Source: Chthoniobacteraceae bacterium
GTDB lineage: Bacteria; Verrucomicrobiota; Verrucomicrobiia; Chthoniobacterales; Chthoniobacteraceae
Direction: 5' to 3'
Length of the DNA: 64,000 bases
NCBI GenBank assembly: GCA_049521415.1
Contig: JBEKOV010000001.1
Coordinates: 28,808 to 92,807 of the forward strand
Part shown: positions 1 through 64,000 of the stretch, piece after piece
How the letters are laid out: each line of letters starts with the position of its first letter
Numbering within the stretch: position 1 is the first letter of the stretch
Translations under genes and position numbers: made by a program
Notes under the pieces: generated by a model
What the model saw: only the letters and a program-made list of their open reading frames with translations
Databases searched by the model: none
Told to the model about the DNA's origin: nothing

Positions 1-2
1 TG

Positions 3-1001
3 GGGCTGGTGCTGGTGGGGGGCTTCGGCGCGGGCGCGGTGCTGCACGGGCATCTGGACGTGGGGCATTATGTGCAGTTTCTGATGCTGGCGCCGTTTTT
101 GTATGACCCGATCGGGCGGCTGCATCAGTTGAATCAGCTTTTCCAGGCCGGGCGCGCGGCGGGGGAGCGGGTGTTCGAGATTATGGATGAGAAGGCGGAG
201 CCGGGGGAGTCGGCGGGGGAGGAGGAGGTCGAGCCGGTGCGGGGGGAGGTGGAGTTTCGGAATGTGTCGTTTGCCTATGATGAGGCGCTGCCGGTGCTGC
301 GCGGCATCCGGCTGCACGCGCAGCCGGGGGAAACGGTGGCGCTGGTGGGACAGACGGGGGCGGGAAAATCGACGCTGGTGAATCTGATCACGCGGTTTTA
401 CGAGTATGACTCGGGCGAGATTCTGATTGATGGGCGGCCGCTGCGGGAGCTGCCGAAGAACGCGCTGCGGCGGGCGGTGGGGATGGTGACGCAGGAGAGT
501 TTTCTGTTTAACGGGACGATTCGGGAGAATCTGCGGCTGGGGAAGCCGGATGCGTCGAGTGAGGAGATGATGGCGGCGCTGGAGGCTGCGAACGCGCGGG
601 AATTCGTGGATCGGACGGGGAAGGGGCTGGATACGATCGTGGGGGAGCGGGGTGTGAAGCTGAGCGTGGGGGAGAAGCAGCGGATTTCGATTGCGCGGGC
701 GCTATTGAAGGACCCGCCTATCCTGGTGCTGGACGAGGCGACGGCGAGCGTGGATACGACGACGGAGCGATTGATCCAGCAGGCGCTGGAGAGGCTGATG
801 GAGCGGCGGACGAGTTTTGTGATCGCGCACCGGCTATCGACGGTGCGGCATGCGGACCAGATCCTGGTGATGGAGCATGGGCGGATCGTGGAGCGCGGAC
901 GGCATGAGGAGCTGCTGGCGCTGGGCGGGATTTACGCGCGGCTGTGCGCGAATAGTTTCATGGATACCGGGGCGGGGCGGGTGGCGGAGGTGGTGGGGTA
1001 G
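3..1001 (+). CDS. ABC exporter, C-terminal ATP-binding domain (MsbA/ABCB-like fused permease-ATPase); 5' end outside window
   Basis: Walker A GQTGAGKST, ABC signature LSVGEKQRISIARAL, Walker B ILVLDEATASVD, H-loop VIAHRLST; frame open to window edge. Confidence 0.9.
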   Translation, partial: GLVLVGGFGAGAVLHGHLDVGHYVQFLMLAPFLYDPIGRLHQLNQLFQAGRAAGERVFEIMDEKAEPGESAGEEEVEPVRGEVEFRNVSFAYDEALPVLRGIRLHAQPGETVALVGQTGAGKSTLVNLITRFYEYDSGEILIDGRPLRELPKNALRRAVGMVTQESFLFNGTIRENLRLGKPDASSEEMMAALEAANAREFVDRTGKGLDTIVGERGVKLSVGEKQRISIARALLKDPPILVLDEATASVDTTTERLIQQALERLMERRTSFVIAHRLSTVRHADQILVMEHGRIVERGRHEELLALGGIYARLCANSFMDTGAGRVAEVVG

Positions 1002-1009
1002 AATCGGAT

Positions 1010-1474
1010 TCAAGTGGCCTGATGATCGTCGTCGTCATGCGGGTGAGGGTCGGGGCTGGACTGACCGGGCTCGCCGGGATGCCAATGGCCCTGCTGCTGA
1101 TGCTGCAATTGCTCGAGGCGTTCTTTTTGCATCTGCTGGAGCTTTGCCCGCTGGTCCGGGGTCAAATCGGCGGAGATTTGGGCGTAAGCCTGATCGAGGA
1201 CCTTGATGACATTGTCCGTACACTCGCCACGGTAACGATGGATATCCTCGGCGGCTTTCTGGACGATGGGCGTGATCTCCGCGACCTGGTCGGGAGTCAA
1301 TTCGAGCCGGGTTTTGAGGTGGTTGAGGATGCGGAGAGCGACTTCCGGCTCCTTGGGCTCGGCCAGGAGGCGGATCTTGGCCTCATACACGCCGAGCGCG
1401 CCGCCGGAGATGCCGCCGGTAACGAAGATGGCTACTGCGTAACCGATCGTTTTCCATTTGGAAAACCGGGTCAT
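1010..1474 (-). CDS. membrane-anchored periplasmic LTXXQ-repeat protein (Spy/CpxP-like), His/Asp-rich C-terminus
   Basis: Start chosen at MTRFSKWK (ATG 1474), which gives ATGA overlap with the upstream ORF; N-terminal TM segment; two LTPDQ motifs; tail HPHDDDDH. Confidence 0.6.
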   Translation of the reverse strand: MTRFSKWKTIGYAVAIFVTGGISGGALGVYEAKIRLLAEPKEPEVALRILNHLKTRLELTPDQVAEITPIVQKAAEDIHRYRGECTDNVIKVLDQAYAQISADLTPDQRAKLQQMQKERLEQLQHQQQGHWHPGEPGQSSPDPHPHDDDDHQAT

Positions 1475-1764
1475 GGAAGACCCGCGGTCGCGTCGTAGCT
1501 GGCGATTGACATCTCGACGCTGGGCACGGTGGTATCGGTCTTGTAGCTCCAGCCGACGGATATGGCCATGACCGCGATGGCGCACAGAAAGGCGCGGCGA
1601 AACCAGAGCATTTCCAGCCCGGGTGTGTCCCGGCCGGAGCCGGCCTTCCAGCCGGCGATGACGCGGGTGGCAAGGCCAAAGGGAGGTGTTTCCTCGGCGA
1701 TGGCGGGGGAGAACTGACCTGCGGCACGGAGGAGCCGGTCGATGGGTTGATCGGAATTTTTCAT
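1471..1764 (-). CDS. putative anti-sigma factor (single-pass membrane protein)
   Basis: 97-aa ORF coupled by 4-nt overlaps to the ECF sigma upstream and the LTXXQ gene downstream; central hydrophobic helix RRAFLCAIAVMAISVGW. Confidence 0.5.
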   Translation of the reverse strand: MKNSDQPIDRLLRAAGQFSPAIAEETPPFGLATRVIAGWKAGSGRDTPGLEMLWFRRAFLCAIAVMAISVGWSYKTDTTVPSVEMSIASYDATAGLP

Positions 1765-2348
1765 AGTTTTCCCTGGCTGTTGAGTTCCTGAAAAATCTTC
1801 TTGAGCTTTTGCCGTGCCCGGAAGGCGCGCACTTTGATGGTGGCGATGCTCCAGCCGGTGGCCTGTTTTATATCATCCATAGAATAGCCCTCCAAGTGAA
1901 GCATGGAGATGACAAGGCGATCCTGGGGATTGAGGGCGGCAAGGAGGGTCTCGACGAGGTCGCGCGAAGCGGCGCCGCTGGAGGGGTCGAGATCGGCCGG
2001 GGTGGCGGCAAGGGACTCGAGCAAGGCGGCCTGGTCGCTGCTGAGGTCCGACCAGCGCAGCTCCGGGCGGGAAGACTCCGCCTTGAGGGCATTGAGGCAG
2101 GTGTTGACGGCGATGCGTGAGACCCAATGTTCGACGGGGACTTTGCCGGAATATTGGTCAAGGTTTGAGAATACCTTGATGAAGACGACCTGGCAGAGGT
2201 CCTCCTCGCTGGAGCGGCGGGGCAGATGGGCGCGGACGAGCTTGAGGACGAGGGGATAGAGCTCGCGTATGAAGTCCGACGCCGCCCCTTCGTCCTGCCC
2301 GCGCAATCCGGCGAGGCAGGCTTCCATATCGAAGCCGGCATCAGCCAT
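1761..2348 (-). CDS. ECF-type RNA polymerase sigma-70 family factor
   Basis: Region 2 (DLCQVVFIKVF, HWVSRIAVNTCLN) and region 4 HTH (LEGYSMDDIKQATGWSIATIKVRAFRARQKL); start at MADAGF (ATG 2348), ORF could extend to 2435. Confidence 0.85.
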   Translation of the reverse strand: MADAGFDMEACLAGLRGQDEGAASDFIRELYPLVLKLVRAHLPRRSSEEDLCQVVFIKVFSNLDQYSGKVPVEHWVSRIAVNTCLNALKAESSRPELRWSDLSSDQAALLESLAATPADLDPSSGAASRDLVETLLAALNPQDRLVISMLHLEGYSMDDIKQATGWSIATIKVRAFRARQKLKKIFQELNSQGKL

Positions 2349-2573
2349 GGGAACATAGAGACGGAGTCCACACAGTGGTATGACAATCGGAGTGGGCGGG
2401 AGGTTACAACCAGCCGCCGCCCGGCGATCGCCCATATATTAGAGCCCGGGAGGGGGAGGCTGGGCGAGAAGATTCACGGCGCGGGAATGGTGTAACCTTC
2501 CCGGCGGGGCTGGTGTCATGACCGTTAGAGCGCGTCACTCAACCGAGCGCCGAAAATCAAAGTAAATACAAAC

Positions 2574-3302
2574 ATGAAACGAAATTTAATTCTCCCCATT
2601 CTCGCCTGCGGCGCCAGCCTGTTGCTGGCCACGGTCGCGCAGGCACAAAGTCCGGCCTTGGTGTCGGGTTCCTCTTCGGCAACGCCCGGCGAGGGTGGCG
2701 GCCATAGGCACGGCGGTGTGCTGGCGCACCTGACCTACGCACTGGGGCTCTCCGGCTCGCAGCAGGCGGAAATCGCGCCGATCATCGAAGCGGCCAAGCC
2801 GCAGTTGAAGCAAATCCACGATAACGCGCAGACGCAGCGCGACCAGGTGCTGAATAACGTGGGCGCCCAGATCACACCGCTGCTGACGCCCGATCAGCAG
2901 ACGAAGTTCGCGGCAATGTTGCAGAGATTTGAAAACGGGGGCGGCGCGGGGCGGCATTTCGGCAGGCATTTCAAGGGGGCGGGAGCGGGCGGCGCGGGAG
3001 GGCAGGGCGATATGCTGGCGAGGCTGACCACGCAGCTTGGCTTGACCACGGACGAGCAGGGCCAGATCAAGCCGATCCTTGACGCGGCGCACACGCAGAT
3101 CGAGTCCATCCGGCAAAATACCAGCCTCACGCCGGAGCAGAAGTTCGCGCAGATCAAGACCGTGATGGATGCGGCGCACGGGCAGATCAATGGAATCCTG
3201 ACGCCGGCTCAGCAGGAGCAATTGGCGTCACTCAAGGGCCAGTTTCATCACCATAATCATCACGGCTGGCCCTCCCCGAGCCCGACCACGAGCGGGAGTT
3301 AG
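2574..3302 (+). CDS. secreted LTXXQ-repeat protein (Spy/CpxP family-like) with His-rich tail
   Basis: Signal peptide MKRNLILPILACGASLLLATVAQA; repeated LTPDQQ/LTPEQK/LTPAQQ motifs; C-terminal HHHNHH. Confidence 0.65.
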   Translation: MKRNLILPILACGASLLLATVAQAQSPALVSGSSSATPGEGGGHRHGGVLAHLTYALGLSGSQQAEIAPIIEAAKPQLKQIHDNAQTQRDQVLNNVGAQITPLLTPDQQTKFAAMLQRFENGGGAGRHFGRHFKGAGAGGAGGQGDMLARLTTQLGLTTDEQGQIKPILDAAHTQIESIRQNTSLTPEQKFAQIKTVMDAAHGQINGILTPAQQEQLASLKGQFHHHNHHGWPSPSPTTSGS

Positions 3303-3330
3303 GGCGGCAGATTATATTTTGTGGGAAGCG

Positions 3331-3365
3331 CTGCCGCGGGGTTCGCCTCGCGGCAGTGTTTTTTT
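3331..3365 (+). terminator. rho-independent terminator after the LTXXQ gene
   Basis: 8-bp stem CTGCCGCG/CGCGGCAG (3331-3338 and 3349-3356) followed by TGTTTTTTT. Confidence 0.7.
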
Positions 3366-3789
3366 ACAGGGTCAAGGCGCGCTGCTGGCGCGAGGAACCC
3401 TGGCGGTATTGAAATGTCTGCGTGCCAAACCAGATGCTCAAGAGCCGCTGCCCATCCTGGGAAAGGGCGAATTTCACCTGCTGATGGATGGGAATCTGCG
3501 CGAGCGGAACGTCGGTGCCCTCGTGAATGATGCGCACATCAGCGGTGACAGGATAAACCTTCGTGTCCTTCCCCCTGCGGATGGTGACGGTATTGGCCGC
3601 GACATCGATGGCCGTCACGACGCCGTCCGAGGGCGAGAAGTGCTTGGTCTCGTAGGTCTGCCATTCGTCCCAATGCCCACTGCTGGGCTTGTACCTGGGC
3701 GCATTCGCGCAGGCGGAAATGACGAGGGCAGCCGCCGCGCAGCCGGCGATGCGGAAGGGGAACTTTCGGGAACAAATAAGGACGGGCAC
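3364..3789 (-). CDS. small lipoprotein, unknown function
   Basis: No ATG; GTG at 3789 gives VPVLICSRKFPFRIAGCAAAALVISAC with lipobox-like VISAC. The upstream part of ORF 3364..4071 overlaps the next gene and looks non-coding. Confidence 0.5.
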   Translation of the reverse strand: MPVLICSRKFPFRIAGCAAAALVISACANAPRYKPSSGHWDEWQTYETKHFSPSDGVVTAIDVAANTVTIRRGKDTKVYPVTADVRIIHEGTDVPLAQIPIHQQVKFALSQDGQRLLSIWFGTQTFQYRQGSSRQQRALTL

Positions 3790-3856
3790 AGTGTCAACCT
3801 TGGCCCGTGAAACTCCAATTTTCAAGCGGGGGCTTAAACCCAAAATCTGAAGTTGT

Positions 3857-4732
3857 TTAGATGAGCGGACGCGCGACGATGATGCCGGCGTCGCTGCGAT
3901 AACGGTCGAGATAATCGGAGAGCCGGTCGTCGATGACGACGCGGCCGTAATTGTTCGGCGATGAGGCGTGCATGAAATGAACGACGCCCATCCCGTCGCG
4001 GTAGGCCATGCCGACGTGGGCCGTAGAGATGAGGCCATCCTCGCGCGAGGTGACGCAAATGATATCGCCATCCTGAAGGTATCGCTCGATGTAGGGCACG
4101 CGGCTCTTGGGGATGTGATACATGGGCCGGGCGGTGACGCGATCCTCCATTTCCTGGAGGGGGCCGAGGAGGTCGGGATTGGCGCGAAGGTAACGGTATT
4201 CGCGCCAGCCGTCGGTCATTTCGCTGGCCTCGTGCGGGACGCGGACTCCGCCGAGCACGCGGGTCATGTCCCTGACGAGGCCGCGCCGGTCATTGTCGTA
4301 AAGCCAGTCTTCGAGATAATGGAGGCGGGAGAGATATTGGCCGGTGCAATGGCCGCCGCGGTAACGGTCGAGCTCGATGAAATGCAGCATCGACTGAGGG
4401 GTCCAGGCCTCGCGCGGCTCGCCGACCATGCGGGCGAAGGCGAGCGAGGTCTCGAAGAAGGTCCAGCAATCGAGACCGTTGAAATCGACCGACGGCGCCT
4501 CGACGTGGTCGTCGATTTCGAGGGTGAACGAGCGATAGGGCGTGCCGACGAGCGCGCGGCCGACGGCGCATGTGCGTTCGCCAATGGGCAGGGCTTTCCA
4601 GTTTTCCTGTTCGGCGCGCTGGATCAATTCGTCGAAACGGTCGCGTCCGCGGAAGACGAGATTGAAAGGCAGACCGGCGAAGGCCGGCAGCGCCAGGAAG
4701 ACAAACAAGAGGGTGAGCAGGCGAATCTTCAC
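3857..4732 (-). CDS. DUF1460-like (N-acetylmuramoyl-L-alanine amidase-like) secreted protein
   Basis: GTG 4732 gives VKIRLLTLLFVFLALPAFA signal peptide; conserved-looking GTPYRSFTLE...VDFNGLDCWTFFETSLAFA block recalled from the DUF1460 family. ATG alternative at 4855. Confidence 0.6.
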   Translation of the reverse strand: MKIRLLTLLFVFLALPAFAGLPFNLVFRGRDRFDELIQRAEQENWKALPIGERTCAVGRALVGTPYRSFTLEIDDHVEAPSVDFNGLDCWTFFETSLAFARMVGEPREAWTPQSMLHFIELDRYRGGHCTGQYLSRLHYLEDWLYDNDRRGLVRDMTRVLGGVRVPHEASEMTDGWREYRYLRANPDLLGPLQEMEDRVTARPMYHIPKSRVPYIERYLQDGDIICVTSREDGLISTAHVGMAYRDGMGVVHFMHASSPNNYGRVVIDDRLSDYLDRYRSDAGIIVARPLI

Positions 4733-5042
4733 GGGATTGACAGTGCCCCAGCTTGCGGGAGGTTCAAGGGCAAGTTCGCGATTTGCAGGGGGAAGGGACC
4801 TAAAGCAGTTTCTGTTTAATCTGTTGGAGAACCGGGGGGAAGAGAATAAGGGCATCGAAAGGCGCTGCGCTGTTTCGATGGGGGCACGGCGGCTATTTTG
4901 CGATGATGCGCGGATCTGATTTATAGGAACCGGATTGATGGGGAATTTGGGGCCACCGTGCCCTTTTTTTGAAGGCTCGCCCACCCACCAACCGCCACGG
5001 GTCCCCGCCTCCTCCTCGGCGGGGCTTCGCCCCGAGACCCCA

Positions 5043-5066
5043 CTCAGGGGACTACTGTCCCCTGAG
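5043..5066 (-). terminator. 10-bp perfect hairpin downstream of larC (no T-run)
   Basis: CTCAGGGGAC tact GTCCCCTGAG; a second GC hairpin GGGGCttcGCCCC lies at 5021-5033. Confidence 0.4.
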
Positions 5067-5110
5067 GACCCCGAATTGTCGCTGACGCGACAAATTGAAT
5101 CGAAAGCGTT

Positions 5111-6397
5111 CTAAGTCTTTCCGCTGCGCGCGTGGATGGCGGCTTCGAAAATGGTCCGGATCGGCTGGCCGGTCTTTTCGCTCAAGGCCTTGCAGGACTC
5201 GAACTCAGGGGAGACCTGGAGCGTCTCGCCATTGAGGGAACCGATCTTGACGCTGACCGGGCCGTATGGGGTCTTCACGGTCTCGAAGGTGCGAGGGAGC
5301 TTCAGCCGGTCGACGCGGTCCATGCGCACACCGAATGTGGTGGTCTGCCGGAAGATCAACCCGGCCACGGCGCTCACCGCGGCGTCCTCGCACAGCGCGG
5401 TGAGTTGCAGGCCGGGGCGGTTTTTCTTCATCTGGATGGAGGTGAGGAAGACGTCGAGCGCGCCGGCTTTCAAAAGCTGCTCGGTGACGGCGCCGACGAT
5501 CTCCGGCGAGAGGTCGTCGATGTTCGTCTCGATGCGGGTGAGGGTGTCGCGCTCGTAGCCGGCGGGGCCGGCGGCCTCGACCGCCTCGCCCAGGACGGCG
5601 CGCAGGACGTTCGGGCGTGTTTTGCTCTCGCGGCTGCCGCAGCCGTAGCCGATTTTCTCGATCTTCAGCGCGGGCATGGGGCCGAAGGTTTCGGCGAACT
5701 CCGCGACGATGGCGGCGCCGGTGGGGGTGATGAATTCGAACGGCTCATCCACGGAAGCGAGCGGGAGGCCTTTGAGGATTTCGAGTGTCGCAGGCGCCGG
5801 CACGGGGAAGCGCCCGTGCGCGGCATCCACCCATCCGCGGCCCTCGGCCAGGGGCGAGGCGACAACGCGGTCCACCTTCAGCAGCTCGATGCCCACGCAG
5901 GCGAGGACGATGTCGGCGATGGAATCGAGCGCGCCGACTTCGTGGAATGTCACTTCGTCCGGTTTCATTCCGTGGATCTTGCCTTCGGCTTTTGCGATCC
6001 GCTCGAAGATGCCGGTCGCACGGCGTTTCACGAAATCGGAAAGGCCGCTCTTCTCGATGAGGTCGCGAATCTCCCGGAAGCCGCGGCCATGGTGGTGGTG
6101 GTGCTCCTCGTGCTCGTGATGGTGGTGTTCATGTTCACGCTCATGATGGTGCTCGTGCTCATCGTGGTGATGGTCATGCCCGTGCCCGTGCTTGTGCGTG
6201 GCGCCTTCGTGGATGGTGAATTTCACTCCGTCGATGCCTTGCCGCTTCTCGCGCTCCCAATGAGCGTGGAAATCGCCGATGTCGAGTTTCCCGAGTTCCC
6301 ACTCGAAAGCGGAGGGTTTGATGCCGAGATCGCACAACGCCCCGACGGTCATATCGCCACTGATGCCGGAGAAGCAGTCGAGGTAAAGCGTTCGCAT
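5111..6397 (-). CDS. larC: nickel insertion protein LarC (pyridinium-3,5-bisthiocarboxylic acid mononucleotide nickel chelatase)
   Basis: MRTLYLDCFSGISGDM N-terminus, long His-rich tract HKHGHGHDHHHDEHEHHHEREHEHHHHEHEEHHHHH, conserved FHEVGALDSI. Start ATG 6397 lies inside the 772-aa ORF. Confidence 0.9.
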   Translation of the reverse strand: MRTLYLDCFSGISGDMTVGALCDLGIKPSAFEWELGKLDIGDFHAHWEREKRQGIDGVKFTIHEGATHKHGHGHDHHHDEHEHHHEREHEHHHHEHEEHHHHHGRGFREIRDLIEKSGLSDFVKRRATGIFERIAKAEGKIHGMKPDEVTFHEVGALDSIADIVLACVGIELLKVDRVVASPLAEGRGWVDAAHGRFPVPAPATLEILKGLPLASVDEPFEFITPTGAAIVAEFAETFGPMPALKIEKIGYGCGSRESKTRPNVLRAVLGEAVEAAGPAGYERDTLTRIETNIDDLSPEIVGAVTEQLLKAGALDVFLTSIQMKKNRPGLQLTALCEDAAVSAVAGLIFRQTTTFGVRMDRVDRLKLPRTFETVKTPYGPVSVKIGSLNGETLQVSPEFESCKALSEKTGQPIRTIFEAAIHARSGKT

Positions 6398-6478
6398 AGA
6401 GCGAGCACTCTCCCATTGACGGCGTGATTTTCCAAGCGCTCTTGCCAACATGCCCGCATCCGCCTTGATTGAGAGCCC

Positions 6479-7315
6479 TTGAAGACAGTGAAGGAGATCA
6501 TTACGGCGACTGCCGGCTACTTCGAAAAGCATGGCGTGGAAAGCGCGCGGCTGAACGCGGAGCTGCTGCTGGCGCACGTGCTGGGCAAAAGGCGTATTGA
6601 CCTGTACCTGGAATTTGACCGCCCGCTGGGCGAGCGGGAACTGGGCCCGATGCGGGAATGGATGAAGCGCCGCGCGGCCGGCGAGCCGCTCCAGCATCTG
6701 CTGGGGACGGTGGAATTCCATGGCCGCCCGTTCCTGTGCGATGGCCGCGCGCTGGTCCCGCGGCCCGAGACTGAGCACCTGGTGGAATTGCTGCTGGCGC
6801 TTCCCGCGAAGCCGGCCCGCGTGCTGGACGTGGGAACCGGCAGCGGCGTCATCGCGCTGACCCTGGCGGTAGAATGGCCGGAGGCGGGCGTCGATGGCAT
6901 CGACCTCTCGCCCGATGCGCTGGCTCTGGCGGGTGAGAACGCGGCGCGACTGGGCCTGGCGGAACGCGTTCGTTTTTTCCGGAGCGATCTGTTTGCCAAT
7001 GTCCCGGACCGATACGATCTGATCGTCGCGAACCTGCCCTATGTCGCCGCCGGGGACCTGCCCGGCCTCTCGCGGGAGGTGCGCCGCGACCCGGCGCTCG
7101 CCCTGGACGGCGGGCGTGACGGCGCCGAGGTTATCCGCGCGTTCCTGGACCAGGCGCGCGCGCATCTGCCGCCGGGTGGGATGGTTGCGATCGAGATTGG
7201 GGCTGGACAGGCGGAAATGCTCGTGGAGCATCTGCGGCTCCTCGCGTATAAGGAGGTCCGGGCCACAGCCGATTACGCGGGCATCAACCGATTCCTCTTC
7301 GCAACCCATGGATAA
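6479..7315 (+). CDS. prmC: peptide chain release factor N5-glutamine methyltransferase
   Basis: SAM motif [13 protein letters not shown] and catalytic-loop variant IVANLPYV (NPPY-type); TTG start in the track, GTG 6488 is an alternative. Confidence 0.85.
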
Positions 7316-8573
7316 AATTCTAGTACACGGCGGCAAAAAGCTCTGTGGGACGGTGAATATCTCCGGCTCGAAGAATTCCGCGCTGCCCATCCTGGCCGCG
7401 ACACTGCTGACGAAAGACGAATGCGTCATCCACCACGTCCCGGACCTGTCTGACGTGCATTACATGCTGCAAATCCTGGATCACCTGGGCGCCCAGGTCG
7501 AGCGGGCCAGCGGCACCGTGACCGTGAAGGCGGAAAAGGTCACGACCGCGGCTCCGTATGAGATTGTCCGCAAGATGCGCGCCTCGGTCTGCGTGCTGGG
7601 CCCGCTGCTGGGCCGGGAGCGCGAGGCCACGGTCTCGATGCCCGGGGGCTGCGTTATTGGCGACCGGCCCATCGACCTGCACCTGAAGGGCTTCGAGGCG
7701 CTCGGTTCGGCCGTGCGCGTGGTGGGCGGCGATGTGAAGGTGCTGGCGCCGGAATTGAAGGGGGCCGTCATCTCAATGACGGGCAAGTTCGGCTCGACCG
7801 TGCTGGGCACGGATAACGTGATGATGGCCGCCGTCCTGGCGGAGGGGACCACGGTCATCGACGGCGCCGCCGAGGAGCCGGAGGTGGTCGATCTGGCGAA
7901 TTTCCTAAATAAGATGGGGGCAAAGGTCGAGGGGGCCGGGACGCGCCGTATTATCATCGAGGGGGTGAAAGAATTGCACGGCGCGGAGCACGAGGTCATC
8001 CCGGACCGGATTGAAGCGGGGACTTTCATGGTGGCCGCGGCGATCTGCGGGACGGAGGTCCGCTTGCGCCGTGTGCAGCCGGATCATTTGGGGTCGGTGA
8101 CGCAGGCACTCGAACGCGCCGGCTACCGCGTCGAAAGCACAAAGACCACGGTAACCGTCACGGGCAATGGCGAGCCGAAGCCGCTGGAATTGACCACCGA
8201 GACCTACTCCGGTTTCCCCACCGACATGCAGGCGCAAATGTGCGCTTTGCTCTCCCGCGCCAAGGGAATCAGCACCGTGACTGAAAATATCTTCCCCCAG
8301 CGTTTCATGCATGTCTCCGAGCTAAAGAGGATGGGGGCCAACATCACGCTCGAGAACAACACCGCCATTATTAACGGCGTGGACGCGCTGAGCGGGGCGC
8401 CCGTCATGGCCAGCGATCTGCGCGCCTCCGCCGCGCTCGTGCTGGCCGGCCTGCAAGCCGACGGCGTGACGGAAGTGAACCGGGTCTATCATATCGATCG
8501 CGGTTACGAGATGATCGACGAGAAGCTGAACGGGCTGGGCGCGGAAATCAAGCGGGTGAAGGTTGAGAAATAG
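7308..8573 (+). CDS. murA: UDP-N-acetylglucosamine 1-carboxyvinyltransferase
   Basis: [35 protein letters not shown]-terminus, about 421 aa; overlaps the prmC stop by 8 nt. Confidence 0.95.
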
Positions 8574-8576
8574 GTC

Positions 8577-10775
8577 CTATCTCAAGAATGCCTCGTGCAG
8601 GCCGCCGTCGACTGTTATTACATGACCGGTGGTTTTGCTAAGTTGATCGGTAAGCAGGATGTAATAGGCCTCGGCCTGATCGGCTGTTGTAATTGGAGAC
8701 TTGGTCAAGGTGCGGTTGGCGTAAAACTGCGTCAGTTTTTCCGTGAGCGATTCGGTTGATTCATCCTCACTGTAGGGGATGTCATACTTGGCAAGTGAAC
8801 TGATCACGCGCTCCCGCGGGAACATGGCGCTGCCTTGCACGACCGTGGCCGGGGCAACCCCGTTGACCCGCACCAGCGGGGATAACTCGACCGCGAGCTC
8901 GCGCACCAGGTGATTCGCCGCAGCTTTGCTCGTGTCATAGGCCAGGCTTCCTTCCTTTGCCACGACGGCGTTCGCGCTCGTGGTCAGGATCAGGTTGCCC
9001 CGCAGCCCTTGCCGCTCCCATCGCGGAGCGGCCTCGTCGCCGACAAGATACGGCCCGGTGACATTAATTGAGAAAGTAAGCGCCCACTTATCGTCCGAAA
9101 TGTGGCCGGTGGTATCCGGCGGCACGAAAATGCCGGCGGTTACGGCGATGGAATCGAACCCGCCGTAAGCCAGCGCCACGTCGTCGAGCATCCTGCGGAC
9201 GCTGGCGCGGTCGGTGATATTCGCGCCGAGCCCGAGGACGGATCCGCATCCCGAGATGCCGCTGCCAGCCACGCCAATGCCGAGGCCGAGTTGATTGGTG
9301 ATCTCCCTGGCGGTCGCTTCCGCGGCCTCCTTGTTGAGATCCACGCACACGACGTGCGCGCCCTCCTTGACGATGCGATGAGCCACCTGGCGGCCAATGC
9401 CGCTGCCCGCGCCGACAACGCAAACGACCTGCCGCGCAAGCGATCTCTCCGCCGGCATCCATTGCAGCTTCGCTTCTTCGAGCAGCCAGTACTCGATATC
9501 GAACGCCTCCTGCTGAGGCAATGCGATGTATTGGTCGATCGCCTCCGCGCCGCGCATGACTTCCACCGCGCAGTTATAGAACTCGGCGGTAACCCGCGAC
9601 TCCGACTTATCCTTGCCCCATGCGATCATGCCGAGGCCGGGAATAAGGATTACGGTCGGGTTCGGGTCGCGCATCGCGGGCGAGTTTGCGCGCCGGCAAC
9701 GACTGTAGTAAGCGGTATAGTCGGCGCGGTAACTCAAAACGCCCGCTTCGAGTTTCCGCTCGAGCGCCGCGATATCTTCGCCCTGCGGATTCCAATCGAC
9801 ATAGAGCGGCTTGATCTTTGTCCTGAGAAAATGATCCGGACAGCTTGTACCCAGCTCCGCGAGCCGCGGCGCATCGTTGGAATTGACGAAACGCAGAATC
9901 TTGTCGTCATCCTGGATGGTCCCGATGAATCGCTTTTGCTGCGAGACCTTGCCGCGAAGCCACGGCAAGATCCTGGCGAATACCTCGCGCCGGCGTTCCG
10001 CATCGAGCGGCTGGTACTTTGCGCCGCCGAAGGCCGCCACGTCGCCGCCCTTTTCCGCGTAGCGTTTTTCCATATAAGCGGCCGCCTTCTCGATAAGTTC
10101 GAGGGATAACTCATAACATTCCCTGTCGTCGTTGGCCCAATTGATCAGGCCGTGCTGACCTAGGATGACGCCCTTTGCTCCCGGATGCAGCCGGCATATC
10201 TCCTGTAACTTGAGGCCAAGGTCGAACCCGGGCCGCTGCCACGGCGTCCAGACTACCAGGCCGCCATAGATTTCTTTCGTGAGCGCCTCCGCATTCTTCG
10301 AGGCGGCGACTGCGATGGCCGCGTTCGGATGCGTATGGTCCACGTGTTTGTAAGGGACAAAGGAATGGAGGGGGGTATCGATGGAAGAGGCGCGCGGGTT
10401 CAAGTTGAAGGTCGTGTGCGCATACATCCCGACCATCGAGTCTTCGACGGGCGTCTTCGGCCCGCGGTCGGACGCGGTGTTGTAAACTTTTTGCAGGGCA
10501 ATCAGCCGGTCCTGGTAAAGGGAGGAGAAATTCTCAAGCTTCGAGGTGCGCAGATCACCGCCCGATCCCTTTACCCAAAGGACCTCGACGGCCTCGCCCG
10601 TAAGCGGATCTTTCTCGCGGATTTTTGCCGAGGTATTGCCGCCGCCGGTATTGGTAATGCGCTGGTCGCCGCCGAGCAGGTTGGAGCGATAGACCAGGCG
10701 GATGGCGGGACTAAGTTGGGAGGCGACGGCATCGTCCCAGAGATAATTGACGTGCTGATACTTTACGGACTGCAT
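8577..10775 (-). CDS. bifunctional rhamnulose-1-phosphate aldolase / short-chain dehydrogenase (RhaEW/YuxG-like)
   Basis: N-terminal class II aldolase-like domain plus C-terminal SDR (VVGAGSGIGRQVA Rossmann motif, YDTSKAA catalytic YxxxK); start at MQSVKYQH (ATG 10775). Confidence 0.85.
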   Translation of the reverse strand: MQSVKYQHVNYLWDDAVASQLSPAIRLVYRSNLLGGDQRITNTGGGNTSAKIREKDPLTGEAVEVLWVKGSGGDLRTSKLENFSSLYQDRLIALQKVYNTASDRGPKTPVEDSMVGMYAHTTFNLNPRASSIDTPLHSFVPYKHVDHTHPNAAIAVAASKNAEALTKEIYGGLVVWTPWQRPGFDLGLKLQEICRLHPGAKGVILGQHGLINWANDDRECYELSLELIEKAAAYMEKRYAEKGGDVAAFGGAKYQPLDAERRREVFARILPWLRGKVSQQKRFIGTIQDDDKILRFVNSNDAPRLAELGTSCPDHFLRTKIKPLYVDWNPQGEDIAALERKLEAGVLSYRADYTAYYSRCRRANSPAMRDPNPTVILIPGLGMIAWGKDKSESRVTAEFYNCAVEVMRGAEAIDQYIALPQQEAFDIEYWLLEEAKLQWMPAERSLARQVVCVVGAGSGIGRQVAHRIVKEGAHVVCVDLNKEAAEATAREITNQLGLGIGVAGSGISGCGSVLGLGANITDRASVRRMLDDVALAYGGFDSIAVTAGIFVPPDTTGHISDDKWALTFSINVTGPYLVGDEAAPRWERQGLRGNLILTTSANAVVAKEGSLAYDTSKAAANHLVRELAVELSPLVRVNGVAPATVVQGSAMFPRERVISSLAKYDIPYSEDESTESLTEKLTQFYANRTLTKSPITTADQAEAYYILLTDQLSKTTGHVITVDGGLHEAFLR

Positions 10776-10792
10776 TTGTATGATTTTTGGGG

Positions 10793-12265
10793 TTATCCGG
10801 GGAGATTGCGGAAACGGGCGGAGGCCTCGTCCCATGCTTTGGTGTGATTGGGTTTGTAAGGGGCCACGGGGAATGAATTGCGGACGGTGCGGCGCAGCTC
10901 GGCCAGCGAGGCGATATCGCCGAGGGCGATGGCTTGCACGAGCACGTTGCCGATGGCCGTCGCCTCGACGGGGCCGGCGATGACGTCGCAGCCGATGGCA
11001 TCGGCGGCGGCCTGGTTGAGGAGCTTGCTCTGGCTGCCGCCTCCGAGGACGTGGAGCCTGTCGAGTGAGCGCCCGGTAAGTTCGCGCAATTGCTCGAATG
11101 CGGTGCGGTAGGTCAGGGCGAGGCTCTCAAGGATGCAGCGGACGATTTGTCCCGGAGTCGCCGGTACCGGCTCGCCGTGCGCTTGGCACGCCTGCTGGAC
11201 TTTTCGCGGCATCTGGTCGGGCCTGGTGAAGACGGCGGCCTCGGGATTGATCAACGAGCGCAGGGGTTCGGTCTCGAGCGCGAGGTGGGTCAGCTCTTCG
11301 TAGCCGTATTCGGTTCCCTCCCTGGCCCAGGCGCGCCGGCATTCCTGGAGGAGCCAGAGACCGGAAATGTTCTTGAGGAAGAGCGTGGCGCCGCCGTACC
11401 CGGCTTCATTGGTGAAGTTCGCCTGATGGACCGCGTCGTTGATGAGCGGCTCGGGCAATTCAACGCCTATGAGCGACCATGTTCCGGACGAAAGAAAAGC
11501 CCAGTTATCCCCATCGGCCGGGACTGCGGCGACGGCCGCGCCGGTGTCGTGCGAGCAGGAGGCGACGACCTGGACGCCGTCGAGCTTTGTCTCCTCGGCG
11601 ACCTCGGGGAGCAAGGGCCCGAGGATGGTACCGGAAGGAACGATCTCCGGAAAGATCGCCTGGTTGAACCCGAAGGCGCCGATCAGCCCGGCGGACCATG
11701 CGCGCTTGCGGGGGTTATACATTTGCGTGGTGCTGGCGAGGCTCCGCTCGGCCACGGCGCGACCGCTGAGGAGGTAATTGAAATAATCGCCGATGAGGAG
11801 GAAGCGGTCGGCCTGGGCGACGAGTTCCGGACGCGAGTCCATGTCCGCGACAAACTGGTAGAGTGTGTTGATGGACATGAACTGGATGCCGGTCTCCTCG
11901 AAGATGCGCGGCGCACCGACTTTCTTGAGCGCCGCCTCGTATGCGGCATCGGTGCGCGGGTCGCGATAGTTATAGGCGAGGCCAATCTGCGGCTCGTTGC
12001 GCCCCACGAGCACATAATCGATTCCCCACGAATCGACGCTAAGGCTCCGCGGCGCGATGCCGAGCTCGGCGACCTTCGCCAGGCCGCGCTTCAGCTCCTC
12101 GAATATCCGCAGCGTGTCCCACCGGTAGCCGCCCATGATGAGGATGGGACCGTTTGGAAAACGGTGGATTTCGGCGAGTTCGAGTTTTCCATTTTCGAAG
12201 GCGCCGAGCATGACGCGTCCGCTTTCGGCGCCCAGGTCGCAGGCGATGTAATGTTTTGGGTTCAT
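10793..12265 (-). CDS. rhaB: rhamnulokinase (FGGY carbohydrate kinase family)
   Basis: IACDLGAESGRVMLG N-terminus, FGGY-type C-terminal GGGSQSKLLNQ; adjacent to the aldolase/SDR and DeoR genes. Confidence 0.85.
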   Translation of the reverse strand: MNPKHYIACDLGAESGRVMLGAFENGKLELAEIHRFPNGPILIMGGYRWDTLRIFEELKRGLAKVAELGIAPRSLSVDSWGIDYVLVGRNEPQIGLAYNYRDPRTDAAYEAALKKVGAPRIFEETGIQFMSINTLYQFVADMDSRPELVAQADRFLLIGDYFNYLLSGRAVAERSLASTTQMYNPRKRAWSAGLIGAFGFNQAIFPEIVPSGTILGPLLPEVAEETKLDGVQVVASCSHDTGAAVAAVPADGDNWAFLSSGTWSLIGVELPEPLINDAVHQANFTNEAGYGGATLFLKNISGLWLLQECRRAWAREGTEYGYEELTHLALETEPLRSLINPEAAVFTRPDQMPRKVQQACQAHGEPVPATPGQIVRCILESLALTYRTAFEQLRELTGRSLDRLHVLGGGSQSKLLNQAAADAIGCDVIAGPVEATAIGNVLVQAIALGDIASLAELRRTVRNSFPVAPYKPNHTKAWDEASARFRNLPG

Positions 12266-13092
12266 TTGCGGGGGGAGGTGTCGGGTTGGGAGAGAAATTT
12301 TTGCGGGACGCCGGCGGTGCGAGCGGCCGGCGGCGGGGCGTCAGTGAGGACGTGATCGATCTCCTTCCAATGGGAGAGAAAGACCGGCGCGGTCCGGCCG
12401 AGCTTGGTCGCATCGGCGCAGAGAACGACTTGCCGTGCGTCGTTAATGAGGCGCTTTTGAAATTCGACGACCTCCTGTTGGGAGTTCCAGACGCCCTCGA
12501 TATCTGCGCCCTGCACACCAAGAAATGCCAGGTCGATTTCATAAAACTCCAGCGCCATGCGCGCGGCGCGCCCGACGAGCACGGCCTGGAAGGGCAGTAG
12601 CTCGCCACCCAGCAGATGCACGCCGATCCCCTGGACAGGGGCGAGCAACTCGGCCACTGGAAGGCTGTTGGTGATGGCGGTAAGCGGTGTCACCGGCACA
12701 CGTTGCAACTCCTCGGCGATTGCAAATATGGTGGTGCCGGCGTCGAAGAAACAGCAATTCCCCGGCTGGATCATGCTCCATGCCCGGCGGGCGATCGCCT
12801 GCTTGCCTGCCGCTGAAACGCGCTGGCGCTCGATGAATGAGGGAAACCGGTGGCTGTACTCCGCCAGGGCGCCGCCGTGGGTCCGGCGGATTTGATGGCC
12901 TGAGGCCAGTGCTGCCAAGTCCCGGCGTGCCGTAGCCTCAGAAATCTGGAACCGGGCGCAAACCTCGTTCAGCGGAACGTAGGAATGCTGCTGGAGCCAG
13001 GCGGCGAGTTTCTCGCGGCGAGCGGAGACGATTCGGAGGGGGACCTTCATTTCGCTGAGAAGGAAGCACTGGATATGAGTGGAGTCAATCAT
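12262..13092 (-). CDS. DeoR/GlpR family transcriptional regulator
   Basis: HTH LNEVCARFQISEATARRDLAAL and DeoR C-terminal sensor domain; 4-nt overlap with rhaB; alternative start ATG 13050. Confidence 0.85.
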   Translation of the reverse strand: MIDSTHIQCFLLSEMKVPLRIVSARREKLAAWLQQHSYVPLNEVCARFQISEATARRDLAALASGHQIRRTHGGALAEYSHRFPSFIERQRVSAAGKQAIARRAWSMIQPGNCCFFDAGTTIFAIAEELQRVPVTPLTAITNSLPVAELLAPVQGIGVHLLGGELLPFQAVLVGRAARMALEFYEIDLAFLGVQGADIEGVWNSQQEVVEFQKRLINDARQVVLCADATKLGRTAPVFLSHWKEIDHVLTDAPPPAARTAGVPQKFLSQPDTSPRK

Positions 13093-13348
13093 AAAAAATA
13101 GAAATGCTGTTATTTATGATTGATCCCGGTCGTTTATACCTTATCCCGGGGAGTTGTTCACACCTTCTGAGAAGGAGGTATTATTTCAGGACCAGACAAT
13201 TCTTCATATTAAGCGTGTCAATAAGCCCTCCAATCAGGGTTCCACACAACCGCAGGGCTGGTTCCGCAAGTTCCCAAGCTGGCGAATATCCACCCGACAG
13301 CGATTCAATGAAGAGGGGGAAGCCGGTTTTCTCGGAGTTGTTGGGGGT

Positions 13349-14083
13349 TTATTCCGGGTTATTGGACTCTTTTTCATCCTTCGGATTCGTCTGCTGAGGT
13401 ACGTTCTTCCAGGTCTCCCTTTGCAGGGAATCGAGCGCCGCGGCGAAGTGAGCGTCTTTCTTGCTGGGCCCCTGGCCGCGACCGAGCTCCACACCCAGCC
13501 ACGTCACCACGGCCGTGAAGTGCTTCGAATGTTCCGGGCCGACCTGAGAGGCGATCGAGTATTTCGGGCTTTGGGGGGCGATTGATTGAAGGATCTCCTG
13601 GAGCCGGCCCTTTGGATTTACATCCATCGGTTCGAGCCGCAGGTTTTCGATATCCGGCTGGGCTTCCTCGAGGACGAAACGCCGCACGGCGTCGAGGCTG
13701 CCATCGAGATACATCGCGCCAACCAAAGCCTCGAACCCATCCGCGAGGGCCGAGGCGCGCACGCGTCCGCCGCTGGATTCCTCGCCCTTGCCCATCATGA
13801 GGTAATGGCCGAGGCCGATTGAGATGGCGTGGACTTTCAGCCCCTCGCGCGAGACCAGGCGGGATCGCATCTTGGTCAATTGCCCCTCGGAAAGATTCGG
13901 GAAGAGATTGAAGAGATGCTCTGTGAAGACGAGTTGAAGGACGGCGTCACCGAGGAATTCGAGGCGCTGGTTGTCAAAGTGATGGCGTTGTGTTTCGTAG
14001 CCGAGGCTGGGATGAGTCAACGCCTCTGCCAGGAGCAGGGAATTTCGAAATTTATAACGGATGCGTTGTTCCAGGGGAGTCAT
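13349..14083 (-). CDS. rnc: ribonuclease III
   Basis: Signature NQRLEFLGDAVL, C-terminal dsRBD. Confidence 0.95.
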   Translation of the reverse strand: MTPLEQRIRYKFRNSLLLAEALTHPSLGYETQRHHFDNQRLEFLGDAVLQLVFTEHLFNLFPNLSEGQLTKMRSRLVSREGLKVHAISIGLGHYLMMGKGEESSGGRVRASALADGFEALVGAMYLDGSLDAVRRFVLEEAQPDIENLRLEPMDVNPKGRLQEILQSIAPQSPKYSIASQVGPEHSKHFTAVVTWLGVELGRGQGPSKKDAHFAAALDSLQRETWKNVPQQTNPKDEKESNNPE

Positions 14084-14224
14084 GAGTCGGAAGGAATGCG
14101 CCGAGAGGCTCTTACCATAACGGATGCGGGCAGAGGAATACCGAATGCGAAAGTTTCAATTTTGCGTCACAAAATTTTCTTTTGCGTTGATCGATTGCGT
14201 CAAAACCGTGCAGATAAGGGAAAG

Positions 14225-14872
14225 ATGTCACGGGAATCAGCGGCACCGACGGATTTGGAATTAACGACAGCATGTCTCGAGGGAGATGTCTTTGCACTCT
14301 CGCGGATGCGAACGCGATTTAATGGCGAATTAAGCGCGTTCCTGACGGGCGCGGGGGCGACGAAGAGCGAGGCGGATGAATTACTGACGAACCTCTGGAC
14401 CGATTGCGTGACCGGCAAGCGGCTGCTGCTGCGCTATCGCGGCAGCGCGCCGCTCGTGGCATGGTTGAAGACCGTCGTGATGAACGACCTGGTGGATCGG
14501 CGGCGCCGGCAAAGCCTGGAGAAGTCGGCCAGCGACGCGCTATCGGGCCTGGATGACGAAGGGGCGCACAGCCGGCGACGCAAGCGGGCGGCGGACGCGC
14601 CGCTGTTTGGGATTATGCGCCGGGCGCTCACGCGGGCGTTTGGTTCGTGTTCCGCGGAGGCGGTTGTGATGTTGCAGCTCGTGCATCTTTACGGGCTGAG
14701 CCAGCGCGAGGTGTGCATCATCTGGGGGTACACCGAGTCAAAGGTCAGCCGGCGATTATCAGGCGCGATGCGCCAGATCGCAGAGGAGACGATGCGGGCG
14801 ATTCGCGACGCCGATGAATGGCTGGAAATCCAGTGGGAGGATTTCCTGGACTTCTGCCGCGGCGTCGAATGA
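14225..14872 (+). CDS. sigma-70 family (ECF-like) RNA polymerase sigma factor
   Basis: Start at MSRESAAP (ATG 14225) inside the 347-aa ORF; region 2-like LVAWLKTVVMNDLVDRRR and region 4 HTH LYGLSQREVCIIWGYTESKVSRRLSGAMRQI. Confidence 0.7.
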   Translation: MSRESAAPTDLELTTACLEGDVFALSRMRTRFNGELSAFLTGAGATKSEADELLTNLWTDCVTGKRLLLRYRGSAPLVAWLKTVVMNDLVDRRRRQSLEKSASDALSGLDDEGAHSRRRKRAADAPLFGIMRRALTRAFGSCSAEAVVMLQLVHLYGLSQREVCIIWGYTESKVSRRLSGAMRQIAEETMRAIRDADEWLEIQWEDFLDFCRGVE

Positions 14873-14958
14873 GGCGCCGGGTAGCGAAGAAAAAAAAGAA
14901 AAGGGCGGATTCGCCGCAATTACTCTGCAAGATTCCGTAATTCGAACGCTATAAGTTA

Positions 14959-15192
14959 GTGAGCCGGGAGTTTGATGAAGTGTTGGTCTTTCTGGAGCGA
15001 TTCCAGATTGGACCGGCGATGGAGAAGGAACCAGTCCTGCAGCCGGACCTGAGGGAACGGCTGGAGCGGTTTGCGGATGGATTGTGCGATGAGGCGGAGC
15101 GCGAAGAACTTTGTGAAATTTTGCGCGCGGACCCGAGCCTTGTGCGATGGGTGGCGGAACGGGTGAAGGAACGGCGGAAGCCGCCGGAGTAA
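14959..15192 (+). CDS. small acidic hypothetical protein next to the sigma factor (possible anti-sigma or partner)
   Basis: 77-aa ORF, GTG start, position only. Confidence 0.3.
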   Translation: MSREFDEVLVFLERFQIGPAMEKEPVLQPDLRERLERFADGLCDEAEREELCEILRADPSLVRWVAERVKERRKPPE

Positions 15193-15219
15193 CCCGATAA
15201 GCGGCGGCGCCAACTTACG

Positions 15220-15270
15220 GAACCCATGCGGGTTATGGGAACCAACGTGGGTTATGGAAACCACGCGGGC
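15220..15270. repeat. 19-bp tandem repeat, about 2.7 copies
   Basis: GGAACCCATGCGGGTTATG / GGAACCAACGTGGGTTATG / GAAACCACGCGGG read directly. Confidence 0.8.
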
Positions 15271-15310
15271 CGGAGGGGGCGCCCTTGCGTTGACGCCCGC
15301 CTCCGGCCCG
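15268..15310 (+). terminator. long GC-rich hairpin (about 15 bp stem with one bulge), no T-run
   Basis: GGGCCGGAGGGGGCG ... CGCCCGCCTCCGGCCC. Confidence 0.4.
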
Positions 15311-15480
15311 CAGCCACCCTGACGTAGTTACAATGATGTAAGCGGGCGGGAATTGGTTTCTTGCAAAAAAAGAAGCATGGAAGGGAGAAAGTGGAAAAGT
15401 ACCTTATGGGGCCTTTGTTATAAATACAGGTATCTATATAAAGTTATAACGGAAGGGGGAGTTTATGGTGACTGGGGCGT

Positions 15481-15565
15481 TTCAAGAAATACAGTGGCTG
15501 TATTTTGTGGAGAAAGGACGAAAACGACCTAAAGGACGGCTGCACAAAAAGTTGAACTGCCATAA
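15481..15565 (+). repeat. intergenic repeat element, copy A (AAGGAC-motif element)
   Basis: Aligns with 43659-43756: TTCAAGAAAT..GT.GC.GT.TTTTGTG.AG.AAGGAC...AAAGGACGG..GC.A.ACAAAAAGTTGA.C.GCCATAA. Confidence 0.8.
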
Positions 15566-15629
15566 CTGGCGGAGATCTCGCCAGGAATGAGGAGCGCGAA
15601 GCGAGCCCAACATGCGGGGAGGGCGAATG

Positions 15630-15702
15630 GGTGGCCGACGGGACTCGAACCCGCAACAGCCAGAACCACAATCTGGAGCTCTACCATTGAGCTACGGCCA
15701 CC
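15630..15702 (-). tRNA. tRNA-His (anticodon GTG) with encoded G-1
   Basis: Hand-folded cloverleaf: G-1, acceptor GTGGCCG/CGGCCAC, D arm GCTC/GAGC, anticodon arm CCAGA-TTGTGGT-TCTGG, T arm GCGGG-TTCGAGT-CCCGT, discriminator C. Confidence 0.95.
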
Positions 15703-15809
15703 ATTTTGACGCGGCGTATCCGCGCGACGCGAAAAACCCGAATGAACGGGTTTGGCACTTTAATGGATTATTGCGAAAGCAAAAGCTGATTTTTGGCGGG
15801 GCCGACGCC

Positions 15810-16226
15810 CTACCCGCTGAAGGTCAGCTTGGTCACACGCGCGGCGGCGGCGGCGTTGAGCACGTCCATAATGCGCTCGTGCGTCGTCTCGGGCGAGGGG
15901 CGTACGATGACGGGGTTTTTGTCGCCGAATTGAGCGATGCTCTGCGTAAAGAAATCGCGCAAGGCTTGCAGATTCTTGTCGTCACTGGCGCCGTAGGGCT
16001 GGCCGTTCATCGTCACCTGGCCGTCGGCGGAGATGTCGACGATGATGGGGGTGGTGGGCACGTCGGAAGGTTTGCCCACGCCGCTCGGCAGGTTCATGGA
16101 TAATTCCTTCTCGACCACCTGCACGCCGGCGCTGGCCATGAAAAAGAGCATCAACACAAAGACCACGTCCACCATCGGGGCGATCTGGAATCCCACGTCA
16201 CCGTCTTCTGATCCTATGGAGGCCAT
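15810..16226 (-). CDS. exbD: ExbD/TolR family biopolymer transport protein
   Basis: FQIAPMVDVVFVLMLFFM N-terminal TM motif typical of ExbD/TolR. Confidence 0.85.
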   Translation of the reverse strand: MASIGSEDGDVGFQIAPMVDVVFVLMLFFMASAGVQVVEKELSMNLPSGVGKPSDVPTTPIIVDISADGQVTMNGQPYGASDDKNLQALRDFFTQSIAQFGDKNPVIVRPSPETTHERIMDVLNAAAAARVTKLTFSG

Positions 16227-16232
16227 GGCTGG

Positions 16233-16709
16233 TTAGTGTTGAGGGGAATCCTTGTTGACGACCGAGAAGGTAACATTGGCGACGCCGGCCTGGGCAATGG
16301 CTTTCATGACGGGCTTCATGAAGGCCCATTTCACGCCGCGATCCGCGCGGATGAGGACCCTGGCGACGGGATTGGCCTGCACGGCCTTTTGAATGGGCGT
16401 GATGATGGCATTGGCATCGGGATATACCTGGTCGGAAATCTCGATCCTCCCGATATCATTGATCGGCAGCCAGGAGATGTTGACGATGACCTGGCCGGGA
16501 TTGTTCTTCGAGGCCGGCTTGGCATCGGCGGCGACGGGGAGGGTGATCGAGTGATTGCTCTGGAGGACTTCGGTCGAGGAGATCGACATGAAAAAGACCA
16601 GCAGCACCAGCAGGATGTCGATCATGGGCGCAATCTGGAACTCCGGGTCCACCTCGGGCGGGTTCTTGCGCTCATTCTCGGCCTTCTGCCTTTGCGTCAG
16701 CTTGTGCAT
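16233..16709 (-). CDS. exbD: ExbD/TolR family biopolymer transport protein (second copy)
   Basis: FQIAPMIDILLVLLVFFM motif; tandem with the other exbD. Confidence 0.85.
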   Translation of the reverse strand: MHKLTQRQKAENERKNPPEVDPEFQIAPMIDILLVLLVFFMSISSTEVLQSNHSITLPVAADAKPASKNNPGQVIVNISWLPINDIGRIEISDQVYPDANAIITPIQKAVQANPVARVLIRADRGVKWAFMKPVMKAIAQAGVANVTFSVVNKDSPQH

Positions 16710-16739
16710 CGCACGAGGAATAAAGCGCGGTAAGCGCGG

Positions 16740-17630
16740 TCAGGCCGCCCAATCCAGGGTCGCGCCGCAATGGGGACAGGGATTGTCGCCGGGGGTGACC
16801 GCGCCATTGCAAACGGGGCAATTGGTGGTGAGGGCCATGGAGACGCGGCGGGATTCCGAGGCGTCGCCGTCGAGGCCCGGCTGGCCGGCGTTGAAATACT
16901 CGCCGATGCGCAGGCCGCCCAGTTCCTCGTACGGGATATCCTCGAGCAGGCGGTTGATCTGGTCGTCGGCAAAGACGATGACCATCTGCGTCCGGTTGCG
17001 GAAAATATAATAGGAGATGAATGCAGGGATGGCGATGAAGAGGCCGCTTGCGGTGGCCATCAGCACCTCGCCGATGCTGGTGGCGAGACCGCGCGGGTCG
17101 CCGATGCCGCTGGCGCCCAGGACCGCGAAGGCCCTCATCATGCCGATGACGGTGCCGAGCAGACCGATCATGGGCGAGATGACGCCGATGACGGAGAGAT
17201 AGGAATTGCGAGTGCGCAGGGTCGTCGCCTCGCGCAATGAGTACTCGGCGACGCTGTCCTCGACGGCTCCCTTGCCGCGTCCGACGCGTTCGAGGGCGCC
17301 CTTGAGGACATTCGAGAGGTAATTATTATTGGCGTTGCAGGTCTCCCACGCGGCCTGGTAATTGCCGGCGCCGATGTCGTTGCGCAGGGCATCGACGAGC
17401 GCCTTCGGGGCCATCTTTTCCCTGCGGAGGGTGATGATGTTCTGAATGACGAAGGTTACCATCGTGATCGACGTGAGCAGGATGGCGCACCAGATCAGCA
17501 CGATCAGCGGTCCGCCATTGAGGATGACGTGGATGATCGATTCGGGCGGCGATCCGGCAGGGGCGGCATCCTGGGCAAAGGCGGATGCCCCCAGCAGCAG
17601 GAGGAGGAACGGGGTCAGGTAACGTTTCAT
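16740..17630 (-). CDS. exbB: MotA/TolQ/ExbB proton channel protein with C-terminal zinc-ribbon extension
   Basis: Start at MKRYLTPFLLLLLGASAFA (ATG 17630); MotA_ExbB core GLLGTVIGMMRAF...IGEVLMATASGLFIAIPA; C-terminal CPVCNGAVTPGDNPCPHCG. Confidence 0.85.
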   Translation of the reverse strand: MKRYLTPFLLLLLGASAFAQDAAPAGSPPESIIHVILNGGPLIVLIWCAILLTSITMVTFVIQNIITLRREKMAPKALVDALRNDIGAGNYQAAWETCNANNNYLSNVLKGALERVGRGKGAVEDSVAEYSLREATTLRTRNSYLSVIGVISPMIGLLGTVIGMMRAFAVLGASGIGDPRGLATSIGEVLMATASGLFIAIPAFISYYIFRNRTQMVIVFADDQINRLLEDIPYEELGGLRIGEYFNAGQPGLDGDASESRRVSMALTTNCPVCNGAVTPGDNPCPHCGATLDWAA

Positions 17631-17659
17631 TATTGGGGTGTGAGGTTGCTCGGGTGAAT

Positions 17660-18418
17660 TCACGGCACTGCGACGCCGTGGTCTTTGCGGAGGGCATCCG
17701 CCCGTTGCTGGGCGCTGGCGGCAGCCACGCGATCCTCAGGGAATATGGTCACAGTACGCAAGTAATCTTCGAGCGCGCCTTGCAGGTCACCCGATGCCTG
17801 CTTGATCTGTCCCGATACGAGAAATGTCCTCCCGATCAATGCGGCCGCCTCCCTGGGAGGAGTGCGAGTCGTCAGGGCCTGGGCGAGAATCGGCGCGATC
17901 TTTGCCCGGGCCGCGTCGTAATTCTTGTTTGCGACATCGACGCTGGCCAGTCCGACGTCGGCTTCGGCGGAGCCGGACAAGGGGTAGGCCGCCTGGAAAT
18001 CCTTGAAGGCCGCCTGGGCCTGGGGCAACTGGTTTAGGGAAACGTCGATGTCGCCCAGCATCAGCATCGCCTCCTGGGCCCAATCGGTCGGGAGACCGCG
18101 ATACGCGCGCACGACGGCCTGGGCATTAGTGAGCGCGGTCTGAAGGTCGCCACTCTCGTAGGCGGTCTGCGCCGCGGCAAACTCGGGAGGAGGATTCATG
18201 GAGACGAGGGTGACGTTCGAGAAGGGCTCGAGGATTTCGCCGTTGCCAAGCTGGACACGGATTCCGGACGGGGTGACGCCGAGAATGGTGACCTGCTGGG
18301 TCTGCCCGTTACGGAGCGTGATGGTGCTTTGGCTCAGGGCGGGCCGGGCACCGATGACGATGAGGCCCGCGAGCAGAAAAAGAAGTTGTAGGGGAACTAA
18401 GCAACGCCTTAGTTTCAT
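17660..18418 (-). CDS. secreted TPR-repeat protein
   Basis: Start at MKLRRCLVPLQLLFLLAGL (ATG 18418); TPR-like helical repeats; 4-nt overlap region with exbB ORF. Confidence 0.7.
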   Translation of the reverse strand: MKLRRCLVPLQLLFLLAGLIVIGARPALSQSTITLRNGQTQQVTILGVTPSGIRVQLGNGEILEPFSNVTLVSMNPPPEFAAAQTAYESGDLQTALTNAQAVVRAYRGLPTDWAQEAMLMLGDIDVSLNQLPQAQAAFKDFQAAYPLSGSAEADVGLASVDVANKNYDAARAKIAPILAQALTTRTPPREAAALIGRTFLVSGQIKQASGDLQGALEDYLRTVTIFPEDRVAAASAQQRADALRKDHGVAVP

Positions 18419-18476
18419 CGCGCGTTGCGCAAGGTATGGAACGATGCCAGAGAACGCAACCCCAGAAGTTTTTCCC

Positions 18477-19991
18477 ATGATTAATGTCATCCGTAAGTAT
18501 CAGCAGCCGGTGCTAATTGGCATCACGGTCATCGTGATTGCCACATTCATTTGGTTCTGGAACGGCCCGGCGGGCGGCCGATCGGGCTTCGCCACGCCGA
18601 ACAAACGCGCGACGATCTATGGCCAGAACATTACCGATGCGGACATCCAGCAGGTCCAGCGCAAGTACGAGATATGCAAGGCGCTGGGGATGACCGGGTT
18701 GCTCGAAGCCCTCGCGGGCGACGCACAGACCGAGCAGCAGTTGGTAAACAATTTCATCGTCAACTATTTCATCCTCCGGCACGAGGCTGATGCCCTCCAG
18801 GTCTTCGCGACGGATTCCGAGGTCGAGGATGAATTGACCCAAGTAGCCGGCTTCCAGACCGATGGCCACTTCGACCCCGTCAAGCTGACCGACTTTGTCC
18901 AGAACGCGCTTCCCTCGATGGGATTTAACGACCAGGTGATCGACGACCTTCTCCGGGACCAGGTGCGCGCCGAGAAGGTCATGGCGCTGATTTCCTCCGC
19001 TGTGACCATCACGCCGACGGAGCTGCACAACCGCTTTGAGATCGAGACCGAGAAGATGGATGTATCGGTCGTCCGGCTGAACACGACCGACCTGGAGAAG
19101 GTCATTCCGATCTCCGATGGGGACGCGAAGGCCGCCTACTCGCAGCGTCCGGACACGTACCAGAGCGAGGAGCAGCGCAAGGTCAGCGTGGCGGCCTTCG
19201 AACTTACGCCCGCGCAAAGGGAAGTCACGGGCAAGGCGCGCACGGATGCGCTGCAAGCGCTGGGCGGCAGTGCATGGAACTTTGCCCAGGCCGTAGTGGA
19301 TTCGGGTACCGATTTCGCCACGGAGGCGAAGAAATTTGGCGCCACGCTCAGCACTTCCTCCTACTTTACCGCTTCGCAGCCGGATCCCGCCTACTCAAAA
19401 ATCACGTCGCTGGCGACGAATGCCTTCCGGCTCAGCGACAAGTACCCGAGCAGCGATGTGCTGGACGGGCAGAACGGCTATTACGTCCTGCACCTCGAGG
19501 GCAGCGTGCCGAGCCGGCAACTGACCTTCGAGGAGGCGAAGGCGCAAATCGTGACCGAACTGAAGAAGGAACGGGCTGGGCAAATGATGCAAACGGAGGC
19601 CAACGCGTTGCACGATAGCATGGTGGCGCAGATGAAGGCGGGCAAATCATTCGCCGACGCCGCCAAGTCCATGAGGGCGATGGTGGAGACGGTGCCGCCG
19701 TTCTCGCTGCTGGATGCATCCAAGTCGGATGTTCCTGATATAAAGGACATTATAAAAGGCGCTGTCACGCTCACCAATGGCCGGCTCAGCGATTTTATCG
19801 AAACCTCCGCCGGCGGCCTGTTCGTCTATATGAATGGGCGGAAGCCTCTCGACGAGGCCGAGGCGCTGATGGAGGAGCCGATTTTGAAGGAGCAATTCGC
19901 GCGGCAGGAGCAACTGGAGGCGTATCTGGAATGGCTGCGTTTGCGCAAGGAAGATGCGCACATCGAGATCCTTCAGCCCACGGTGGGATAG
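18477..19991 (+). CDS. PpiD/SurA-N-like periplasmic chaperone (membrane-anchored)
   Basis: Start MINVIRKYQQPVLIGITVIVIATFIWFW (ATG 18477), the typical PpiD N-terminal anchor; no clear parvulin motif seen. Confidence 0.7.
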   Translation: MINVIRKYQQPVLIGITVIVIATFIWFWNGPAGGRSGFATPNKRATIYGQNITDADIQQVQRKYEICKALGMTGLLEALAGDAQTEQQLVNNFIVNYFILRHEADALQVFATDSEVEDELTQVAGFQTDGHFDPVKLTDFVQNALPSMGFNDQVIDDLLRDQVRAEKVMALISSAVTITPTELHNRFEIETEKMDVSVVRLNTTDLEKVIPISDGDAKAAYSQRPDTYQSEEQRKVSVAAFELTPAQREVTGKARTDALQALGGSAWNFAQAVVDSGTDFATEAKKFGATLSTSSYFTASQPDPAYSKITSLATNAFRLSDKYPSSDVLDGQNGYYVLHLEGSVPSRQLTFEEAKAQIVTELKKERAGQMMQTEANALHDSMVAQMKAGKSFADAAKSMRAMVETVPPFSLLDASKSDVPDIKDIIKGAVTLTNGRLSDFIETSAGGLFVYMNGRKPLDEAEALMEEPILKEQFARQEQLEAYLEWLRLRKEDAHIEILQPTVG

Positions 19992-19998
19992 CGCTTGA

Positions 19999-20361
19999 AT
20001 GCAGGGAGCCAAGAATCTCATGGCCCCGGAACTGGATGAGCTCTTCGACGATGCGAACGGCGACCTTGCGATCGGGGAGCTGGAGAGCGCCGCCGCCAAA
20101 TACCGGCGGTGCATCGAGATGGATGCGGATTTCTTCGAGGGCTGGCACGCGCTGGGCATGGCGCTGATGAAGACCGGCAAATATGCGGAAGCCATCGATG
20201 CCGGGCTGCGGTGCGTGGAATTGCGCCCGAACGATCAACTTGCATGGTCAAGCCTCTCGCTTTTTTACGTCCGCGATGGCAATATAAAGGAAGCCGAGGC
20301 CGCCGGCGCCAAGGCCCGCATCCTCTCCTGGGGAGGCAAAGTAAACAAAGAAGAGAAATGA
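19999..20361 (+). CDS. small TPR-repeat protein
   Basis: GWHALGMALMKTGKYAEAIDAGLRCVELRPND TPR consensus. Confidence 0.7.
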   Translation: MQGAKNLMAPELDELFDDANGDLAIGELESAAAKYRRCIEMDADFFEGWHALGMALMKTGKYAEAIDAGLRCVELRPNDQLAWSSLSLFYVRDGNIKEAEAAGAKARILSWGGKVNKEEK

Positions 20362-20900
20362 AACACGCAACCTGGGTAATTATTTGCGTACTCGGCGGGA
20401 TCTTCTTGTCGGCGGGCGCGCCCGGGGCACTCGGCCAGGCACCCACGCCGTCCCCAACGCCGGTGAACGCGCGGATACCGATGTGGCGGGCGACGCTGCC
20501 CGGCGGGATCTATGACATCGCGATCCGCAATATCATCTCGGTCAGCACGCACGAGTACATCGTCGATGGCGCGGCGCGCGTGACGGAGATGAACATCGAG
20601 ACCGGAGGGGATACGGAGGTACGCTTCTATTATCTTGAGCCGTTGACTCCCAGCACGCCGGACGGGATCGGGCAATCGGCCATAGACAAAATCCAGGAAT
20701 TGGGCCAGGAGGTCACGAGCCGGGTGGATTCGGACAACCGGGTTTGGGAGAAGGTGGTGAAGAATTATCCGACCACGACGCATGCGCATACGGTTGAGTA
20801 CCGGCTGGACTCGCTGGATGACCTGGAGAACCTGTTCAACAGCGCGGATACGGCGTTTCGGCTGAATCAGGATACGCAGATCGTGATTTCGGGCAGTTGA
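20358..20900 (+). CDS. secreted hypothetical protein
   Basis: ATGA overlap with the upstream TPR gene; signal peptide MKHATWVIICVLGGIFLSAGAPGALG. Confidence 0.6.
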   Translation: MKHATWVIICVLGGIFLSAGAPGALGQAPTPSPTPVNARIPMWRATLPGGIYDIAIRNIISVSTHEYIVDGAARVTEMNIETGGDTEVRFYYLEPLTPSTPDGIGQSAIDKIQELGQEVTSRVDSDNRVWEKVVKNYPTTTHAHTVEYRLDSLDDLENLFNSADTAFRLNQDTQIVISGS

Positions 20901-21011
20901 TTTCGCCCACTGGTACGGGAAGTGCTATTAGTGGCGGCATGACACCTTCTTGCACAGGCCGCCGGCTCGAACACCGGGTGACGCTTGGGCGGACAGCGCA
21001 GGGGAGATAAA

Positions 21012-21092
21012 ATGGTTTTTCTCCTCGGCACAAGTCTGGCCCTCGGCATTGCGATGCTGGGATTGGGCGCACTGCTCGCGCGGACCCGGTAA
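21012..21092 (+). CDS. possible 26-aa hydrophobic peptide
   Basis: AGGGGAG Shine-Dalgarno-like box 6 nt upstream of the ATG; MVFLLGTSLALGIAMLGLGALLARTR; below the ORF-track size cutoff. Confidence 0.2.
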   Translation: MVFLLGTSLALGIAMLGLGALLARTR

Positions 21093-21144
21093 GCAGCGCT
21101 TCCTTCGAGGGGACGGAACCCTTGGGGTGATTCTTCGTCTCTGT

Positions 21145-21169
21145 GTCAAAATCAGCCGCTCTCGCGGCT
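21145..21169 (-). terminator. hairpin plus T-rich tract at the mnmG stop
   Basis: AGCCGC tctc GCGGCT (21154-21169) followed on the minus strand by GATTTTGA. Confidence 0.5.
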
Positions 21170-23067
21170 CAAAACTCGCCAGTCGCGCCGGCTTCGGACT
21201 TTGCGGCAGGGGCGGAAGCTTTGCGCAGCCAGATTTGTACGATTGCCAGATCGGCCGGGGTGATGCCGCTGATGCGAGCGGCCTGGCCGAAAGTGAGCGG
21301 GCGGATGGCGGCCAGCTTCTGGCGGGCTTCGCAGCGGAGGCCGGGGAGGGTGGTATAGTCCAGGCCGAGGGGGAGGGGAATGGCTTGGCCGGCCTCGGCC
21401 TTGGTGATGGCCAGTTGTTCGCGCGCGATGTAGCCTTCGTATTTCAGATTGGTCTCAAGCTGCTCCCAGACTTGGTCAGGCCAGGCGGCGCGCATTTCCG
21501 CGGGCAGGGCTGTGTAGGTGGAATCGGAGCGTTTCAGCCATCGGGTAAGTTCCATTCCATCGATTCGGAGGCGGGGGGCCTCGGATTCCAGGTTGTGGAG
21601 GGCGGCGCGCTTTTGCTCGAACCGCTGCGAGCGGCGATTATCGACCAGCCCGGTCGCGCGCCCGCGCGGGGTAAGGCGGAAATCGGCGTTATCCTGCCGG
21701 AGCGAAAGGCGATGCTCAGCCCGGCTGGTGAACATCCGGTAGGGCTCGTTGGTACCCTTGGTAACCAGGTCGTCGATCAGGACTCCAATATAGGCTTCCG
21801 AGCGGCCCAGGACGAGCGGCGCGGCCCCCTTCAGCTTGAGCGCCGCGTTGGCGCCAGCCATAAGGCCCTGGGCGGCAGCCTCTTCGTAACCGGATGTGCC
21901 GTTGATCTGTCCGGCGAAGTAAAGGCCCTCGATCCGCTTGGTTTCGAGGGTGGGGAAGAGCTGGACCGGGGGGCAATAGTCGTACTCGACGGCATAGCCG
22001 GGTCGCATGATCTCGGCCTTCTCGAGACCCGGGATGGTGTGGATAAACTCAAACTGAACCTCGAACGGGAGGCTGGTTGAGACGCCATTGACGTAGTATT
22101 CGCCGGTATGGCGGCCCTCGGGCTCAAGGAAAAGCTGATGGCTTTCCTTCTCGGCGAATTTGACCACCTTGTCCTCAATCGAGGGACAATATCGCGGTCC
22201 GGTCCCCTCGATGCGGCCACAATACATGGGGGATTTGTCGAGGTTTGAGCGGATGATGTCGTGGGTGTGGGTGTTGGTATGAGTGATCCAGCAAGGGATT
22301 TGTTCCACGTGGAACTTGCCGCCCTGGAGGCCGTTTAAGGAGAAAATATCGTCCGGCTCGCGCTCGAGCAGCTCTGGCAAGAAGGTGAATGGCGGGGGCG
22401 GCTCATCGCCATCCTGACGCGCACAGGCGGCAAAATTGATGGAACGACCCACCAGGCGACAAGGTGTTCCGGTCTTGAAGCGCCCCACTTCGAAGCCCAA
22501 GTCCCTGAGGCTATCGCTCAGGGTCGAAGCCGCGTCGCCCATTCGGCCGCCGACCTGGTTTTGCAAGCCCACGTGGAGGAGGCCGCGCATGAAGGTACCC
22601 GTCGTGATGACCACGGCTCGTCCGAAGTAGCGGACAGCGAGGTTGGTCTCGATGCCGGTGACCTTGTCCCCTGTGGCAAGGATCCGGATCGCGTTGCCTT
22701 GCTTCAGATCGAGACCGGGGGTCCGCTCGAGCGTTGCCTTGGCGCGAAACTGGTAAGCTTTCTTGTCGCACTGTGAGCGCGGGGCGCGAACGCTCGGGCC
22801 CTTGGCGGCGTTCAGCATCCGGCATTGAATGGCGGTGGCGTCGGTGTTTACGCCCATGAAACCGCCGAGAGCATCGATCTCGCGGACCATGTGGCCCTTG
22901 GCGAGACCGCCGACGGCGGGATTGCAGGACATCTGGCCGATGGTATCGGCGTTTTGGGTGAGGATGAGGGTTTCGCAGCCAAGGCGGGCGGCAGCCAGGG
23001 CGGCCTCAATGCCTGCGTGACCGGCGCCGACGACAATCACGTCATAAATCTTGGGGTATTCGAACAT
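21169..23067 (-). CDS. mnmG: tRNA uridine 5-carboxymethylaminomethyl modification enzyme MnmG (GidA)
   Basis: [19 protein letters not shown] motif, full-length conservation; ATG 23067 preferred, 23085 possible. Confidence 0.95.
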
Positions 23068-23144
23068 TTGTTCTACATGGAACACTACACTAGCGGCAGG
23101 ACCGCCCCTTTAGCCGATTACAGGAAGAAAGGCAAACTGGAGGA

Positions 23145-23328
23145 GAACGGAAAGAATTGAACAGAAGGTAGCAAAGGAAGCAAAGGGGTTCCGCAATTGG
23201 GGCCACCCTGACAAGACGATAAAATGTATAAGCTGCTTATTGTAAGGTTCTTATACTGTTGGATTCCACTGTCTGTTCAGTCTGTTTCCTTCCTTGCTTT
23301 GCTCCCATCCGTTCAAATCCTTCCGTTC
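23145..23328. repeat. imperfect inverted repeat (arms about 40 bp, about 85% match over 36 bp) in the mnmG-pdhA intergenic region
   Basis: Left arm GAACGGAAAGAATTGAACAGAAGGTAGCAAAGGAAG (from 23145) versus the reverse complement of 23285-23328, GAACGGAAGGATTTGAACGGATGGGAGCAAAGCAAG. Confidence 0.6.
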
Positions 23329-23389
23329 TTTTACGTTCCCAAGGCGGCCTCGATGCAGGCAGGGAGGGAGCGCATGGGGCAACGAATAG

Positions 23390-23421
23390 TTCGAAAAATC
23401 GGAAAATGTGAAAACCGAAAC
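23390..23421 (+). repeat. A-rich (NNNGAAA)n array, chromosomal copy upstream of pdhA
   Basis: TTCGAAAAATCGGAAAATGTGAAAACCGAAAC, about 165 nt upstream of the pdhA ATG. Confidence 0.7.
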
Positions 23422-23586
23422 GGGATTTTCCGCGAATTGGCGGGGGGAAATGACGGGAAGCGACAAATCCCTTCACAAGTGGGCCGGGGCTTTGTAGAGT
23501 GTGCTCCGAATTTTGCGCGCCGTTTCCCTCCGGGCGCACAGGGAAATTTGAAGTGAGCCCGATATCGACTATAGCTTAAACAAATC

Positions 23587-24675
23587 ATGCCCACGGGAAA
23601 CGGAACTGTTGTTGAAATCGCGGCCTATGCCGACGCTCCGGTCAACCAGGCGCTGACGCCTGAGCAAAAGGTGGAATTCCTCCGCGAGATGTACCGCATC
23701 CGGAGGTTCGAACAGGTGGCGAAGCGGGATTACGAGCAGCGGGCGAAGATGGGCGGGTTCCTCCACCTGTACACGGGCCAGGAATCGGTCGCGGTCGGAA
23801 CGATCTCGCTATTGGCGGAGAATGATCACGTCATTACCGCCTATCGGGACCATGGGCATGCGCTGGCGGTCGGGATGTCGATGGAGGAGTGCATGGCGGA
23901 GTTGTACGGGAAGGCGACGGGATGCTCGAAGGGGAAGGGAGGGTCGATGCACTTCTTCGCGCCGGACAAGAATTATTGGGGCGGCCATGGGATTGTCGGG
24001 GGCCAGACGCCGTTGGGATTGGGGATCGCTTTCGGGCTTAAATACAAGGGAATCAAGGGATGCTGCCTCTGTTACCTGGGGGATGGGGCTGTGAACCAAG
24101 GGCCATTTCACGAGTCGCTGAACCTGGCATCGCTCTGGAGCCTGCCGATCATCTACGTCATTGAGAACAACCAATACTCGATGGGTACCAGCCTCGAGCG
24201 TTCGTCGGCGTTCACGAAATGCCTGGCGGCGCGCGCGGAGGCTTACGCGATGGATTGGGATGTCGTCAATGGGGAGAGCCTTTACGAAATCCGGGCCAAG
24301 ACGCAGGCGGCCATCGAGCGGGCGCACGATACCTGTCGGCCCACCATGCTCGAAATCGATACGTACCGTTATTACGGGCATTCGGTGGCCGACGCGAATG
24401 CGAAGAAATACCGGGCGCCGGAGGAAGTGGAGCGCTACCAGACGCTGCACGATCCGCTTCGCCTGTGGAAGCAGCAGCTCATCACGGAAGGACTTTTGGA
24501 CGAGGCGACGGCGGACAAGATCGATCACGAGGCGCGTGAAGAAGCCGATGCGGCGGCGCATTTCGCGGACGAAAGCCCGTTTCCCGGCGAGAGGGATATT
24601 TTCTCCGATGTTTATTGGGAAGTGGACAACAACACCGAGAGCGGACGCCGCGGACGCCATTTTTTCAACGATTGA
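23587..24675 (+). CDS. pdhA: pyruvate dehydrogenase E1 component alpha subunit
   Basis: TPP-binding YLGDGAVNQG motif, typical E1-alpha length; operon context. Confidence 0.95.
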   Translation: MPTGNGTVVEIAAYADAPVNQALTPEQKVEFLREMYRIRRFEQVAKRDYEQRAKMGGFLHLYTGQESVAVGTISLLAENDHVITAYRDHGHALAVGMSMEECMAELYGKATGCSKGKGGSMHFFAPDKNYWGGHGIVGGQTPLGLGIAFGLKYKGIKGCCLCYLGDGAVNQGPFHESLNLASLWSLPIIYVIENNQYSMGTSLERSSAFTKCLAARAEAYAMDWDVVNGESLYEIRAKTQAAIERAHDTCRPTMLEIDTYRYYGHSVADANAKKYRAPEEVERYQTLHDPLRLWKQQLITEGLLDEATADKIDHEAREEADAAAHFADESPFPGERDIFSDVYWEVDNNTESGRRGRHFFND

Positions 24676-24705
24676 GAAGGGGTTTCCCTTTTCGGAATTT
24701 TTACC

Positions 24706-25680
24706 ATGCCACTCGTTACTTATCGCGATGCCCTAAAGGATGCCCTTGCCCAGGAGATCGAGCGCGACGAAAACGTCTTCATCATGGGCGAGGAAGTGGC
24801 GCAGTACAATGGAGCGTACAAGGTGACCGAGGGACTGTGGAAGCGGTTCGGCGACAAGCGGGTCGTGGATACGCCGATCAGCGAGGCGGGGTTTATCGGG
24901 CTGGCGGTTGGCGCGTCGATGATGGGGCTGCGGCCCGTGGTGGAGCTGATGTTCTGGAGCTTCGCTTACGTCGCCTTTGACCAGATCGTGAATAATGCGG
25001 GCTGCGTGCGCTACATGAGCGGCGGGCTGATCAATGTGCCCCTCGTCATTCGCGGCCCGGCCAATGCGGGCACCAATGTCGGCGCGACGCACTCGCACAC
25101 GCCGGAGAATTTCCTGGCCAATTGTCCGGGGCTGAAGGTGGTCTGCCCCGCGACGGCGTATGATGCGAAGGGGCTCATGAAGACGGCCATCCGGGACAAC
25201 GACCCTGTGATGTTCATGGAAAATACGGTTCTCTATGGTGAATCGTGGGAAGTGCCGGAGGAGGAGTATCTCATCCCGCTCGGCTCCGCGGATGTGAAGC
25301 GGGAGGGGAAGCACGTCTCGCTCATCGCGCATGGGCGCGCAGTGCTGACCTGCCTGAAGGCGGCGGAGATGCTGAGCGCGGAACACGATATCGACGCGGA
25401 GGTGGTGGATCTGCGCTCGATCCGTCCGCTGGACGAGGAGACAATCCTGCAAAGCGTGCGAAAGACGCATCGCGCGGTGCTGGTGGAGGAGAACAAGCCA
25501 TTCTGCGGCGTGGATGCGCAGATCGCATCGATCATCCAGGAGAAGGCATTCGACGATCTCGATGCGCCGGTGATGCGCGTCTCCGCGCTGGATGCGCCGG
25601 CGATCTACAGCCCGCCCATCGAGAAAAAGCAATTGCCGGACGCGCACGCAGTCATTGCCAAGGTGCTGAAGATTTGCTGA
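24706..25680 (+). CDS. pdhB: pyruvate dehydrogenase E1 component beta subunit
   Basis: RVVDTPISEAGFIGLAVGASMMGLRP motif; 324 aa. Confidence 0.95.
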   Translation: MPLVTYRDALKDALAQEIERDENVFIMGEEVAQYNGAYKVTEGLWKRFGDKRVVDTPISEAGFIGLAVGASMMGLRPVVELMFWSFAYVAFDQIVNNAGCVRYMSGGLINVPLVIRGPANAGTNVGATHSHTPENFLANCPGLKVVCPATAYDAKGLMKTAIRDNDPVMFMENTVLYGESWEVPEEEYLIPLGSADVKREGKHVSLIAHGRAVLTCLKAAEMLSAEHDIDAEVVDLRSIRPLDEETILQSVRKTHRAVLVEENKPFCGVDAQIASIIQEKAFDDLDAPVMRVSALDAPAIYSPPIEKKQLPDAHAVIAKVLKIC

Positions 25681-25753
25681 GGAAATCGGCGGCGGCAATT
25701 TTTGAACGCTTCGGGTTTCCTTTTTTCGGGAGGCCCATTACTCTCATCCGTCC

Positions 25754-27040
25754 ATGCCCTCGTATATTGAAATGCCGAAGCTGAGCGACACCATGACCGA
25801 GGGGACGCTGGTCAAGTGGCGCAAACAAAAAGGGGACAAGATCGTCGCGGGAGACATCCTCGCAGAAGTCGAGACCGACAAGGCGACGATGGAAATGGAG
25901 TCGTTCGACGATGGCATCCTGACGGAAGTTTATGTGGCGGAGGGGCAGAAGGTGGCGATTGGGCAGCGGCTGGCGATGCTGCTGGCTGCCGGCGAGAAAC
26001 CGCCCGCGCCCAGCGCGGCGCCCAGTGCGCCCGCTCCGAAGGCCCAGCCTGCCCAGCCTACCGGGCCGGCTGCCGCGACTTCCGCTCCAGCAGCCGCGCC
26101 TGTGGCGGCGAAATCCACCTCCGAGCCGGCTGTTGTCGCCGAAAATGGAGGTACGCGTGTGAAGGCTTCGCCGCTCGCAAAAAAAATCGCGGTCGAACGC
26201 GGGATCGATCTTTCGCGGCTCTCTGGCTCCGGGCCCGGGGGACGGGTCGTACAGCGGGATGTGCTCGGCGCGCAGGCGGGCGCGGCGCCTGCCCGGGCGG
26301 CCGCGCCGACGGCCGTCACGCCAATTCCACCGATTCCACCGGGCGAGGGGGATCAGAGAATCCCGTTGTCAGGGATGCGGCGGGCCATCGCGGAGCGTTT
26401 GCTGGCGAGCAAGACGCAGGTCCCGCATTTTTACCTGAATATCGAAGTGGACGCGGGCGAGCTGATGCGCATCCGCGCGGAGGCAAATGCGAACGCGGAG
26501 AAAGCGGGGCAGGGGAAGCTGACGGTAAACGATTTCATTCTCAAGGCGGCGGTAGTTGCCGCGTCGCACACGCCGAAGGTTAACGCGAGTTTTGCCGGCG
26601 ATTCGATCATCCAGTACGCGAGTATCAACCTGGCGGTCGCCGTCGCGGTCGAGGAGGGGCTCGTGACGCCGGTCATCCGCGACGCGCAGAAGAAGTCGCT
26701 GCGGGAAATCAGCGAGAGCGTGAAAGACATGGCCACGCGGGCGCGAACGAAGAAACTGAAGCCCGAGGAGTACCAGGGCGGGACGCTCACCGTCTCGAAC
26801 CTGGGGAGCTATGGCATCGACAATTTTTTCGCCATCATCAATCCGCCGCAGGCGATGATTCTATCCGTGGGCGCGATCGTGAAGAAGCCGGTGGTCAACG
26901 CGCAGGGCGAGATTGTCGTCGGGCAGCGGATGTCGATTGGGCTGAGCGCGGATCACCGTGTAGTGGACGGGGCGATTGGGGCGGAGTATCTGGCGGAGTT
27001 GCGGCGGCTGATCGAGAGCCCGGCGATGATGCTGGTGTAG
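25754..27040 (+). CDS. pdhC: dihydrolipoamide acetyltransferase E2 component
   Basis: Lipoyl domain EVETDKATMEME, Ala/Pro linker, E3-binding SPLAKKIAVERGIDL, catalytic SADHRVVDG. Confidence 0.95.
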   Translation: MPSYIEMPKLSDTMTEGTLVKWRKQKGDKIVAGDILAEVETDKATMEMESFDDGILTEVYVAEGQKVAIGQRLAMLLAAGEKPPAPSAAPSAPAPKAQPAQPTGPAAATSAPAAAPVAAKSTSEPAVVAENGGTRVKASPLAKKIAVERGIDLSRLSGSGPGGRVVQRDVLGAQAGAAPARAAAPTAVTPIPPIPPGEGDQRIPLSGMRRAIAERLLASKTQVPHFYLNIEVDAGELMRIRAEANANAEKAGQGKLTVNDFILKAAVVAASHTPKVNASFAGDSIIQYASINLAVAVAVEEGLVTPVIRDAQKKSLREISESVKDMATRARTKKLKPEEYQGGTLTVSNLGSYGIDNFFAIINPPQAMILSVGAIVKKPVVNAQGEIVVGQRMSIGLSADHRVVDGAIGAEYLAELRRLIESPAMMLV

Positions 27041-27126
27041 TGAAATCGGGCGAAGCCGGCGCGGGAAATCGGGCCTTCACGGAAAACCTTTGACCAATCC
27101 GCCAAGGCACCGCAGTTTTTAGGTCC

Positions 27127-28506
27127 ATGTCATACGATCTCATCGTGGTCGGCGGCGGACCCGCCGGCTATGTCGGCGCCATCCGGGCCGCGCAACTGGG
27201 GAAAAAAGCGGTTTGTGTTGAAAAGGAGCGCGCCGGGGGCACGTGTCTGAATTGGGGGTGCATCCCCACAAAGTCGCTGTTGCGCAACGCGGAACTTTAC
27301 AGCCTGCTGACGCATCATTCGGGAGAATTCGGGCTTTCCTTCGATAAACTGGCATTTGATTGGGGCAAGGTGATCAGCCGCTCGCGCGATGTGTCGGACA
27401 AAAATGCGTCGGGCGTCGAGTTCCTGTTCAAGAAGAACAAGATCGATTACATCCGCGCGGAGGCGACGATCGACAAGGCCGGAGCGGTCACGGCGAAATT
27501 TCCGGACGGGAAGACCGAGACGCTGACGGCGCCGCGGATGCTCGTCAGCACGGGTGTCACCAGCCGTCCGCTGCCGGGGCTGCCGTTCGACGGGAAACGA
27601 GTCATCGGGAGCCGCGAGGCGATGGTGCTGCAACCGCAGCCGAAGAGCATGATCATCATTGGCGCGGGCGCCATCGGGGTCGAGTTCGCGTACTTTTTTA
27701 ATTCGTTCGGGACGAAGGTGACGCTGGTCGAGATGATGCCGAATATATTGCCGGTCGAGGACACGGAAATCTCGCAGACGCTGGAGAAATCGCTGTCGAA
27801 ACAGGGGATCAGGATTCTCACCAATACCAAGACGACGAAGACCGAAGTGACCGACACCGGCGTCAAGATCGGGGTGGAAGGGAAGGAGAGTGAAACGCTC
27901 GAGGCGGAGGTGTGCCTGGTGGCGATCGGTGTGCAGCCGCTGCTGGCGCCCGGGAAACTGAAGCTCGATCTGACCGAGCGCGGCTACATCAAGACGGACG
28001 ATAATTACCAGACCAGCGCGCCGGGCATTTACGCGGCGGGCGATATCATCGGGCCGCCGTGGCTGGCGCACGTGGCGAGTTACGAGGCGATCCAGGCGGT
28101 GAACGGAATGTTCGGCGCCGCGAAACCGAAGAGGGTCACCGTCTTCCCCGGCTGCACTTATTGCCAGCCGCAGGTCGCGAGCGTGGGCCTGACCGAGCGC
28201 GCGGCGAAGGAAAAGGGGATCGCGTACAAGGTAGGTAAATTTCCGTACATGGCGAGCGGCAAGGCGCGCGCGGTGGGCGATACGGAGGGATTCGTGAAGC
28301 TCATCATCGGCGAGCCGCACGGCGAGGTGCTGGGCGCGCACATCATCGGCGCGGAGGCCACGGAACTGATCGCGGAGTTGGGACTGGCCATCACGCTCGA
28401 GGCGACGGCGGATGAAATCGACGCGACCATTCACGCGCACCCGACCTTGAGCGAGATGGTGCATGAGGCGAGCGAGCAGGCGTACGGGCACGCCATTCAC
28501 ATTTGA
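27127..28506 (+). CDS. lpdA: dihydrolipoyl dehydrogenase E3
   Basis: VVGGGPAGY, redox disulfide GGTCLNWGCIPTK, C-terminal HAHPTLSE. Confidence 0.95.
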   Translation: MSYDLIVVGGGPAGYVGAIRAAQLGKKAVCVEKERAGGTCLNWGCIPTKSLLRNAELYSLLTHHSGEFGLSFDKLAFDWGKVISRSRDVSDKNASGVEFLFKKNKIDYIRAEATIDKAGAVTAKFPDGKTETLTAPRMLVSTGVTSRPLPGLPFDGKRVIGSREAMVLQPQPKSMIIIGAGAIGVEFAYFFNSFGTKVTLVEMMPNILPVEDTEISQTLEKSLSKQGIRILTNTKTTKTEVTDTGVKIGVEGKESETLEAEVCLVAIGVQPLLAPGKLKLDLTERGYIKTDDNYQTSAPGIYAAGDIIGPPWLAHVASYEAIQAVNGMFGAAKPKRVTVFPGCTYCQPQVASVGLTERAAKEKGIAYKVGKFPYMASGKARAVGDTEGFVKLIIGEPHGEVLGAHIIGAEATELIAELGLAITLEATADEIDATIHAHPTLSEMVHEASEQAYGHAIHI

Positions 28507-28574
28507 CGGGCGCTGTTCTACGGCTTGCTCGCCGGGATGGGAACCGGTAGATTCCCCGAAGGAGGACATTCATA

Positions 28575-29573
28575 ATGAGCACTACAGCCACCGCGGAAGC
28601 GCCGCAGGCCACCACCCAATTGAGCCAGCTCGACCAGCTCAAACAATTCACAAAAGTCGTCGCCGATACCGGCGATTTCGAATCGATGCGGGCTTACAAG
28701 CCGCAGGACGCGACGACCAATCCCAGCCTTATCTACGCGGCGACGCAAAAGCAGGAGTACGCCTACATCCTCGATCAAGTCATCAAGGACCGGGCAAACT
28801 CGGGACTCACCGGGGCGGCGCGCATCGAGGACATTATCGATCACCTGCTCGTCGCATACGGACGGGATATTCTCGAGATCGTGCCGGGGCGAGTCTCGAC
28901 CGAGACGGATGCGCGGCTTTCCTTCGACGTGGCGGGATCCATCGCGAAGGGGCGGAGACTGATCGAGATTTACGAGAAATCCGGAATTTCGCGGGATCGT
29001 ATTCTCATCAAGATCGCCTCGACGTGGGAGGGTATCCACGCGGCGGAAATCCTGCAGAAGGAGGGCATCCACTGCAATCTGACGCTGCTCTTTTCGATGC
29101 CGCAGGCGGTGCGCTGCGGGGAGGCGCGTGTGCAACTCGTCTCGCCGTTCGTGGGTCGGATCTATGATTGGTACAAGGCGGCGATGAAGCGCGACTTCGT
29201 GGGCGCCGAGGACCCGGGCGTGAAATCGGTCACGGAGATTTACACGTACTACAAGAAATTCGGCTACTCGACGGAGGTGATGGGCGCGAGTTTTCGCAAC
29301 ATTGGACAGATCGTTGAATTGGCCGGATGCGACCTGCTGACGATCTCGCCGGAGTTGCTGGGTAAATTGGCGGAGAGCAACGAACCGGTCGTGCGCAAGC
29401 TGGATGCCGAGGCGGCGAAGACGGCAGACGTGAAGCGCATCAACCTGGACGAAAAAACTTTCCGCTTCATGCTCAACGAAGACGCGATGGCCACGGAGAA
29501 AACCGCCGAAGGCATTCGCAAATTCTCCGCCGATATCGTGAAGCTGGAGAAGTTTATTGCCGCGAAGCTGTAG
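28575..29573 (+). CDS. tal: transaldolase
   Basis: VVADTGDF and DATTNPSLI motifs, about 330-aa TalB type. Confidence 0.95.
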
Positions 29574-30962
29574 TCAGTCCGGCTCCACGAACTTTCCCGG
29601 ATTCAGAATTCCCTTGGGATCGAGGGCTTTTTTGAGAGCGGCATGGACGTGGCGGCTCACTGGAGAGGTGGCCTCGGGCCACCAGCGCTTTTTCGCCAGG
29701 CCGACACCATGCTCGCCGGTGATGACGCCGCCCCAGGCGAGGACCTGGGCGAATAATTCATCCAGGGCGCGCCCGACTTGCTCGCGGATTTTTGGGTCGT
29801 CGTAGTTGGCGGCCATGATGTTCGTGTGGATGTTGCCGTCGCCGGCGTGGCCGAAACAGGCGACAGGAAAACCGTATTTCTTGCGCAGGCCGGCCGCGAA
29901 TTCGGCGAGGTCCACCAGGCGGCTGCGAGGGACGACGATATCCTCGTTCAGTTTTGTGAGGCCGGTGCTCTTGAGGGATTCGGAGAATTTCCGGCGCAAC
30001 TCCCAGAGACGTTCGGCTTCCTCATCGCCGAAAGCTTGATCGAGGTGAAGCGCGCCGAGGTCGCGCAATAGCGACGCGAGGGCGGCGGCTTCGCTTTTGA
30101 CCGAAGCCTCCTGGCCGTCGAGTTCGACCAGCAAGTGGCCTTCGCCCTCGGGGACGATCGCCGTCCCCAGATGCTCGCGCGCGGCATTGAGTGTGAAGGC
30201 ATCGGCCACCTCGAGCGCGGCGGGGAGATAGCCCGCGGCAAGGATGCGCTGCACGGCGTCGGAGGCCTGTCGCAACGCGGGAAAGCTTGCGGAAAGGACG
30301 GCGCGCGCCGGCGGCAGCGGGAGCAATCGCAGCGTGGCCTCGGTGACCACGCCGAGGAGGCCCTCCGAGCCGACGAACATGCCGATCAAATCGAAGCCGG
30401 TTTTGTTTTTGTGCGTGCGGCTGCCGGTGCGGAGGACTTCGCCGCCGGCCAGCACGACCTCGAGGCCGAGGACGTAATGACGGGTCACGCCATATTTCAT
30501 GCAGCGCGGACCGCCGGCGTTGGTGGCGATGTTGCCGCCGATGGAGCAATCCTTGAGGCTCGCAGGGTCCGGCGGGTAAAACAGCTTTTGCGCGCAGGCC
30601 GCCGCCTGGAGGTCGCCGGTAATGACGCCGGGTTCGACCACGGCGACGCCATCGGCGGCGTGGATTTCCTTGATCCGATTCATCCGCGCCAGCGATAGCG
30701 CGATGCCGCGGTGCGCCGGCACGCAGCCGCCGACGTAGCCGAAGCCGGCTCCGCGCGGGGTGATGGGGATTTCGTGTTCGTTCGCGAAACGGAGGATGGC
30801 GCCGACCATGTCCGTGCTCGTCGGGAAAACGGCGACATCGGGCAGCGTGCTGGCGAACCATTTGTCGCGGCTGAGGAGTTCGAGCGTCTCCACGTCATCG
30901 CGCACCGCATCCGGGCCAATGATCTCGGCGAGCCGGTCCCGCAACTGTAGGGGCGCGTTCAA
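29574..30962 (-). CDS. FAD-linked oxidase (glycolate oxidase GlcD / D-lactate dehydrogenase family)
   Basis: FAD_binding_4 N-domain (PRGAGFGYVGG) and C-terminal GVITGEHGVGLAK; convergent with tal with no gap. Confidence 0.85.
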   Translation of the reverse strand: MNAPLQLRDRLAEIIGPDAVRDDVETLELLSRDKWFASTLPDVAVFPTSTDMVGAILRFANEHEIPITPRGAGFGYVGGCVPAHRGIALSLARMNRIKEIHAADGVAVVEPGVITGDLQAAACAQKLFYPPDPASLKDCSIGGNIATNAGGPRCMKYGVTRHYVLGLEVVLAGGEVLRTGSRTHKNKTGFDLIGMFVGSEGLLGVVTEATLRLLPLPPARAVLSASFPALRQASDAVQRILAAGYLPAALEVADAFTLNAAREHLGTAIVPEGEGHLLVELDGQEASVKSEAAALASLLRDLGALHLDQAFGDEEAERLWELRRKFSESLKSTGLTKLNEDIVVPRSRLVDLAEFAAGLRKKYGFPVACFGHAGDGNIHTNIMAANYDDPKIREQVGRALDELFAQVLAWGGVITGEHGVGLAKKRWWPEATSPVSRHVHAALKKALDPKGILNPGKFVEPD

Positions 30963-31717
30963 AATGGGCTGTATTTTTCGATCGTCCGGCCCACGTTCTG
31001 AAAAGTTTTCACGATCGGGTTTGGCTGCTTTTGGGCGGCATGATGGTGGTGATGATGTTCCGGAGCGTTGTCGTCATCATCGTCCTGATCCGCGATGGGG
31101 CTCGCCGCGGCCACGGCGGCCATGGCCACCTCGGGGGCCGCGTAAGTCTCAAAGCGGGGCCCGTCTTTCATCTTCGTGCCCGGCGTGGCCGCTGGCGCGG
31201 GCTCGAGGGCAAAGCCGTCGTGCGACACGACATTGCCCTTGCCCGCGGTGACAACCACGACGCCGACCTTGTTTCCCTTGTCGTCCAGGCAGGTAACCGT
31301 CCACGCGGGCGCGGCGTCCGGACCATCTTTTTTCAATTCATAATTGATGCTCGTCACGATCGAGCCATTGGCGGCCGCATAATCATGCGCGAGCTTCGCC
31401 GCCCTGTCAGAGTCGAGGTTCAACGGCGCGGGGTCGATGATTTCATCGGGGGTGAGGGTCTGCGCGAATTGCGAGATCGAGCGCGAGGCGATGATTTCGC
31501 CATTGGACACCACCCATTCGTGCAAACCATTTTCGGCAGAGGGATTGTGGACGAGAATGTACCAGCGCTCCGGGTCCGGCGTGCCGTCGCGGCCCTCGAT
31601 GCGGGCGATGCGCGCGGCCTGGTCCTTCGGCAATTGCCTGACCGCGTCCAGCGCCGTCTCCGCGTGAGCGGCGTGCAGAAGCGCCAAGATCGCAACCATG
31701 AATAATTCGCGGCGCAT
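30959..31717 (-). CDS. secreted hypothetical protein with His-rich C-terminus
   Basis: Start MRRELFMVAILALLHAAHA (ATG 31717); tail EHHHHHHAAQ; 4-nt overlap with the downstream oxidase. Confidence 0.5.
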   Translation of the reverse strand: MRRELFMVAILALLHAAHAETALDAVRQLPKDQAARIARIEGRDGTPDPERWYILVHNPSAENGLHEWVVSNGEIIASRSISQFAQTLTPDEIIDPAPLNLDSDRAAKLAHDYAAANGSIVTSINYELKKDGPDAAPAWTVTCLDDKGNKVGVVVVTAGKGNVVSHDGFALEPAPAATPGTKMKDGPRFETYAAPEVAMAAVAAASPIADQDDDDDNAPEHHHHHHAAQKQPNPIVKTFQNVGRTIEKYSPF

Positions 31718-31770
31718 CCGGGAAATCTGGAGCCGCCCGCCGAAAAAATAAAGCGGCCTTTTGAGAACGA

Positions 31771-32820
31771 TTACGCCGCGGGCGGCGGGTCCGGCGTCCA
31801 TGCGGGAAGCGGCGCGACGAGGTTGGTCGGGAGAGGCCATGCCTTTTCGTAAATGCGCGGGGCGAGGAGATTCGCATTTTGATACGCGGCGGAGACCATC
31901 TCCATTTTTGCGTCGAGATTATCGAGGTAATGGAGGGCGAAGGCTTCCGGCGTTTTTGGCGCGACCGGCGAGCCGTATTGCAACTCGCCATGGTGGGAGA
32001 GAATCAGATGCGTGAGGTGCAGCCGGATGTCGTCTGTGCGCGGAGACATGGTTTTCCACTGCTCGTACCCGGGGAGTTTTTCGAGCTGGCGCCAGAGGCG
32101 GTTGGTCAATTCCATGCCGATGGCGATGTGACCCATCAATTCGCCGCGCTCATCGTAGGGCATCACGAAGCCGTCGGCGGGGAGCGAATTTTCCCACAGT
32201 TTTCCCGAGTCGTGCAGCAGGACGCCGGCGGTCATGAGGTCGTGGTTGAGCATCGGGTAGGCGGGGCAGAGGGCTTCGGAGGCGCGCATCATCTGCGCGG
32301 TGTGCTCGACGAGGCCGCCGCGGCGGGCGTGGTGATTGTTGCGCGCGGCGGCGGTGCGGCGGAAGCGCTCGCCCAATTCCTCGAGGAACATGGCGCAGAC
32401 CGCTCCAAGGCGCGGATCGGCGATGCGCGAGACGCACTCGACGATATATTCGTAATCGCGCGCCTGTTTGTCGCGCAGCGACTTTGGGCCGGCGAGGAGG
32501 GATTCGACTTCGTCGGGATCGAGCGGGCGGCAGGCCCACGATTTGGCGTCGAGACCGAAATTGAGGCTGGATTCGAATTCGCCGGTGACCTCAACAAACG
32601 CGCCCTGCTGAAGTTCGAGGCATTGCTTGTAGGCGGGGGAGTCGCTCCATGCGCGCAGGGGGAAGCGGGATTCGGCGTCGGCGAGGATGAGCTCCCAATA
32701 CGGCTTGCGCTGCTGGGTTTCCTTTTGGACGAGCGAATAAATCTGGCCGTGGACGCGCGCGGCGGTCCGTCCCCGCTGGGCTTCGGTGCGCAGTTCGGAG
32801 ATGGAAAGGAGGTGAACCAT
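31771..32820 (-). CDS. OB-fold plus HD-domain phosphohydrolase (YhaM-like 3'-5' exoribonuclease family)
   Basis: Start MVHLLSISEL (ATG 32820); HD motifs HHARRGGLVEHT and LLHDSGK, LSHHGE. Confidence 0.75.
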   Translation of the reverse strand: MVHLLSISELRTEAQRGRTAARVHGQIYSLVQKETQQRKPYWELILADAESRFPLRAWSDSPAYKQCLELQQGAFVEVTGEFESSLNFGLDAKSWACRPLDPDEVESLLAGPKSLRDKQARDYEYIVECVSRIADPRLGAVCAMFLEELGERFRRTAAARNNHHARRGGLVEHTAQMMRASEALCPAYPMLNHDLMTAGVLLHDSGKLWENSLPADGFVMPYDERGELMGHIAIGMELTNRLWRQLEKLPGYEQWKTMSPRTDDIRLHLTHLILSHHGELQYGSPVAPKTPEAFALHYLDNLDAKMEMVSAAYQNANLLAPRIYEKAWPLPTNLVAPLPAWTPDPPPAA

Positions 32821-32872
32821 GAATAAGGGTAACGCTTTGGACGGGGTCAGGTAAATGGCGGATTGAGAGCGG

Positions 32873-33787
32873 CTACGGCGCGGCCATGCGCCAGGAGATC
32901 GCCAGCAGGGCGGCGGCACTCCAGGCGAGGATGACCTGGGCCGCCGGCCGGGTCCGGGAGCCGAGGCGCAGCCAGACGCCCACGATCCCGAAGGGCACGC
33001 CGGCCAGAAGGCCGAAGAAATGGGCCATGTAATCGGTCTGCTGATCGCCGACGCCGAGATAGGCGAGGAGGCCCAGGCCGGCGCCGACGGGCAGGAGGAA
33101 TTCGCGCAGGCGGACAGCGCGCAGCGAGAGTGTGCGGGCCGTGCATTGCGCGGCGACCATGATCCCCAGCGCGGCGAACACGGCGGTCGAGGCGCCGATG
33201 GAAAGGTGCTCGACGCCGCGATGGCCCCATGCGTTGAGCCAATTGCCGATGCCGCCGGCGAGGACGACGAAGAGCCACGTCCATCCGGAGCCGAGGATGG
33301 GAAGAAGGAATGCGGCGAACACGAGCCCGACGGCGAGATTCGCGCCGAGATGCCCAAGGCCCGCGTGCAGCGTGAGGGCGGTAAAGGCGCGCCACCATTC
33401 GCCGGCCATGATCGCGCGGCTGGAGGCGGCGCCACGATCTTCCCACCAGGGCGGTCCGGCAATCTGGATGGCGTAGAATCCGCACAGGATCCAGCCGCAC
33501 GCGTAGAGGGAGACCGTGGAGTGAGGCGCAGTTTCGGCCGGGAGGGGCGAGGGAAGTTTCTCGCGCCGCTCAGACTCGAAGCGCGCGAGCTCCGCGGCGA
33601 CTTCCGCCGCCCGGGGCGGGTCCACGCAGAGGGCGAATGCGCCTTCGTGGCGCACTATCCAATGCGGGGTCTCCATGGCGGAAACGACCAGCGACCGTTC
33701 GTAGGCGCCGGTGCGGGTCTCGTATATGCCGACCACGGCGAGGATGCGCCCGTCATGCGCCGTGATCTCCGGAAAGGCGCCGTTCAC
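32873..33787 (-). CDS. rhomboid family intramembrane serine protease
   Basis: GTG 33787 overlaps the esterase stop (GTGA); catalytic GASTAVF serine motif and HFFGLLAG histidine motif; multiple TM helices. Confidence 0.8.
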   Translation of the reverse strand: MNGAFPEITAHDGRILAVVGIYETRTGAYERSLVVSAMETPHWIVRHEGAFALCVDPPRAAEVAAELARFESERREKLPSPLPAETAPHSTVSLYACGWILCGFYAIQIAGPPWWEDRGAASSRAIMAGEWWRAFTALTLHAGLGHLGANLAVGLVFAAFLLPILGSGWTWLFVVLAGGIGNWLNAWGHRGVEHLSIGASTAVFAALGIMVAAQCTARTLSLRAVRLREFLLPVGAGLGLLAYLGVGDQQTDYMAHFFGLLAGVPFGIVGVWLRLGSRTRPAAQVILAWSAAALLAISWRMAAP

Positions 33788-34833
33788 GGGCCCGGGAAGA
33801 GAAGAGGAGCAAAGCGCTCGAAATAATCGCGCCACGTTCGCCACGAATGGGTGGTGTCGTCCTCGTGATAGGTGCAGGCGATTCCGCCGGCGTCGAGCGT
33901 GCGGCGCAGGAGCGCGCAGTGCTCGAAAAGGAAATCGCGCCTGCCGATGCCGACCCAGAGCGGGCCGGGAGGGTTCTGGCGCAGCCCGGGCAGCGCCTCC
34001 TCGAGCAGCGGAGTGATCTCCGGCCAGAGTCCGGATGAGAACAGGCCAAAGGCGCTGAACATCCCGGGGTGGGTCATGCCCGTGCTGATTGTCTGGCCTC
34101 CGCCCATGGAGAGACCGGCCATCGCGCGGTGGCCCGCGTCGGAGCGGACGCGGTAGAGCCGCTCGGCCTCGGGTATGACGTGGGCGTAAAAATCGGCGGC
34201 GAAAGCGCGAAGCTTCGTGCCGCGATGCTCCTTCCAATTGGCGCCGAGGACGTGGCCATCGGGCATGACGATTACCATCGGCCGGGCACGACCCCCGGCC
34301 AACAGATTGTCCATGATGAAATTGACGCGGCCTGTTCGCACCCAGCTTTCGTCGTCGTCGCCGGCGCCGTGGAGGAGGTAGAGGACGGGGTATTGCGCGG
34401 CGTCCGCGTGGTATCCAGGCGGGGTATAGACGTGCATGCGGCGGAGGGTCCCCGTGACGGCGGAGGGGTACCAATGGACGTGAACGGCGCCGTGGGCCGC
34501 GTCGCGCGGCTCGAGCAGGCGCGGGCCGGGGACGTGGACGAAAGAGGAGAAACGATTCTTGGCCGCCGAGTTCTTGTAATCGACCACGAGGGCGCCATCG
34601 GCAATGATCGAGTACTCGTAGAGGTCCGGCGGAAGCGGCTCCGAGGTGAAGCTCCAAATGCCCTCGGGGCCGCCGCGCATCGCCACGGGCTCCCAATCAT
34701 TCCAGTCAGCCTTGCACCAGACCGCGCGGGCCGTGGGATGATAATAGCGGATGGTCACGCGGCCCTCGGCGGACACTTCGGGCGAAAGATAATCAGGGAC
34801 CTCGAGTGTGCGACTGGGGGGGATGGTCACCAT
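33784..34833 (-). CDS. esterase (alpha/beta hydrolase, putative esterase family with N-terminal E-set/CBM48-like domain)
   Basis: LLHGAGDDDESW and nucleophile elbow GLSMGG. Confidence 0.8.
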   Translation of the reverse strand: MVTIPPSRTLEVPDYLSPEVSAEGRVTIRYYHPTARAVWCKADWNDWEPVAMRGGPEGIWSFTSEPLPPDLYEYSIIADGALVVDYKNSAAKNRFSSFVHVPGPRLLEPRDAAHGAVHVHWYPSAVTGTLRRMHVYTPPGYHADAAQYPVLYLLHGAGDDDESWVRTGRVNFIMDNLLAGGRARPMVIVMPDGHVLGANWKEHRGTKLRAFAADFYAHVIPEAERLYRVRSDAGHRAMAGLSMGGGQTISTGMTHPGMFSAFGLFSSGLWPEITPLLEEALPGLRQNPPGPLWVGIGRRDFLFEHCALLRRTLDAGGIACTYHEDDTTHSWRTWRDYFERFAPLLFPGP

Positions 34834-34836
34834 GGG

Positions 34837-35217
34837 TCAGGGCCGGCGGTTTGCGGGGCAAACGCGGCGGCGTCCCTTGCGGTGCGCCTCGATTTTTGGC
34901 ACATATTTTTCCGCCCACAGGCAGATGCCGTGGAGTGGCTTGACCAGCGTCCGCCCGAGCGGGGTGAGGGAATATTCAACCATGGGCGGGATAACAGGAT
35001 ATACCTTGCGGGCGATGACGCCATCTTCCTCGAGCGCGCGCAATGTCTGGGTGAGCATCTTCTGCGAGATGCCGGCAACCTCGCGCTGCAGCTCGTTGTA
35101 ACGCAAGGTGCGCGCGGCGAGCGAGCGAATGATGAGAGCGGTCCATTTATCGCAGATGAGCGTAAGAACGGCGCGGGAGGGGCAACTGGGTCTCAGGACG
35201 CACGGTCGTAGAAGCAT
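34837..35217 (-). CDS. HxlR family transcriptional regulator
   Basis: Start MLLRPC (ATG 35217); CPSRAVLTLICDKWTALIIRSL...RYNELQREVAGISQKMLTQTLRALEEDGVI...EYSLTPLG. Confidence 0.85.
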   Translation of the reverse strand: MLLRPCVLRPSCPSRAVLTLICDKWTALIIRSLAARTLRYNELQREVAGISQKMLTQTLRALEEDGVIARKVYPVIPPMVEYSLTPLGRTLVKPLHGICLWAEKYVPKIEAHRKGRRRVCPANRRP

Positions 35218-35342
35218 TCGCGACAATGTACCGCCGCCCACGCCGAAAACAATCCATATCGCATATAACACGCCAAACGTAATGTACATCCTATAAATGG
35301 TGTATTTGACAGATCCGCTGTGTCGTTCCACATTGCCGCCTG

Positions 35343-36407
35343 ATGAAAATACCCGCGAAATACCAGGGTGTGCGCGGCCCGAGCCTGGGCGCGCTCGAAC
35401 CATTCCAGTCCCAAGGCCCAGAGGAAGCCGCCCCGGACGCGGCCCTCATGGACGCTTATTCCAGCGCGGTCACGGCGGCTGTCGAGAAGGCCAGCGCGAG
35501 CGTCGTCAATATCGAGGTCCGCCAGCAGACCTCCCATGGCGGTCATGCGACCGAAGCCGGGGGCTCCGGCTCCGGATTCATCCTCAGCCGGGACGGTTTC
35601 ATTCTCACCAATTCCCACGTCGTTCACGGCGCCTCGCGGATACGCGTCGCGCTCGTCGATGGCCGCGAGTACCCGGCCGACCTGATCGGCGACGACCCGG
35701 ACACCGATCTGGCGGTCATTCGTATCGACGCGCCCGGCCTGGTGCAGGCGGAGCTGGGCGAATCCGCCGCGCTGCGCCCGGGGCAGCTTGTCGTTGCGAT
35801 CGGCAATCCATACGGGTTCCAGACCACCGTCACGGCGGGAGTCGTCAGCGCGCTCGGGCGTTCGCTGCGGGCGCAGACCGGGCGGTTGATCGACAACGTC
35901 ATCCAGACCGACGCGGCGCTCAATCCTGGCAACTCCGGCGGACCGCTGGTCGATTCGCTCGGGCGCGTGGTGGGGGTCAATACGGCCATCATCCGTCCGG
36001 CCCAGGGTATTTGTTTCGCCACGGCCATCGATACGGCGAAATTCGTCGCCGGCTGGCTCATCAAGGAGGGGAAGTTCCGTCGCGCGGTCATTGGCGTGGC
36101 GGGGCAGGACGTGCCGTTGCATCGGCGCGTGGTCCGGTTTTACGGGCTGCCGACCGAGACCGGGGTGCTCGTGGTCGATCTCGAGAAGGACAGCCCGGGC
36201 GAAAAAGCGGGCCTGCAATCGGGCGACGTGATCATCGGATACAACGATGCGCCGGTGGCCAGCATCGCCGCGCTGCACAAGCTGCTCGTGGCCAGGGAGA
36301 TTGGCGTTGAGTCGTACCTGACGGTCATCCGCCACACGGAGAAGCTTCGGTTTGCCATCACGCCGCAGGAATCGCGCAATAATGTGCTGGACCTGGCCGT
36401 GCGATAG
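35343..36407 (+). CDS. HtrA/DegP-type trypsin-like serine protease with PDZ domain
   Basis: Catalytic His TNSHVV, Asp DLAVIRI, Ser GNSGGPLVD; C-terminal PDZ (GLQSGDVIIGYN). No obvious signal peptide. Confidence 0.9.
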   Translation: MKIPAKYQGVRGPSLGALEPFQSQGPEEAAPDAALMDAYSSAVTAAVEKASASVVNIEVRQQTSHGGHATEAGGSGSGFILSRDGFILTNSHVVHGASRIRVALVDGREYPADLIGDDPDTDLAVIRIDAPGLVQAELGESAALRPGQLVVAIGNPYGFQTTVTAGVVSALGRSLRAQTGRLIDNVIQTDAALNPGNSGGPLVDSLGRVVGVNTAIIRPAQGICFATAIDTAKFVAGWLIKEGKFRRAVIGVAGQDVPLHRRVVRFYGLPTETGVLVVDLEKDSPGEKAGLQSGDVIIGYNDAPVASIAALHKLLVAREIGVESYLTVIRHTEKLRFAITPQESRNNVLDLAVR

Positions 36408-36423
36408 GGCCGCCCGACAGCCG

Positions 36424-36678
36424 CTAAAGGATCATCATCCCCCGGTCCGGGGGTGGGGCGGACGGCGCCGGAGGCGAGAAGGGCGGACCCACGGAACTGT
36501 GGGTGAGCGAGCGGTCAAAGATCGCGGAGACCATCCGCGGCGTGGTCGGGAAGAGCGCCTCGCGCAGCTCCTCGGTCATGGCCAGGGACTCGTAGATCGG
36601 GGACTCCTCGGTACGCGCTTCGGCGTTGGCTGGCAGCGCCGCCGCCTTCCTGAAGATGCTGGTCAGGGTCTTGAACAT
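36424..36678 (-). CDS. hypothetical small protein
   Basis: ORF only; start at MFKTLTSIF chosen; Pro-rich tail. Confidence 0.25.
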   Translation of the reverse strand: MFKTLTSIFRKAAALPANAEARTEESPIYESLAMTEELREALFPTTPRMVSAIFDRSLTHSSVGPPFSPPAPSAPPPDRGMMIL

Positions 36679-36838
36679 GGCAAAGGACTCGATTGGACTA
36701 GCACCCGACGTGCCACGGGATGGCGCACCGGGTTCGCTCTTTCTCAAATCGGAGACTGCGCACCGGGGCATAGAGGCTGCTTTTAGGTAAGGCCATCCGG
36801 AGGCCTCTACGAGGGGCGGCTGGCATCAATGCTGCTCC

Positions 36839-37354
36839 TTGCGCAGTCTTGCCATGGGACCAGATCAGCCACTTCCAAACTCAGGCCGCCTTCATTGCGG
36901 CTCGCGCCGCCGGCTGGCCGGGCTGACGCTGGTCGAGGTCATGGTGTCCGCAGCCATGATCGGGCTGACGTGCACGGTGGTCATGTTCGCGTTCGCGCAA
37001 TTGAATCAGATGTCGATGATCACGCGCCTGTACTCGGGCGCCTGCACCTATGCGCAAAGCCAGATCGACTATCTGGACACCGTCACCCCATTTCAGCCCC
37101 AAAACTCCTCCGTTCCCGCCGGGCTCACTCCCGGAACAACCACGACAAATGTCACCGTATATCAGGATCCCATCTCCGGATTCACCATTAACGGAACGAT
37201 GACGACGACCGTCTCCACCGCCAATACCAGTTACACGAGCGGCTCGACGACGGACACCCTTTACCTCTACTCGGCAACAGTGACGGTGACTTACCAGTAC
37301 CGCGACCGGAATTACACGGTTTCCCTTTCAACCTGCCGGACCTCGGACGTATGA
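36839..37354 (+). CDS. prepilin-type N-terminal cleavage/methylation domain protein (pseudopilin)
   Basis: G/LTLVEVMVSAAMIGL class III signal-like motif. Confidence 0.75.
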   Translation: MRSLAMGPDQPLPNSGRLHCGSRRRLAGLTLVEVMVSAAMIGLTCTVVMFAFAQLNQMSMITRLYSGACTYAQSQIDYLDTVTPFQPQNSSVPAGLTPGTTTTNVTVYQDPISGFTINGTMTTTVSTANTSYTSGSTTDTLYLYSATVTVTYQYRDRNYTVSLSTCRTSDV

Positions 37355-38235
37355 CCCTTCGCATTTCGCGCAAATTCAAGGCCTTTACACTCATCGAGTG
37401 CGTTATGGCCATGATCTCGGTCGGGGCCGTCGGTCTGGCCATCCTTTACACGCTCTTTTCCGGATTTCTCCTGTTCACCAAGAACACGGCGATGAATGTC
37501 TCCCACGAGGAGGCCCGCGTGGCGCTCATCCAACTCCAGCAGGATTTGCACACCGCGGTCTCGCTCCCGGAGTTGACCGACAGCGCCTGCAATATCTATA
37601 CGTCCGGCACGTTCCAGGGTCCCGCGGCAGGAGTGGAGTTTCAAGTGCTGGTTGATAACAACCAGTATTGCGCGATCGCGGCAAATGTCACCTTGGGCTC
37701 CAGCACCGTCACGGTCGGACTGCCATCCGGATATCCGACGCCGAACACCGCCATGCGGTTGATTGTCCCGGCTTACACGCTCGAGAGCAACCTCAGCGCC
37801 GTCTCTGTGAGCGGCACCGTGGCCACCTGCACCTTGTCGGGCACCACCTGCCCCAACAATATCAACGTAACAGGCAATAACGTGGTCGCCTTCTTTACGC
37901 AGCGCGTCTATTACTGGGTGACGACAGATCCGAACCTGCCGAACATGATCACCGATCGCCAGGGGGACACCTCTCCGGCCCTGCAACTCAATTACCAGGG
38001 AGTCAACAGGAACAAGACTTATGTCATGGCCGCCTCGGGAATTGAGGACACGCAGCCCTTTAGCATTCCGAATACAAACACCGGCGCGCCGCAATATAAC
38101 AACGTGGTGGCTGTCGGGCTTTCTGCCGTGGATGTCGGCACGACCGCGCTGATCACACGTTTCGGCTTCAATACCTCGAGCATCATGCTCAGCGGGTCCA
38201 TACCGGCCTATTCACAACTTACCTTTTACCAATAA
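37351..38235 (+). CDS. prepilin-type N-terminal domain protein (pseudopilin)
   Basis: KAFTLIECVMAMISVGAVGLAIL motif; ATGA overlap with the previous gene. Confidence 0.7.
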   Translation: MTLRISRKFKAFTLIECVMAMISVGAVGLAILYTLFSGFLLFTKNTAMNVSHEEARVALIQLQQDLHTAVSLPELTDSACNIYTSGTFQGPAAGVEFQVLVDNNQYCAIAANVTLGSSTVTVGLPSGYPTPNTAMRLIVPAYTLESNLSAVSVSGTVATCTLSGTTCPNNINVTGNNVVAFFTQRVYYWVTTDPNLPNMITDRQGDTSPALQLNYQGVNRNKTYVMAASGIEDTQPFSIPNTNTGAPQYNNVVAVGLSAVDVGTTALITRFGFNTSSIMLSGSIPAYSQLTFYQ

Positions 38236-38236
38236 C

Positions 38237-40102
38237 ATGCGAAAAAAAGAATCCGGCGCCACCATCGTGGTCGTCATCAGCGTCATAGCAACACTCGCTG
38301 TCTTCGTCGGGGCCGCACTCGATTATACTTTCGCCGTAGCGAAGGACGTCGAGCGTTCAAACAAGATATCCGAAGCCACCGCCATTGCCAATGGCTGCCT
38401 TCAATACCAGTTCATGTACTGGCGCGAAATCTGCCGGACCCACAACACGCAGGCCCTCGGCACCAGCTATTTTTCCAGCATTCCGCTTCCGACCAGCACT
38501 CAATTCCCGAACGTTTCGAATTTCACCGCAACCACCGGCTCAGGCTCGAGTTATACCGTGTCGAATTACACTGTTTCGGCGTGCAACGCGGAATTAACGC
38601 CACTCACCGGGAGCACCAGCCCCCCCGCTGGCGTCGATGCGACGGGCACAAACAAAACATATTTCTATGAGGCAAACGTCACGGTCAACCTGCCGGATCG
38701 CGGCATTAACGTAGCTCTTACGGCCTCGCAAATATTCGAGCAGCAGTACGAAAGCCCCTGGGAATGGGCGATATTCTTTGCCGACCCGCTCGAGATAGAG
38801 CCAGGTGAGCCAATGACCGTCGATGGCTGGGTGCAAACCAACTCGAATCTCTACACCCCGCTGAATAATCTCACCTTTGGCAGCCAGGCAAACTATGGGC
38901 TCGGCTGGTATATCACGGCCATGCCGGGCGACCAGCATTTGATCGGCGATGGCGACACTTACGCGGACCCAAACTGGCCGGCCGGGCTGCCGCCCAGCCA
39001 GGCAACCCCGACACAGCCCTTCGGACTTATCCCGAGCGATATCTTTGCGGGCTCAAGCTCCAATCCCAACGTCACCGACGCGTATCACGAGTTGATCGAA
39101 CCGCCTGTCCTCACCTCAGCCGACCCGCTTGCCGGATATCGCTACTTTGACAACGCGGGGGCGAAGATACTCATGACCCTCGGCAACTCCGGAGGAGTCT
39201 CAAACGTAATCACCGCGTATGTTTACGACAAAAGCGGCTCGGAAACCTACGTCTCATCGAACCCTACCATGTCAGACTACGGGAATATCATTGGCACCAT
39301 CACATATACCCCGGCCTATACCAAAACCCAGCACGGCCAAACCACCAATGTCGCCGCCTCAACCACCCTTTCCGAAACCCATAATGACTCGACCTACCAG
39401 CAAAATTTGGCCAGCACGTTGTACAACGCCATGACCTTCAATCAGAGCATTCAGGATAACCGCGAAGGCCAGTCCGTGGCAATCACCGAGCTGAATGTCG
39501 GCACCATCACAAGCGCCGTCACCGCTAACAATCTGAGCGGCTTCAACGGGGTGGTCTATATCGACGACGAAGCCTCGACGTCCAGCGCTGAACGCGCCAT
39601 TGAGTTGACGAACGGCGCCCAGTTGCCCTCCGGCGGGCTCACGTTTGCGAGCGGCAATCCTGTCTACATACAGGGGGATTATAACACCACCAGCACCGGC
39701 GGTCGGGCGTCGGCGTCCGTCGTCGCGGACGCGGTGGACATTCTTTCGAACGCGTGGTCGAACAGCAATTCGACGTCGACGCTAAGCTCTCGCCCAGCCA
39801 CCGATACGACCGTCAATACCGCGATTATGTCCGGCATTGTTCCCACATCCAACGGTAACTACAGCGGCGGCGCCGAGAATTTTCCGCGCTTTCTGGAAGA
39901 TTGGAGCAATGCAACGCTCACCTATTACGGCTCGATGGTGGAACTCTATCCGAGCCAACAGGCCACTGGGATGTGGGGCCAAAGCAATGTATACAATCCC
40001 CCGACGCGCGTCTGGCATTTCGACACCAATTTTCAGGTCAGTCCACCCCCGGGCACCCTCATGCTCGTAAAGTACGTGAGAGGACAATGGTATTACCAAT
40101 AA
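38237..40102 (+). CDS. large membrane-anchored pilus or pseudopilus-associated protein (PilX/GspK-like by position)
   Basis: N-terminal anchor GATIVVVISVIATLAVFVGAAL; immediately follows the pseudopilins. Confidence 0.6.
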   Translation: MRKKESGATIVVVISVIATLAVFVGAALDYTFAVAKDVERSNKISEATAIANGCLQYQFMYWREICRTHNTQALGTSYFSSIPLPTSTQFPNVSNFTATTGSGSSYTVSNYTVSACNAELTPLTGSTSPPAGVDATGTNKTYFYEANVTVNLPDRGINVALTASQIFEQQYESPWEWAIFFADPLEIEPGEPMTVDGWVQTNSNLYTPLNNLTFGSQANYGLGWYITAMPGDQHLIGDGDTYADPNWPAGLPPSQATPTQPFGLIPSDIFAGSSSNPNVTDAYHELIEPPVLTSADPLAGYRYFDNAGAKILMTLGNSGGVSNVITAYVYDKSGSETYVSSNPTMSDYGNIIGTITYTPAYTKTQHGQTTNVAASTTLSETHNDSTYQQNLASTLYNAMTFNQSIQDNREGQSVAITELNVGTITSAVTANNLSGFNGVVYIDDEASTSSAERAIELTNGAQLPSGGLTFASGNPVYIQGDYNTTSTGGRASASVVADAVDILSNAWSNSNSTSTLSSRPATDTTVNTAIMSGIVPTSNGNYSGGAENFPRFLEDWSNATLTYYGSMVELYPSQQATGMWGQSNVYNPPTRVWHFDTNFQVSPPPGTLMLVKYVRGQWYYQ

Positions 40103-40659
40103 TTGCCCTGTTGGGCTTCCTTTTCTTTGGCGCCTGCGCGGCGCGCGCGGACCTGGATCTCACTCCCACGGACGCGGTTCAAAAAATGGAACTGATGAAG
40201 ATCCACCGCGTCGTCTTTCACGATGGCGCAAAGGAAATCACTTATCAGGCGCCGAAGGGATGGGTTTGCAACGGATCCCATAATTCAGCCGCCCTGACCA
40301 TCCCGGATCACCCGGAGGCAAGGGCGCTCATCCAATCCGCGCCGCACCTGCGGATACCGGCCTTCGACGACAAGGCGCAAGCCCTTTTCCAGAAGGACCC
40401 GACGCTGCTCCAGCTTCCAAGGGGCGCGAAAAATCTGCAGATCACCGGAGTCACACTCAATCCGCTCGTGATCGACTCGCATCCGACGCTTGAAGTGCAA
40501 ATGACCTATAGCTTTTACGGACAGGCTTGCGAGAAAAGCATCCTTCTTGTCGATCGCAACGGGGCGGAAGTAAGCATCACGCTGGATTGTCTGGCCCCGG
40601 ATTTCGAAATGCTGCACAAGCTGTTTCGCACCAGTTGGTACACCTTCGAAAACCTTTGA
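40087..40659 (+). CDS. secreted hypothetical protein
   Basis: Start MVLPIIALLGFLFFGACAARA (ATG 40087) overlaps the previous gene by 16 nt. Confidence 0.55.
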   Translation: MVLPIIALLGFLFFGACAARADLDLTPTDAVQKMELMKIHRVVFHDGAKEITYQAPKGWVCNGSHNSAALTIPDHPEARALIQSAPHLRIPAFDDKAQALFQKDPTLLQLPRGAKNLQITGVTLNPLVIDSHPTLEVQMTYSFYGQACEKSILLVDRNGAEVSITLDCLAPDFEMLHKLFRTSWYTFENL

Positions 40660-40719
40660 GTAAAATGGCGTAAGGGATTGAGCGCCGCGCGCGAGCACGG
40701 CTTATGCTTTTAATCGGGG

Positions 40720-43653
40720 ATGCTCTTGACCAAGCCCTCGAAGGCATCCCGTAAATTTGCGGGACTGCCGTTCGTATTCATCTTTTGTATTCTAAGCCTC
40801 GCCATGCGGCAGGAGGCGCGGGCGCAGACCGGCAGTTCGATTCTTTATACAAGCGGGACTTACGCCCAGAATTTCGACGGCCTTCCGACCGTCGCACCTT
40901 CGCCGGATCTAACCGGCAGCGGCGTCTTTGCCTTTGGCGATCCAACCGTCGACGGGACGGGCATGGCGGGGTGGTATGGAGACGCCGCCTTGAGCGACGC
41001 CTACTATTCCGGCAGCGGCTCCTCGCCGACCCAGGGCTTCTACGGCTTTGCAACCTCGCCATCCGCCGGTACGGAAGCTCTTGGTATGATCGCAAACAGC
41101 CTCAGTGGTGCTGAAACAATAGGACTGCTGCTGGTCAACAACACGCAGAGTACAATTTTCGACGACCTTTCGATCTCCTTCATCGGCGAACTCTGGAATT
41201 ATGGCGGCGCTCAGAACGCCACCTCGACGATGTCATTCCGTTATCAGGAAGCCGTGGACCCGCAGGCGCCCCTGCCGGCCAACGGCGGCAATCTGAGTGA
41301 CGGCAATTTGAGCTTTTTTTACACCAATCCCAACTCGACGCCGGGGGCTGTGAATGGCACATTGTCCGCCAACCAAACTCCGCTGTCCGACACAGTCGAC
41401 CTGGCCACGCCATGGACTCCTGGGGAAAGCCTGTGGCTTACGTGGTCGATCTTAAGCCCGATTGATTTCTCGCCGGGCGTCGCAATCGCCGACCTTTCCT
41501 TCGCCGCGAGCGGCACCACCATGACGGACCTCGTCTGGACCGGTTCGTCCAACTCGAATTGGGATACATCGAGCGATAATTGGACCGGGGGCACTTATTC
41601 GGATGGTTCTTACGTCACTTTCGGCACTCCTCCCGTGTCCGGCAGCGATGTTGTCGTTACCGCCGACGGAGTAAGTCCCGGTCATATCGCGGTAACCAAT
41701 AGTACGGGCACTTATACTTTTAGCGGAGGCTCGATAGGAGGCTCCGGATACATTACCAAGACCGGCAGCGGTGCGGTGGTTCTCGGCTCATCGAACAGCT
41801 ATTCCGGCGGCACCGTAATTGACGGGGGAACAGTGGTCGCCGATGGCGGCGATGACACGCTGGGCGCGGCGGGAGTCGAGGTGATCTTCGGCGGAGGCCA
41901 GCTCGAGACCGCGGGCGTTGGAATCGTCTCCTCCCGCAACTTTGCCGTGGACAGCGGCGGCGGTTCGTTCAATTCCAATGGATTCGACTCGTCGACATCC
42001 GGCTCACTTGAGGGGAACGGCACCTTTACGAAGACGGGTGTGGGAAACTTGACTATCACCGGCAGTGTGGGCGGCGCGAATATTCAGAGTCCCACGCTGT
42101 CCGTGTTAGGCGGATCGCTCACTCTCAACGAGGGCGCCCCGCAATACTTCAATGTGCCCACGGCAGGCGGCGCATTCGCCGGCAATCTCGTATTCGGTGC
42201 GAACACCCAGGCTGACATTATCGGGTCGACCAGTTCCGCGACACCCGGATTGATCAGCGGCGGCGGCTCGGTCCTTCTCGCCGGGAGCAACAACAATACC
42301 ATCGACGTCGTCGGCGCGACGCCGTTCAGCCCGGCCTATCTCGAGATCGACGATAACATCGTGCTCAATAGCGGCAGCGCGGCGCAGCCCTACACTGCCA
42401 CCTTCGAGTCGACAACCGGAACCTATGGAAACCAACTGACCCTGGGTGGGGTGATTTCCGGCGCGTCCTCCGTGAATTTCACTGGCCCCAATAACGGCAA
42501 GGGAGTGTTCCTGCTAAACAACACTTCCAGCTACTCCGGCGATACGGAGGTCACCACAGGCCAATATGGCGTCGTCCGCCTGGGCGTGGACAACGCGCTG
42601 CCAACTACCACGCAATTGACCTTTGGTTCCGGAGAGGGCGCCACGGGTGCGCTCGACCTCAACAGCCGCAACCAAACCCTGGCCGGATTGATAGATAACT
42701 CCAACTACGCGGCCGCCGGCATCGTCAATACCGGCACATCGACCAGTACCCTCACGATTGACCAATCCTTCGACTCCACTTACAACAGTACCATCGGCAC
42801 GCCGGCCAGCCCGAACCTTTATGGAGCCGGCACCAACCTTGTGCCGAAGGGCGTGGACTTGAATAATATCAATCTTGTCAAGCAAGGGCCCGGCGTGCTC
42901 GAGCTTACCAGCACGAGCCTCTATTACTCCGGCTCCACCCAAGTCAATGGCGGCTCGCTCATTGTCGACGGAAACATCAGCGGCTCCTCGGGTGTCACCG
43001 TCGGCGCGGGGGGCACACTCGCCGGGTTTGGCACGGTGTTTGTTCCCAACGGCGGCCAGGTCGTGGTCAATAATGGCGCCACCCTCTCGCCGGGTGATAA
43101 TTACGCCGGCGGCGGCGACTATCTCCCGACGGGCAGCATGGGTATTCTGGATAGCAGCACCAGTTCCTCCACTTACTCGTCCAATGGCACCTTCTCGCTG
43201 AAGAGCGGCGGGACGCTCGCACTCACCCTGGGCGCCACCACCCCGGGCGGTTCGCAGCAGACGAATAACTATAACAATAATCTCGACAGTCAGCTCTACG
43301 TGCAGGGAACCATCTCCCTCGCGGGCAATCTCTCGCTCTCCCTGCTCAACGATTTTACGACAAATACCGGCGATCTTTTCTTCATCATCCTGAACCTCGA
43401 TCCGAACTTCAACGAGAGTACCATCCCGGTCGATGGCGCCTTCGCAAACGCCCCTTCCACCATCAGCGCACCCGGTCCCAACGGGACCGTCACCTTCGAC
43501 GTTGGCTACACTGGCAATGCCGACGACAATACCTTCACCGGAGGCAACGACGTGGTGCTGGAAGTGGTGTCCGTTCCGGAGCCCGGCGCCATTCCGTGCT
43601 GCCTCGGCGCGGTTGGCATCGTCCTTGCCTTCCGCCGCCGGCGTGCCCGTTAA
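40720..43653 (+). CDS. autotransporter-associated beta-strand repeat protein with PEP-CTERM sorting signal
   Basis: Repeated GxxxLxGxNTYSGGT-like beta-helix units (SNSYSGGTVIDGGTVVA, SSYSGDTEVTTG, YYSGSTQVNGGSLIV); C-terminal VPEPGAIPCCLGAVGIVLAFRRRRAR. Confidence 0.85.
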   Translation: MLLTKPSKASRKFAGLPFVFIFCILSLAMRQEARAQTGSSILYTSGTYAQNFDGLPTVAPSPDLTGSGVFAFGDPTVDGTGMAGWYGDAALSDAYYSGSGSSPTQGFYGFATSPSAGTEALGMIANSLSGAETIGLLLVNNTQSTIFDDLSISFIGELWNYGGAQNATSTMSFRYQEAVDPQAPLPANGGNLSDGNLSFFYTNPNSTPGAVNGTLSANQTPLSDTVDLATPWTPGESLWLTWSILSPIDFSPGVAIADLSFAASGTTMTDLVWTGSSNSNWDTSSDNWTGGTYSDGSYVTFGTPPVSGSDVVVTADGVSPGHIAVTNSTGTYTFSGGSIGGSGYITKTGSGAVVLGSSNSYSGGTVIDGGTVVADGGDDTLGAAGVEVIFGGGQLETAGVGIVSSRNFAVDSGGGSFNSNGFDSSTSGSLEGNGTFTKTGVGNLTITGSVGGANIQSPTLSVLGGSLTLNEGAPQYFNVPTAGGAFAGNLVFGANTQADIIGSTSSATPGLISGGGSVLLAGSNNNTIDVVGATPFSPAYLEIDDNIVLNSGSAAQPYTATFESTTGTYGNQLTLGGVISGASSVNFTGPNNGKGVFLLNNTSSYSGDTEVTTGQYGVVRLGVDNALPTTTQLTFGSGEGATGALDLNSRNQTLAGLIDNSNYAAAGIVNTGTSTSTLTIDQSFDSTYNSTIGTPASPNLYGAGTNLVPKGVDLNNINLVKQGPGVLELTSTSLYYSGSTQVNGGSLIVDGNISGSSGVTVGAGGTLAGFGTVFVPNGGQVVVNNGATLSPGDNYAGGGDYLPTGSMGILDSSTSSSTYSSNGTFSLKSGGTLALTLGATTPGGSQQTNNYNNNLDSQLYVQGTISLAGNLSLSLLNDFTTNTGDLFFIILNLDPNFNESTIPVDGAFANAPSTISAPGPNGTVTFDVGYTGNADDNTFTGGNDVVLEVVSVPEPGAIPCCLGAVGIVLAFRRRRAR

Positions 43654-43658
43654 AGCGA

Positions 43659-43756
43659 TTCAAGAAATGCTGTAGCCGTGTTTTGTGTAGCAAGGACATA
43701 AAGGACGAAAAGGACACAAAGGACGGGCGGCTATACAAAAAGTTGAGCCGCCATAA
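43659..43756 (+). repeat. intergenic repeat element, copy B, with four 9-bp-phased AAGGAC units and a terminal hairpin
   Basis: AAGGAC at 43692, 43701, 43710 and 43719; hairpin GGCGGCT...AGCCGCC; homologous to 15481-15565. Confidence 0.8.
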
Positions 43757-43818
43757 AGAGGGGGTCGGCGCGAATTCTTTGCGATGGCCGGGAGGCGTAT
43801 TTAGGATATTGTGCCGGC

Positions 43819-44016
43819 GTGAGTACCCAAAACGCACTGAAATTGCTGTTCGAATTGCGCGCCGTCCTTGATCGCCTGGGCGAGGAAGACCAGACACTGA
43901 AGGAGGCGCTGGCCCATGACATCGACAGGGCTATGCGTCTGACGGACGCCTGCGTGGCGGAATTGACCGAGGACGAACTTGCGGGAGCCGAAGTCGAAGA
44001 AGCGGATAACCAATAG
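43819..44016 (+). CDS. small acidic hypothetical protein
   Basis: 65-aa ORF with GTG start. Confidence 0.35.
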   Translation: MSTQNALKLLFELRAVLDRLGEEDQTLKEALAHDIDRAMRLTDACVAELTEDELAGAEVEEADNQ

Positions 44017-44123
44017 CCATTCCGGGATGCCGCCGGTGCAGGGCTGGAGCGGTTTCAAAAAACCGTAGCCAATCCAGGCCCAAAGAAACAGGATATGCAA
44101 TGGGTCAAGGGGTTTGATTGGAG

Positions 44124-44154
44124 GTGGAAATAGGTGGGAAGACGTGGAAATAGG
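44124..44154. repeat. two 11-bp direct repeats GTGGAAATAGG spaced 20 bp
   Basis: 44124-44134 and 44144-44154 read directly. Confidence 0.7.
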
Positions 44155-44183
44155 CATCTGGAGAGGGTTTCGGAGGGATTGAG

Positions 44184-44825
44184 TCAGGGCGCGGAGGTTT
44201 GATCGAAACTGGGCCCAAAAGGGGTGATTGACAAAGGTTTGATGGTAAAAACAGGGGTTATGCAGGGCGTCTGCGGGATGGCTGCAGGGGAGTTGCAGGG
44301 GGCATGCCGGCGAAGAGATCGGGCTCGGGAGCGGGGGCGACTTTGGGCTTCTTTTTCGCCCGTTTCTGGGCGGCGAGTTTGGCGGCGGTGGCGAGGATTT
44401 CGACGGTGGAGTCGGTGACTGGAATCTTCTTCTGGAATCTTCTTCTGGAAGAGTTTACCGGCGTCGATGCCGGCGCAGACGTTCCGGGTGGCGATGGCTT
44501 CCTGGTAATAGTCGTCGCCGTGGTGGCTCCGCATGTGGGACTGGACCGAGGTCAGAAAATAGCGTCCAAAATGCCGAATACGTGCCGTGTCGCCGTGGTG
44601 CTGGATGCCGATGATGACTGTGTTTAGAATCTGCCGGTATTTCTCGACGGGAAACTCCCGCCGGATACCGCGGTCGTAGAGGTAAACGGCGGGCGCCTGG
44701 ATGGCCTGAATCAGGAGGCTGCGGTCCCAAAAAAAGGCCTTCTTTGGGCCATCGTAATAGAACTGCCGATTAAGCCTTCCCAGGTATTCATCGACCAGCT
44801 CGGTGCCGAGTTTATCGAGGGTCAT
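44184..44825 (-). CDS. hypothetical early protein, C-terminus probably frameshifted by a 13-bp duplication
   Basis: N-terminal 130 aa look protein-like; after the duplication the frame becomes Arg-rich and low-complexity. Confidence 0.5.
   Translation of the reverse strand: MTLDKLGTELVDEYLGRLNRQFYYDGPKKAFFWDRSLLIQAIQAPAVYLYDRGIRREFPVEKYRQILNTVIIGIQHHGDTARIRHFGRYFLTSVQSHMRSHHGDDYYQEAIATRNVCAGIDAGKLFQKKIPEEDSSHRLHRRNPRHRRQTRRPETGEKEAQSRPRSRARSLRRHAPCNSPAAIPQTPCITPVFTIKPLSITPFGPSFDQTSAP
44419..44450. repeat. perfect 13-bp tandem duplication (about 2.4 copies) inside a coding region
   Basis: GGAATCTTCTTCT at 44421-44433 and 44434-44446, then GGAA. Confidence 0.9.
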
Positions 44826-45184
44826 GCCATAGGGGTGCCTCGCCGATGGATAAGGGTGTCGATTTCGAGTTTGCGGGCGTCGGCTTCGACGCCGGCGCGA
44901 GTGAAGACGTTGCGGGCGTGCCAGAGTTCATCAATTGTGGCCTCGACGGCGAGGCGATAGCCTGGGCTTCCTGGGAAGCTGAGGATGCGTCCGCCGCATT
45001 GGGAGGCGATGGCGCGGACGTAGCGGTGGTCGTTCGAGCGCCACTCAGGGAAGTGGGATTCGATGGCGGCGGCGCGGACCCAGCCGCGGCCTGTGAGCCA
45101 TGCGCAGAGGAGATCGATATCGGCGGGATCGGCGTGGACGGCCGGCTTGCGTGGTTCGATGTCGAGCTGGAGCTGATCGCTCAT
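44822..45184 (-). CDS. hypothetical phage early protein
   Basis: Start MSDQLQLD (ATG 45184); ATGA overlaps on both sides. Confidence 0.55.
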   Translation of the reverse strand: MSDQLQLDIEPRKPAVHADPADIDLLCAWLTGRGWVRAAAIESHFPEWRSNDHRYVRAIASQCGGRILSFPGSPGYRLAVEATIDELWHARNVFTRAGVEADARKLEIDTLIHRRGTPMA

Positions 45185-45465
45185 GTGGCCTGCGATTGTT
45201 CCAAGCGGGCGATGAAGTTGGAAAGGATTGCGCGGGCGGTGTCGATCTGGACGGCTTGTGCGATCATCTTCCAAACGCGGCCTGGATTGCCGACGAAGAG
45301 ATAGTCGTCGGGGAAGCCCTGGAGACGGGCCGCCTCCTGCCACTCGATCTGGCGCCAGTGATCTCCGCATTGAACACCCGCTTCAGCATCCCGGCGGGAG
45401 CAAAGGGTTATCAGCGTGGGGGATTTTTTGTGAGGGAGCCAGGGGTAGAATGTGGATTTAGTGAA
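45181..45465 (-). pseudogene. C-terminal remnant of a DNA (cytosine-5) methyltransferase
   Basis: SPTLITL ... EAARLQGFPDDYLFVG ... MIAQAVQIDTARAIL resembles C5-MTase motifs IX-X (PTLT, RLQGFPD, GNAVP). No motif I (FxGxG) or motif IV (PCQ) found upstream in any frame. Confidence 0.55.
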
Positions 45466-45868
45466 GCATTTCGACGCACTGGGTTGGCGGTCGATGAGGC
45501 GTGGGCTGAGCGGGAGGCTCGTCTCGGCGCTTCCAGACGCCGGGCTGGACTTCCTCCTCGAAATGCGTTCCGTGGCCCTTATAGGCGTGGCCGGACTCGG
45601 TGTTGTGGCGCTCGATGGCCTCGGCCACGGCGGCATCGAGTTCGTGGAGGCGGAGCGTGGCGGGAGTGGCCTTGAGATAACGGGGCTGTTTGTGGTCGTC
45701 GGGATCGGAGAGCAGCTTGCCGTTGACCAATTGGGACATGCGCTCGATTTCCCCGGTGAGCGTTGAGACGCGGAGGGTGAGCCGGGCGCGGATGCCGCAG
45801 AAATGCTCGTGGAGAAGGGCGGCGCGGGCGCGCTGCCAGGCGGTGGTCGTTGAAAGCGCGCAGACCAT
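45458..45868 (-). CDS. hypothetical protein
   Basis: Start MVCALS (ATG 45868). LHELDAAVAEAIERHNTESGHAYKG weakly recalls the C-terminal end of rve-type transposases (speculative). Confidence 0.45.
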   Translation of the reverse strand: MVCALSTTTAWQRARAALLHEHFCGIRARLTLRVSTLTGEIERMSQLVNGKLLSDPDDHKQPRYLKATPATLRLHELDAAVAEAIERHNTESGHAYKGHGTHFEEEVQPGVWKRRDEPPAQPTPHRPPTQCVEMLH

Positions 45869-45870
45869 GT

Positions 45871-46077
45871 TCAAAAACCCTCCTGTTCCAGGCGGCGTTT
45901 CAACGAGGCGAGATCGTGATCGGCGTTTTTGTAGTCGATGGTCTCGGCGAGATCGGGCCGTTCCTGGGCGGCCTTGTGAAGGGCCGCGATTGCCCATTTA
46001 ACGAAGGTGATGGCCGCGGCGGTGCGGAGGCGGAGAGCTTTCGCGACGGCGTTTGGACTGGCGGAAGGCGCGCTCAT
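45871..46077 (-). CDS. hypothetical small protein
   Basis: ATG 46077 forms ATGA overlap with the upstream ORF stop. Confidence 0.4.
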   Translation of the reverse strand: MSAPSASPNAVAKALRLRTAAAITFVKWAIAALHKAAQERPDLAETIDYKNADHDLASLKRRLEQEGF

Positions 46078-46850
46078 TTGCGGGGGGCCTTCCTTGCAGC
46101 TTTCCGTTTCCCGTTGGGGGAAGAGACGCGGCCGTGGGCGCCGTGATTGCTTGTGCCGGCCATGACCCACTCGGCGCCAGTGTAGGCTTCGAGGGTGGAT
46201 TTGAGGAGGGTATGATTGGCCTCGTAGAGGTCCGCCGGGCAATCGTCCTTGAGGGAGACGATCTCCGAGCAGAGCTTGCTGAGGCTCGCGCTGCAGGTGC
46301 CGTGGACGCTGGGCTTTGGGCGTTGTTCGGGAGGGGCGCCGGCGAGCTGTTTGGGTTTGGAGACCTCGCTAAAGGTCAGCCCTGAGAACGCGCCTTTTTC
46401 GCGCAGGCGTTCCACGTCTTCGAGTGTGTGATCCCCATTGAGGCCAAAGAACTTCGCCGCGGCCATGTAGCGCTGGAAAGCACGGAGGCGCGCGCGCACG
46501 TGCCTGCGGTAATCCTCGTCGGTGTCGAACTCAGCGATGCCGCGGCAGAATTCCTTTTGGACGTAGAGGAAAAAGCCTTCGTCCTCGCCTAGCGACACCG
46601 TGTCGCCAGGTTGCTGGTGCGGGGGCGACACGATGTCGCCCCCGTTGCGAGCGGCGCCACTTAACGACGCCGTGTCGCTAAGTTCGCCGGCCATGTCTTT
46701 TCGCCGGCCCTGGCGGCAATGGAGGGCGCGAATTTTGAGGATATAAACGCCCGACGCGGTCGCGTAGGAAAGGAAATCTTCGGCCCGATCTTCGGTCGCG
46801 CCGAGGAGGTCGCGGAGCTGGCCAGCGGCATTGGTGAGCTGCTGCTCCGG
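46074..46850 (-). CDS. hypothetical protein; probably the C-terminal two thirds of the DUF3102-like gene, displaced by a frameshift
   Basis: Protein-like sequence starts right where frame 46853..47221 stops; the N-terminal part of the 387-aa ORF is Gly/Pro-rich junk overlapping that gene. Confidence 0.4.
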   Translation of the reverse strand, partial: PEQQLTNAAGQLRDLLGATEDRAEDFLSYATASGVYILKIRALHCRQGRRKDMAGELSDTASLSGAARNGGDIVSPPHQQPGDTVSLGEDEGFFLYVQKEFCRGIAEFDTDEDYRRHVRARLRAFQRYMAAAKFFGLNGDHTLEDVERLREKGAFSGLTFSEVSKPKQLAGAPPEQRPKPSVHGTCSASLSKLCSEIVSLKDDCPADLYEANHTLLKSTLEAYTGAEWVMAGTSNHGAHGRVSSPNGKRKAARKAPRK

Positions 46851-46852
46851 GC

Positions 46853-47221
46853 TCAGGGATTTTCCCGCGCCAACTGCATCATTAATTCGGCTTCCGCGCG
46901 GGTTGTGTTCAGGAAGTCCTTTTCCAGGTGCGCCCAGAACGCCTCCTCCGTCGGATGAAGGCTTCGCAGATTCAGAAGGGCTTTGCCCATTTTTATTCCG
47001 GATTCCAATACCAATTTCCGCTGCCTTCGATTTTCCCTTTCCAGGGCCGCGATTTCCGGGGTCAGATAGGCGAGAGGGATTTTTCGGAGCGAGATGCCCT
47101 CCTCGTATGCCTCCTTGAATTCCTCCAGAGTCAGGTGCCGGAGATGGACCGGGGCGTCCTTGGGGTAATCCAGTAATTGCTTTTCGAAGCGGAGCGCCTC
47201 CAGCTTTTCCAGGGTGGTCAT
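46853..47221 (-). CDS. DUF3102-like phage/plasmid protein (N-terminal domain)
   Basis: GIKMGKALLNLRSL...FWAHLEKDFLNTTRAEAELMMQLARE resembles the DUF3102 core as recalled. Confidence 0.55.
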   Translation of the reverse strand: MTTLEKLEALRFEKQLLDYPKDAPVHLRHLTLEEFKEAYEEGISLRKIPLAYLTPEIAALERENRRQRKLVLESGIKMGKALLNLRSLHPTEEAFWAHLEKDFLNTTRAEAELMMQLARENP

Positions 47222-47240
47222 GGGCTTTTTTTGTCATGGT

Positions 47241-47450
47241 TCAGTTGAGGGAAAAAAAGGAAAGGAGAATGCGTTCACAGCGCGCGGTCAGGGCGATGCA
47301 GATGATGGCGGCAGCGGCGGCGGCGGGGCCGCGCAAGCCTTTGGGCCGGTGACAGAGGGCGGTCAGTTCGAAGGAAGGTTTCCAGTCCGCGCACACTTCG
47401 CATTCCTGGCGGATTTCGGCCTGTGTCTTGGGGCGGATTTGGGCGTCCAT
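47241..47450 (-). CDS. hypothetical small protein
   Basis: 69-aa ORF in the leftward operon. Confidence 0.35.
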   Translation of the reverse strand: MDAQIRPKTQAEIRQECEVCADWKPSFELTALCHRPKGLRGPAAAAAAIICIALTARCERILLSFFSLN

Positions 47451-47456
47451 GATTTT

Positions 47457-47663
47457 TTATTTCTCGCGCGGAGACGCTGAGTCGCGGAGGGGGGAGGAGT
47501 TTTGTTTGCGCGTTGCGCGGGATTCCTGGAAGGAGGCGGAATTTTTGGCGCGCTGGGATTGGGAGATGGTGAAGGGGGTCTGGCCGCGCTTTTGCCAGAA
47601 GGAGTTGATGGCATCGGTGAATGAGCGCTGCGTTGCGGGCATGTGGTTTTTGCGGGAGCTCAT
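47457..47663 (-). CDS. hypothetical small basic protein
   Basis: 68-aa ORF, ATGA overlap with the upstream ORF. Confidence 0.4.
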   Translation of the reverse strand: MSSRKNHMPATQRSFTDAINSFWQKRGQTPFTISQSQRAKNSASFQESRATRKQNSSPLRDSASPREK

Positions 47664-47842
47664 AGCGCGGAGCGGCGTCGCATGACGGCCTGGAGGAGGG
47701 TTTCCAGGTGAGCGCGGTCAGAGATTGTTTCGATGACGGCGACGAGGTTCTCGACCTTGGGCGAGCCCTCGTACTCGGCGGTGTTGGCGGGGTTCGGGGC
47801 GAAGAATATCGAGGACCTGAAAATCATCCCGTTCTCGTTCAT
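47660..47842 (-). CDS. hypothetical small protein, first gene of the leftward operon
   Basis: Start at MNENGMIF (ATG 47842); the longer ORF to 47950 would overlap the rightward gene start. Confidence 0.35.
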   Translation of the reverse strand: MNENGMIFRSSIFFAPNPANTAEYEGSPKVENLVAVIETISDRAHLETLLQAVMRRRSAL

Positions 47843-47880
47843 GGGACTGACGGGATGTTTGTTTGAGGTGGATAACCGGT

Positions 47881-47911
47881 CGCTGATCAGCGGGAGCGGT
47901 GCGCCGCTGAT
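47881..47911. promoter_or_regulatory. candidate operator in the divergent control region
   Basis: Perfect 12-bp palindrome CGCTGATCAGCG (47881-47892) plus a third half-site CGCTGAT (47905-47911), between divergent starts 47842 and 47933. Confidence 0.45.
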
Positions 47912-47932
47912 TTTAACGGGGACTACGCCGCG

Positions 47933-48220
47933 ATGAACTGGCTGGAGCAATTCATTCTGCGGCAGGTGGCGAACCGGTATGCGGGGATGCTGTCCGGCGG
48001 GGTGGTGAAGCTTTGCCTTGAGGGACTTTCCTGGACGCGGAATCTGCCGGCGCCATTCAACCAGGATTACGATGCGCAGACGTTTGCGAAGGCGACATGG
48101 ATCATTATTCGGCAGGGGGTGAGCAAGCTGCCATTGAGCGCGGGGACGCTGATGAAGCTGGATAGCGTGATGGTGGCGAATGCACCGGTGGTCCCGGTGA
48201 AGAAGGCGGTGGCGGTATGA
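47933..48220 (+). CDS. hypothetical protein, first gene of the rightward lysis cassette
   Basis: 95-aa ORF, ATGA-coupled to the next gene. Confidence 0.5.
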   Translation: MNWLEQFILRQVANRYAGMLSGGVVKLCLEGLSWTRNLPAPFNQDYDAQTFAKATWIIIRQGVSKLPLSAGTLMKLDSVMVANAPVVPVKKAVAV

Positions 48221-48351
48221 TCGTCTGGTTTTTCATGTTTACCTTGATCGGGCTGATTATTGCTTGCGTGGAGGGGGGCGGGTTGCTGGTGATTGTGCTG
48301 GGGCTGGCGGTGGTGTGCGGGGTGCTTGCACTTGGGGAGGCGCTGGAATGA
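48217..48351 (+). CDS. 44-aa two-TM protein (holin-like); not in the ORF track
   Basis: MIVWFFMFTLIGLIIACVEGGGLLVIVLGLAVVCGVLALGEALE; ATGA overlaps at both ends. Confidence 0.5.
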   Translation: MIVWFFMFTLIGLIIACVEGGGLLVIVLGLAVVCGVLALGEALE

Positions 48352-48497
48352 GGACGGGGCTGATCATCATCGCGGACGTGATGGTGCTGTGTTTGCCGGC
48401 GCTGGGGGTGGTGGCCTGGGCGTTAATGGGCGGCGGAAATTCGAAATCTGAAAATCGAAATTCGAAAAATTTGAACGGGGACGGGTATTACAAATGA
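48348..48497 (+). CDS. 49-aa single-TM protein (holin or antiholin-like)
   Basis: MRTGLIIIADVMVLCLPALGVVAWALMGG...; ATGA overlaps with both neighbours. Confidence 0.5.
   Translation: MRTGLIIIADVMVLCLPALGVVAWALMGGGNSKSENRNSKNLNGDGYYK
48435..48476 (+). repeat. A-rich (NNNGAAA)n array S1
   Basis: GGAAATTCGAAATCTGAAAATCGAAATTCGAAAAATTTGAAC, ends 18 nt before the endolysin ATG. Confidence 0.8.
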
Positions 48498-49069
48498 AGG
48501 ATAATTTTACGGCGTCATTGGAGTTTGTGCTGCGGTGGGAGTGCGAGTTTGCGCCTGGGCATGACAATGATCTCAATTATGTCGTGACGGAGAATGTGGA
48601 GGGGGACGCGGGGGGGCTGACGAAATTCGGGATTGACGCGTCGGATCATCCTGGGGTGGATATCGCGGGGCTGACGCTGGCGGACGCGGAGTCGATCTAT
48701 CACAACGAGGAATGGAGCGATTGCAATTGCGACGGGCTGCCGGAGGGGGTGGACACGGCGGTCTTCGACGCGGCGGTGAACATGGGCGTGGCGCGGAGCG
48801 GGAATATGCTGCAGGCGAGCATCAACTCACTGGGGGGATACGCGCTGGCGGTCGACGGAGTGATCGGTCCGAAGACAAGCGCGACGGCGATGGCGATTTG
48901 CGCGATGGCGGATAAGCGGGGGCTATTGTTCGCCGCGCTGCTGAACCGGCGGCGGGCGCTGTACCAGGCGATCGCGAGGGCGAACGCGAATGACGCGCAG
49001 TTTCTGGAGGGGTGGCTGAATCGTGTGGATAATTTGGAGAAGTTCATCAGCCAAGGGGAGGCGGCATGA
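48494..49069 (+). CDS. endolysin, glycoside hydrolase family 108 with PG_binding_3 domain
   Basis: EGDAGGLTKFGI, LTLADAESIYHNEEW, VFDAAVNMG, VDGVIGPKT, C-terminal EGWLNRV; matches the GH108/PG_binding_3 pattern as recalled. Confidence 0.85.
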   Translation: MKDNFTASLEFVLRWECEFAPGHDNDLNYVVTENVEGDAGGLTKFGIDASDHPGVDIAGLTLADAESIYHNEEWSDCNCDGLPEGVDTAVFDAAVNMGVARSGNMLQASINSLGGYALAVDGVIGPKTSATAMAICAMADKRGLLFAALLNRRRALYQAIARANANDAQFLEGWLNRVDNLEKFISQGEAA

Positions 49070-49070
49070 G

Positions 49071-49098
49071 GAAAAAATCGAAAATCGAAAATCGAAAG
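49071..49098 (+). repeat. A-rich array S2
   Basis: GAAAAAATCGAAAATCGAAAATCGAAAG, immediately upstream of TTG 49102. Confidence 0.8.
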
Positions 49099-49101
49099 AT
49101 T

Positions 49102-49202
49102 TGCCGCGCACGGCGCGTGAGATATTGGATGAGGCGCTGCTGCTGCAGATCCGGGACGCGGTGAGGGAGAAGCGGCTTTATTTGAGGGGGATAGCGCTAT
49201 GA
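49102..49202 (+). CDS. possible 33-aa protein
   Basis: TTG start after the A-rich array; (M)PRTAREILDEALLLQIRDAVREKRLYLRGIAL; its stop overlaps the next ATG (ATGA). Confidence 0.3.
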
Positions 49203-49666
49203 ATTGGGAAGCGCTGGGCTGCGTGATCGCAGCCATATCGCTGATGGTCGTCGTCTTGCAGGCGTTCACCATTCGGCGGCTGAGACAGGACGTGAGCGTG
49301 AGCGGGAGCATCACGACGCACCAGCAGGAGCAGCTCATCACGGCCGAGCGATTGAGTTCCACGCTGGTTGGGTTCGTCGCGAACGAGAAATTCATGAAGG
49401 TCAAAGAGGAGATCGAGGGGCGGATCGACGACGTCGAGGACCAGCTCGGGAACAAGATCGACGTGAAATTCGACGAGGTGCGAGCCGAAGCGGGGCGGAC
49501 CGAGAGGAACATCCGGACCGAGATTCAGGGCGGGTATGAGAAGGCGGCGCTCGCGGCAAACGCGAGCGCGAGCAAGGTACACAGCAGGATCGACCAGGTG
49601 TCGAAAGAGCTGGCGACATTGAGCGGATACATCGAAGCGGCGTTGAAACAACGGAGGGAACGGTGA
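49199..49666 (+). CDS. i-spanin-like protein (N-terminal TM anchor plus coiled coil)
   Basis: MNWEALGCVIAAISLMVVVLQAF anchor, charged heptad-like remainder; position after the endolysin. Confidence 0.55.
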   Translation: MNWEALGCVIAAISLMVVVLQAFTIRRLRQDVSVSGSITTHQQEQLITAERLSSTLVGFVANEKFMKVKEEIEGRIDDVEDQLGNKIDVKFDEVRAEAGRTERNIRTEIQGGYEKAALAANASASKVHSRIDQVSKELATLSGYIEAALKQRRER

Positions 49667-49902
49667 CGACGCAACTGGCGATCCTGGAAGTGCTGGAGCT
49701 GGCGGACGGGCATCTGCTGCCGGAGCGGGTGTTGGTGGCGGATACCGAGCGGCTGCTCGGGCGGAGGGTTGGCGCCACAGAAATCGTCGCCGAGGCGGGG
49801 AAGCTGGAGGGGCGGGGCCAGATATTATCGGTGAACAACGAGGACATGGGGAAGCGCTACAAGATCACCGATGAGGGGAGGGCGAGACTCCGTGGAGCAT
49901 GA
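49663..49902 (+). CDS. small winged-helix-like protein
   Basis: GTGA overlap with the spanin-like gene; ...ILSVNNEDMGKRYKITDEGRARL. Confidence 0.45.
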   Translation: MTTQLAILEVLELADGHLLPERVLVADTERLLGRRVGATEIVAEAGKLEGRGQILSVNNEDMGKRYKITDEGRARLRGA

Positions 49903-49999
49903 GACGCGAGCCGAGACCGGAGGCGTGGTGGAAGGGGTTGGGGCTCTCCCGCTGTGATTGCGATATTCATAAAGATGGGTGGCGGCGTCGATTCATCGG

Positions 50000-51943
50000 C
50001 TAGGGCACGTCATTGGCCGCGTTCGCCCGCGCCACGTATTGCATGATGTTCCAGCTAAACGGCAGCGACCGCGCGATCTGCCCGCTCTCCCGCTGCACAA
50101 CCAATTGATAGATCATCGCCAGCACCCTCGGCCCTCCGCTCGCCGGCGCATTCAAATCGTCAATCGCCTCCGTCACCCCCGAGGCCGTCAAATCAATCGG
50201 CAGCGAATAATAACTCTGCCCATCCTCGGTCTCGAGTTGGTCCGCCGCCGTCCAGCTTAGATCGATCACCGGGCTCGAATCCTCCACGGTCTTGCACACC
50301 AGCCAGATAGTCACCGCATCCTCCGTCTGGATCGGCGTGAACATCACCAGCCCAAAAGTCAGCGAGTCGCATTGGATCGTCTCGATGATCCCCGCGTTCT
50401 GGTAAAAGCTCGTCACCCCGCGCCCTCGCAGGTCAAATTGCAAATCAATCAGCCCCGGCGTTGAATCCAGATAACTCAGATACACCGGCACGCTCCCGCT
50501 TGTAACCCCTCCCGCCGCTGCCGCCGGCGCACTTACCGTAAGTCCCACTGGGACCGGCGCGCTCTCCCCCGTCCCATTCGTCGCCGTGATTTCAAACTGA
50601 TAAATCCCCGGCACGGTCACCGTCCCCGATAAAATCCCAGTGGAACCCCCCAACGCCAGCCCCGGCGGCAATTGCGTCGCGCTCCAGCTCGTCGGCTCGT
50701 TCGTCGCGTAGAATTGATAATTCAACGGCGCCCCCGCCGTCAGCGTCAGCGTTCCAGGCGCGGTCACCACCGGGTTTGACCCTCCCCCGCTCACCACGAA
50801 CGTAATGGACTGCTGGATGATCGGGAACCCCGCCGCAATAGCCGTAATCACCATCGGGTAAGTTCCTACCTCCGTGAAATTCCCGGTAATGATCGCCTGA
50901 TCTCCCAGGTTCTGCCCGATCTCGATGGTGCTCGGCGCGCCGGCCAGATACCAATTGATTAAGCTCGCCGATGATAGCGTCGCCGCCGTAATGACCGTCG
51001 CCACGGTGAGTCCCACCCCCACGTCCACCGTGATCGGCGCCTGGATCAAGGTGTCATAAGTCCCTGGCGCGATATCGAACAGGCAGTACCGCTGCATCGT
51101 CCCCGCGATCAACACCACTGGAAACCATCCAAATACATTCGGCGTCCCGCTCAGATAACCCGCCGAGTAACCAATCCCGCTCGGCACACCCTGCGGATAC
51201 ACCGCGTTCAACCCCGTGGTGGCAAGCGCGAACGCCGTGATCGGCTCGTTCCATGTCCCCGTCACCATCGCCCCGGCCGTAATATCGTTTTGATTCTGAC
51301 CGCTCAGATACGCGCATACTTCGAGTCCTCCCGAGACCGATGCCTCCCACGTCACCGGGCTCCCCTGCGGAGTAACCGAAGTCATTCCAGTGGACGCCAG
51401 CGCATCCGCGATGCTGAAAGTATTCGTCGTCACCGCCGCGACCAGCCCCAGATAATAAGCCGTCGATCCGCTTACGGTCCCCTGCAACAGCACCTTGTCT
51501 CCCACGCTGTAGCCGTTGGCGTTCAGCGTGAAGGTCGCCTCCGCTCCTCCGTCCAGGGAGCCCGAGTAAGTGATGCTCCGCGTCGTCACGTTCGTCCAGA
51601 GCCTGCTCACAAAATTTTGCGTCGCCGTCACCTCGTACTCCTCATTGTCCAAAGCGGTAATCGTCGCCGAATACGCGCTCGTCCCTCCGCTGGGCGAGAA
51701 CTGCGACGGCCCCGTCGTGCAAAATCCCAGGAAGATCACTTGGCACTTCACCGCCATGTCTCCATTCGACCCAGGGGCCGTGGTCTCTGAATCTTCAATC
51801 TGGATCGTATACCCGCTCGCCGCCGGATTCACCGTCGGCAATTGCACCTGGTACGCATTCCGCGCCAATATCTTAAAAGTGTAAGTCGTCCCGATATCAC
51901 ACGTTCCAGGCTGTAGCGGTGGATAAATCGTCGGCGTGCTCAT
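50000..51943 (-). CDS. large structural protein with Ig-like (He_PIG-type) repeats, candidate fibre or receptor-binding protein
   Basis: Start MSTPTIYPPL (ATG 51943); segments such as LPPGLALGGSTGILSGTVTVPGIYQFEITATNGTGES. Confidence 0.7.
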   Translation of the reverse strand: MSTPTIYPPLQPGTCDIGTTYTFKILARNAYQVQLPTVNPAASGYTIQIEDSETTAPGSNGDMAVKCQVIFLGFCTTGPSQFSPSGGTSAYSATITALDNEEYEVTATQNFVSRLWTNVTTRSITYSGSLDGGAEATFTLNANGYSVGDKVLLQGTVSGSTAYYLGLVAAVTTNTFSIADALASTGMTSVTPQGSPVTWEASVSGGLEVCAYLSGQNQNDITAGAMVTGTWNEPITAFALATTGLNAVYPQGVPSGIGYSAGYLSGTPNVFGWFPVVLIAGTMQRYCLFDIAPGTYDTLIQAPITVDVGVGLTVATVITAATLSSASLINWYLAGAPSTIEIGQNLGDQAIITGNFTEVGTYPMVITAIAAGFPIIQQSITFVVSGGGSNPVVTAPGTLTLTAGAPLNYQFYATNEPTSWSATQLPPGLALGGSTGILSGTVTVPGIYQFEITATNGTGESAPVPVGLTVSAPAAAAGGVTSGSVPVYLSYLDSTPGLIDLQFDLRGRGVTSFYQNAGIIETIQCDSLTFGLVMFTPIQTEDAVTIWLVCKTVEDSSPVIDLSWTAADQLETEDGQSYYSLPIDLTASGVTEAIDDLNAPASGGPRVLAMIYQLVVQRESGQIARSLPFSWNIMQYVARANAANDVP

Positions 51944-52551
51944 CCGTTGCCTCCCGCCGCGCGTCTCTTTGATTCCGCGCAAAAATTCTCAGCCCCCTTG
52001 ATCGCCGCCCCCTCGAACTCTTCATCGCTCGGCAACAGCGTCCGGTCCTGTTTCTGCGTCACGCTCCGGACCAGGATATACAGCGGCAGGATCGATTTCC
52101 CGTCCGGGCCCTTCATCGCGATGAAGTTGCACCCCTTTGGAATGAACAGCGAAAGCTGGTTCCACAGAAACCGCGCCCTCTGCCCGTACGCGATGGCGTG
52201 AATCGGAATCGCCAGGCTCTTCGCATTCCTGGGCGAAATCGTCACCGGCCCGAACGCCCGCCTCATCCCAGGATGATCAATGATCAGCGTCGCCGCATTC
52301 GAGTCCGCCTCCAGCGCTCCCGGTGACGCTACCTTCTCCGCCGCCGTCCCCAGGAACCCCGTCGGCGCCGCGCCCAGCGCTTCAGCCGTGTCATGCCTGC
52401 TCCCGGCCAGCCTCCGCAGATAATCCGCCGTCAGCACCTGCACTTCCTCGCCCATGGCCTGGTGCAGGTTCCGGCGCGCGAGACTCCCCGTCACGTCCCG
52501 CATCCAGCGCCGGCTTCCCGCGTCCTCGCGGATGGTGATGCGCACTCTCAT
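51940..52551 (-). CDS. virion morphogenesis-like protein (weak resemblance to the Mu G / tail-completion family)
   Basis: ATG 52551 forms ATGA with the upstream stop; ...AKSLAIPIHA...RARFLW... Confidence 0.5.
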   Translation of the reverse strand: MRVRITIREDAGSRRWMRDVTGSLARRNLHQAMGEEVQVLTADYLRRLAGSRHDTAEALGAAPTGFLGTAAEKVASPGALEADSNAATLIIDHPGMRRAFGPVTISPRNAKSLAIPIHAIAYGQRARFLWNQLSLFIPKGCNFIAMKGPDGKSILPLYILVRSVTQKQDRTLLPSDEEFEGAAIKGAENFCAESKRRAAGGNG

Positions 52552-53414
52552 TTCGACCACGCCTCCTTCATTGCCGCCCGCAGCTCGGGCGAGAGCCGCT
52601 CGTAGTCCGCGTCGATCTCCGCAAACGATGGCCGCAAACTCCCCTCCATCTTTGACGGCGCCTCCTCCGGCCCGATCAACCCCTCCCTCTCCGCTTCCTC
52701 ACGCCCCACTTCGCGCCATCCCATCCCGCTCCCAAACGCGAACGGCCAGTAAGGATTCCCGAGCCCGTCACGGAATAGCGCGCGGCTCCCGAGCGCCTCC
52801 CAGATCGGCGAGTCCTTCAGCGCCACCATCGGCCCGTCAATCGCCCCCGCCCAGCCCACGCTCTCCCCCGCCTCCGCCCACCGCTCATACCACCCCGGCG
52901 ATTCGCTCTTCGGGCTCCCGCGCGGCACCAGCCGCGGATACACCCTCACCAGTTCCCATGCCGGATACTCCCGCCGCCGGTACTCGCTGTTGCCGGCGAT
53001 CATCCGCCCATACCCCATCGCCATCCGCAAATTGGTTTGCAGCATCAGCTTCAGCCGGCCCGCGCTCGACAGGTCCTGGATCGTTCCCCGTTCCGCCATC
53101 GGAATCTTCCCAAAATCCTCCGGAAACCCCGTCGCGGGATCGTATCCAAGCGACTTGAGCTTCTCGTACATCTTCATGATTGCCGTCCCCATGTTGATCT
53201 TCCCGGTCAGCAGCTCGTCCACCACGTCGCTCAGCTCCTGCACCGCCTCCGCGTTGGTCATCCGCGCCGAGAACACCGAGCGAAAATGGACCTCCCTCCC
53301 CAATTCCATCAGCTCCTCGCTCGACATCCCCGTCGGCATGATATGCCGCGACCTCCATTGCTTGACCGCCTCCGTCAAATTCCCTCCCGCGTTATCCTCA
53401 AGCAGCGCGATCAT
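52548..53414 (-). CDS. putative head morphogenesis-like protein (weak, Mu F / SPP1 gp7-like)
   Basis: 288 aa; order and vague motif similarity only. Confidence 0.5.
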   Translation of the reverse strand: MIALLEDNAGGNLTEAVKQWRSRHIMPTGMSSEELMELGREVHFRSVFSARMTNAEAVQELSDVVDELLTGKINMGTAIMKMYEKLKSLGYDPATGFPEDFGKIPMAERGTIQDLSSAGRLKLMLQTNLRMAMGYGRMIAGNSEYRRREYPAWELVRVYPRLVPRGSPKSESPGWYERWAEAGESVGWAGAIDGPMVALKDSPIWEALGSRALFRDGLGNPYWPFAFGSGMGWREVGREEAEREGLIGPEEAPSKMEGSLRPSFAEIDADYERLSPELRAAMKEAWSK

Positions 53415-53725
53415 TACGTCGTCCCTCCCTGTTCCGGCGCAGGCTCGGCGAGGCCCTCCAGCAGCGCCGCCCCGATCTCCCGCTGCATCACCTCCGCCAG
53501 CGCAGGCTCCGCGTTCGCGTCCGCCAGCATCTTCCCAAACATCCCCTTCAATCCCTCGAACGCCGCAAGGTCCTTCGCCCGGATCGCCCCCTCCACCGCC
53601 TCGCAGATCGGCGCCATGTCATCCTCGAATGCCTTGGCTGCTTCGGCCTCGGCCGCATTGGGTCCAGCGTCACGCTGGCGGATCGCGTTCAAGATCGCCC
53701 GCGCCCTGTTCTGTACAGCCTTCAT
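53414..53725 (-). CDS. hypothetical Ala/Glu-rich protein
   Basis: 1-nt stop/start overlaps (TAATG) on both sides. Confidence 0.45.
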   Translation of the reverse strand: MKAVQNRARAILNAIRQRDAGPNAAEAEAAKAFEDDMAPICEAVEGAIRAKDLAAFEGLKGMFGKMLADANAEPALAEVMQREIGAALLEGLAEPAPEQGGTT

Positions 53726-54171
53726 CAGTAGGTCCCGTCCTCCTGGTTCGCCCTGAATTGCCGCCGCCGCCGCGTAATCGCCGGCGCCGGCTGCCCCTGC
53801 ATCTCCCCGCTCGCATCCGGATGATCCGGAGCCTCGACCCGCTTCCGGCTGTCGTCGATCCGCTTCAAATCGCTGATCTGGTTGCGCTCGTCCTCCGATT
53901 CGCTGCTGGAAAGGTCCAGCCGCAGCCGCCTCATCAAATCATAGAGAGCCAGCTTGACGGTGACGCTCTTCAGGCTGTTCGGCACTTTCGTGGCGTCGAT
54001 GTCCATGGTGTTCCCCGATGCCACTGCACGCCGCACCCGCGATACCGCGTTCGCAATCGCTTCGATGGCCGGGTCGGTCCCGCCCACCGCCATCGTGCGC
54101 GCCTTGTCAACGATCATCCCGTATCCCACGGCCTTGATGTCGTCAGCAGTGATGGTGGTCCAGTTGCTCAT
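53725..54171 (-). CDS. hypothetical protein (DUF1320/Mu gp36-like head-tail connector, weak)
   Basis: Start MSNWTTITADDIK (ATG 54171), ATGA-coupled. Confidence 0.45.
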   Translation of the reverse strand: MSNWTTITADDIKAVGYGMIVDKARTMAVGGTDPAIEAIANAVSRVRRAVASGNTMDIDATKVPNSLKSVTVKLALYDLMRRLRLDLSSSESEDERNQISDLKRIDDSRKRVEAPDHPDASGEMQGQPAPAITRRRRQFRANQEDGTY

Positions 54172-54374
54172 GCGTACCCCAGCGCCTCCCTCGCCTTCAC
54201 TTTTTTCCCGTGCATCGAAATGTGTCGGTCGTGCCACAAACCAAACCTCTCCAGGAGCGCGCGCGCTCTATCAAAGGTATCCACCATTACCCGCTCCCGA
54301 AACGGCCACCGCAGAATCGTTTCCCCGGTCACGAGATTCGTGGCCGTCACAATGTACCAATTTCTGCGCTTCAT
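54168..54374 (-). CDS. hypothetical small protein
   Basis: 68-aa ORF coupled to the downstream gene. Confidence 0.45.
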   Translation of the reverse strand: MKRRNWYIVTATNLVTGETILRWPFRERVMVDTFDRARALLERFGLWHDRHISMHGKKVKAREALGYA

Positions 54375-54465
54375 TTTCTCTGCGTCTCAGCGTCCCTGCG
54401 GGATTGATCCCCTTGGCCGCCGCCCCGCGCCCAAAATCGCGAGACGGCGGCGCTAACCAGGGAAA

Positions 54466-54960
54466 CTATTGGTTCGCCTCCACGATCGTGATCGAGTTCA
54501 CGGTCAGCGAACTCGTTCCCGATACGGTGATGCTCTTCAGGTACCACCAGGGCGCGTTGGCGGGGCCGCTCCCGCTCGTCAGCGCCGGCACATTGATGTA
54601 ATCCTGCACGACGCCCGTCCCCGTTATCGCCAGCCCCGAGGCCGCCAGCGGCACGGTGGTCGTGATCCCGTAGCTGAGCGTCCCGCTCGTCGCCGGGTCA
54701 GTCCCCGTCAGTGATGGCGCGAAGTTGAACGTCACCTGGCCGGTGCCCCCGGTCGTCAGTTGATAGTTCGGGATGATCGCAAACCCGGTCTTCGGATTCA
54801 CGTAAAACGCCTGCGTCGTGGCGCTCGTCGTTGCCGCGCCGGGCCACACGTTGGTGTTGGTCACCAGCACTGTCGCGTTGGCCGCCGCGATCTGGGCGTG
54901 GACCGCCGGCGCCATCAGCGCCAGCGTCCCCGCGAGGATGAGGTATTTGATTTTGTTCAT
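54466..54960 (-). CDS. 164-aa protein with signal-peptide-like N-terminus, Thr/Gly/Ala-rich beta-type sequence
   Basis: MNKIKYLILAGTLALMAPAVHA/Q; preceded by A-rich array S3 and followed by a GC hairpin. Confidence 0.65.
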   Translation of the reverse strand: MNKIKYLILAGTLALMAPAVHAQIAAANATVLVTNTNVWPGAATTSATTQAFYVNPKTGFAIIPNYQLTTGGTGQVTFNFAPSLTGTDPATSGTLSYGITTTVPLAASGLAITGTGVVQDYINVPALTSGSGPANAPWWYLKSITVSGTSSLTVNSITIVEANQ

Positions 54961-54996
54961 ACTTTTCGGATTTCTGATTTCGATTTTCGAATTTTG
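54961..54996 (-). repeat. A-rich array S3
   Basis: Minus strand CAAAATTCGAAAATCGAAATCAGAAATCCGAAAAGT directly abutting ATG 54960. Confidence 0.8.
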
Positions 54997-55006
54997 CCGC
55001 CGCGGC

Positions 55007-55303
55007 TCAGGACACGTTCTGCCGCAGCATCGACAGCGTGCTGGTCTGGTGAATATCCCGGCTCCAGTCCACCACGTGGCCCCGCCACAGGTTGTTCGGA
55101 GCCTGGTACGTGAACACGTTCCCCACGTACCCGTTCCCGCCCACGGTGAAGCATTTGAACGGGCTCGGATCGTACAGCGTCGCGCTCGGCACCTGGTAAT
55201 GCGTCAGGCACACCCCCTGCAGCAGCCGCTTCTTGTTCGCGGCCTGGTTCAGCCGCGTGGTGTCGTACACCACGTTCGCCACCAGGATGATCCCCGGAAC
55301 CAA
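55007..55303 (-). CDS. hypothetical protein
   Basis: TTG 55303 chosen so as not to overlap divergent gene 55322; the N-terminal part of the 154-aa ORF is Arg-rich. Confidence 0.35.
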   Translation of the reverse strand: MVPGIILVANVVYDTTRLNQAANKKRLLQGVCLTHYQVPSATLYDPSPFKCFTVGGNGYVGNVFTYQAPNNLWRGHVVDWSRDIHQTSTLSMLRQNVS

Positions 55304-55321
55304 TAAGCCAGAAACACAGCC

Positions 55322-56107
55322 ATGAAAAGATACGGACAAACTCTCACGTGGGGACCGCTTTCGGCCCCGGCATTTTTCAGCGGGGAACCTATTTCCTACT
55401 CGCTCAGGGACGGGGCGACCAAGCAGCTCATCGACGGGGCGGCGGGCGACTGGCTGGCGATGGCGCTGCACTCACGGAAGGCGGAGATCGCCTTCGAAGC
55501 GAAGTGCACGGTCGCCTCGACCAACTTCCTGGACCTGAGCGTTGGGGCGGCGATTGCGCTCTCCACGATCTCGAGCACGGGATCGATCCTTGTCTCGCGC
55601 GCGGTCGAGCGCTGGCGGCTGAACCAGGCGAAGACGGCCTCGATAGAGGCGCTGTGGCTGCCGGACGGGACGCCGAACAGCCCGGCGCTTGCGGGAACTA
55701 CGGGGACGGCGTTCACGCCGGACCAGAGCGGATCGACGATTGTGACGCCGGGATCGGCGCTCATATATTCGACCTACGGCTTCACGCACGCGAAGGGGCT
55801 GGTGCATGAGCTGACGCTGACGCAGAGCCTGCGCATCACCGAGGATGATCCGTCGCCCGACGGGCTGATCCTGGGGGCGGCGGCGGACGGGTACGAGCAG
55901 ACGATTAATCTGCTGTTGCTGGCGCAAATCCCGAGCACGACGAGTCCGATGACGGATTACCCGGCGGTGGGCAGCACACTGGTGATCGGGGGGGGAACTG
56001 CGTCCATGGCCGATTTCATCATCACCAACAGCGGGCCGGCGATGGAGATGGAAAAAGGGATGATGTACTCCATCGACGCGAGCTGGATTCCGCCGTTCAC
56101 AACCTGA
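55322..56107 (+). CDS. candidate major tail (tube) protein
   Basis: 261 aa, first gene of the rightward block, three genes before the tape-measure-like gene; position only. Confidence 0.55.
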   Translation: MKRYGQTLTWGPLSAPAFFSGEPISYSLRDGATKQLIDGAAGDWLAMALHSRKAEIAFEAKCTVASTNFLDLSVGAAIALSTISSTGSILVSRAVERWRLNQAKTASIEALWLPDGTPNSPALAGTTGTAFTPDQSGSTIVTPGSALIYSTYGFTHAKGLVHELTLTQSLRITEDDPSPDGLILGAAADGYEQTINLLLLAQIPSTTSPMTDYPAVGSTLVIGGGTASMADFIITNSGPAMEMEKGMMYSIDASWIPPFTT

Positions 56108-56140
56108 TCTCAAACAACCCAATGAAAGGCATACATCGAT

Positions 56141-56401
56141 ATGGAAACTAAACCAAGTCCCACCGCGGCTCCAGCCGCTGCACCCGCGCCCGCGGCTCCG
56201 AATGCCGCCGGCAAAGCCACCAAGGCCGAACTCAACGCGGCAATCGCCGAGGCCGACGCCATCGTGGCTTCCATCGCGAAGCTGCAGGCGTCGCTGAACG
56301 TGAATGACACCAAGTTCATCGCGGTGACCGTCGGCGTGGCGTCCGAGCGGCTGCAGGAAGCGCAACGGTATCTGCGGAACAAACTGCCGAAGGCGGTCTA
56401 G
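56141..56401 (+). CDS. hypothetical protein (tail assembly chaperone position)
   Basis: 86 aa, Ala/Pro-rich N-terminus then helical. Confidence 0.5.
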   Translation: METKPSPTAAPAAAPAPAAPNAAGKATKAELNAAIAEADAIVASIAKLQASLNVNDTKFIAVTVGVASERLQEAQRYLRNKLPKAV

Positions 56402-56404
56402 GCC

Positions 56405-57043
56405 ATGGAGGGGCCGGCCGCGGAAGAAGAAGACGGGCTTGCGGGGCTGCGGGAGCTGCAGGCGCAACTGGCCGGCACGGCGCAGAGCCCGTGGCAGCCG
56501 CGGTGCGTGGCGAGGGCGTTCCGGACTCCGGCGGCCTCGCATGCGTTTGTGTTCACGATGCAGGCGTGGATCGACCTGGATGCCGTACAGTCGCCCTTCC
56601 TGCTCGAAGAGCTGCCGGACCCGGACCTGGGGCATGAAGCGATCATCAGGGCCTTTGAAGAGGCGTTCGCGGCATTTGGCCATACGAGCACGACGCCGGC
56701 GGAATGCGCGCCGTTCGAATTGGCGCTGCTGGGCAAGAGCATGATTCGGGTGATCCGGCAGGGATTCGCGATGCGGCTGCGGATGAATCCGCCGAAGGGA
56801 ATGGAGAGCGGCGGCGGGGATGACGGATTCGGCGACTGGCTGCCGGTGATGGCGTGCCTGAAGGCGCAGCTCTATTTCGGCTGGGAAGAGGCGCTGGCGA
56901 TGCACGTGGAGAGGGCGCTGGCGGTGGTGAACGCGCACCGGCGCAACGAGGGATGGACGCCGGCGGAAACGCCGTATGCATTGAGAGACGTGTCCCCCGT
57001 GTCCCACGGGGGCGCGGAGAGCGGGGAGGAACAGCATGGCTGA
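56405..57043 (+). CDS. hypothetical protein (tail assembly chaperone position)
   Basis: 212 aa, overlaps the next gene by 8 nt. Confidence 0.5.
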   Translation: MEGPAAEEEDGLAGLRELQAQLAGTAQSPWQPRCVARAFRTPAASHAFVFTMQAWIDLDAVQSPFLLEELPDPDLGHEAIIRAFEEAFAAFGHTSTTPAECAPFELALLGKSMIRVIRQGFAMRLRMNPPKGMESGGGDDGFGDWLPVMACLKAQLYFGWEEALAMHVERALAVVNAHRRNEGWTPAETPYALRDVSPVSHGGAESGEEQHG

Positions 57044-58373
57044 GCCGGTCAAAATCGTCATCTCGGAGACGCGGGAGGGGAACGCGATCGACGAGGAGCA
57101 GCGAAGGATCGAGCAGCTCCACAAGGCGGCGGAGCAATACGCGAAGACGCCGGGGATGGAGGGGGCGGCGAAATCGGCGCGCGCCGAGGCGATGGAGCTG
57201 CAAAAGAAACAGCTTGGAACGAGGCTGGCGCAGGAGGCGCATGCGCGGGCGGCCGGCAACGGCGAGGCGGCGGACCAGGCGGCGCGCGAGGCGAAGGAGA
57301 TGGAGCGGACGATGCAGCTCCAGCGCAAGGGAGGGATGGGTTATGACCAAGCCGCGAAGACGGCGCGGCGGCAGCTCAACCAGGAGGACGAGGCGGCGGC
57401 GCTGAAGAAGGCGGGGATCGAGAAGATGGGCTATACGCGGGCGCGGCAGGAAGCGCTGACGCTGGCGCGGGAATTGGCGACGGGCGCGCCGACGGGGCGG
57501 ACCTTGAGCGCGCTGCTGGGGAACCTGATCGGAGGGATGGCGCCGGAGGCGCTGGCCGCCGCCGCTGGGATTGCGGCGCCGGTGGCGCTCGTTGGCGGCG
57601 CGTATCTGTTCAACCGCGACCAGAGGGAGCAGGATTACCAGGAGCAGAACAAGATGAGCGAGGAGCAGGCGGGGGATGAGCGCGCGCAGGAAATCGCGCG
57701 CAGCCCGCTGGGAAGCGACTCGGGGAGCTTCCAACAGGAGGTGAGCGATGAGAGCACGATCAAAAAAGATGAGGCGGATCGCGGGCGGCTGGAGCACGCG
57801 CGGAAGCACGCGTGGTTTGGGCTAAAAGACAAGCTTGCGAGCCTGACCGGAGGAAGATGGAAAACGCAGGAGCAGAGAGATCAAATCGACAACGAGAATG
57901 AGATCAAACGGGCCGAGCGCGACAAACGCGCGTCGCAAAAAAGCCTCAGGGAACAATGGAATACGGGGGGCGCGTATGATGAGAAAATCCTGGAAGACCT
58001 CTCGGAGCACAGCGTGGCTGGGGTGAAAAAGGCGACGGTCGACACCGCGAAGAAAAGCTGGATGGCGGCTTACCGCAGGTCCGTCGCGGAAGGGGCGAGC
58101 CGGGACGACGCGCTGAAGATCTCGGATTTGACGGCGAAGCAGGCGGATTGGGAACGCGCGCAGGCGCGCGGCGCGGGCCTTGTAAACGCGCAGACGGGCA
58201 ATGCCGGGGCGGCGGCGGCGGCGCGCTGGGCGGACACGGGCATCGTGGGGCCGGGGATGGACGCGCTGCTGGCGGAGATGCGCTCTTCGAAGGTCGCGTC
58301 GCAGGCCGCATTCGACAAGCTGACCGACAGCCAGGTGCGCGTGGATCAAAGCGGGAAGCCTTTGACGCCATGA
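57036..58373 (+). CDS. tape-measure-like protein
   Basis: Charged coiled-coil sequence with a central hydrophobic Gly/Ala segment LSALLGNLIGGMAPEALAAAAGIAAPVALVGGAYLF. Confidence 0.6.
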   Translation: MAEPVKIVISETREGNAIDEEQRRIEQLHKAAEQYAKTPGMEGAAKSARAEAMELQKKQLGTRLAQEAHARAAGNGEAADQAAREAKEMERTMQLQRKGGMGYDQAAKTARRQLNQEDEAAALKKAGIEKMGYTRARQEALTLARELATGAPTGRTLSALLGNLIGGMAPEALAAAAGIAAPVALVGGAYLFNRDQREQDYQEQNKMSEEQAGDERAQEIARSPLGSDSGSFQQEVSDESTIKKDEADRGRLEHARKHAWFGLKDKLASLTGGRWKTQEQRDQIDNENEIKRAERDKRASQKSLREQWNTGGAYDEKILEDLSEHSVAGVKKATVDTAKKSWMAAYRRSVAEGASRDDALKISDLTAKQADWERAQARGAGLVNAQTGNAGAAAAARWADTGIVGPGMDALLAEMRSSKVASQAAFDKLTDSQVRVDQSGKPLTP

Positions 58374-59161
58374 TTTACGGGACGCCGCCGGTAAAACTGG
58401 AGACCGATGTGACCGACGTGATCGGCATCCGGACGCTGGTGCTGGGGCAGATGTGGCAACCGTCGGCGAGCAACCTCTCGCAGGAGCAGATCGACGCGGA
58501 GTCGCCGGACATTCCGGGGGTGCCTGGGGGGCTGATTCTGGTGGGGCAGCAGTGCCGACCATTCGGCGGATGCTACAAGACGACGTGGACCTTTGAGGGG
58601 ATCCTCGGCGACGGGAAATCGGTCACGTTCAAGGATCGCACCAACTCGCTTGATTACGGGTTCGATCCGGGGTTCGCCCAGGTGCCGATCCAGACGCATC
58701 CCTATTTTCAGGACATGCTGACGCAATTCGGCGGCTACCCGGACCCGTCCAGCAGCACGGTGATCTGGCCCACGACGATGCCGGCGGCGTCTGCATCTGG
58801 GGGCGGAAGCACGGGGATGCCGGGGGGATCGAGCGCTGGGAGCGCGACGCCGAACCCGATGTTTGGGCGGCAGGATTATTTCTCGCTGGATGGGCAATAT
58901 TACATGCGGTACGCGCTGCTGACCAAGCCGACCGGGTATTCGAATATCAACCTGATCGTGGATACGAGCGAGCTGCCAGGCGATCCCCCGAGCGATCTGC
59001 CGAGCGACCGCAACTGGCTGGTGGTTCCTCCCACCTACAAGCGGCGCGGGCTGATCTTTGAGGTGATGGAAACGTACTGGCTGAGCTATGAGGGAGGGTG
59101 GAACATCCCAAGCTATACCAAGCCCAGCGGCCAGGGCACATGGAGCATCCCGACCTCATGA
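58370..59161 (+). CDS. hypothetical tail protein (distal tail position)
   Basis: Start MIYGTPPVKL (ATG 58370), ATGA-coupled to the tape-measure stop. Confidence 0.55.
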   Translation: MIYGTPPVKLETDVTDVIGIRTLVLGQMWQPSASNLSQEQIDAESPDIPGVPGGLILVGQQCRPFGGCYKTTWTFEGILGDGKSVTFKDRTNSLDYGFDPGFAQVPIQTHPYFQDMLTQFGGYPDPSSSTVIWPTTMPAASASGGGSTGMPGGSSAGSATPNPMFGRQDYFSLDGQYYMRYALLTKPTGYSNINLIVDTSELPGDPPSDLPSDRNWLVVPPTYKRRGLIFEVMETYWLSYEGGWNIPSYTKPSGQGTWSIPTS

Positions 59162-59697
59162 GCGGCGCCGCGCAAATCAGGCCGGGAGTGGGACTCAGGA
59201 CCGTCAGAACGATGATGGGCTTCGGCATGACGTCAGCCGGCGGAGGCGGTTCGTTTCTGCATCCCTTCTATCCCACCCTCAATGGGATTGCGGGCGTCCA
59301 GTTCTCACGCGGTCTGGTGAGCTATATCGAGCCGACGATCGAGGGCGTACCGATCTCCGGGATGGTCAACGGGGTGCAGGGGCCGCCGCCGGTGCTGCCG
59401 CTCGATCCGAATGTGATCGGCGCCGGCGACAACCGCACGTGGGCCTGCGCGGAGATCACGGTCGACGCGAAGGGGATGATCAGCCCGGCTTCCACCGTGG
59501 TAATGGCGCACCGGGCGACGTGGTTTCTCCAGGACCCGCTGGGAAAGACGGGGCGCTGCCCGGTGTGCATGATCCTCTGGAATGGCAGAGTGCCCTCGCA
59601 GATTTTTCACATTCTCTATTTCAACCCGGTGGCGCAGATGGTGACGCTGCCGACAGGTGGCACCGGCGCGGGCGTCGTGAAGTTTTTCTTCCTGTGA
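59158..59697 (+). CDS. hypothetical tail protein
   Basis: Start MSGAAQIRPG (ATG 59158), ATGA-coupled. Confidence 0.55.
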   Translation: MSGAAQIRPGVGLRTVRTMMGFGMTSAGGGGSFLHPFYPTLNGIAGVQFSRGLVSYIEPTIEGVPISGMVNGVQGPPPVLPLDPNVIGAGDNRTWACAEITVDAKGMISPASTVVMAHRATWFLQDPLGKTGRCPVCMILWNGRVPSQIFHILYFNPVAQMVTLPTGGTGAGVVKFFFL

Positions 59698-59719
59698 CCA
59701 GCATGATGCCGGACCCGAT

Positions 59720-59756
59720 ATGAAAATTTCGAAACTCTCGAAAATCCCATCGAACC
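59720..59756 (+). repeat. A-rich array S4
   Basis: ATGAAAATTTCGAAACTCTCGAAAATCCCATCGAACC forms the first codons of gene 59720. Confidence 0.7.
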
Positions 59757-60817
59757 CGGACGCCGTGGCGATCATGCCTGGGAGCGGGGCGCGCGTCTCG
59801 ATGCGAGGAGGGATCGGGCGGACGCTGCAACTGAGCCCGGAGACGGGCTGGAAGCATCCGTGGCAGATCACGCTGCTGTGGGACGGGACGCGGCAATTGT
59901 GGACATCGACCATGAAGGCGGGCTTCGTGAACGGGGAGTGCCCGGTCGTCATCTCAACGGCCGGGAGCGACGCGAACCCGGCGAACTGGCAGCAATTCGG
60001 CATCAACCCGCTCACCGGGGAGCCGTTTTTTTCGGCATGGGTTTTTAATAATGCGGCGCCCGCCATCGCGCCCGCGACGACGGTGTGGCTGCCTCTTTAC
60101 TCGAATCCGTTGATCGACCTGAGCTGGTATAACATCGGGTCCGACGACGCGACGGCGCAGAACGCGGTGCCGCAATTCTTTCTCAACCTCGGGGTGACGC
60201 CGGCGACGCCGATTGACCCTGACGATCCCGACCAATCCGCGGGGGCTCCCCCCCCGGCCGGGAACCGGCTCTTGCGCGCCTGTGATTTGATTTTGCACCA
60301 GCCGCACGTGGCACTGACCTCCCAGATCACGCTGGCGCCTGGGATCGTCACCGGGGAGAGCAACGTGTCGCAGACGCTCGGGCTCACGCAGATCGACCCA
60401 AGCGATACGCTGAAGATGTACGCCCAGGCAGGCGCCTTCAGCCCGGAGGACGCAATCGCCGCCGGCATCGATCCGTCGACCGGCGATTACACGGAGCCCG
60501 CTTACGACGAGATTCTGATTGGGACGGCTTACCTGTTGAGTCCGCCGAATACCGAGCCCTACTCGATGCCCGATCAGACCTGGCAGCCGTATGTCAGCCA
60601 CTCGCTGTTTTGGAATCTGTTTTGGGCGCAACCGGAATTTCAGCCCACGCCCGCCGAAGCTACCGACGCATTCGGCCAGCTCGCCCAACTCACCTCTGTG
60701 CTCGGGGCCGGAGCGGGATCGGTGGCGATAAATTACATCACCTCGTCGCTCACCGATGCATACCAGGCCGCGACGAACATACTCGTTGCGCAATCCATGG
60801 CCGGCTCTTTCTGGTAG
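59720..60817 (+). CDS. tail-associated hypothetical protein, 3' end truncated by transposon insertion
   Basis: Stop codon TAG 60815-60817 lies inside the transposon terminal repeat; the frame continues at 63243 once the element is removed. Confidence 0.7.
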   Translation: MKISKLSKIPSNPDAVAIMPGSGARVSMRGGIGRTLQLSPETGWKHPWQITLLWDGTRQLWTSTMKAGFVNGECPVVISTAGSDANPANWQQFGINPLTGEPFFSAWVFNNAAPAIAPATTVWLPLYSNPLIDLSWYNIGSDDATAQNAVPQFFLNLGVTPATPIDPDDPDQSAGAPPPAGNRLLRACDLILHQPHVALTSQITLAPGIVTGESNVSQTLGLTQIDPSDTLKMYAQAGAFSPEDAIAAGIDPSTGDYTEPAYDEILIGTAYLLSPPNTEPYSMPDQTWQPYVSHSLFWNLFWAQPEFQPTPAEATDAFGQLAQLTSVLGAGAGSVAINYITSSLTDAYQAATNILVAQSMAGSFW

Positions 60818-60821
60818 TGTC

Positions 60822-61286
60822 CTAATTTGAAATGCTGGGAGGCGGCGGAACGGCTCCCGAATTGTCATTCTGGATATTCAAATTCACCTGCGGCGCAGGA
60901 GGTCCTAGTCCCATGCTGAAAAGGATTCTGTGCGGAATTTGGTCGTCAATTGCAAATATCTTCGATTGGGTGAACTGCCCGTCCATGCTGGGAATGGCCC
61001 TAATCACGGTATTCTTGGCAAAGAGCCCATCTATAGACCTCCCTGATAGCGTTGGAGTCCCCGAAGGATCAGGCGTCCCGCCAACAGTCACAACGATTGG
61101 CGCATTTCCGATGTAATCGCTATTGATTTCAATCCGAGCCCCCGGGGGCTCGGATATGATCTGGATTTGATAGCCACTGGTTGGCAATCGCTCGGACTGA
61201 GCCATGGTTTGCTGAATTGGAGGAGTGTTTGACGCGCACCCCGCCATGAGGAGAATCAGGGCGGCAAAACTGCTGCGAAGGATCAT
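60822..61286 (-). CDS. lipoprotein with PEGA-like domain (transposon cargo)
   Basis: MILRSSFAALILLMAGC lipobox-like; IISEPPGARIEINSDYIGNAPIVV PEGA-type motif. Confidence 0.7.
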   Translation of the reverse strand: MILRSSFAALILLMAGCASNTPPIQQTMAQSERLPTSGYQIQIISEPPGARIEINSDYIGNAPIVVTVGGTPDPSGTPTLSGRSIDGLFAKNTVIRAIPSMDGQFTQSKIFAIDDQIPHRILFSMGLGPPAPQVNLNIQNDNSGAVPPPPSISN

Positions 61287-61389
61287 GGGGCTATCAATGG
61301 TGATTTTTTGCTCCTTGGTAAAGCTGTTTACACAATATGGCCGTTGTGGTAGCGTCTTTCCCGTATGGAGCTTGTGCCGACTGATTTTG

Positions 61390-61695
61390 CTACCCGGAGG
61401 GAGGAGGAGTATTTGGAGCGGGGGATTCGCGTAGCCAAATCTTGGACAATTCTCGGCGATCTAATAGGGCAGCTAATGCCGGATTGCGATTCTCCAGCTT
61501 CTCCAGAAGCCTCTGGTGAAATTTCTCCTCCTGCATCTGTAAATCAGTGACAATATCCTTCTCGCTTCGTCCTGTGATGGACGAAAGCAGAAAGCCGACC
61601 AAAGTTTCTAAGGCGTAGATTTTACCTAATAGTTCTAGGTTTTCTGCCTTCAACTCAAGAATTGCGATGTGGAGATCATCCTTTTTTTTGCTCAT
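61390..61695 (-). CDS. hypothetical helical protein (cargo)
   Basis: 101 aa, ATGA-coupled to the upstream ORF. Confidence 0.5.
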   Translation of the reverse strand: MSKKKDDLHIAILELKAENLELLGKIYALETLVGFLLSSITGRSEKDIVTDLQMQEEKFHQRLLEKLENRNPALAALLDRRELSKIWLRESPAPNTPPPSG

Positions 61696-61985
61696 ATCTT
61701 TTTCGCCGCTGCCGCAATCGCAACCTTAACCGCCATCTGCGCGGAATCCACAGGCGGAATCTCCAGCACGGCAATCGTCTTCGTTTTACCGTCCTCCTCG
61801 TAGCTCCAGGCATAACAGCGTTTCGCCTTGGGATGGCCGGTAATGTCGTAAATCTCTACGACCCCCTCCCACGCCACCAGCTTTCGGAAGACTTCGCGAA
61901 CGGGTACAGACTCGACGTGCTTCGCTTTGGCACCATGAACAGCCAGAATCGCCCGCTGGTGCTCTTTAATCGTCTCAGGCTGCAT
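61692..61985 (-). CDS. hypothetical conserved-looking small protein (cargo)
   Basis: 97 aa; VEIYDITGHPKAKRCYAWSYEE...VLEIPPVDSAQMAVKVAI; start overlaps the transposase stop by 11 nt. Confidence 0.55.
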   Translation of the reverse strand: MQPETIKEHQRAILAVHGAKAKHVESVPVREVFRKLVAWEGVVEIYDITGHPKAKRCYAWSYEEDGKTKTIAVLEIPPVDSAQMAVKVAIAAAAKKI

Positions 61986-62799
61986 CTATGAGGTCCGTGA
62001 TGGAAAGATGCGTCCTCTCGATTCCTGCGGCCATTGCCGGGGTGCAACGGATGGTGGAGTGCGTTTTCACGAAGTTGTAATATGCCAGATGCAAGGCGAT
62101 GGCAGCTTTGAAATTCTCCAGCTTTTTTGAAAATGCCAGCGTGAGCCGGGCGAGCCGCCTGCAATGGGTCCGAACCGTCAGGTTTGAACGCTCGATATAG
62201 GACGTGCAGACAAGCTCCGGGATTGGGTCGCCATTGATGGCGCTCTTGAACACAGAAGAGAGGCGGGAGGGGCTGTACCTACGGGCCTCCTCTTTGGAGG
62301 GGGCACAGTATTCTTTTACAATCTGCCCGTAGTCCACGTCCCCGCCGAAGGCCATTTCCACGGCATCGGGGTAGGCTCCCATGGCATCGGAGGACAACTG
62401 GATGCGATTGCATAGCCGCGCAGCCAAATCCTGCATGAAAGTGACGGCGTGGTAGCGGTCCCGCTGTCCCACCAGAAACGAGGGCATCAGCTTTGTCTCG
62501 GGGTCGATGGATAGAAACGTCCAGACATCCCCGAGCCCGGCGCGGCGATCTACGGCATTGGCGCGTTTCTGCTTCTTGCCCACGAATCCCCAAATCTCAT
62601 CCACTTCAATGCGGGTGCAGAGCAGGGCGCGCATTTTGGCGTCCATCAGCTTCTCGCATCCCTGCCCGACCCGGACGCCCAGCCGCATGATCGTGTCGCG
62701 GTGGATGCCGGTCATGCGCTCAATGGAGCGGATGGAGTTTCCTTCCGCGAGAGCGGAAATCACGGTCGCCTGTTTTTCAGTGGGAAGCACGTTTGCCAT
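61975..62799 (-). CDS. IS1 family DDE transposase
   Basis: Start MANVLPTEKQ (ATG 62799); N-terminal HTH GNSIRSIERMTGIHRDTIMRLG; DDE-like EVDEIWGFVGKK, SSDAMGAYPD, YIERSNLTVRTHCRRLARLTLAFSKK. Confidence 0.8.
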   Translation of the reverse strand: MANVLPTEKQATVISALAEGNSIRSIERMTGIHRDTIMRLGVRVGQGCEKLMDAKMRALLCTRIEVDEIWGFVGKKQKRANAVDRRAGLGDVWTFLSIDPETKLMPSFLVGQRDRYHAVTFMQDLAARLCNRIQLSSDAMGAYPDAVEMAFGGDVDYGQIVKEYCAPSKEEARRYSPSRLSSVFKSAINGDPIPELVCTSYIERSNLTVRTHCRRLARLTLAFSKKLENFKAAIALHLAYYNFVKTHSTIRCTPAMAAGIERTHLSITDLIDAA

Positions 62800-62809
62800 G
62801 GGAATAAAT

Positions 62810-62852
62810 GTAGACGCAAAATTAACTTGTGTCCACATATTTTTGCGTCTAC
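62810..62852. promoter_or_regulatory. 12-bp perfect inverted repeat just upstream of the transposase start (candidate operator or promoter)
   Basis: GTAGACGCAAAA (62810-62821) and TTTTGCGTCTAC (62841-62852), 19-bp spacer. Confidence 0.5.
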
Positions 62853-62888
62853 GAAAAAGAAAGGGCCGGGACTTGTGATTCCCGGCCC
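62853..62888 (-). terminator. rho-independent terminator (minus strand)
   Basis: Stem GGGCCGGG/CCCGGCCC with a 10-nt loop, followed on the minus strand by TTTCTTTTT. Confidence 0.6.
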
Positions 62889-62894
62889 TCAATT

Positions 62895-62967
62895 GGGAGC
62901 GTAAGCTAACCGGCAAACCCCGCGTTTCTACACCCCGGGATTGCGAGTTCGAGCCTCGCCGCTTCCA
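62895..62967 (+). ncRNA. 73-nt tRNA-like element or possible pseudo-tRNA, CTA at the anticodon position
   Basis: Acceptor GGGAGCG/CGCTTCC (one G-U), perfect T arm GCGAG-TTCGAGC-CTCGC, U8 A14 G18 G19 A21 U33 in register; D stem 2/4 pairs and anticodon stem 3/5 pairs. Confidence 0.4.
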
Positions 62968-62970
62968 AAA

Positions 62971-63153
62971 TTATGCGGTTGCCTCCAAAAGTCGCTCCCT
63001 CATCCATTCCCCCCGGCGCTGGCCTTGGGCCTTGGCTTTGCGGTCGATCTTTTGGGCCTCTTCCTTACTGAAGCGGAGGGGCCACACGAAGGCACGAGGG
63101 GACGCGGAACGCGGTCGCCCCGGACCCCTTGGGGTTTCAAGTCGTTTGCTCAT
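62971..63153 (-). CDS. small ribbon-helix-helix / MobC-like DNA-binding protein (first gene inside the right transposon end)
   Basis: 60 aa; RAFVWPLRFSKEEAQKIDRKAKAQGQRRGEWMRERLLEA fits the RHH beta-alpha-alpha pattern. Confidence 0.55.
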   Translation of the reverse strand: MSKRLETPRGPGRPRSASPRAFVWPLRFSKEEAQKIDRKAKAQGQRRGEWMRERLLEATA

Positions 63154-63242
63154 GGTGATTTACGTATACCATAAATCGGTTGTGTGGTCAACTGATTCGT
63201 TGGCTAGTGAAATCCGGGATGGGGTCAAATTAGGACACTACC

Positions 63243-63453
63243 CTCTTTCTGGACGCCGACGGGGGGCGGCTCGACATCGCTTTTTCCTCCAGCCCCTCCC
63301 GTGCCGGTCACCGCGCCCTCCGGGAACGGCATGGACAAGAATGGGCTCATCCGGGCGCAGGCCGCGGCGGCGGCGCTCGCGCTGGCATCGCAACAACTCG
63401 ACCCGGCTTTCCCCTTCACGGCACTGCAATTCAACGTAGCCCTCCTTTCCTGA
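63243..63453 (+). pseudogene. displaced 3' segment of the interrupted tail gene
   Basis: Open frame through the right target duplication (tct ttc tgg acg...) in the same codon phase as the left copy; ends at TGA 63451-63453. Confidence 0.65.
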
Positions 63454-63475
63454 ACCTCATTGAGGCCTTCCAACT

Positions 63476-64000
63476 ATGCCTAATCCATCTCAGCTCGTGA
63501 ATGTCGATTTGACCGGGAAAACCAGCGACTGGACACCCCCTCCGATTACCTTCGGCGAGGATCTGACGCTGGTGCTGCGATTCACGATTGACAACAACGG
63601 CAGCGCGATCTCGCCAAACATGACGATCACCGGGATGAAGGCGAGTGTGGGCAATGTAGATGCGCGGCCCCTGGGGGGCGGCACATGCCTAGTGATCGGA
63701 AACGGGCCGGCCAGCTCGGCCAATACGACGGCGCCCATCCTCTTCAATGATCTTCCAAGCACGGTGGCGGCGAAGATCAATGCGTTGTCGGGAGTGGTGG
63801 CAGCCTATGGGATATGCAAGGCGTTCTCGGTTCCCGGTGGCTACGCGCTCTTCTTTGGGACCAGGGCGGCGGAAGTCCCGATCTCGGCGACGAATAATCT
63901 GCTGTGGCCGGTGAGTTTTGTGCGCGTGAGCGCGTGGCAGAATGGAGCGGAGTGGGTTCACCAGGTGCGCTTCACGCAGGCGCCGGTGGCTTTTACCTCT
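63476..64000 (+). CDS. hypothetical phage structural protein, 3' end outside window; not in the ORF track
   Basis: ATG 63476, 175 codons open to the window edge: MPNPSQLVNVDLTGKTSDWTPPPITFGEDLTLVLRF... Confidence 0.6.
   Translation, partial: MPNPSQLVNVDLTGKTSDWTPPPITFGEDLTLVLRFTIDNNGSAISPNMTITGMKASVGNVDARPLGGGTCLVIGNGPASSANTTAPILFNDLPSTVAAKINALSGVVAAYGICKAFSVPGGYALFFGTRAAEVPISATNNLLWPVSFVRVSAWQNGAEWVHQVRFTQAPVAFTS

Follow-up and report, generated by a model that had tools for sequence, protein, structure and literature searches.

An IS1-family element has almost certainly inserted into what was formerly a continuous 431-codon gene of a prophage of the Mu-like-head kind; the host genome, represented here by a 64,000-bp stretch of DNA (the window), is that of a Chthoniobacterales-like soil bacterium (Verrucomicrobiota). 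An insertion and a single restored gene of this length had been proposed in the initial annotation, and that model has gained independent support from homologues of the protein, from the continuous junction of a syntenic metagenome locus (L001), and from the 8-bp duplications that flank related elements. The split gene and the ends of the element were located as follows.

59720..60817, + strand: first 365 codons of the split tail-module gene (its 5' part), up to ...MAGSFW, followed by TAG from the IS terminal repeat
60805..60812, no strand: left target-site duplication CTCTTTCT, 8 bp
60813..63242, - strand: IS1-family element with passenger genes, 2430 bp, transposase on the minus strand
60813..60830, + strand: left terminal inverted repeat GGTAGTGTCCTAATTTGA, a GGnnnTG-type end that holds the in-frame TAG
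63225..63242, - strand: right terminal inverted repeat, complementary to the left repeat at 18 of 18 positions
63243..63250, no strand: right target-site duplication CTCTTTCT, 8 bp
63251..63453, + strand: remaining 66 codons of the split gene (its 3' part), TPTGGG…LDPAFPF…ALLS, followed by TGA

As first described, the 365-aa ORF ends ...GSFW and takes its stop codon (TAG, 60815-60817) from the left terminal repeat of the element, and every coordinate given for it proved correct. The identical 365-aa product was also called on two further assemblies (L127 and L128). Excision of 60813-63250 (2438 nt) produces a 1296-nt ORF of 431 codons that terminates at TGA 63451-63453, with the 66-aa tail exactly as previously quoted. 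The right join for this ORF is 60812 to 63251, where the GG at 63251-63252 completes the W codon; the join originally suggested for translation (59720-60812 plus 63243-63453) includes the duplication twice, giving 1304 nt and a shift out of frame. Because GG both begins the inverted repeat and continues the target, the direct repeat appears 10 bp long. Neither a stop nor a frameshift is present in the 3' part, and its in-frame ATG at 63331 is the counterpart of the start of a small separate ORF in split-form relatives. Since 32-38% of all 66-codon segments of the GC-rich window, whatever the frame, contain no stop (13% after shuffling), the open 66-codon frame is not significant alone, and the case for a continuous gene is best taken to rest on homology evidence instead.

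Full-length homologues of about 430 aa were sought, as had been recommended, and the nearest of them span the break: P0003 (431 aa, 84% identity) and P0002 (433 aa, 85% identity) cover 99-100% of the joined ORF. Extension by at least 60 aa beyond W365 was seen in 92 of the 94 homologues, and the FWTPTGGG, DK and LDPxFPY motifs of the C-terminal 66 aa were likewise kept in 92 of 94. Homologues consistently ending at GSFW, or a non-coding tail, would have spoken against a continuous gene; the homologues were instead found to continue, and the C-terminal 66 aa to be conserved. Conservation is 0.525 in the tail versus 0.521 in the body, and dN/dS comes to 0.150 over the 3' 66 codons versus 0.142 over the 5' 365 codons. 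The 3' segment thus shows the same purifying selection as the rest of the gene. Residues 381-431 were modelled by AF2 at pLDDT 87-91. The syntenic locus L001 has an uninterrupted nucleotide junction (...GGCTCTTTCTGGACGCCGACGGGGGGCGG...); it aligns to window positions 57607-60814 and 63243-64000, and the two stretches abut there, sharing just the duplicated bases. No intact allele of exactly the same lineage was found.

The element has a GC content of approximately 47-60%, versus approximately 60-65% in the phage genes on either side, and no further copy of its 18-nt repeat was found in the window even when 3 mismatches were allowed (0.02 expected by chance). Its ends (GGTAGTG) and its 8-bp duplication match the description of the IS1 family in ISfinder, with GGnnnTG ends and a DR of 8-9 (PMC10425158, Table 8). 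The following genes and features were identified within it.

60822..61286, - strand: passenger ORF, 154 aa, with a lipoprotein-like N-terminus (…LLMAGC) and a PEGA domain
61390..61695, - strand: passenger ORF, 101 aa, no family match
61692..61985, - strand: 97-aa ORF that overlaps the stop of the transposase gene and is conserved alongside transposases of this group
61975..62799, - strand: transposase, 274 aa, single ORF, IS1 family (DDE_Tnp_IS1)
62793..62822, + strand: promoter-like site facing out of the IS to the 3' fragment (consensus match only)
62861..62890, - strand: terminator-like hairpin and T-run upstream of the transposase start (consensus scan only)
62895..62967, + strand: tRNA-like sequence whose acceptor and T arms are good and whose anticodon position reads CUA
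62971..63153, - strand: passenger ORF, 60 aa, whose NikA/MobA/VapB-like (ribbon-helix-helix type) matches are weak, all under curated cut-offs

The transposase scored 36.6 bits against Pfam PF03400 DDE_Tnp_IS1 (cut-off 24.1) and 54.7 bits against NCBIfam transpos_IS1 (NF033558), the latter being under the equivalog cut-off of 100. It has more than 7700 homologues of approximately 274 aa, many of them named IS1 family transposase, and the nearest is 86% identical. On this evidence the element is a distant member of the IS1 family with a single-ORF transposase. It resembles classical IS1 in its DDE transposase with the IS1 Pfam domain, its GGnnnTG ends and its 8-bp duplication, as well as in having MITE-like derivatives and bigger cargo-carrying relatives with the same ends. 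However, classical IS1 is 740-1180 bp in length and carries insA/insB with a programmed frameshift, whereas this element is 2430 bp, has one 274-aa transposase ORF, and contains in addition the conserved 97-aa companion, three other ORFs and the tRNA-like sequence. We take it to fit the single-ORF, ISMhu11-like IS1 subgroup in ISfinder, whose members can presumably reach several kb and carry passenger genes. In 28 fetched loci, among them L130 and L132, a homologue of the 97-aa ORF adjoins the transposase; the 154-aa ORF, which scored 22.5 bits against PF08308 (cut-off 20.8), is confined to this copy among the fetched loci. The tRNA-like sequence was under the Rfam threshold and was not called by ARAGORN.

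Ends identical over 18 nt were found in many phyla, across at least 120 genome stretches, documenting an IS1-like group that includes MITE and cargo-carrying derivatives. These related elements range from 146 bp to 3.9 kb, with a perfect 8/8 duplication in 27 of the 51 inverted repeat pairs, and the copies occupy unrelated sites, each with its own 8-bp duplication (for example L130, 3623 bp, CAAGCCTT, and L132, 2688 bp, ATCCCATG). No second identical copy of the element was found, and the exact transposase is on record in one copy only.

The interrupted gene is located in the tail module of the prophage, downstream of the tube gene and of the gene in the tape-measure position.

55322..56107, + strand: tail tube protein, 261 aa, duplicated-domain T5/P74-26 type, opening the tail block
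57036..58373, + strand: 445-aa Ala/Glu/Lys-rich protein in the tape-measure position, assigned by position only
63476..64000, + strand: next tail-module gene, start only, running off the window; homologues 769-894 aa

The AF2 model of the tube protein (pLDDT 76.6) matched the tube proteins of SH-Ab15497, T5, DT57C and P74-26 in Foldseek with a probability of 1.00. Genes of 373-500 aa syntenic with the 445-aa gene are found in L001, L125 (Chthoniobacter flavus Ellin428), L133 and L134, and the order tube - 86 aa - 212 aa - 445 aa - 263 aa - 185 aa - 431 aa - 769 aa is kept in the same four loci. The start of the next tail-module gene has 93% aa identity to L001 11320-11841, with intergenic spacing about as in L001. 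A GH108 endolysin is encoded at 48494-49069. The module resembles those of siphophages such as T5, DT57C and P74-26, both in the duplicated-domain fold of its tube protein and in its gene order, in which the tube gene is followed by two small genes, one for a long coiled protein and several distal tail genes, but no similarity to the tail-tip proteins of T5, lambda, Mu or JBD30 was detected for the 431-aa protein or its neighbours. The 431-aa family was found in eight IMG/VR contigs, seven of them at 42-48 kb. Neither the 431-aa protein nor its 94 homologues had a Pfam or PHROG match, and the protein itself had no PDB sequence match, no Foldseek PDB match at E<=0.001 and no match in a tblastn search of 50,697 phage genomes; its sole match in BFVD was an uncharacterised 164-aa Caudovirales protein (E 7e-5). 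The earlier designation as a tail gene holds insofar as the gene lies in a siphovirus-type tail module, while likeness in sequence or fold to named tail proteins was not found. The position supports assignment of the product as a distal tail-region protein, and this places a hypothetical-protein family of approximately 100 members, from Chthoniobacterales genomes and soil-type metagenomes, in the distal tail region of Mu-like-head siphophages.

The relatives L133 and L134 carry the Mu-type head genes of Mu-like siphophages (Portal_Mu and the Mu protease, Mu-like_Pro_N) upstream of their tail genes. In the window no portal or protease gene was found, and the capsid-position gene persists only as a fragment.

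55010..55333, - strand: capsid-position gene remnant, C-terminal residues 211-318 only (108 aa), at the breakpoint of an inverted block

This remnant was recognised using the 318-aa protein of L133 (tblastn), and its junction is identical in L127 and L128. An intact Mu-like head, that is a portal, a protease/scaffold and a whole major capsid gene, is thus lacking in the window, and the prophage is already a rearranged, head-less remnant. Since the portal, the protease and most of the capsid-position gene were already gone, the IS is not what broke the phage. The initial annotation had also described the tail module as disrupted or as producing a C-terminally truncated protein; truncation of the gene was borne out and loss of its function is likely, but the island was defective beforehand.

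In the history that we propose, the 2430-bp element transposed into the distal tail-module gene, duplicating 8 bp of target. The TAG of its inverted repeat (GG-TAG-TG) is in frame and stops the 5' part at ...GSFW after 365 aa, and the last 66 codons are stranded 2.4 kb downstream without a start of their own. Most likely the protein would lose its conserved C-terminal module, and the 3' fragment and the next tail gene are expected to be subject to polarity because every called ORF of the IS is antisense to the operon. The perfect repeats and duplication, the 3' fragment free of stops and frameshifts, and the shared signature of purifying selection mark the insertion as evolutionarily recent. 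As the prophage is already head-less, the simplest view is that the element struck decaying phage DNA with neutral effect. Insertion of an IS into a prophage gene is an ordinary kind of event of low novelty which leaves current understanding unchanged; this clean, fully documented case of prophage decay is mainly of use for annotation, the 365-aa ORF and the 66 codons being one gene.

It is very improbable that the gene halves were wrongly joined during assembly through a repeated IS located elsewhere. L127 does stop 6 nt short of the right end of the IS and L128 stops inside it, as assemblers do at repeats, and the right junction is known from the contig of the window only, a metagenome scan for it having found nothing. 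However, such a chimera would yield neither an exact 8-bp target duplication around perfect inverted repeats nor an element-free junction equal base for base to the continuous L001 sequence over the site; moreover three assemblies (the contig of the window, L127 and L128) share an identical left junction, and downstream synteny and intergenic spacing are preserved. Least credible of all is a programmed intervening element that, like skin, the nifD element or active-lysogeny switches, would be excised precisely and under regulation to restore the tail gene when required. Precise removal does restore the ORF, and extra genes including a small DNA-binding-type ORF are present, but profile searches of the element found no tyrosine or serine recombinase, its sole recombinase being the DDE IS1-type transposase. 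The unrelated sites, many phyla and differing 8-bp duplications of relatives with identical ends are the behaviour of a transposable rather than a site-specific element, and in the rest of the tail-gene family this site is uninterrupted.

Loss of function is considered likely rather than certain because the family exists in both fused and split forms: in distant phage relatives each part has a gene of its own, and the boundary between those genes falls 2 codons from where the element inserted. In the IMG/VR contigs L139-L143 the first protein (336-348 aa) ends ...G[KR]FWT[VC] followed by a stop, and within a few tens of nt lies a separate ORF of 43-53 aa that aligns to the C-terminal ~43 aa of the long form and has an invariant L-x-P-x-F-P motif (LDPxFP, or LEPxFP in two); a first protein ending ...FWT[VC] with a separately translated small peptide is thus a viable architecture. 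The insertion might accordingly be tolerated here, with tail function kept by the 365-aa product together with a peptide of 40-50 aa whose translation would restart at GTG 63301 or ATG 63331, a reproduction of the two-gene arrangement of those relatives, although we consider this unlikely. The ATG (MDKNG...) aligns with the natural start M-x-G-x-DK, and the promoter-like site of the element faces the fragment. Yet all examined members of the 40-85%-identity group that contains this gene are fused (92 of 94), the truncated product is without the two residues after FW and the entire PTGGG linker, no ribosome-binding site or promoter is convincingly assigned to the 3' fragment, and the called IS ORFs are all antisense to the operon. 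In a prophage without head genes there is also probably no function left to preserve. Less likely still is a broader reading, in which the IS cut at a natural fusion/fission joint so that the tail protein works as two polypeptides, and in which the IS1-like group mobilises functional cargo, including a CUA (amber-reading) tRNA-like gene beside the inverted repeat that supplies the in-frame TAG. Simple truncation of the gene by a recent IS with intact inverted repeats and duplication, alongside head-gene deletion and inversion, agrees with prophage decay by IS insertion as otherwise known, the one oddity being a site only 2 codons from the natural gene-fission boundary of the family.

The tail-region gene is split by a 2430-bp element (60813-63242), and the two junctions have the following layout.

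59720-60817, + strand: 5' part of the split gene, 365 aa, ...AQSMAGSFW followed by TAG
60805-60812 and 63243-63250: 8-bp direct duplication, CTCTTTCT, flanking the 2430-bp element
60813-60830: left terminal repeat, GGTAGTGTCCTAATTTGA, 18 nt
60815-60817: TAG stop of the 365-aa ORF, inside the left terminal repeat
63225-63242: right terminal repeat, 18 nt, a perfect inverted copy of the left

The initial annotation had the 365-aa ORF ending in GSFW with its TAG inside the left terminal repeat, and these coordinates hold in the sequence. The direct repeat is visible as 10 bp rather than 8, because GG both opens the inverted repeat and continues the target. Removal of 60813-63250 gave a 1296-nt ORF of 431 codons with its TGA at 63451-63453, so that 365 and 66 codons are joined without a frame change and the predicted 66-aa tail is reproduced exactly. 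The join proposed for checking this (60812 to 63243) includes both copies of the duplication and breaks the frame, a slip that leaves the claim itself unaffected. Since stop-free 66-codon windows are common in this GC-rich window (32-38% in any frame, versus 13% in a shuffle), the open 3' frame alone proves little. No further copy of the 18-nt repeat was found in the 64-kb window with up to three mismatches allowed (chance expectation 0.02).

Comparison with relatives indicates that the split gene was once continuous. A search of 5.8 billion protein clusters using the joined sequence as query returned 109 relatives, and full-length homologues of about 430 aa, for which a search had been proposed, were the closest: P0003, of 431 aa, at 84% identity and 100% coverage, and P0002, of 433 aa, at 85% and 99%. 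Nearly all of the remaining relatives are 385-450 aa in length, with more than 90% of the query covered. Conservation of the last 66 residues, the other check proposed, was also borne out, as mean conservation is equal in the tail (0.525) and the body (0.521), and some of the motifs that the family conserves best lie past the break (G-x-FWTPTGGG, DK, LDPxFP[YF] and F..LL, in alignments of 19 and 95 sequences). In 92 of 94 homologues, 60-77 residues follow the position of W365. Among the relatives, P0005 (548 aa, from a Chthoniobacteraceae MAG) has an N-terminal extension of approximately 115 aa with GA.GL-type repeats, which may be a leader rich in repeats or the result of a start called in the wrong place.

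P0003 is encoded on a 66-kb JGI metagenome contig, L001, that is syntenic with the window. Positions 7928-11095 of L001 align to 57607-60814 of the window and positions 11086-11844 to 63243-64000, so that the two window stretches abut in L001 with the duplicated bases alone common to both. The L001 sequence is uninterrupted across the site (...ATGGCGGGCTCTTTCTGGACGCCGACGGGGGGCGG...), and is a natural "empty site" in a relative. Between the window and L001 the 5' 365 codons gave a dN/dS of 0.142 and the 3' 66 codons one of 0.150, near-equal values which indicate that the 3' fragment remained coding sequence through essentially the whole of the divergence time. The inverted repeats and the duplication are perfect and no secondary lesions were seen; the insertion is recent. 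No intact allele of this exact lineage was found in the protein database, and the 50-aa GTG-started 3' fragment is not on record as a called gene. A scan of JGI metagenome contigs for the exact empty-site pattern gave 0 matches, in a collection that is evidently incomplete, as L001, which carries the pattern, was not returned.

The inserted element carries the following features.

61692-61985, - strand: companion ORF, 97 aa, overlapping the transposase stop codon by 11 nt
61975-62799, - strand: transposase ORF, 274 aa
62895-62967, + strand: tRNA-like sequence, Rfam tRNA 27.6 bits versus a gathering score of 29

The 274-aa protein matches Pfam DDE_Tnp_IS1 above the cut-off and NCBIfam transpos_IS1 below its equivalog cut-off. 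Its homologues of about 274 aa number more than 7700; many are named "IS1 family transposase", and the nearest is 86% identical. The end of the element, GGTAGTG, and its 8-bp duplication fit the IS1 family, for which ISfinder gives ends of GGnnnTG and direct repeats of 8-9 bp (PMC10425158, Table 8). GTDB representative genomes hold the exact 18-nt end GGTAGTGTCCTAATTTGA in at least 120 stretches, spread over Acidobacteriota, Verrucomicrobiota, Planctomycetota, Proteobacteria, Binatia, Bacteroidota, Nitrospirota and further groups. Elements with this end include MITE-like units from 146 bp, plain IS of approximately 1.0-1.3 kb and cargo carriers of up to 3.9 kb; among the 51 inverted-repeat pairs at these loci, 27 have perfect 8-bp duplications. 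The transposases of elements with identical 18-nt ends share merely about 65-78% DNA identity.

The two closest relatives of the element have identical inverted repeats: the one at locus L130 spans 3623 bp with duplication CAAGCCTT, and the one at L132 spans 2688 bp with duplication ATCCCATG. In both, an ORF of 97-99 aa overlaps the stop of the transposase, while the remaining cargo differs. The 97-aa ORF adjoins the transposase in 28 fetched loci and matched no family in Pfam or NCBIfam; it is therefore an uncharacterised accessory gene of this IS group. Found in this copy alone among the fetched loci are a 154-aa PEGA lipoprotein-like ORF, a 101-aa ORF and a 60-aa ribbon-helix-helix-like ORF. 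All called ORFs of the element are antisense to the tail operon, and GC content is approximately 47-60% within the element versus 60-65% in the flanking phage genes. The element is thus a bona fide IS1-family member of the single-ORF branch that carries cargo, and is probably autonomous. An exact look-up of the transposase returned the same locus only, with no other identical copies on record, and a literature search on ISMhu11 or IS1 cargo elements gave nothing usable.

The 431-aa protein is not nameable from similarity. Neither it nor its 94 aligned homologues matched Pfam or PHROG, and it had no match in a PDB profile search or in a tblastn search of 50,697 phage genomes. Its AF2 model is confident (pLDDT 82.9, pTM 0.77; pLDDT 87-91 in the C-terminal module). 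Foldseek with this model found nothing in the PDB at E<=0.001, and the sole match in BFVD was an uncharacterised 164-aa Caudovirales protein (E 7e-5). The tail block and the region before it contain the following.

48494-49069, + strand: endolysin, GH108 with PG_binding_3, phrog_315, E 1e-35, adjoining the inverted block
50000-55333, - strand: block inverted versus its orientation in relatives
55010-55333, - strand: remnant of the capsid-position gene, residues 211-318 only (C-terminal third), abutting the tube gene
55322-56107, + strand: tail tube protein, first gene of the block, 261 aa, modelled from 44 homologues, pLDDT 76.6

The 261-aa model matches, at probability 1.00, the duplicated-domain tail tubes of SH-Ab15497, T5 (pb6; the tip protein in 7qg9), DT57C and P74-26. 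In T5 and P74-26, tube proteins with a duplicated domain assemble into trimeric rings. The genes follow in the order tube (261), 86, 212, 445 (tape-measure position), 263, 185, 431 and approximately 769 aa, an order shared from the tube to the 769-aa gene by L001, by cultured Chthoniobacter flavus Ellin428 (L125) and by the relatives L133 and L134. Upstream of the tail block, L133 and L134 carry Portal_Mu and Mu-like_Pro_N, together with connector-sized genes and, in the capsid position, a gene of 318 aa. The 431-aa family is also present in eight IMG/VR viral contigs, seven of 42-48 kb and one of 21 kb. Neighbouring genes gave weak PHROG and Pfam hints: He_PIG with a "tail protein" PHROG (3e-7), a head-tail adaptor (1e-3) and Mu gp36 (2e-3). 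With a conserved context and no nameable similarity, the term "tail gene" is justified by where the gene lies, which is the distal tail or tail-tip part of a siphophage with a Mu-like head. The tube type, together with the Mu-type portal and protease of the relatives, suggests a Mu-like-head, T5-like-tube siphophage lineage in Chthoniobacterales; a literature search on Chthoniobacter prophages gave nothing usable.

The inversion of 50000-55333 is relative to L125, L133 and L134, and also to the tail block of the window; this head-proximal block contains connector-sized genes and 288-aa, 206-aa and 660-aa He_PIG proteins. Nowhere in the 64 kb was a portal, a protease or a capsid N-terminus detectable. 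The missing head genes and the capsid remnant indicate that the prophage was already broken and that the IS struck a head-less remnant. The GH108 endolysin is probably the lysis gene of the same remnant. In L001, the closest relative, the phage cluster ends directly beside a ribosomal-protein/secY/adk/map operon (13807-21296), and in C. flavus it adjoins VWA, sigma-factor and tatC genes, so integration sites differ between lineages.

We consider it very likely that an IS1-family element transposed recently into the gene, duplicating 8 bp. The inverted repeat would have brought an immediate in-frame TAG, cutting the protein at residue 365 and leaving the 66-codon 3' fragment orphaned, with inactivation and polarity as the likely effects in a prophage that was already in decay. 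Slippage between the 8-bp repeats would restore the gene on the rare occasions when it removes the element precisely. A chimeric assembly is highly improbable. The truncated 365-aa product was also called on two further, independent assemblies, L127 (JGI 3300041432; window 49720-63236) and L128 (Logan SRR13781414; window 51782-61628), and as both are 100% identical to the window over these stretches, the left junction is reproducible; the rearranged capsid-remnant/tube junction is likewise present in both. The right junction is seen in the window's contig alone, as L127 stops 6 nt short of the right end of the element, L128 stops within it, and a scan of JGI metagenome contigs for the right-junction pattern gave 0 matches. 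Such ends are typical assembly breaks at repeats, and an exact target duplication with a base-perfect junction of the L001 type is not expected of a chimera. Even less credible is a programmed intervening element, which would here be without a site-specific recombinase and whose relatives transpose to unrelated sites. The breaks at 63236 and 61628 suggest more copies of the IS or of end-sharing relatives in those communities, or heterogeneity at the site.

The 365-aa and 3' pieces could still cooperate if the latter were expressed, and a natural precedent exists. In five IMG/VR contigs of distant phage relatives (L139-L143; approximately 10890-11180 per locus) the homologue is 336-348 aa, ends in ...G[KR]FWT[VC] or ...HLWTV, and is followed in all five within a few tens of nucleotides by a separate 43-53-aa ORF. 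This small ORF aligns with the last 43 or so residues of the long form; an M-x-G-x-DK-like start is present in 3/5, and L-x-P-x-F-P is invariant in 5/5 (LDPxFP, or LEPxFP in two). The small gene being homologous to the C-terminal module of the fused form (405-435 aa), the family exists both split and fused, with the joint two codons from the IS site, and the in-frame ATG at 63331 (MDKNG...) matches the position at which the small ORF naturally begins. However, the close relatives are all fused, no start signals are shown for the 3' fragment, the IS genes are antisense to the operon and the phage is head-less anyway, so we regard such a tolerated split as unlikely. Of the earlier proposal that the insertion disrupted the tail module of the island or truncated its protein, the truncation at residue 365 stands and disruption is likely, in an island that was head-less before the IS arrived. 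The two most distant database homologues (P0108 and P0109) end in ...FWST and ...FWTT, and were rejected as support for a natural stop at this point since at locus L135 synteny ends there and no small ORF follows; L135, too, looks like a truncated remnant.

Insertion of an IS into a structural gene of a prophage, with the ORF recovered on in-silico excision, is textbook biology; the element adds a member to the known IS1 family, and the tail protein family is uncharacterised in a conventional context. Three by-products are possibly worth a separate look: the existence of both a fused and a split architecture, the IS ends that are identical across phyla and bound MITEs as well as cargo carriers, and the tRNA-like sequence with CUA.

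This tRNA-like sequence was not called by ARAGORN on the window, and its D and anticodon stems are poor. Copies are present at L130 (3648-3720) and L131 (1377-1449). An att-site remnant was ruled out, as the sequence is 93-94% identical in the closest IS relative, where it is turned the other way with respect to the transposase. In that relative ARAGORN calls a tRNA with anticodon CTA (amber-reading), and a compensatory double change distinguishes the copies at one acceptor-stem pair, A4-U69 versus C4-G69.

Follow-up and report, generated by a model that had tools for sequence, protein, structure and literature searches.

A passenger-carrying IS1-family insertion with a conserved small protein and a tRNA-like RNA in a Chthoniobacteraceae genome

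Introduction

Positions 60813-63242 of the DNA studied here, a stretch of 64,000 nucleotides that we refer to as the window, hold what we take, with a probability of about 85%, to be a transporter-type insertion of the IS1 family, made up of a fixed core, quick-changing passenger genes and a module that combines an RHH gene with a tRNA-like RNA. The family always travels with an unfamiliar small protein (ORF97) and, in one branch, with a conserved tRNA-shaped RNA. This tRNA-like element is the most interesting part: it belongs to a family of RNAs whose stems covary while G3·U70 and A73 never change, and it looks derived from alanine tRNA. The window copy itself is an ordinary insertion into a conserved chromosomal gene of a soil Chthoniobacteraceae (Verrucomicrobiota) genome.

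Element ends and insertion site

The element is 2,430 bp long and is bounded by terminal inverted repeats, the left one (GGTAGTGTCCTAATTTGA, 60813-60830, plus strand) being the exact reverse complement of the right one (63225-63242, minus strand). A first-pass annotation of this DNA had described perfect repeats of 17 bp; they are indeed perfect, but over 18 nt. When the window is searched for GGTAGTGTCCTAATTTGA with up to three mismatches, only the two element ends are found (0.02 matches are expected from shuffles). Read inward, the left repeat has stops in all three reading frames (TAG, TAA and TGA). The 8-bp direct repeat that had been reported at both ends is also there, with copies of CTCTTTCT at 60805-60812 and 63243-63250, both read directly from the sequence and both immediately abutting the element. 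The GG that follows CTCTTTCT on each side is part of the target, which reads CTCTTTCTGG where a related genome (L041) has the site empty, and this makes 8 bp the parsimonious duplication length. GC content is 0.544 in the element, against 0.642 in its immediate flanks and 0.617 for the remaining window, so that the estimate made by eye, about 50% against over 60%, was roughly right. The five ORFs, non-overlapping apart from the short stop/start overlaps given below, are all on the minus strand, as had been noted, but the tRNA-like gene is on the plus strand, opposite all of them.

The insertion interrupts a gene on the plus strand. Its 5' part of 364 codons (59720-60812) terminates in the window at a TAG from the transposon end, and its 3' part of 67 codons (63251-63453) is in frame after removal of the element and one copy of the duplication, which restores a 431-aa gene cut at codon 364. 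Intact homologs of 431 and 433 aa, with 84-85% identity, align unbroken over the junction. At the orthologous site, L041 has a single CTCTTTCT, the empty site that the annotation had proposed to look for, and its alignment with the window falls into two blocks whose overlap is exactly the duplicated bases. This empty site, together with 56 independent insertions of relatives with the same ends (see below), bears out a transposon bounded by these repeats. The empty site had been expected in related prophages; however, none of ten neighbouring proteins has a PHROG match or a phage Pfam domain, and the uninterrupted syntenic locus adjoins ribosomal-protein genes. The setting is chromosomal and not demonstrably prophage.

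The identical element on a public JGI contig is cut off by the contig end, 6 nt within the right inverted repeat, so that for the right junction we depend on the longer record behind the window. Such a break is a typical sign of an assembler stopping at a repeated or polymorphic element, and it could be taken to mean that the right junction arose in assembly, where the repeat led to a false join with an unrelated flank, the duplication and boundaries then not belonging to one insertion. We give this practically no credence. The junction is independently validated: by the matching duplication, with the right flank opening with the left flank's 8 bp; by the restoration of the host gene, whose interrupted ORF it carries on in frame; and by synteny, the right flank being 87% identical to L041 immediately after the single CTCTTTCT. 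The insertion at 60813-63242 is intact and probably recent, and no second copy of the exact element was found.

Transposase and family assignment

The transposase (61975-62799, minus strand) is encoded in one ORF and has 274 aa; its N-terminal HTH may bind the terminal repeats. The motifs that had been quoted as IS1-type (EVDEIW, SSDAMGAYP and YIERSNLTVR...RLARLTLAFSKK) all lie within this protein. Pfam PF03400 (DDE_Tnp_IS1) matches with 36.6 bits against a cut-off of 24.1, the match spanning the C-terminal motif only, and the best NCBIfam match is transpos_IS1, with 54.6 bits and below the equivalog cut-off of 100. There are at least 7,830 relatives, labelled IS1 family transposase by NCBI and JGI, and the original assignment of this DDE transposase to the IS1 family is upheld. 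The element lacks the ~770-bp length of a classical IS1 as well as its two ORFs, programmed frameshift and zinc finger.

Could the element instead belong to IS1595, a family that is sister to IS1, likewise makes 8-bp duplications and is known for passenger-carrying members? Siguier et al. (2009) are said to have described for IS1595-family members what is seen here: passenger genes, together with a single-ORF transposase and a duplication of 8 bp. We nevertheless consider this assignment highly improbable, as Pfam at E ≤ 1 gives DDE_Tnp_IS1, NCBIfam ranks transpos_IS1 first, no IS1595 model appears at E ≤ 1 in the output of either, and the N-terminus of the transposase is a plain HTH.

Family core and passenger genes

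Paired ends were found in 66 of the 80 related genome loci, and 56 of the 80 have perfect target duplications, of 8 bp (n = 50) or 9 bp (n = 6), every one with a different sequence. On viral contigs, perfect 8- or 9-bp duplications flank 7 of 12 further paired elements. The 17-18-mer of the window element's ends also terminates the 56 relatives with duplications. The segment that these single-ORF DDE transposases mobilise has the conserved ends GGTAGTGTCCTAATTTG, and its insertion duplicates 8 bp, or sometimes 9 bp, of the target. That the surveyed loci might be recent copies of one element is excluded by their transposase identities of 55-76%. No published description of this element family was found.

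The 56 confirmed elements measure 2,017-6,486 bp (median 2,989 bp), and there is no bare-transposase element among them, all being at least 2.0 kb. With 11 shorter and 45 longer, the window element is one of the smaller members, and the view that it carries a large and unusual cargo does not hold. In a clustering of 59 elements, the transposase and ORF97 are present in all 59 and RHH in at least 48, whereas the ORF101 and lipoprotein of the window are found in none.

ORF97 (61692-61985, minus strand) shares its first 11 nt with the end of the transposase gene, and a homolog lies directly 3' of the transposase in 59/59 elements, always overlapping the end of its gene. The core of the family is fixed: ORF97 invariably adjoins the transposase gene, whose stop its start overlaps, and RHH usually accompanies them. 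The 584 relatives of ORF97 are all unnamed and none has a Pfam domain. Its AlphaFold model (pLDDT 89) is an alpha-beta4-alpha fold with no structural neighbour in PDB or BFVD, and no relative of a known kind is detectable by sequence or fold. Position and conservation suggest co-translation of ORF97 with the transposase and a role as partner or regulator of that enzyme.

ORF101 (101 aa; 61390-61695, minus strand), whose first 4 nt coincide with the end of ORF97 (ATGA), has no family match and no homolog at E ≤ 1 among the 11,496 ORFs of all fetched loci. The last gene (154 aa; 60822-61286, minus strand) encodes a probable lipoprotein with a signal peptide ending in LMAGC and a PEGA domain (Pfam PEGA, 22.5 bits, cut-off 20.8); a gene is called at this position on the JGI contig as well, and no homolog was found in other elements or fetched loci.

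The first reading had listed the RHH gene, the tRNA-like element, both small ORFs and the lipoprotein as cargo. This is correct for ORF101 and the lipoprotein, which are passengers unique to the window copy, but not for ORF97 and RHH, which belong to the family core, nor for the tRNA-like element, which one branch conserves as a companion of the RHH gene. The alternative that all five features are cargo on an otherwise minimal, unusually heavily loaded IS1 element would fit the lack of any transposition-related family above threshold among the four non-transposase proteins, and passenger genes are already known from other IS copies (PMC3129680, PMC7986276). We hold it to be very improbable: ORF97 stays beside the transposase across several phyla and down to 55% transposase identity, RHH recurs at the frequency given above, and the tRNA-like/RHH module is kept in position, while true passengers differ wholly even between close relatives with 80-86% transposase identity. 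For ORF97 and RHH, the family survey rejects it. Passenger genes turn over quickly around the core, those of relatives including PIN, DUF4411 with ImmA/IrrE, DNA methylases, zeta toxin and others.

RHH gene and putative control region

The RHH protein (62971-63153, minus strand; 60 aa, pI 11.6) has sub-threshold Pfam matches to the NikA-like family (25.1 bits, cut-off 27), RHH_1 and DUF6290, and matches a profile of the family's own RHH genes with E = 1.9e-17. In most relatives, the RHH gene is divergent from the transposase with a spacer of 59-89 bp; the window copy has the RHH gene and the tRNA-like element inverted together as one module. Close to the transposase start, on its 5' side, there is a 15-nt imperfect palindrome (GTAGACGCAAAATTA / TATTTTTGCGTCTAC, 62810-62852) that shares positions with promoter-like hexamers of both strands and may be an operator; the position and conservation of the basic RHH protein suggest that it represses the element's promoters. 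A hairpin of 11 pairs followed by a T-run (62851-62890, minus strand), similar to an intrinsic terminator, lies 3' of the RHH gene and the tRNA-like antisense and upstream of the transposase promoter region, and in the window element it may shield the transposase from RHH read-through. By our reading, equivalent hairpins after A-runs adjoin the tRNA-like element in two relatives (L078 and L097).

The tRNA-like RNA

In the branch with RHH upstream of the transposase, the RHH gene faces, tail to tail, a gene for a structured RNA of tRNA-like shape. The window copy (62895-62967, plus strand) lies with its 3' end 3 nt from the RHH stop codon, and the two genes converge within 2-33 nt in 16 of 20 cases. 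It scores 27.6 bits (E = 0.006) with the Rfam tRNA model, just under the gathering score of 29, which 7 of 10 sister copies pass, and 81 bits with a covariance model of the family; ARAGORN makes no call on it. Family covariance model matches occur at the equivalent place in 18 of the 80 genome loci, in the window, L125 and L127, and also in the viral loci L013 and L014. It has the acceptor stem GGGAGCG/CGCUUCC with G3·U70, an A73 and a canonical T arm, although in the family the T-loop often has C in place of U55; the D arm is weak, with two D-stem mismatches in the window copy, and the anticodon arm is irregular, with the loop UUUCUACAC. No shared sigma-70-type promoter was seen upstream of the element, and no matching description of the RNA family was found in Rfam or the searchable literature.

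Pairing across the family holds in 99% of cells, compared with 85% in shuffles and 44-51% in slid registers. Double compensatory changes are present in 8 of the 13 acceptor and T-stem pairs, a number reached by none of 500 shuffles. G3·U70 occurs in 15/15 copies, and A73 and the loop letters ACA are invariant. G·U pairs are many and A·C combinations almost lacking, which identifies the tRNA-sense strand as the functional one.

The irregular anticodon arm, the D stem mismatched in both the window and L125, Rfam scores of 27-49 bits (well under the 64 bits of one genuine tRNA in the same search) and a cloverleaf recovered by energy alone in only 2 of 15 copies are what would be expected of a decaying tRNA-Ala pseudogene, captured once and hitch-hiking with no function of its own, or acting only as DNA or as an RHH 3' UTR. 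The element is also missing from many family members, and since it is absent from Acidobacteriota-type elements, it cannot be essential for transposition. If the hairpins in the window, L078 and L097 are RHH-strand terminators, as we read them, the complement of the tRNA-like element is probably part of the RHH mRNA. A pseudogene is nonetheless unlikely, given the compensatory substitutions and invariant positions above and the G·U-rich, A·C-free pattern, which indicates selection on the tRNA-sense RNA and not on its complement. Moreover, the element is 93-94% identical between the window and L125, where the transposase DNA is only 78% identical, and it is retained in a 423-bp miniature element.

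We retain a functional tRNA-like RNA as part of the preferred reading. It would descend from a tRNA-Ala gene, with transcription running in the direction of the RHH gene's 3' end. Enzymes of tRNA processing probably recognise it, and alanyl-tRNA synthetase possibly does too; its most likely role is in control of the RHH/transposase circuit, not in decoding as a normal tRNA.

Comparison with known systems

The window transposase resembles that of Escherichia coli IS1 in matching IS1 profiles, including the C-terminal IERxNLxxR...FSK motif, and its family makes target duplications of 8-9 bp. The element ends start with GGT and fit GGnnnTG, which we take to be the pattern in the ISfinder IS1 family table. 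E. coli IS1 is ~770 bp long, with two ORFs (insA and insB') fused by a -1 frameshift and a zinc finger in InsA. In contrast, the window element has a single 274-aa transposase ORF with an HTH and no Cys motif, and besides this gene its 2,430 bp hold an RNA gene, a candidate regulator of the RHH type and three more protein genes.

Among alphaproteobacterial plasmid elements, those of Mesorhizobium loti (CP050295.1) and Hoeflea sp. (NZ_CP011481.1) have 44-45% transposase identity, related ends (GGTAGTGGGTCAGTTTG and GGTAGTGTCTCAGTTTG), 8-bp duplications, lengths of 3.4 and 4.2 kb and passengers. They are annotated only as 'IS1 family transposase', and profile search finds no ORF97 homolog in them.

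The transporter IS (tIS), an IS with passengers, goes back to work on IS1595/IS1 relatives (Siguier, Gagnevin & Chandler, 2009, as cited in PMC3129680 and PMC7986276). The window family is similar in that passengers unrelated to transposition move along within one pair of IS ends, and in that transposase-less miniatures with the same ends exist (L006, L010, L014, L025 and L031). It differs in that extra genes are the rule in this clade, all 56 confirmed elements being at least 2.0 kb long, and in that part of the apparent cargo (ORF97, RHH and the tRNA-like RNA) is conserved core.

Unlike tmRNA, the tRNA-like RNA has no mRNA-like domain, and unlike tRNA-Ala, it lies inside a transposon, has a mismatched anticodon stem, often C at U55 and no encoded CCA, and lacks an alanine anticodon, with UAC (Val) or UUA/CUA (stop) in the loop according to the register chosen. 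Its likeness to tRNA-Ala and to the tRNA-like domain of tmRNA lies in the acceptor stem, where G1-C72, G2-C71, G3·U70 and A73 are invariant and the remainder covaries; G3·U70 is the determinant recognised by AlaRS. The loop UUUACAC is one base off UUUGCAC, presumably the loop of tRNA-Ala(UGC), and of the best three genuine tRNAs under the family covariance model, two are tRNA-Ala genes.

The insertion and its target gene

The element spans window positions 60813-63242 and is bounded by perfect inverted repeats, as the first-pass annotation had proposed, although their length is 18 nt and not the 17 nt given there: GGTAGTGTCCTAATTTGA at 60813-60830 is the reverse complement of 63225-63242. When up to three mismatches are allowed, the 18-nt repeat has no match in the window other than these two sites; the number expected by chance is 0.02. 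IS1-family ends start with GGT or GGnnnTG, and the element starts with GGTAGTG, which fits this pattern. The target-site duplication was also read correctly from the sequence, with CTCTTTCT abutting both element ends at 60805-60812 and 63243-63250; it is 8 bp long, since the GG that follows it on both sides belongs to the target. The lower GC content that had been estimated by eye is confirmed by computation, at 0.544 for the 2,430 bp of the element, 0.642 for its near flanks and 0.617 for the rest of the window. As had also been noted, all ORFs of the element lie on the minus strand; there are five, non-overlapping apart from short junctions of the ATGA type, and the same five are called as genes on the public JGI contig.

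The element interrupts a host gene (59720-60812 and 63251-63453). When 60813-63250 is removed, the ORF at 59720-60817 continues in frame with 63251-63453 to give a 431-aa protein; intact homologs of 431 and 433 aa share 84-85% identity with it at 99-100% coverage. The alignment is gapless across the junction between ...AQSMAGSFW and TPTGGGSTS..., with invariant residues on both sides, Chthoniobacter flavus included. The expectation that an unoccupied relative would hold the duplicated bases once was borne out at the DNA level by a related locus, L041, which reads ...CCATGGCGGGCTCTTTCTGGACGCCGACGG... with only one CTCTTTCT. It aligns in two blocks, to window 57607-60814 and 63243-64000, and the overlap of these blocks is exactly the duplicated bases. 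We reached this empty site via a protein homolog of the interrupted gene rather than via an exact pattern; the exact 30-nt empty-site pattern had no match in viral contigs.

An identical sequence is held by a 92-kb JGI contig (L001; 3300041432, Ga0439247_0000013) that stops at 63236, 6 nt inside the right repeat. The window runs 764 nt further, and the right junction is therefore present solely in its longer record; this junction is validated by the L041 empty site. The break in the JGI contig suggests an assembly stop at the element, caused by copy number or by presence/absence polymorphism in the community. No second copy of the exact window element was found. Metagenome scans with element-specific patterns from the right and left ends gave no match, and neither did BLASTN of the whole element against phage and plasmid collections. 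As the left-end pattern does occur in the JGI contig, the scanned metagenome collection evidently lacks the source sample, and its scans carry no information on copy number. The element is a real insertion: a conserved gene has lost its C-terminus to an IS, a routine event.

The annotation had assumed a prophage context. This assumption is without any support, as 0 of 10 neighbouring large ORFs match PHROGs and the only Pfam matches are PATR and He_PIG, and the setting is chromosomal. In L041 the cluster opens with a sigma-70-like gene, followed by eight genes without annotation, the target gene and a 769-aa gene, and its end adjoins the ribosomal protein genes S4, S11 and S13, with those for IF-1, methionine aminopeptidase and adenylate kinase. 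The interrupted gene is a member of this conserved Chthoniobacteraceae cluster of about 10 genes (window 55322-63453 plus the next gene from about 63477; L041 1-9629), which has a sigma-70-region-2 protein at its head and ribosomal-protein genes beside it, and is otherwise without Pfam or PHROG annotation. The insertion takes away the conserved C-terminal 67 residues of the host protein and probably exerts a polar effect on the downstream 769-aa gene.

Read inward, the 18-nt end (GG-TAG-TG-TCC-TAA-TT-TGA) places a stop codon in all three reading frames, and no host gene that runs into the element stays open for more than 18 nt; the target gene here terminates ...TGG TAG. These stop codons may be part of why the ends are so extremely conserved between phyla.

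The transposase and its family

The 274-aa transposase (61975-62799, minus strand) matches Pfam PF03400 (DDE_Tnp_IS1) at 36.6 bits, above the gathering score of 24.1, over residues 198-238, which correspond to the C-terminal region IERSNLTVR...FSKK. Its best-scoring NCBIfam family is transpos_IS1 (NF033558), at 54.6 bits over residues 7-147 and below the equivalog cut-off of 100, and NCBI names the identical protein 'IS1 family transposase'. There are at least 7,830 relatives; among the 120 listed, most are 272-276 aa long, all carry PF03400 and many bear the same name. The Pfam and NCBIfam results, together with duplications of 8-9 bp and GGT ends, uphold the assignment to the IS1 family that had been made from motifs. 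The IS1595 family was also considered and judged very unlikely: among the Pfam and NCBIfam matches with E<=1, none is to an IS1595 model.

The exact 18-mer is present in 39 IMG/VR contigs. Paired ends, 423-5,166 bp apart, occur in 12 of them, and these segments show a perfect 8-bp duplication in six cases, a 9-bp duplication in one and a 7/8 match in one. All 39 contigs (L002-L040) are classed as viral, and several of the matches lie about 110-130 nt from the end of the locus. A protein-guided scan of species-representative genomes gave 80 loci, with transposase identities of 55-76%, from Verrucomicrobiota, Acidobacteriota, Steroidobacteraceae, Fibrobacterota and others. The 17-mer, at up to four mismatches, brackets the transposase in 66 of the 80, and 56 of these 66 have perfect duplications (8 bp in 50, 9 bp in 6), every one different in sequence. 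The clade is abundant and never bare, and its ends are nearly unchanged even at 55% transposase identity.

The confirmed elements measure 2,017-6,486 bp, with a median of 2,989 bp. Because 11 of them are shorter than the window copy and 45 longer, the latter is not unusually loaded for its clade; the earlier view of a large and unusual cargo for the family gives way to a size among the smaller ones of the clade.

Miniature derivatives without a transposase, 423-790 bp long, share the ends of the full elements, and most are flanked by a perfect 8-bp duplication. They lie at L014 615-1037, where the tRNA-like RNA described below is kept, L025 9637-10138, L010 2397-3169, L006 4664-5452, which retains a remnant of the transposase C-terminus, and L031 5176-5965, which retains an ORF97 homolog.

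Core genes and passengers

A transporter IS (tIS) carries genes unrelated to transposition between its ends (PMC3129680, PMC7986276). In the window element, ORF101 (61390-61695, minus strand) and a PEGA-domain lipoprotein (60822-61286, minus strand) sit between the element ends. To separate core from cargo, we clustered all ORFs of 59 confirmed elements, using our own ORF calling and BLAST, by which counts for the ribbon-helix-helix (RHH) gene are lower bounds. The transposase and a homolog of ORF97 (61692-61985, minus strand) are present in 59/59 elements, the start of ORF97 always lying at or just before the transposase stop, and RHH is present in at least 48/59. ORF101 and the PEGA lipoprotein have no homolog in the 58 other elements, nor among the 11,496 ORFs of the fetched loci (phmmer, E<=1). 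Elements whose transposases are 80-86% identical to that of the window copy have passengers that differ markedly from its own, and the passengers sampled elsewhere include PIN, DUF4411, HTH with ImmA/IrrE peptidase (M78), N6 and N4 DNA methylases, zeta toxin, SDH-type protease, Bro-N, DUF433 and an IGPS enzyme. The element is therefore a tIS with a three-part conserved core. The family shuttles toxin-antitoxin-type, methylase and other accessory genes, with ORF97 always coupled to the transposase.

None of the 584 relatives of ORF97 is named or carries a Pfam domain, and ORF97 itself gave no match in Pfam, NCBIfam, PADLOC, PHROGs or a PDB sequence-profile search. Its AlphaFold model, built from a 70-sequence alignment, is a confident alpha-beta4-alpha fold (pLDDT 89, pTM 0.77) with no significant Foldseek neighbour in the PDB or BFVD (best E about 0.15-0.2, TM <=0.4). 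Weak likenesses to cystatin-like scaffolds and dsRBDs (TM <=0.36, E >=0.2) were dismissed as noise. We also weighed, and discarded, a programmed frameshift joining the transposase to ORF97 in the manner of IS1 InsAB': the ATGA-type overlaps are short (4-11 nt) and vary between elements, a pattern that speaks for translational coupling and not for frameshift fusion. From its position and overlapping start, we infer that ORF97 is co-translated with the transposase and may have a role in transposition or its control. Two tandem ORF97 paralogs follow the transposase in five Acidobacteriota-type elements (L064, L088, L112, L114 and L117), and in many elements of this type the transposase is immediately preceded by a conserved ORF of about 290 aa, the two being in frame in some cases.

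The putative RHH protein (62971-63153, minus strand) has 60 aa, a pI of 11.6 and a basic N-terminal arm; its size, this arm and its residue pattern fit an RHH protein. Its matches to NikA-like (25.1 bits, cut-off 27), DUF6290 (15.8) and RHH_1 (12.1) are all sub-threshold, and those to MobA, VapB and RelB models are weak. The family motif is GRP(K/R)...SEW(I/M)R, and 47 family sequences share GRPKLPKG...SEWIR. RHH lies either divergently upstream of the transposase, mostly in Verrucomicrobiota, or after ORF97 at the element end, mostly in Acidobacteriota. In most relatives with an upstream RHH, the gene is divergent from the transposase across a spacer of 59-89 bp; a divergent gene pair across a short spacer is the classic layout of an autoregulator.

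A conserved tRNA-like RNA

A tRNA-like RNA lies at 62895-62967 on the plus strand, tail to tail with the RHH gene. It aligns over its full length with Rfam RF00005 at 27.6 bits (E=0.006), below the gathering score of 29, and ARAGORN makes no tRNA call for the window copy. The window's only canonical tRNA gene is a tRNA-His(GTG) at 15629-15701 on the minus strand. Sister copies score higher, with 7/10 above the Rfam tRNA threshold at 34-49 bits, and the same 74 nt recur in the L125 element, where their orientation to the transposase is reversed; they are 93-94% identical, compared with only 78% for the transposase DNA. In many relatives ARAGORN calls equivalents 250-360 nt upstream of the transposase as Stop(tta), Pyl(cta), Val(tac), SeC(tca) or with 4-base anticodons. 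Such suppressor, Pyl and Val calls are a potential source of error where the genetic code or tRNA repertoire is surveyed in soil MAGs and viral contigs.

We built a family covariance model from 12 copies. Among the 80 genome loci it finds 14 strong copies (54-89 bits) and four weak ones at the equivalent place, and it also recovers the copies of the window, L125, L127 and the viral loci L013 and L014, the last being the 423-bp miniature element. Genuine flank tRNAs score at most 43 bits under this model, and two of the best three are tRNA-Ala. Across 15 copies, the acceptor and T-stem cells are paired in 99% of cases, compared with 85% in shuffles and 44-51% in slid registers, and double compensatory changes occur in 8/13 pairs, a number reached by 0/500 shuffles; covariation thus gives strong support to these two arms. 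G·U pairs are numerous and A·C pairs nearly absent, which shows that the tRNA-sense strand is the strand under selection. G1-C72, G2-C71 and G3·U70 are invariant, the G·U at 3:70 being found in 15/15 copies, and A73 is invariant in the 12-sequence alignment; G3·U70 with A73 is the identity set of AlaRS. Elements of one branch of the family carry a structured tRNA-like RNA that bears the alanine identity pair and is clearly subject to purifying selection.

Few changes occur in the D arm, which is conserved. Several features speak against a normal tRNA: the consensus structure lacks the anticodon arm, which contains mismatches in the single-sequence calls; the conserved loop, YUU-ACA-C, is ambiguous in register, reading as UAC or as UUA/CUA; position 55 often has C in place of U; CCA is not encoded; and folding by energy alone gives a cloverleaf in only 2/15 copies.

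The RHH gene is convergent on the tRNA-like RNA in 16/20 cases, its stop codon lying 2-33 nt from the RNA 3' end. In the window, a terminator-like hairpin and T-run on the RHH strand (62890 to 62851) stand next to the tRNA-like RNA; L078 and L097 appear, from our reading of their sequences, to have equivalent hairpins after A-runs. In the window element, as in L127, the whole RHH/tRNA-like module has the reverse orientation with respect to the transposase. No shared sigma-70-type promoter was found upstream of the tRNA-like RNA. In L072, L074, L125, L099 and L049, one or two short hairpins with (C/U)UCCAA(A/C) loops lie 20-70 nt upstream of it and may be a further conserved RNA feature of the module.

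A strong copy of the tRNA-like RNA (84 bits) at L013 153-229, minus strand, lies about 690 nt outside the assigned element bounds of 915-3942, and may belong to an adjacent partial element or reflect a mis-assigned left end. ARAGORN also calls long atypical tRNA-like genes of 89 and 96 nt (Gly-ccc and Ile-tat) at L002 10251-10339 and L029 4941-5036, both on the minus strand. These sit in paired-end segments of 2,140 and 5,166 bp that both encode methylase-type proteins, the first with and the second without a perfect 8-bp duplication, and both RNAs fail to match the family covariance model.

Proposed roles of the core components

The transposase belongs to a DDE family that acts on conserved ends, makes 8-9-bp staggered cuts in the target and moves variable passengers. 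Its HTH would bind the ends, and ORF97, made in step with it, would work with or on it. RHH may repress the element promoters, with the palindrome at 62810-62852 as a candidate operator.

We put the probability that the tRNA-like RNA is functional at roughly 0.8. Its acceptor stem and a loop that is one base from the UUUGCAC of tRNA-Ala suggest descent from tRNA-Ala. The RNA would be transcribed towards the RHH gene and handled by tRNA-processing enzymes and perhaps by AlaRS, and could modulate the RHH/transposase circuit, whether through convergent or antisense transcription, through sensing of the tRNA machinery of the host or in some other way. It is not essential for transposition, since Acidobacteriota-type elements are without it.

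That the RNA is specifically a charged recoding tRNA or a mimic is unlikely in our estimate. A role as stop-codon suppressor was down-weighted, as the register of the ARAGORN TTA/CTA/TCA calls is ambiguous (the invariant ACA also fits UAC) and the anticodon stem is poor. Transposase ORFs are uninterrupted in the elements bearing the RNA, except in L048, where the gene is split. The broader proposal remains equally doubtful: that a widespread clade of IS1-family transposons in soil Verrucomicrobiota encodes a tRNA-Ala-derived RNA, possibly charged by AlaRS, that acts either as a recoding tRNA placing Ala at Val or stop codons or as a mimic coupling the RHH/transposase circuit to host tRNA processing or charging. 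If the RNA is truly charged or processed as a tRNA, transposon regulation would be connected with the translation machinery, and the few natural tRNA mimics would gain a member; taken with the fold-orphan ORF97 that accompanies every element, the proposal would amount to a previously unrecognised layer of transposon control.

Comparison with known elements

Our searches found no description of the universal ORF97 partner, the RHH or the alanine-marked tRNA-like RNA in the literature or in Rfam, which has no dedicated family; ISfinder lay outside the search. Neither was relevant literature found on ISMhu11, the end sequence or tRNA-like elements in IS, and no DDE insertion sequence of bacteria is known to us in which a tRNA-like gene is conserved.

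Classical IS1 is about 0.77 kb long and has insA and insB' joined by a -1 frameshift, with a zinc finger in InsA. In contrast, the element described here is 2,430 bp long and has a single 274-aa ORF with an N-terminal HTH (HTH_29 and HTH_28, sub-threshold) and no Cys-rich or zinc-finger motif, and we therefore place it in a divergent single-ORF branch of IS1, not the two-ORF frameshifting type. Plasmid relatives in cultured Alphaproteobacteria, with 42-46% transposase identity, are likewise named IS1 family transposase; these distant elements have related ends (GGTAGTGTCTCAGTTTG and GGTAGTGGGTCAGTTTG) and 8-bp duplications, and carry passengers. Compared with tRNA-Ala, the tRNA-like RNA keeps G3·U70 and A73 without the alanine anticodon. 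We rate the insertion itself as an IS1-family tIS, a known type; what appears new is ORF97, the RHH and the alanine-paired tRNA-like RNA.
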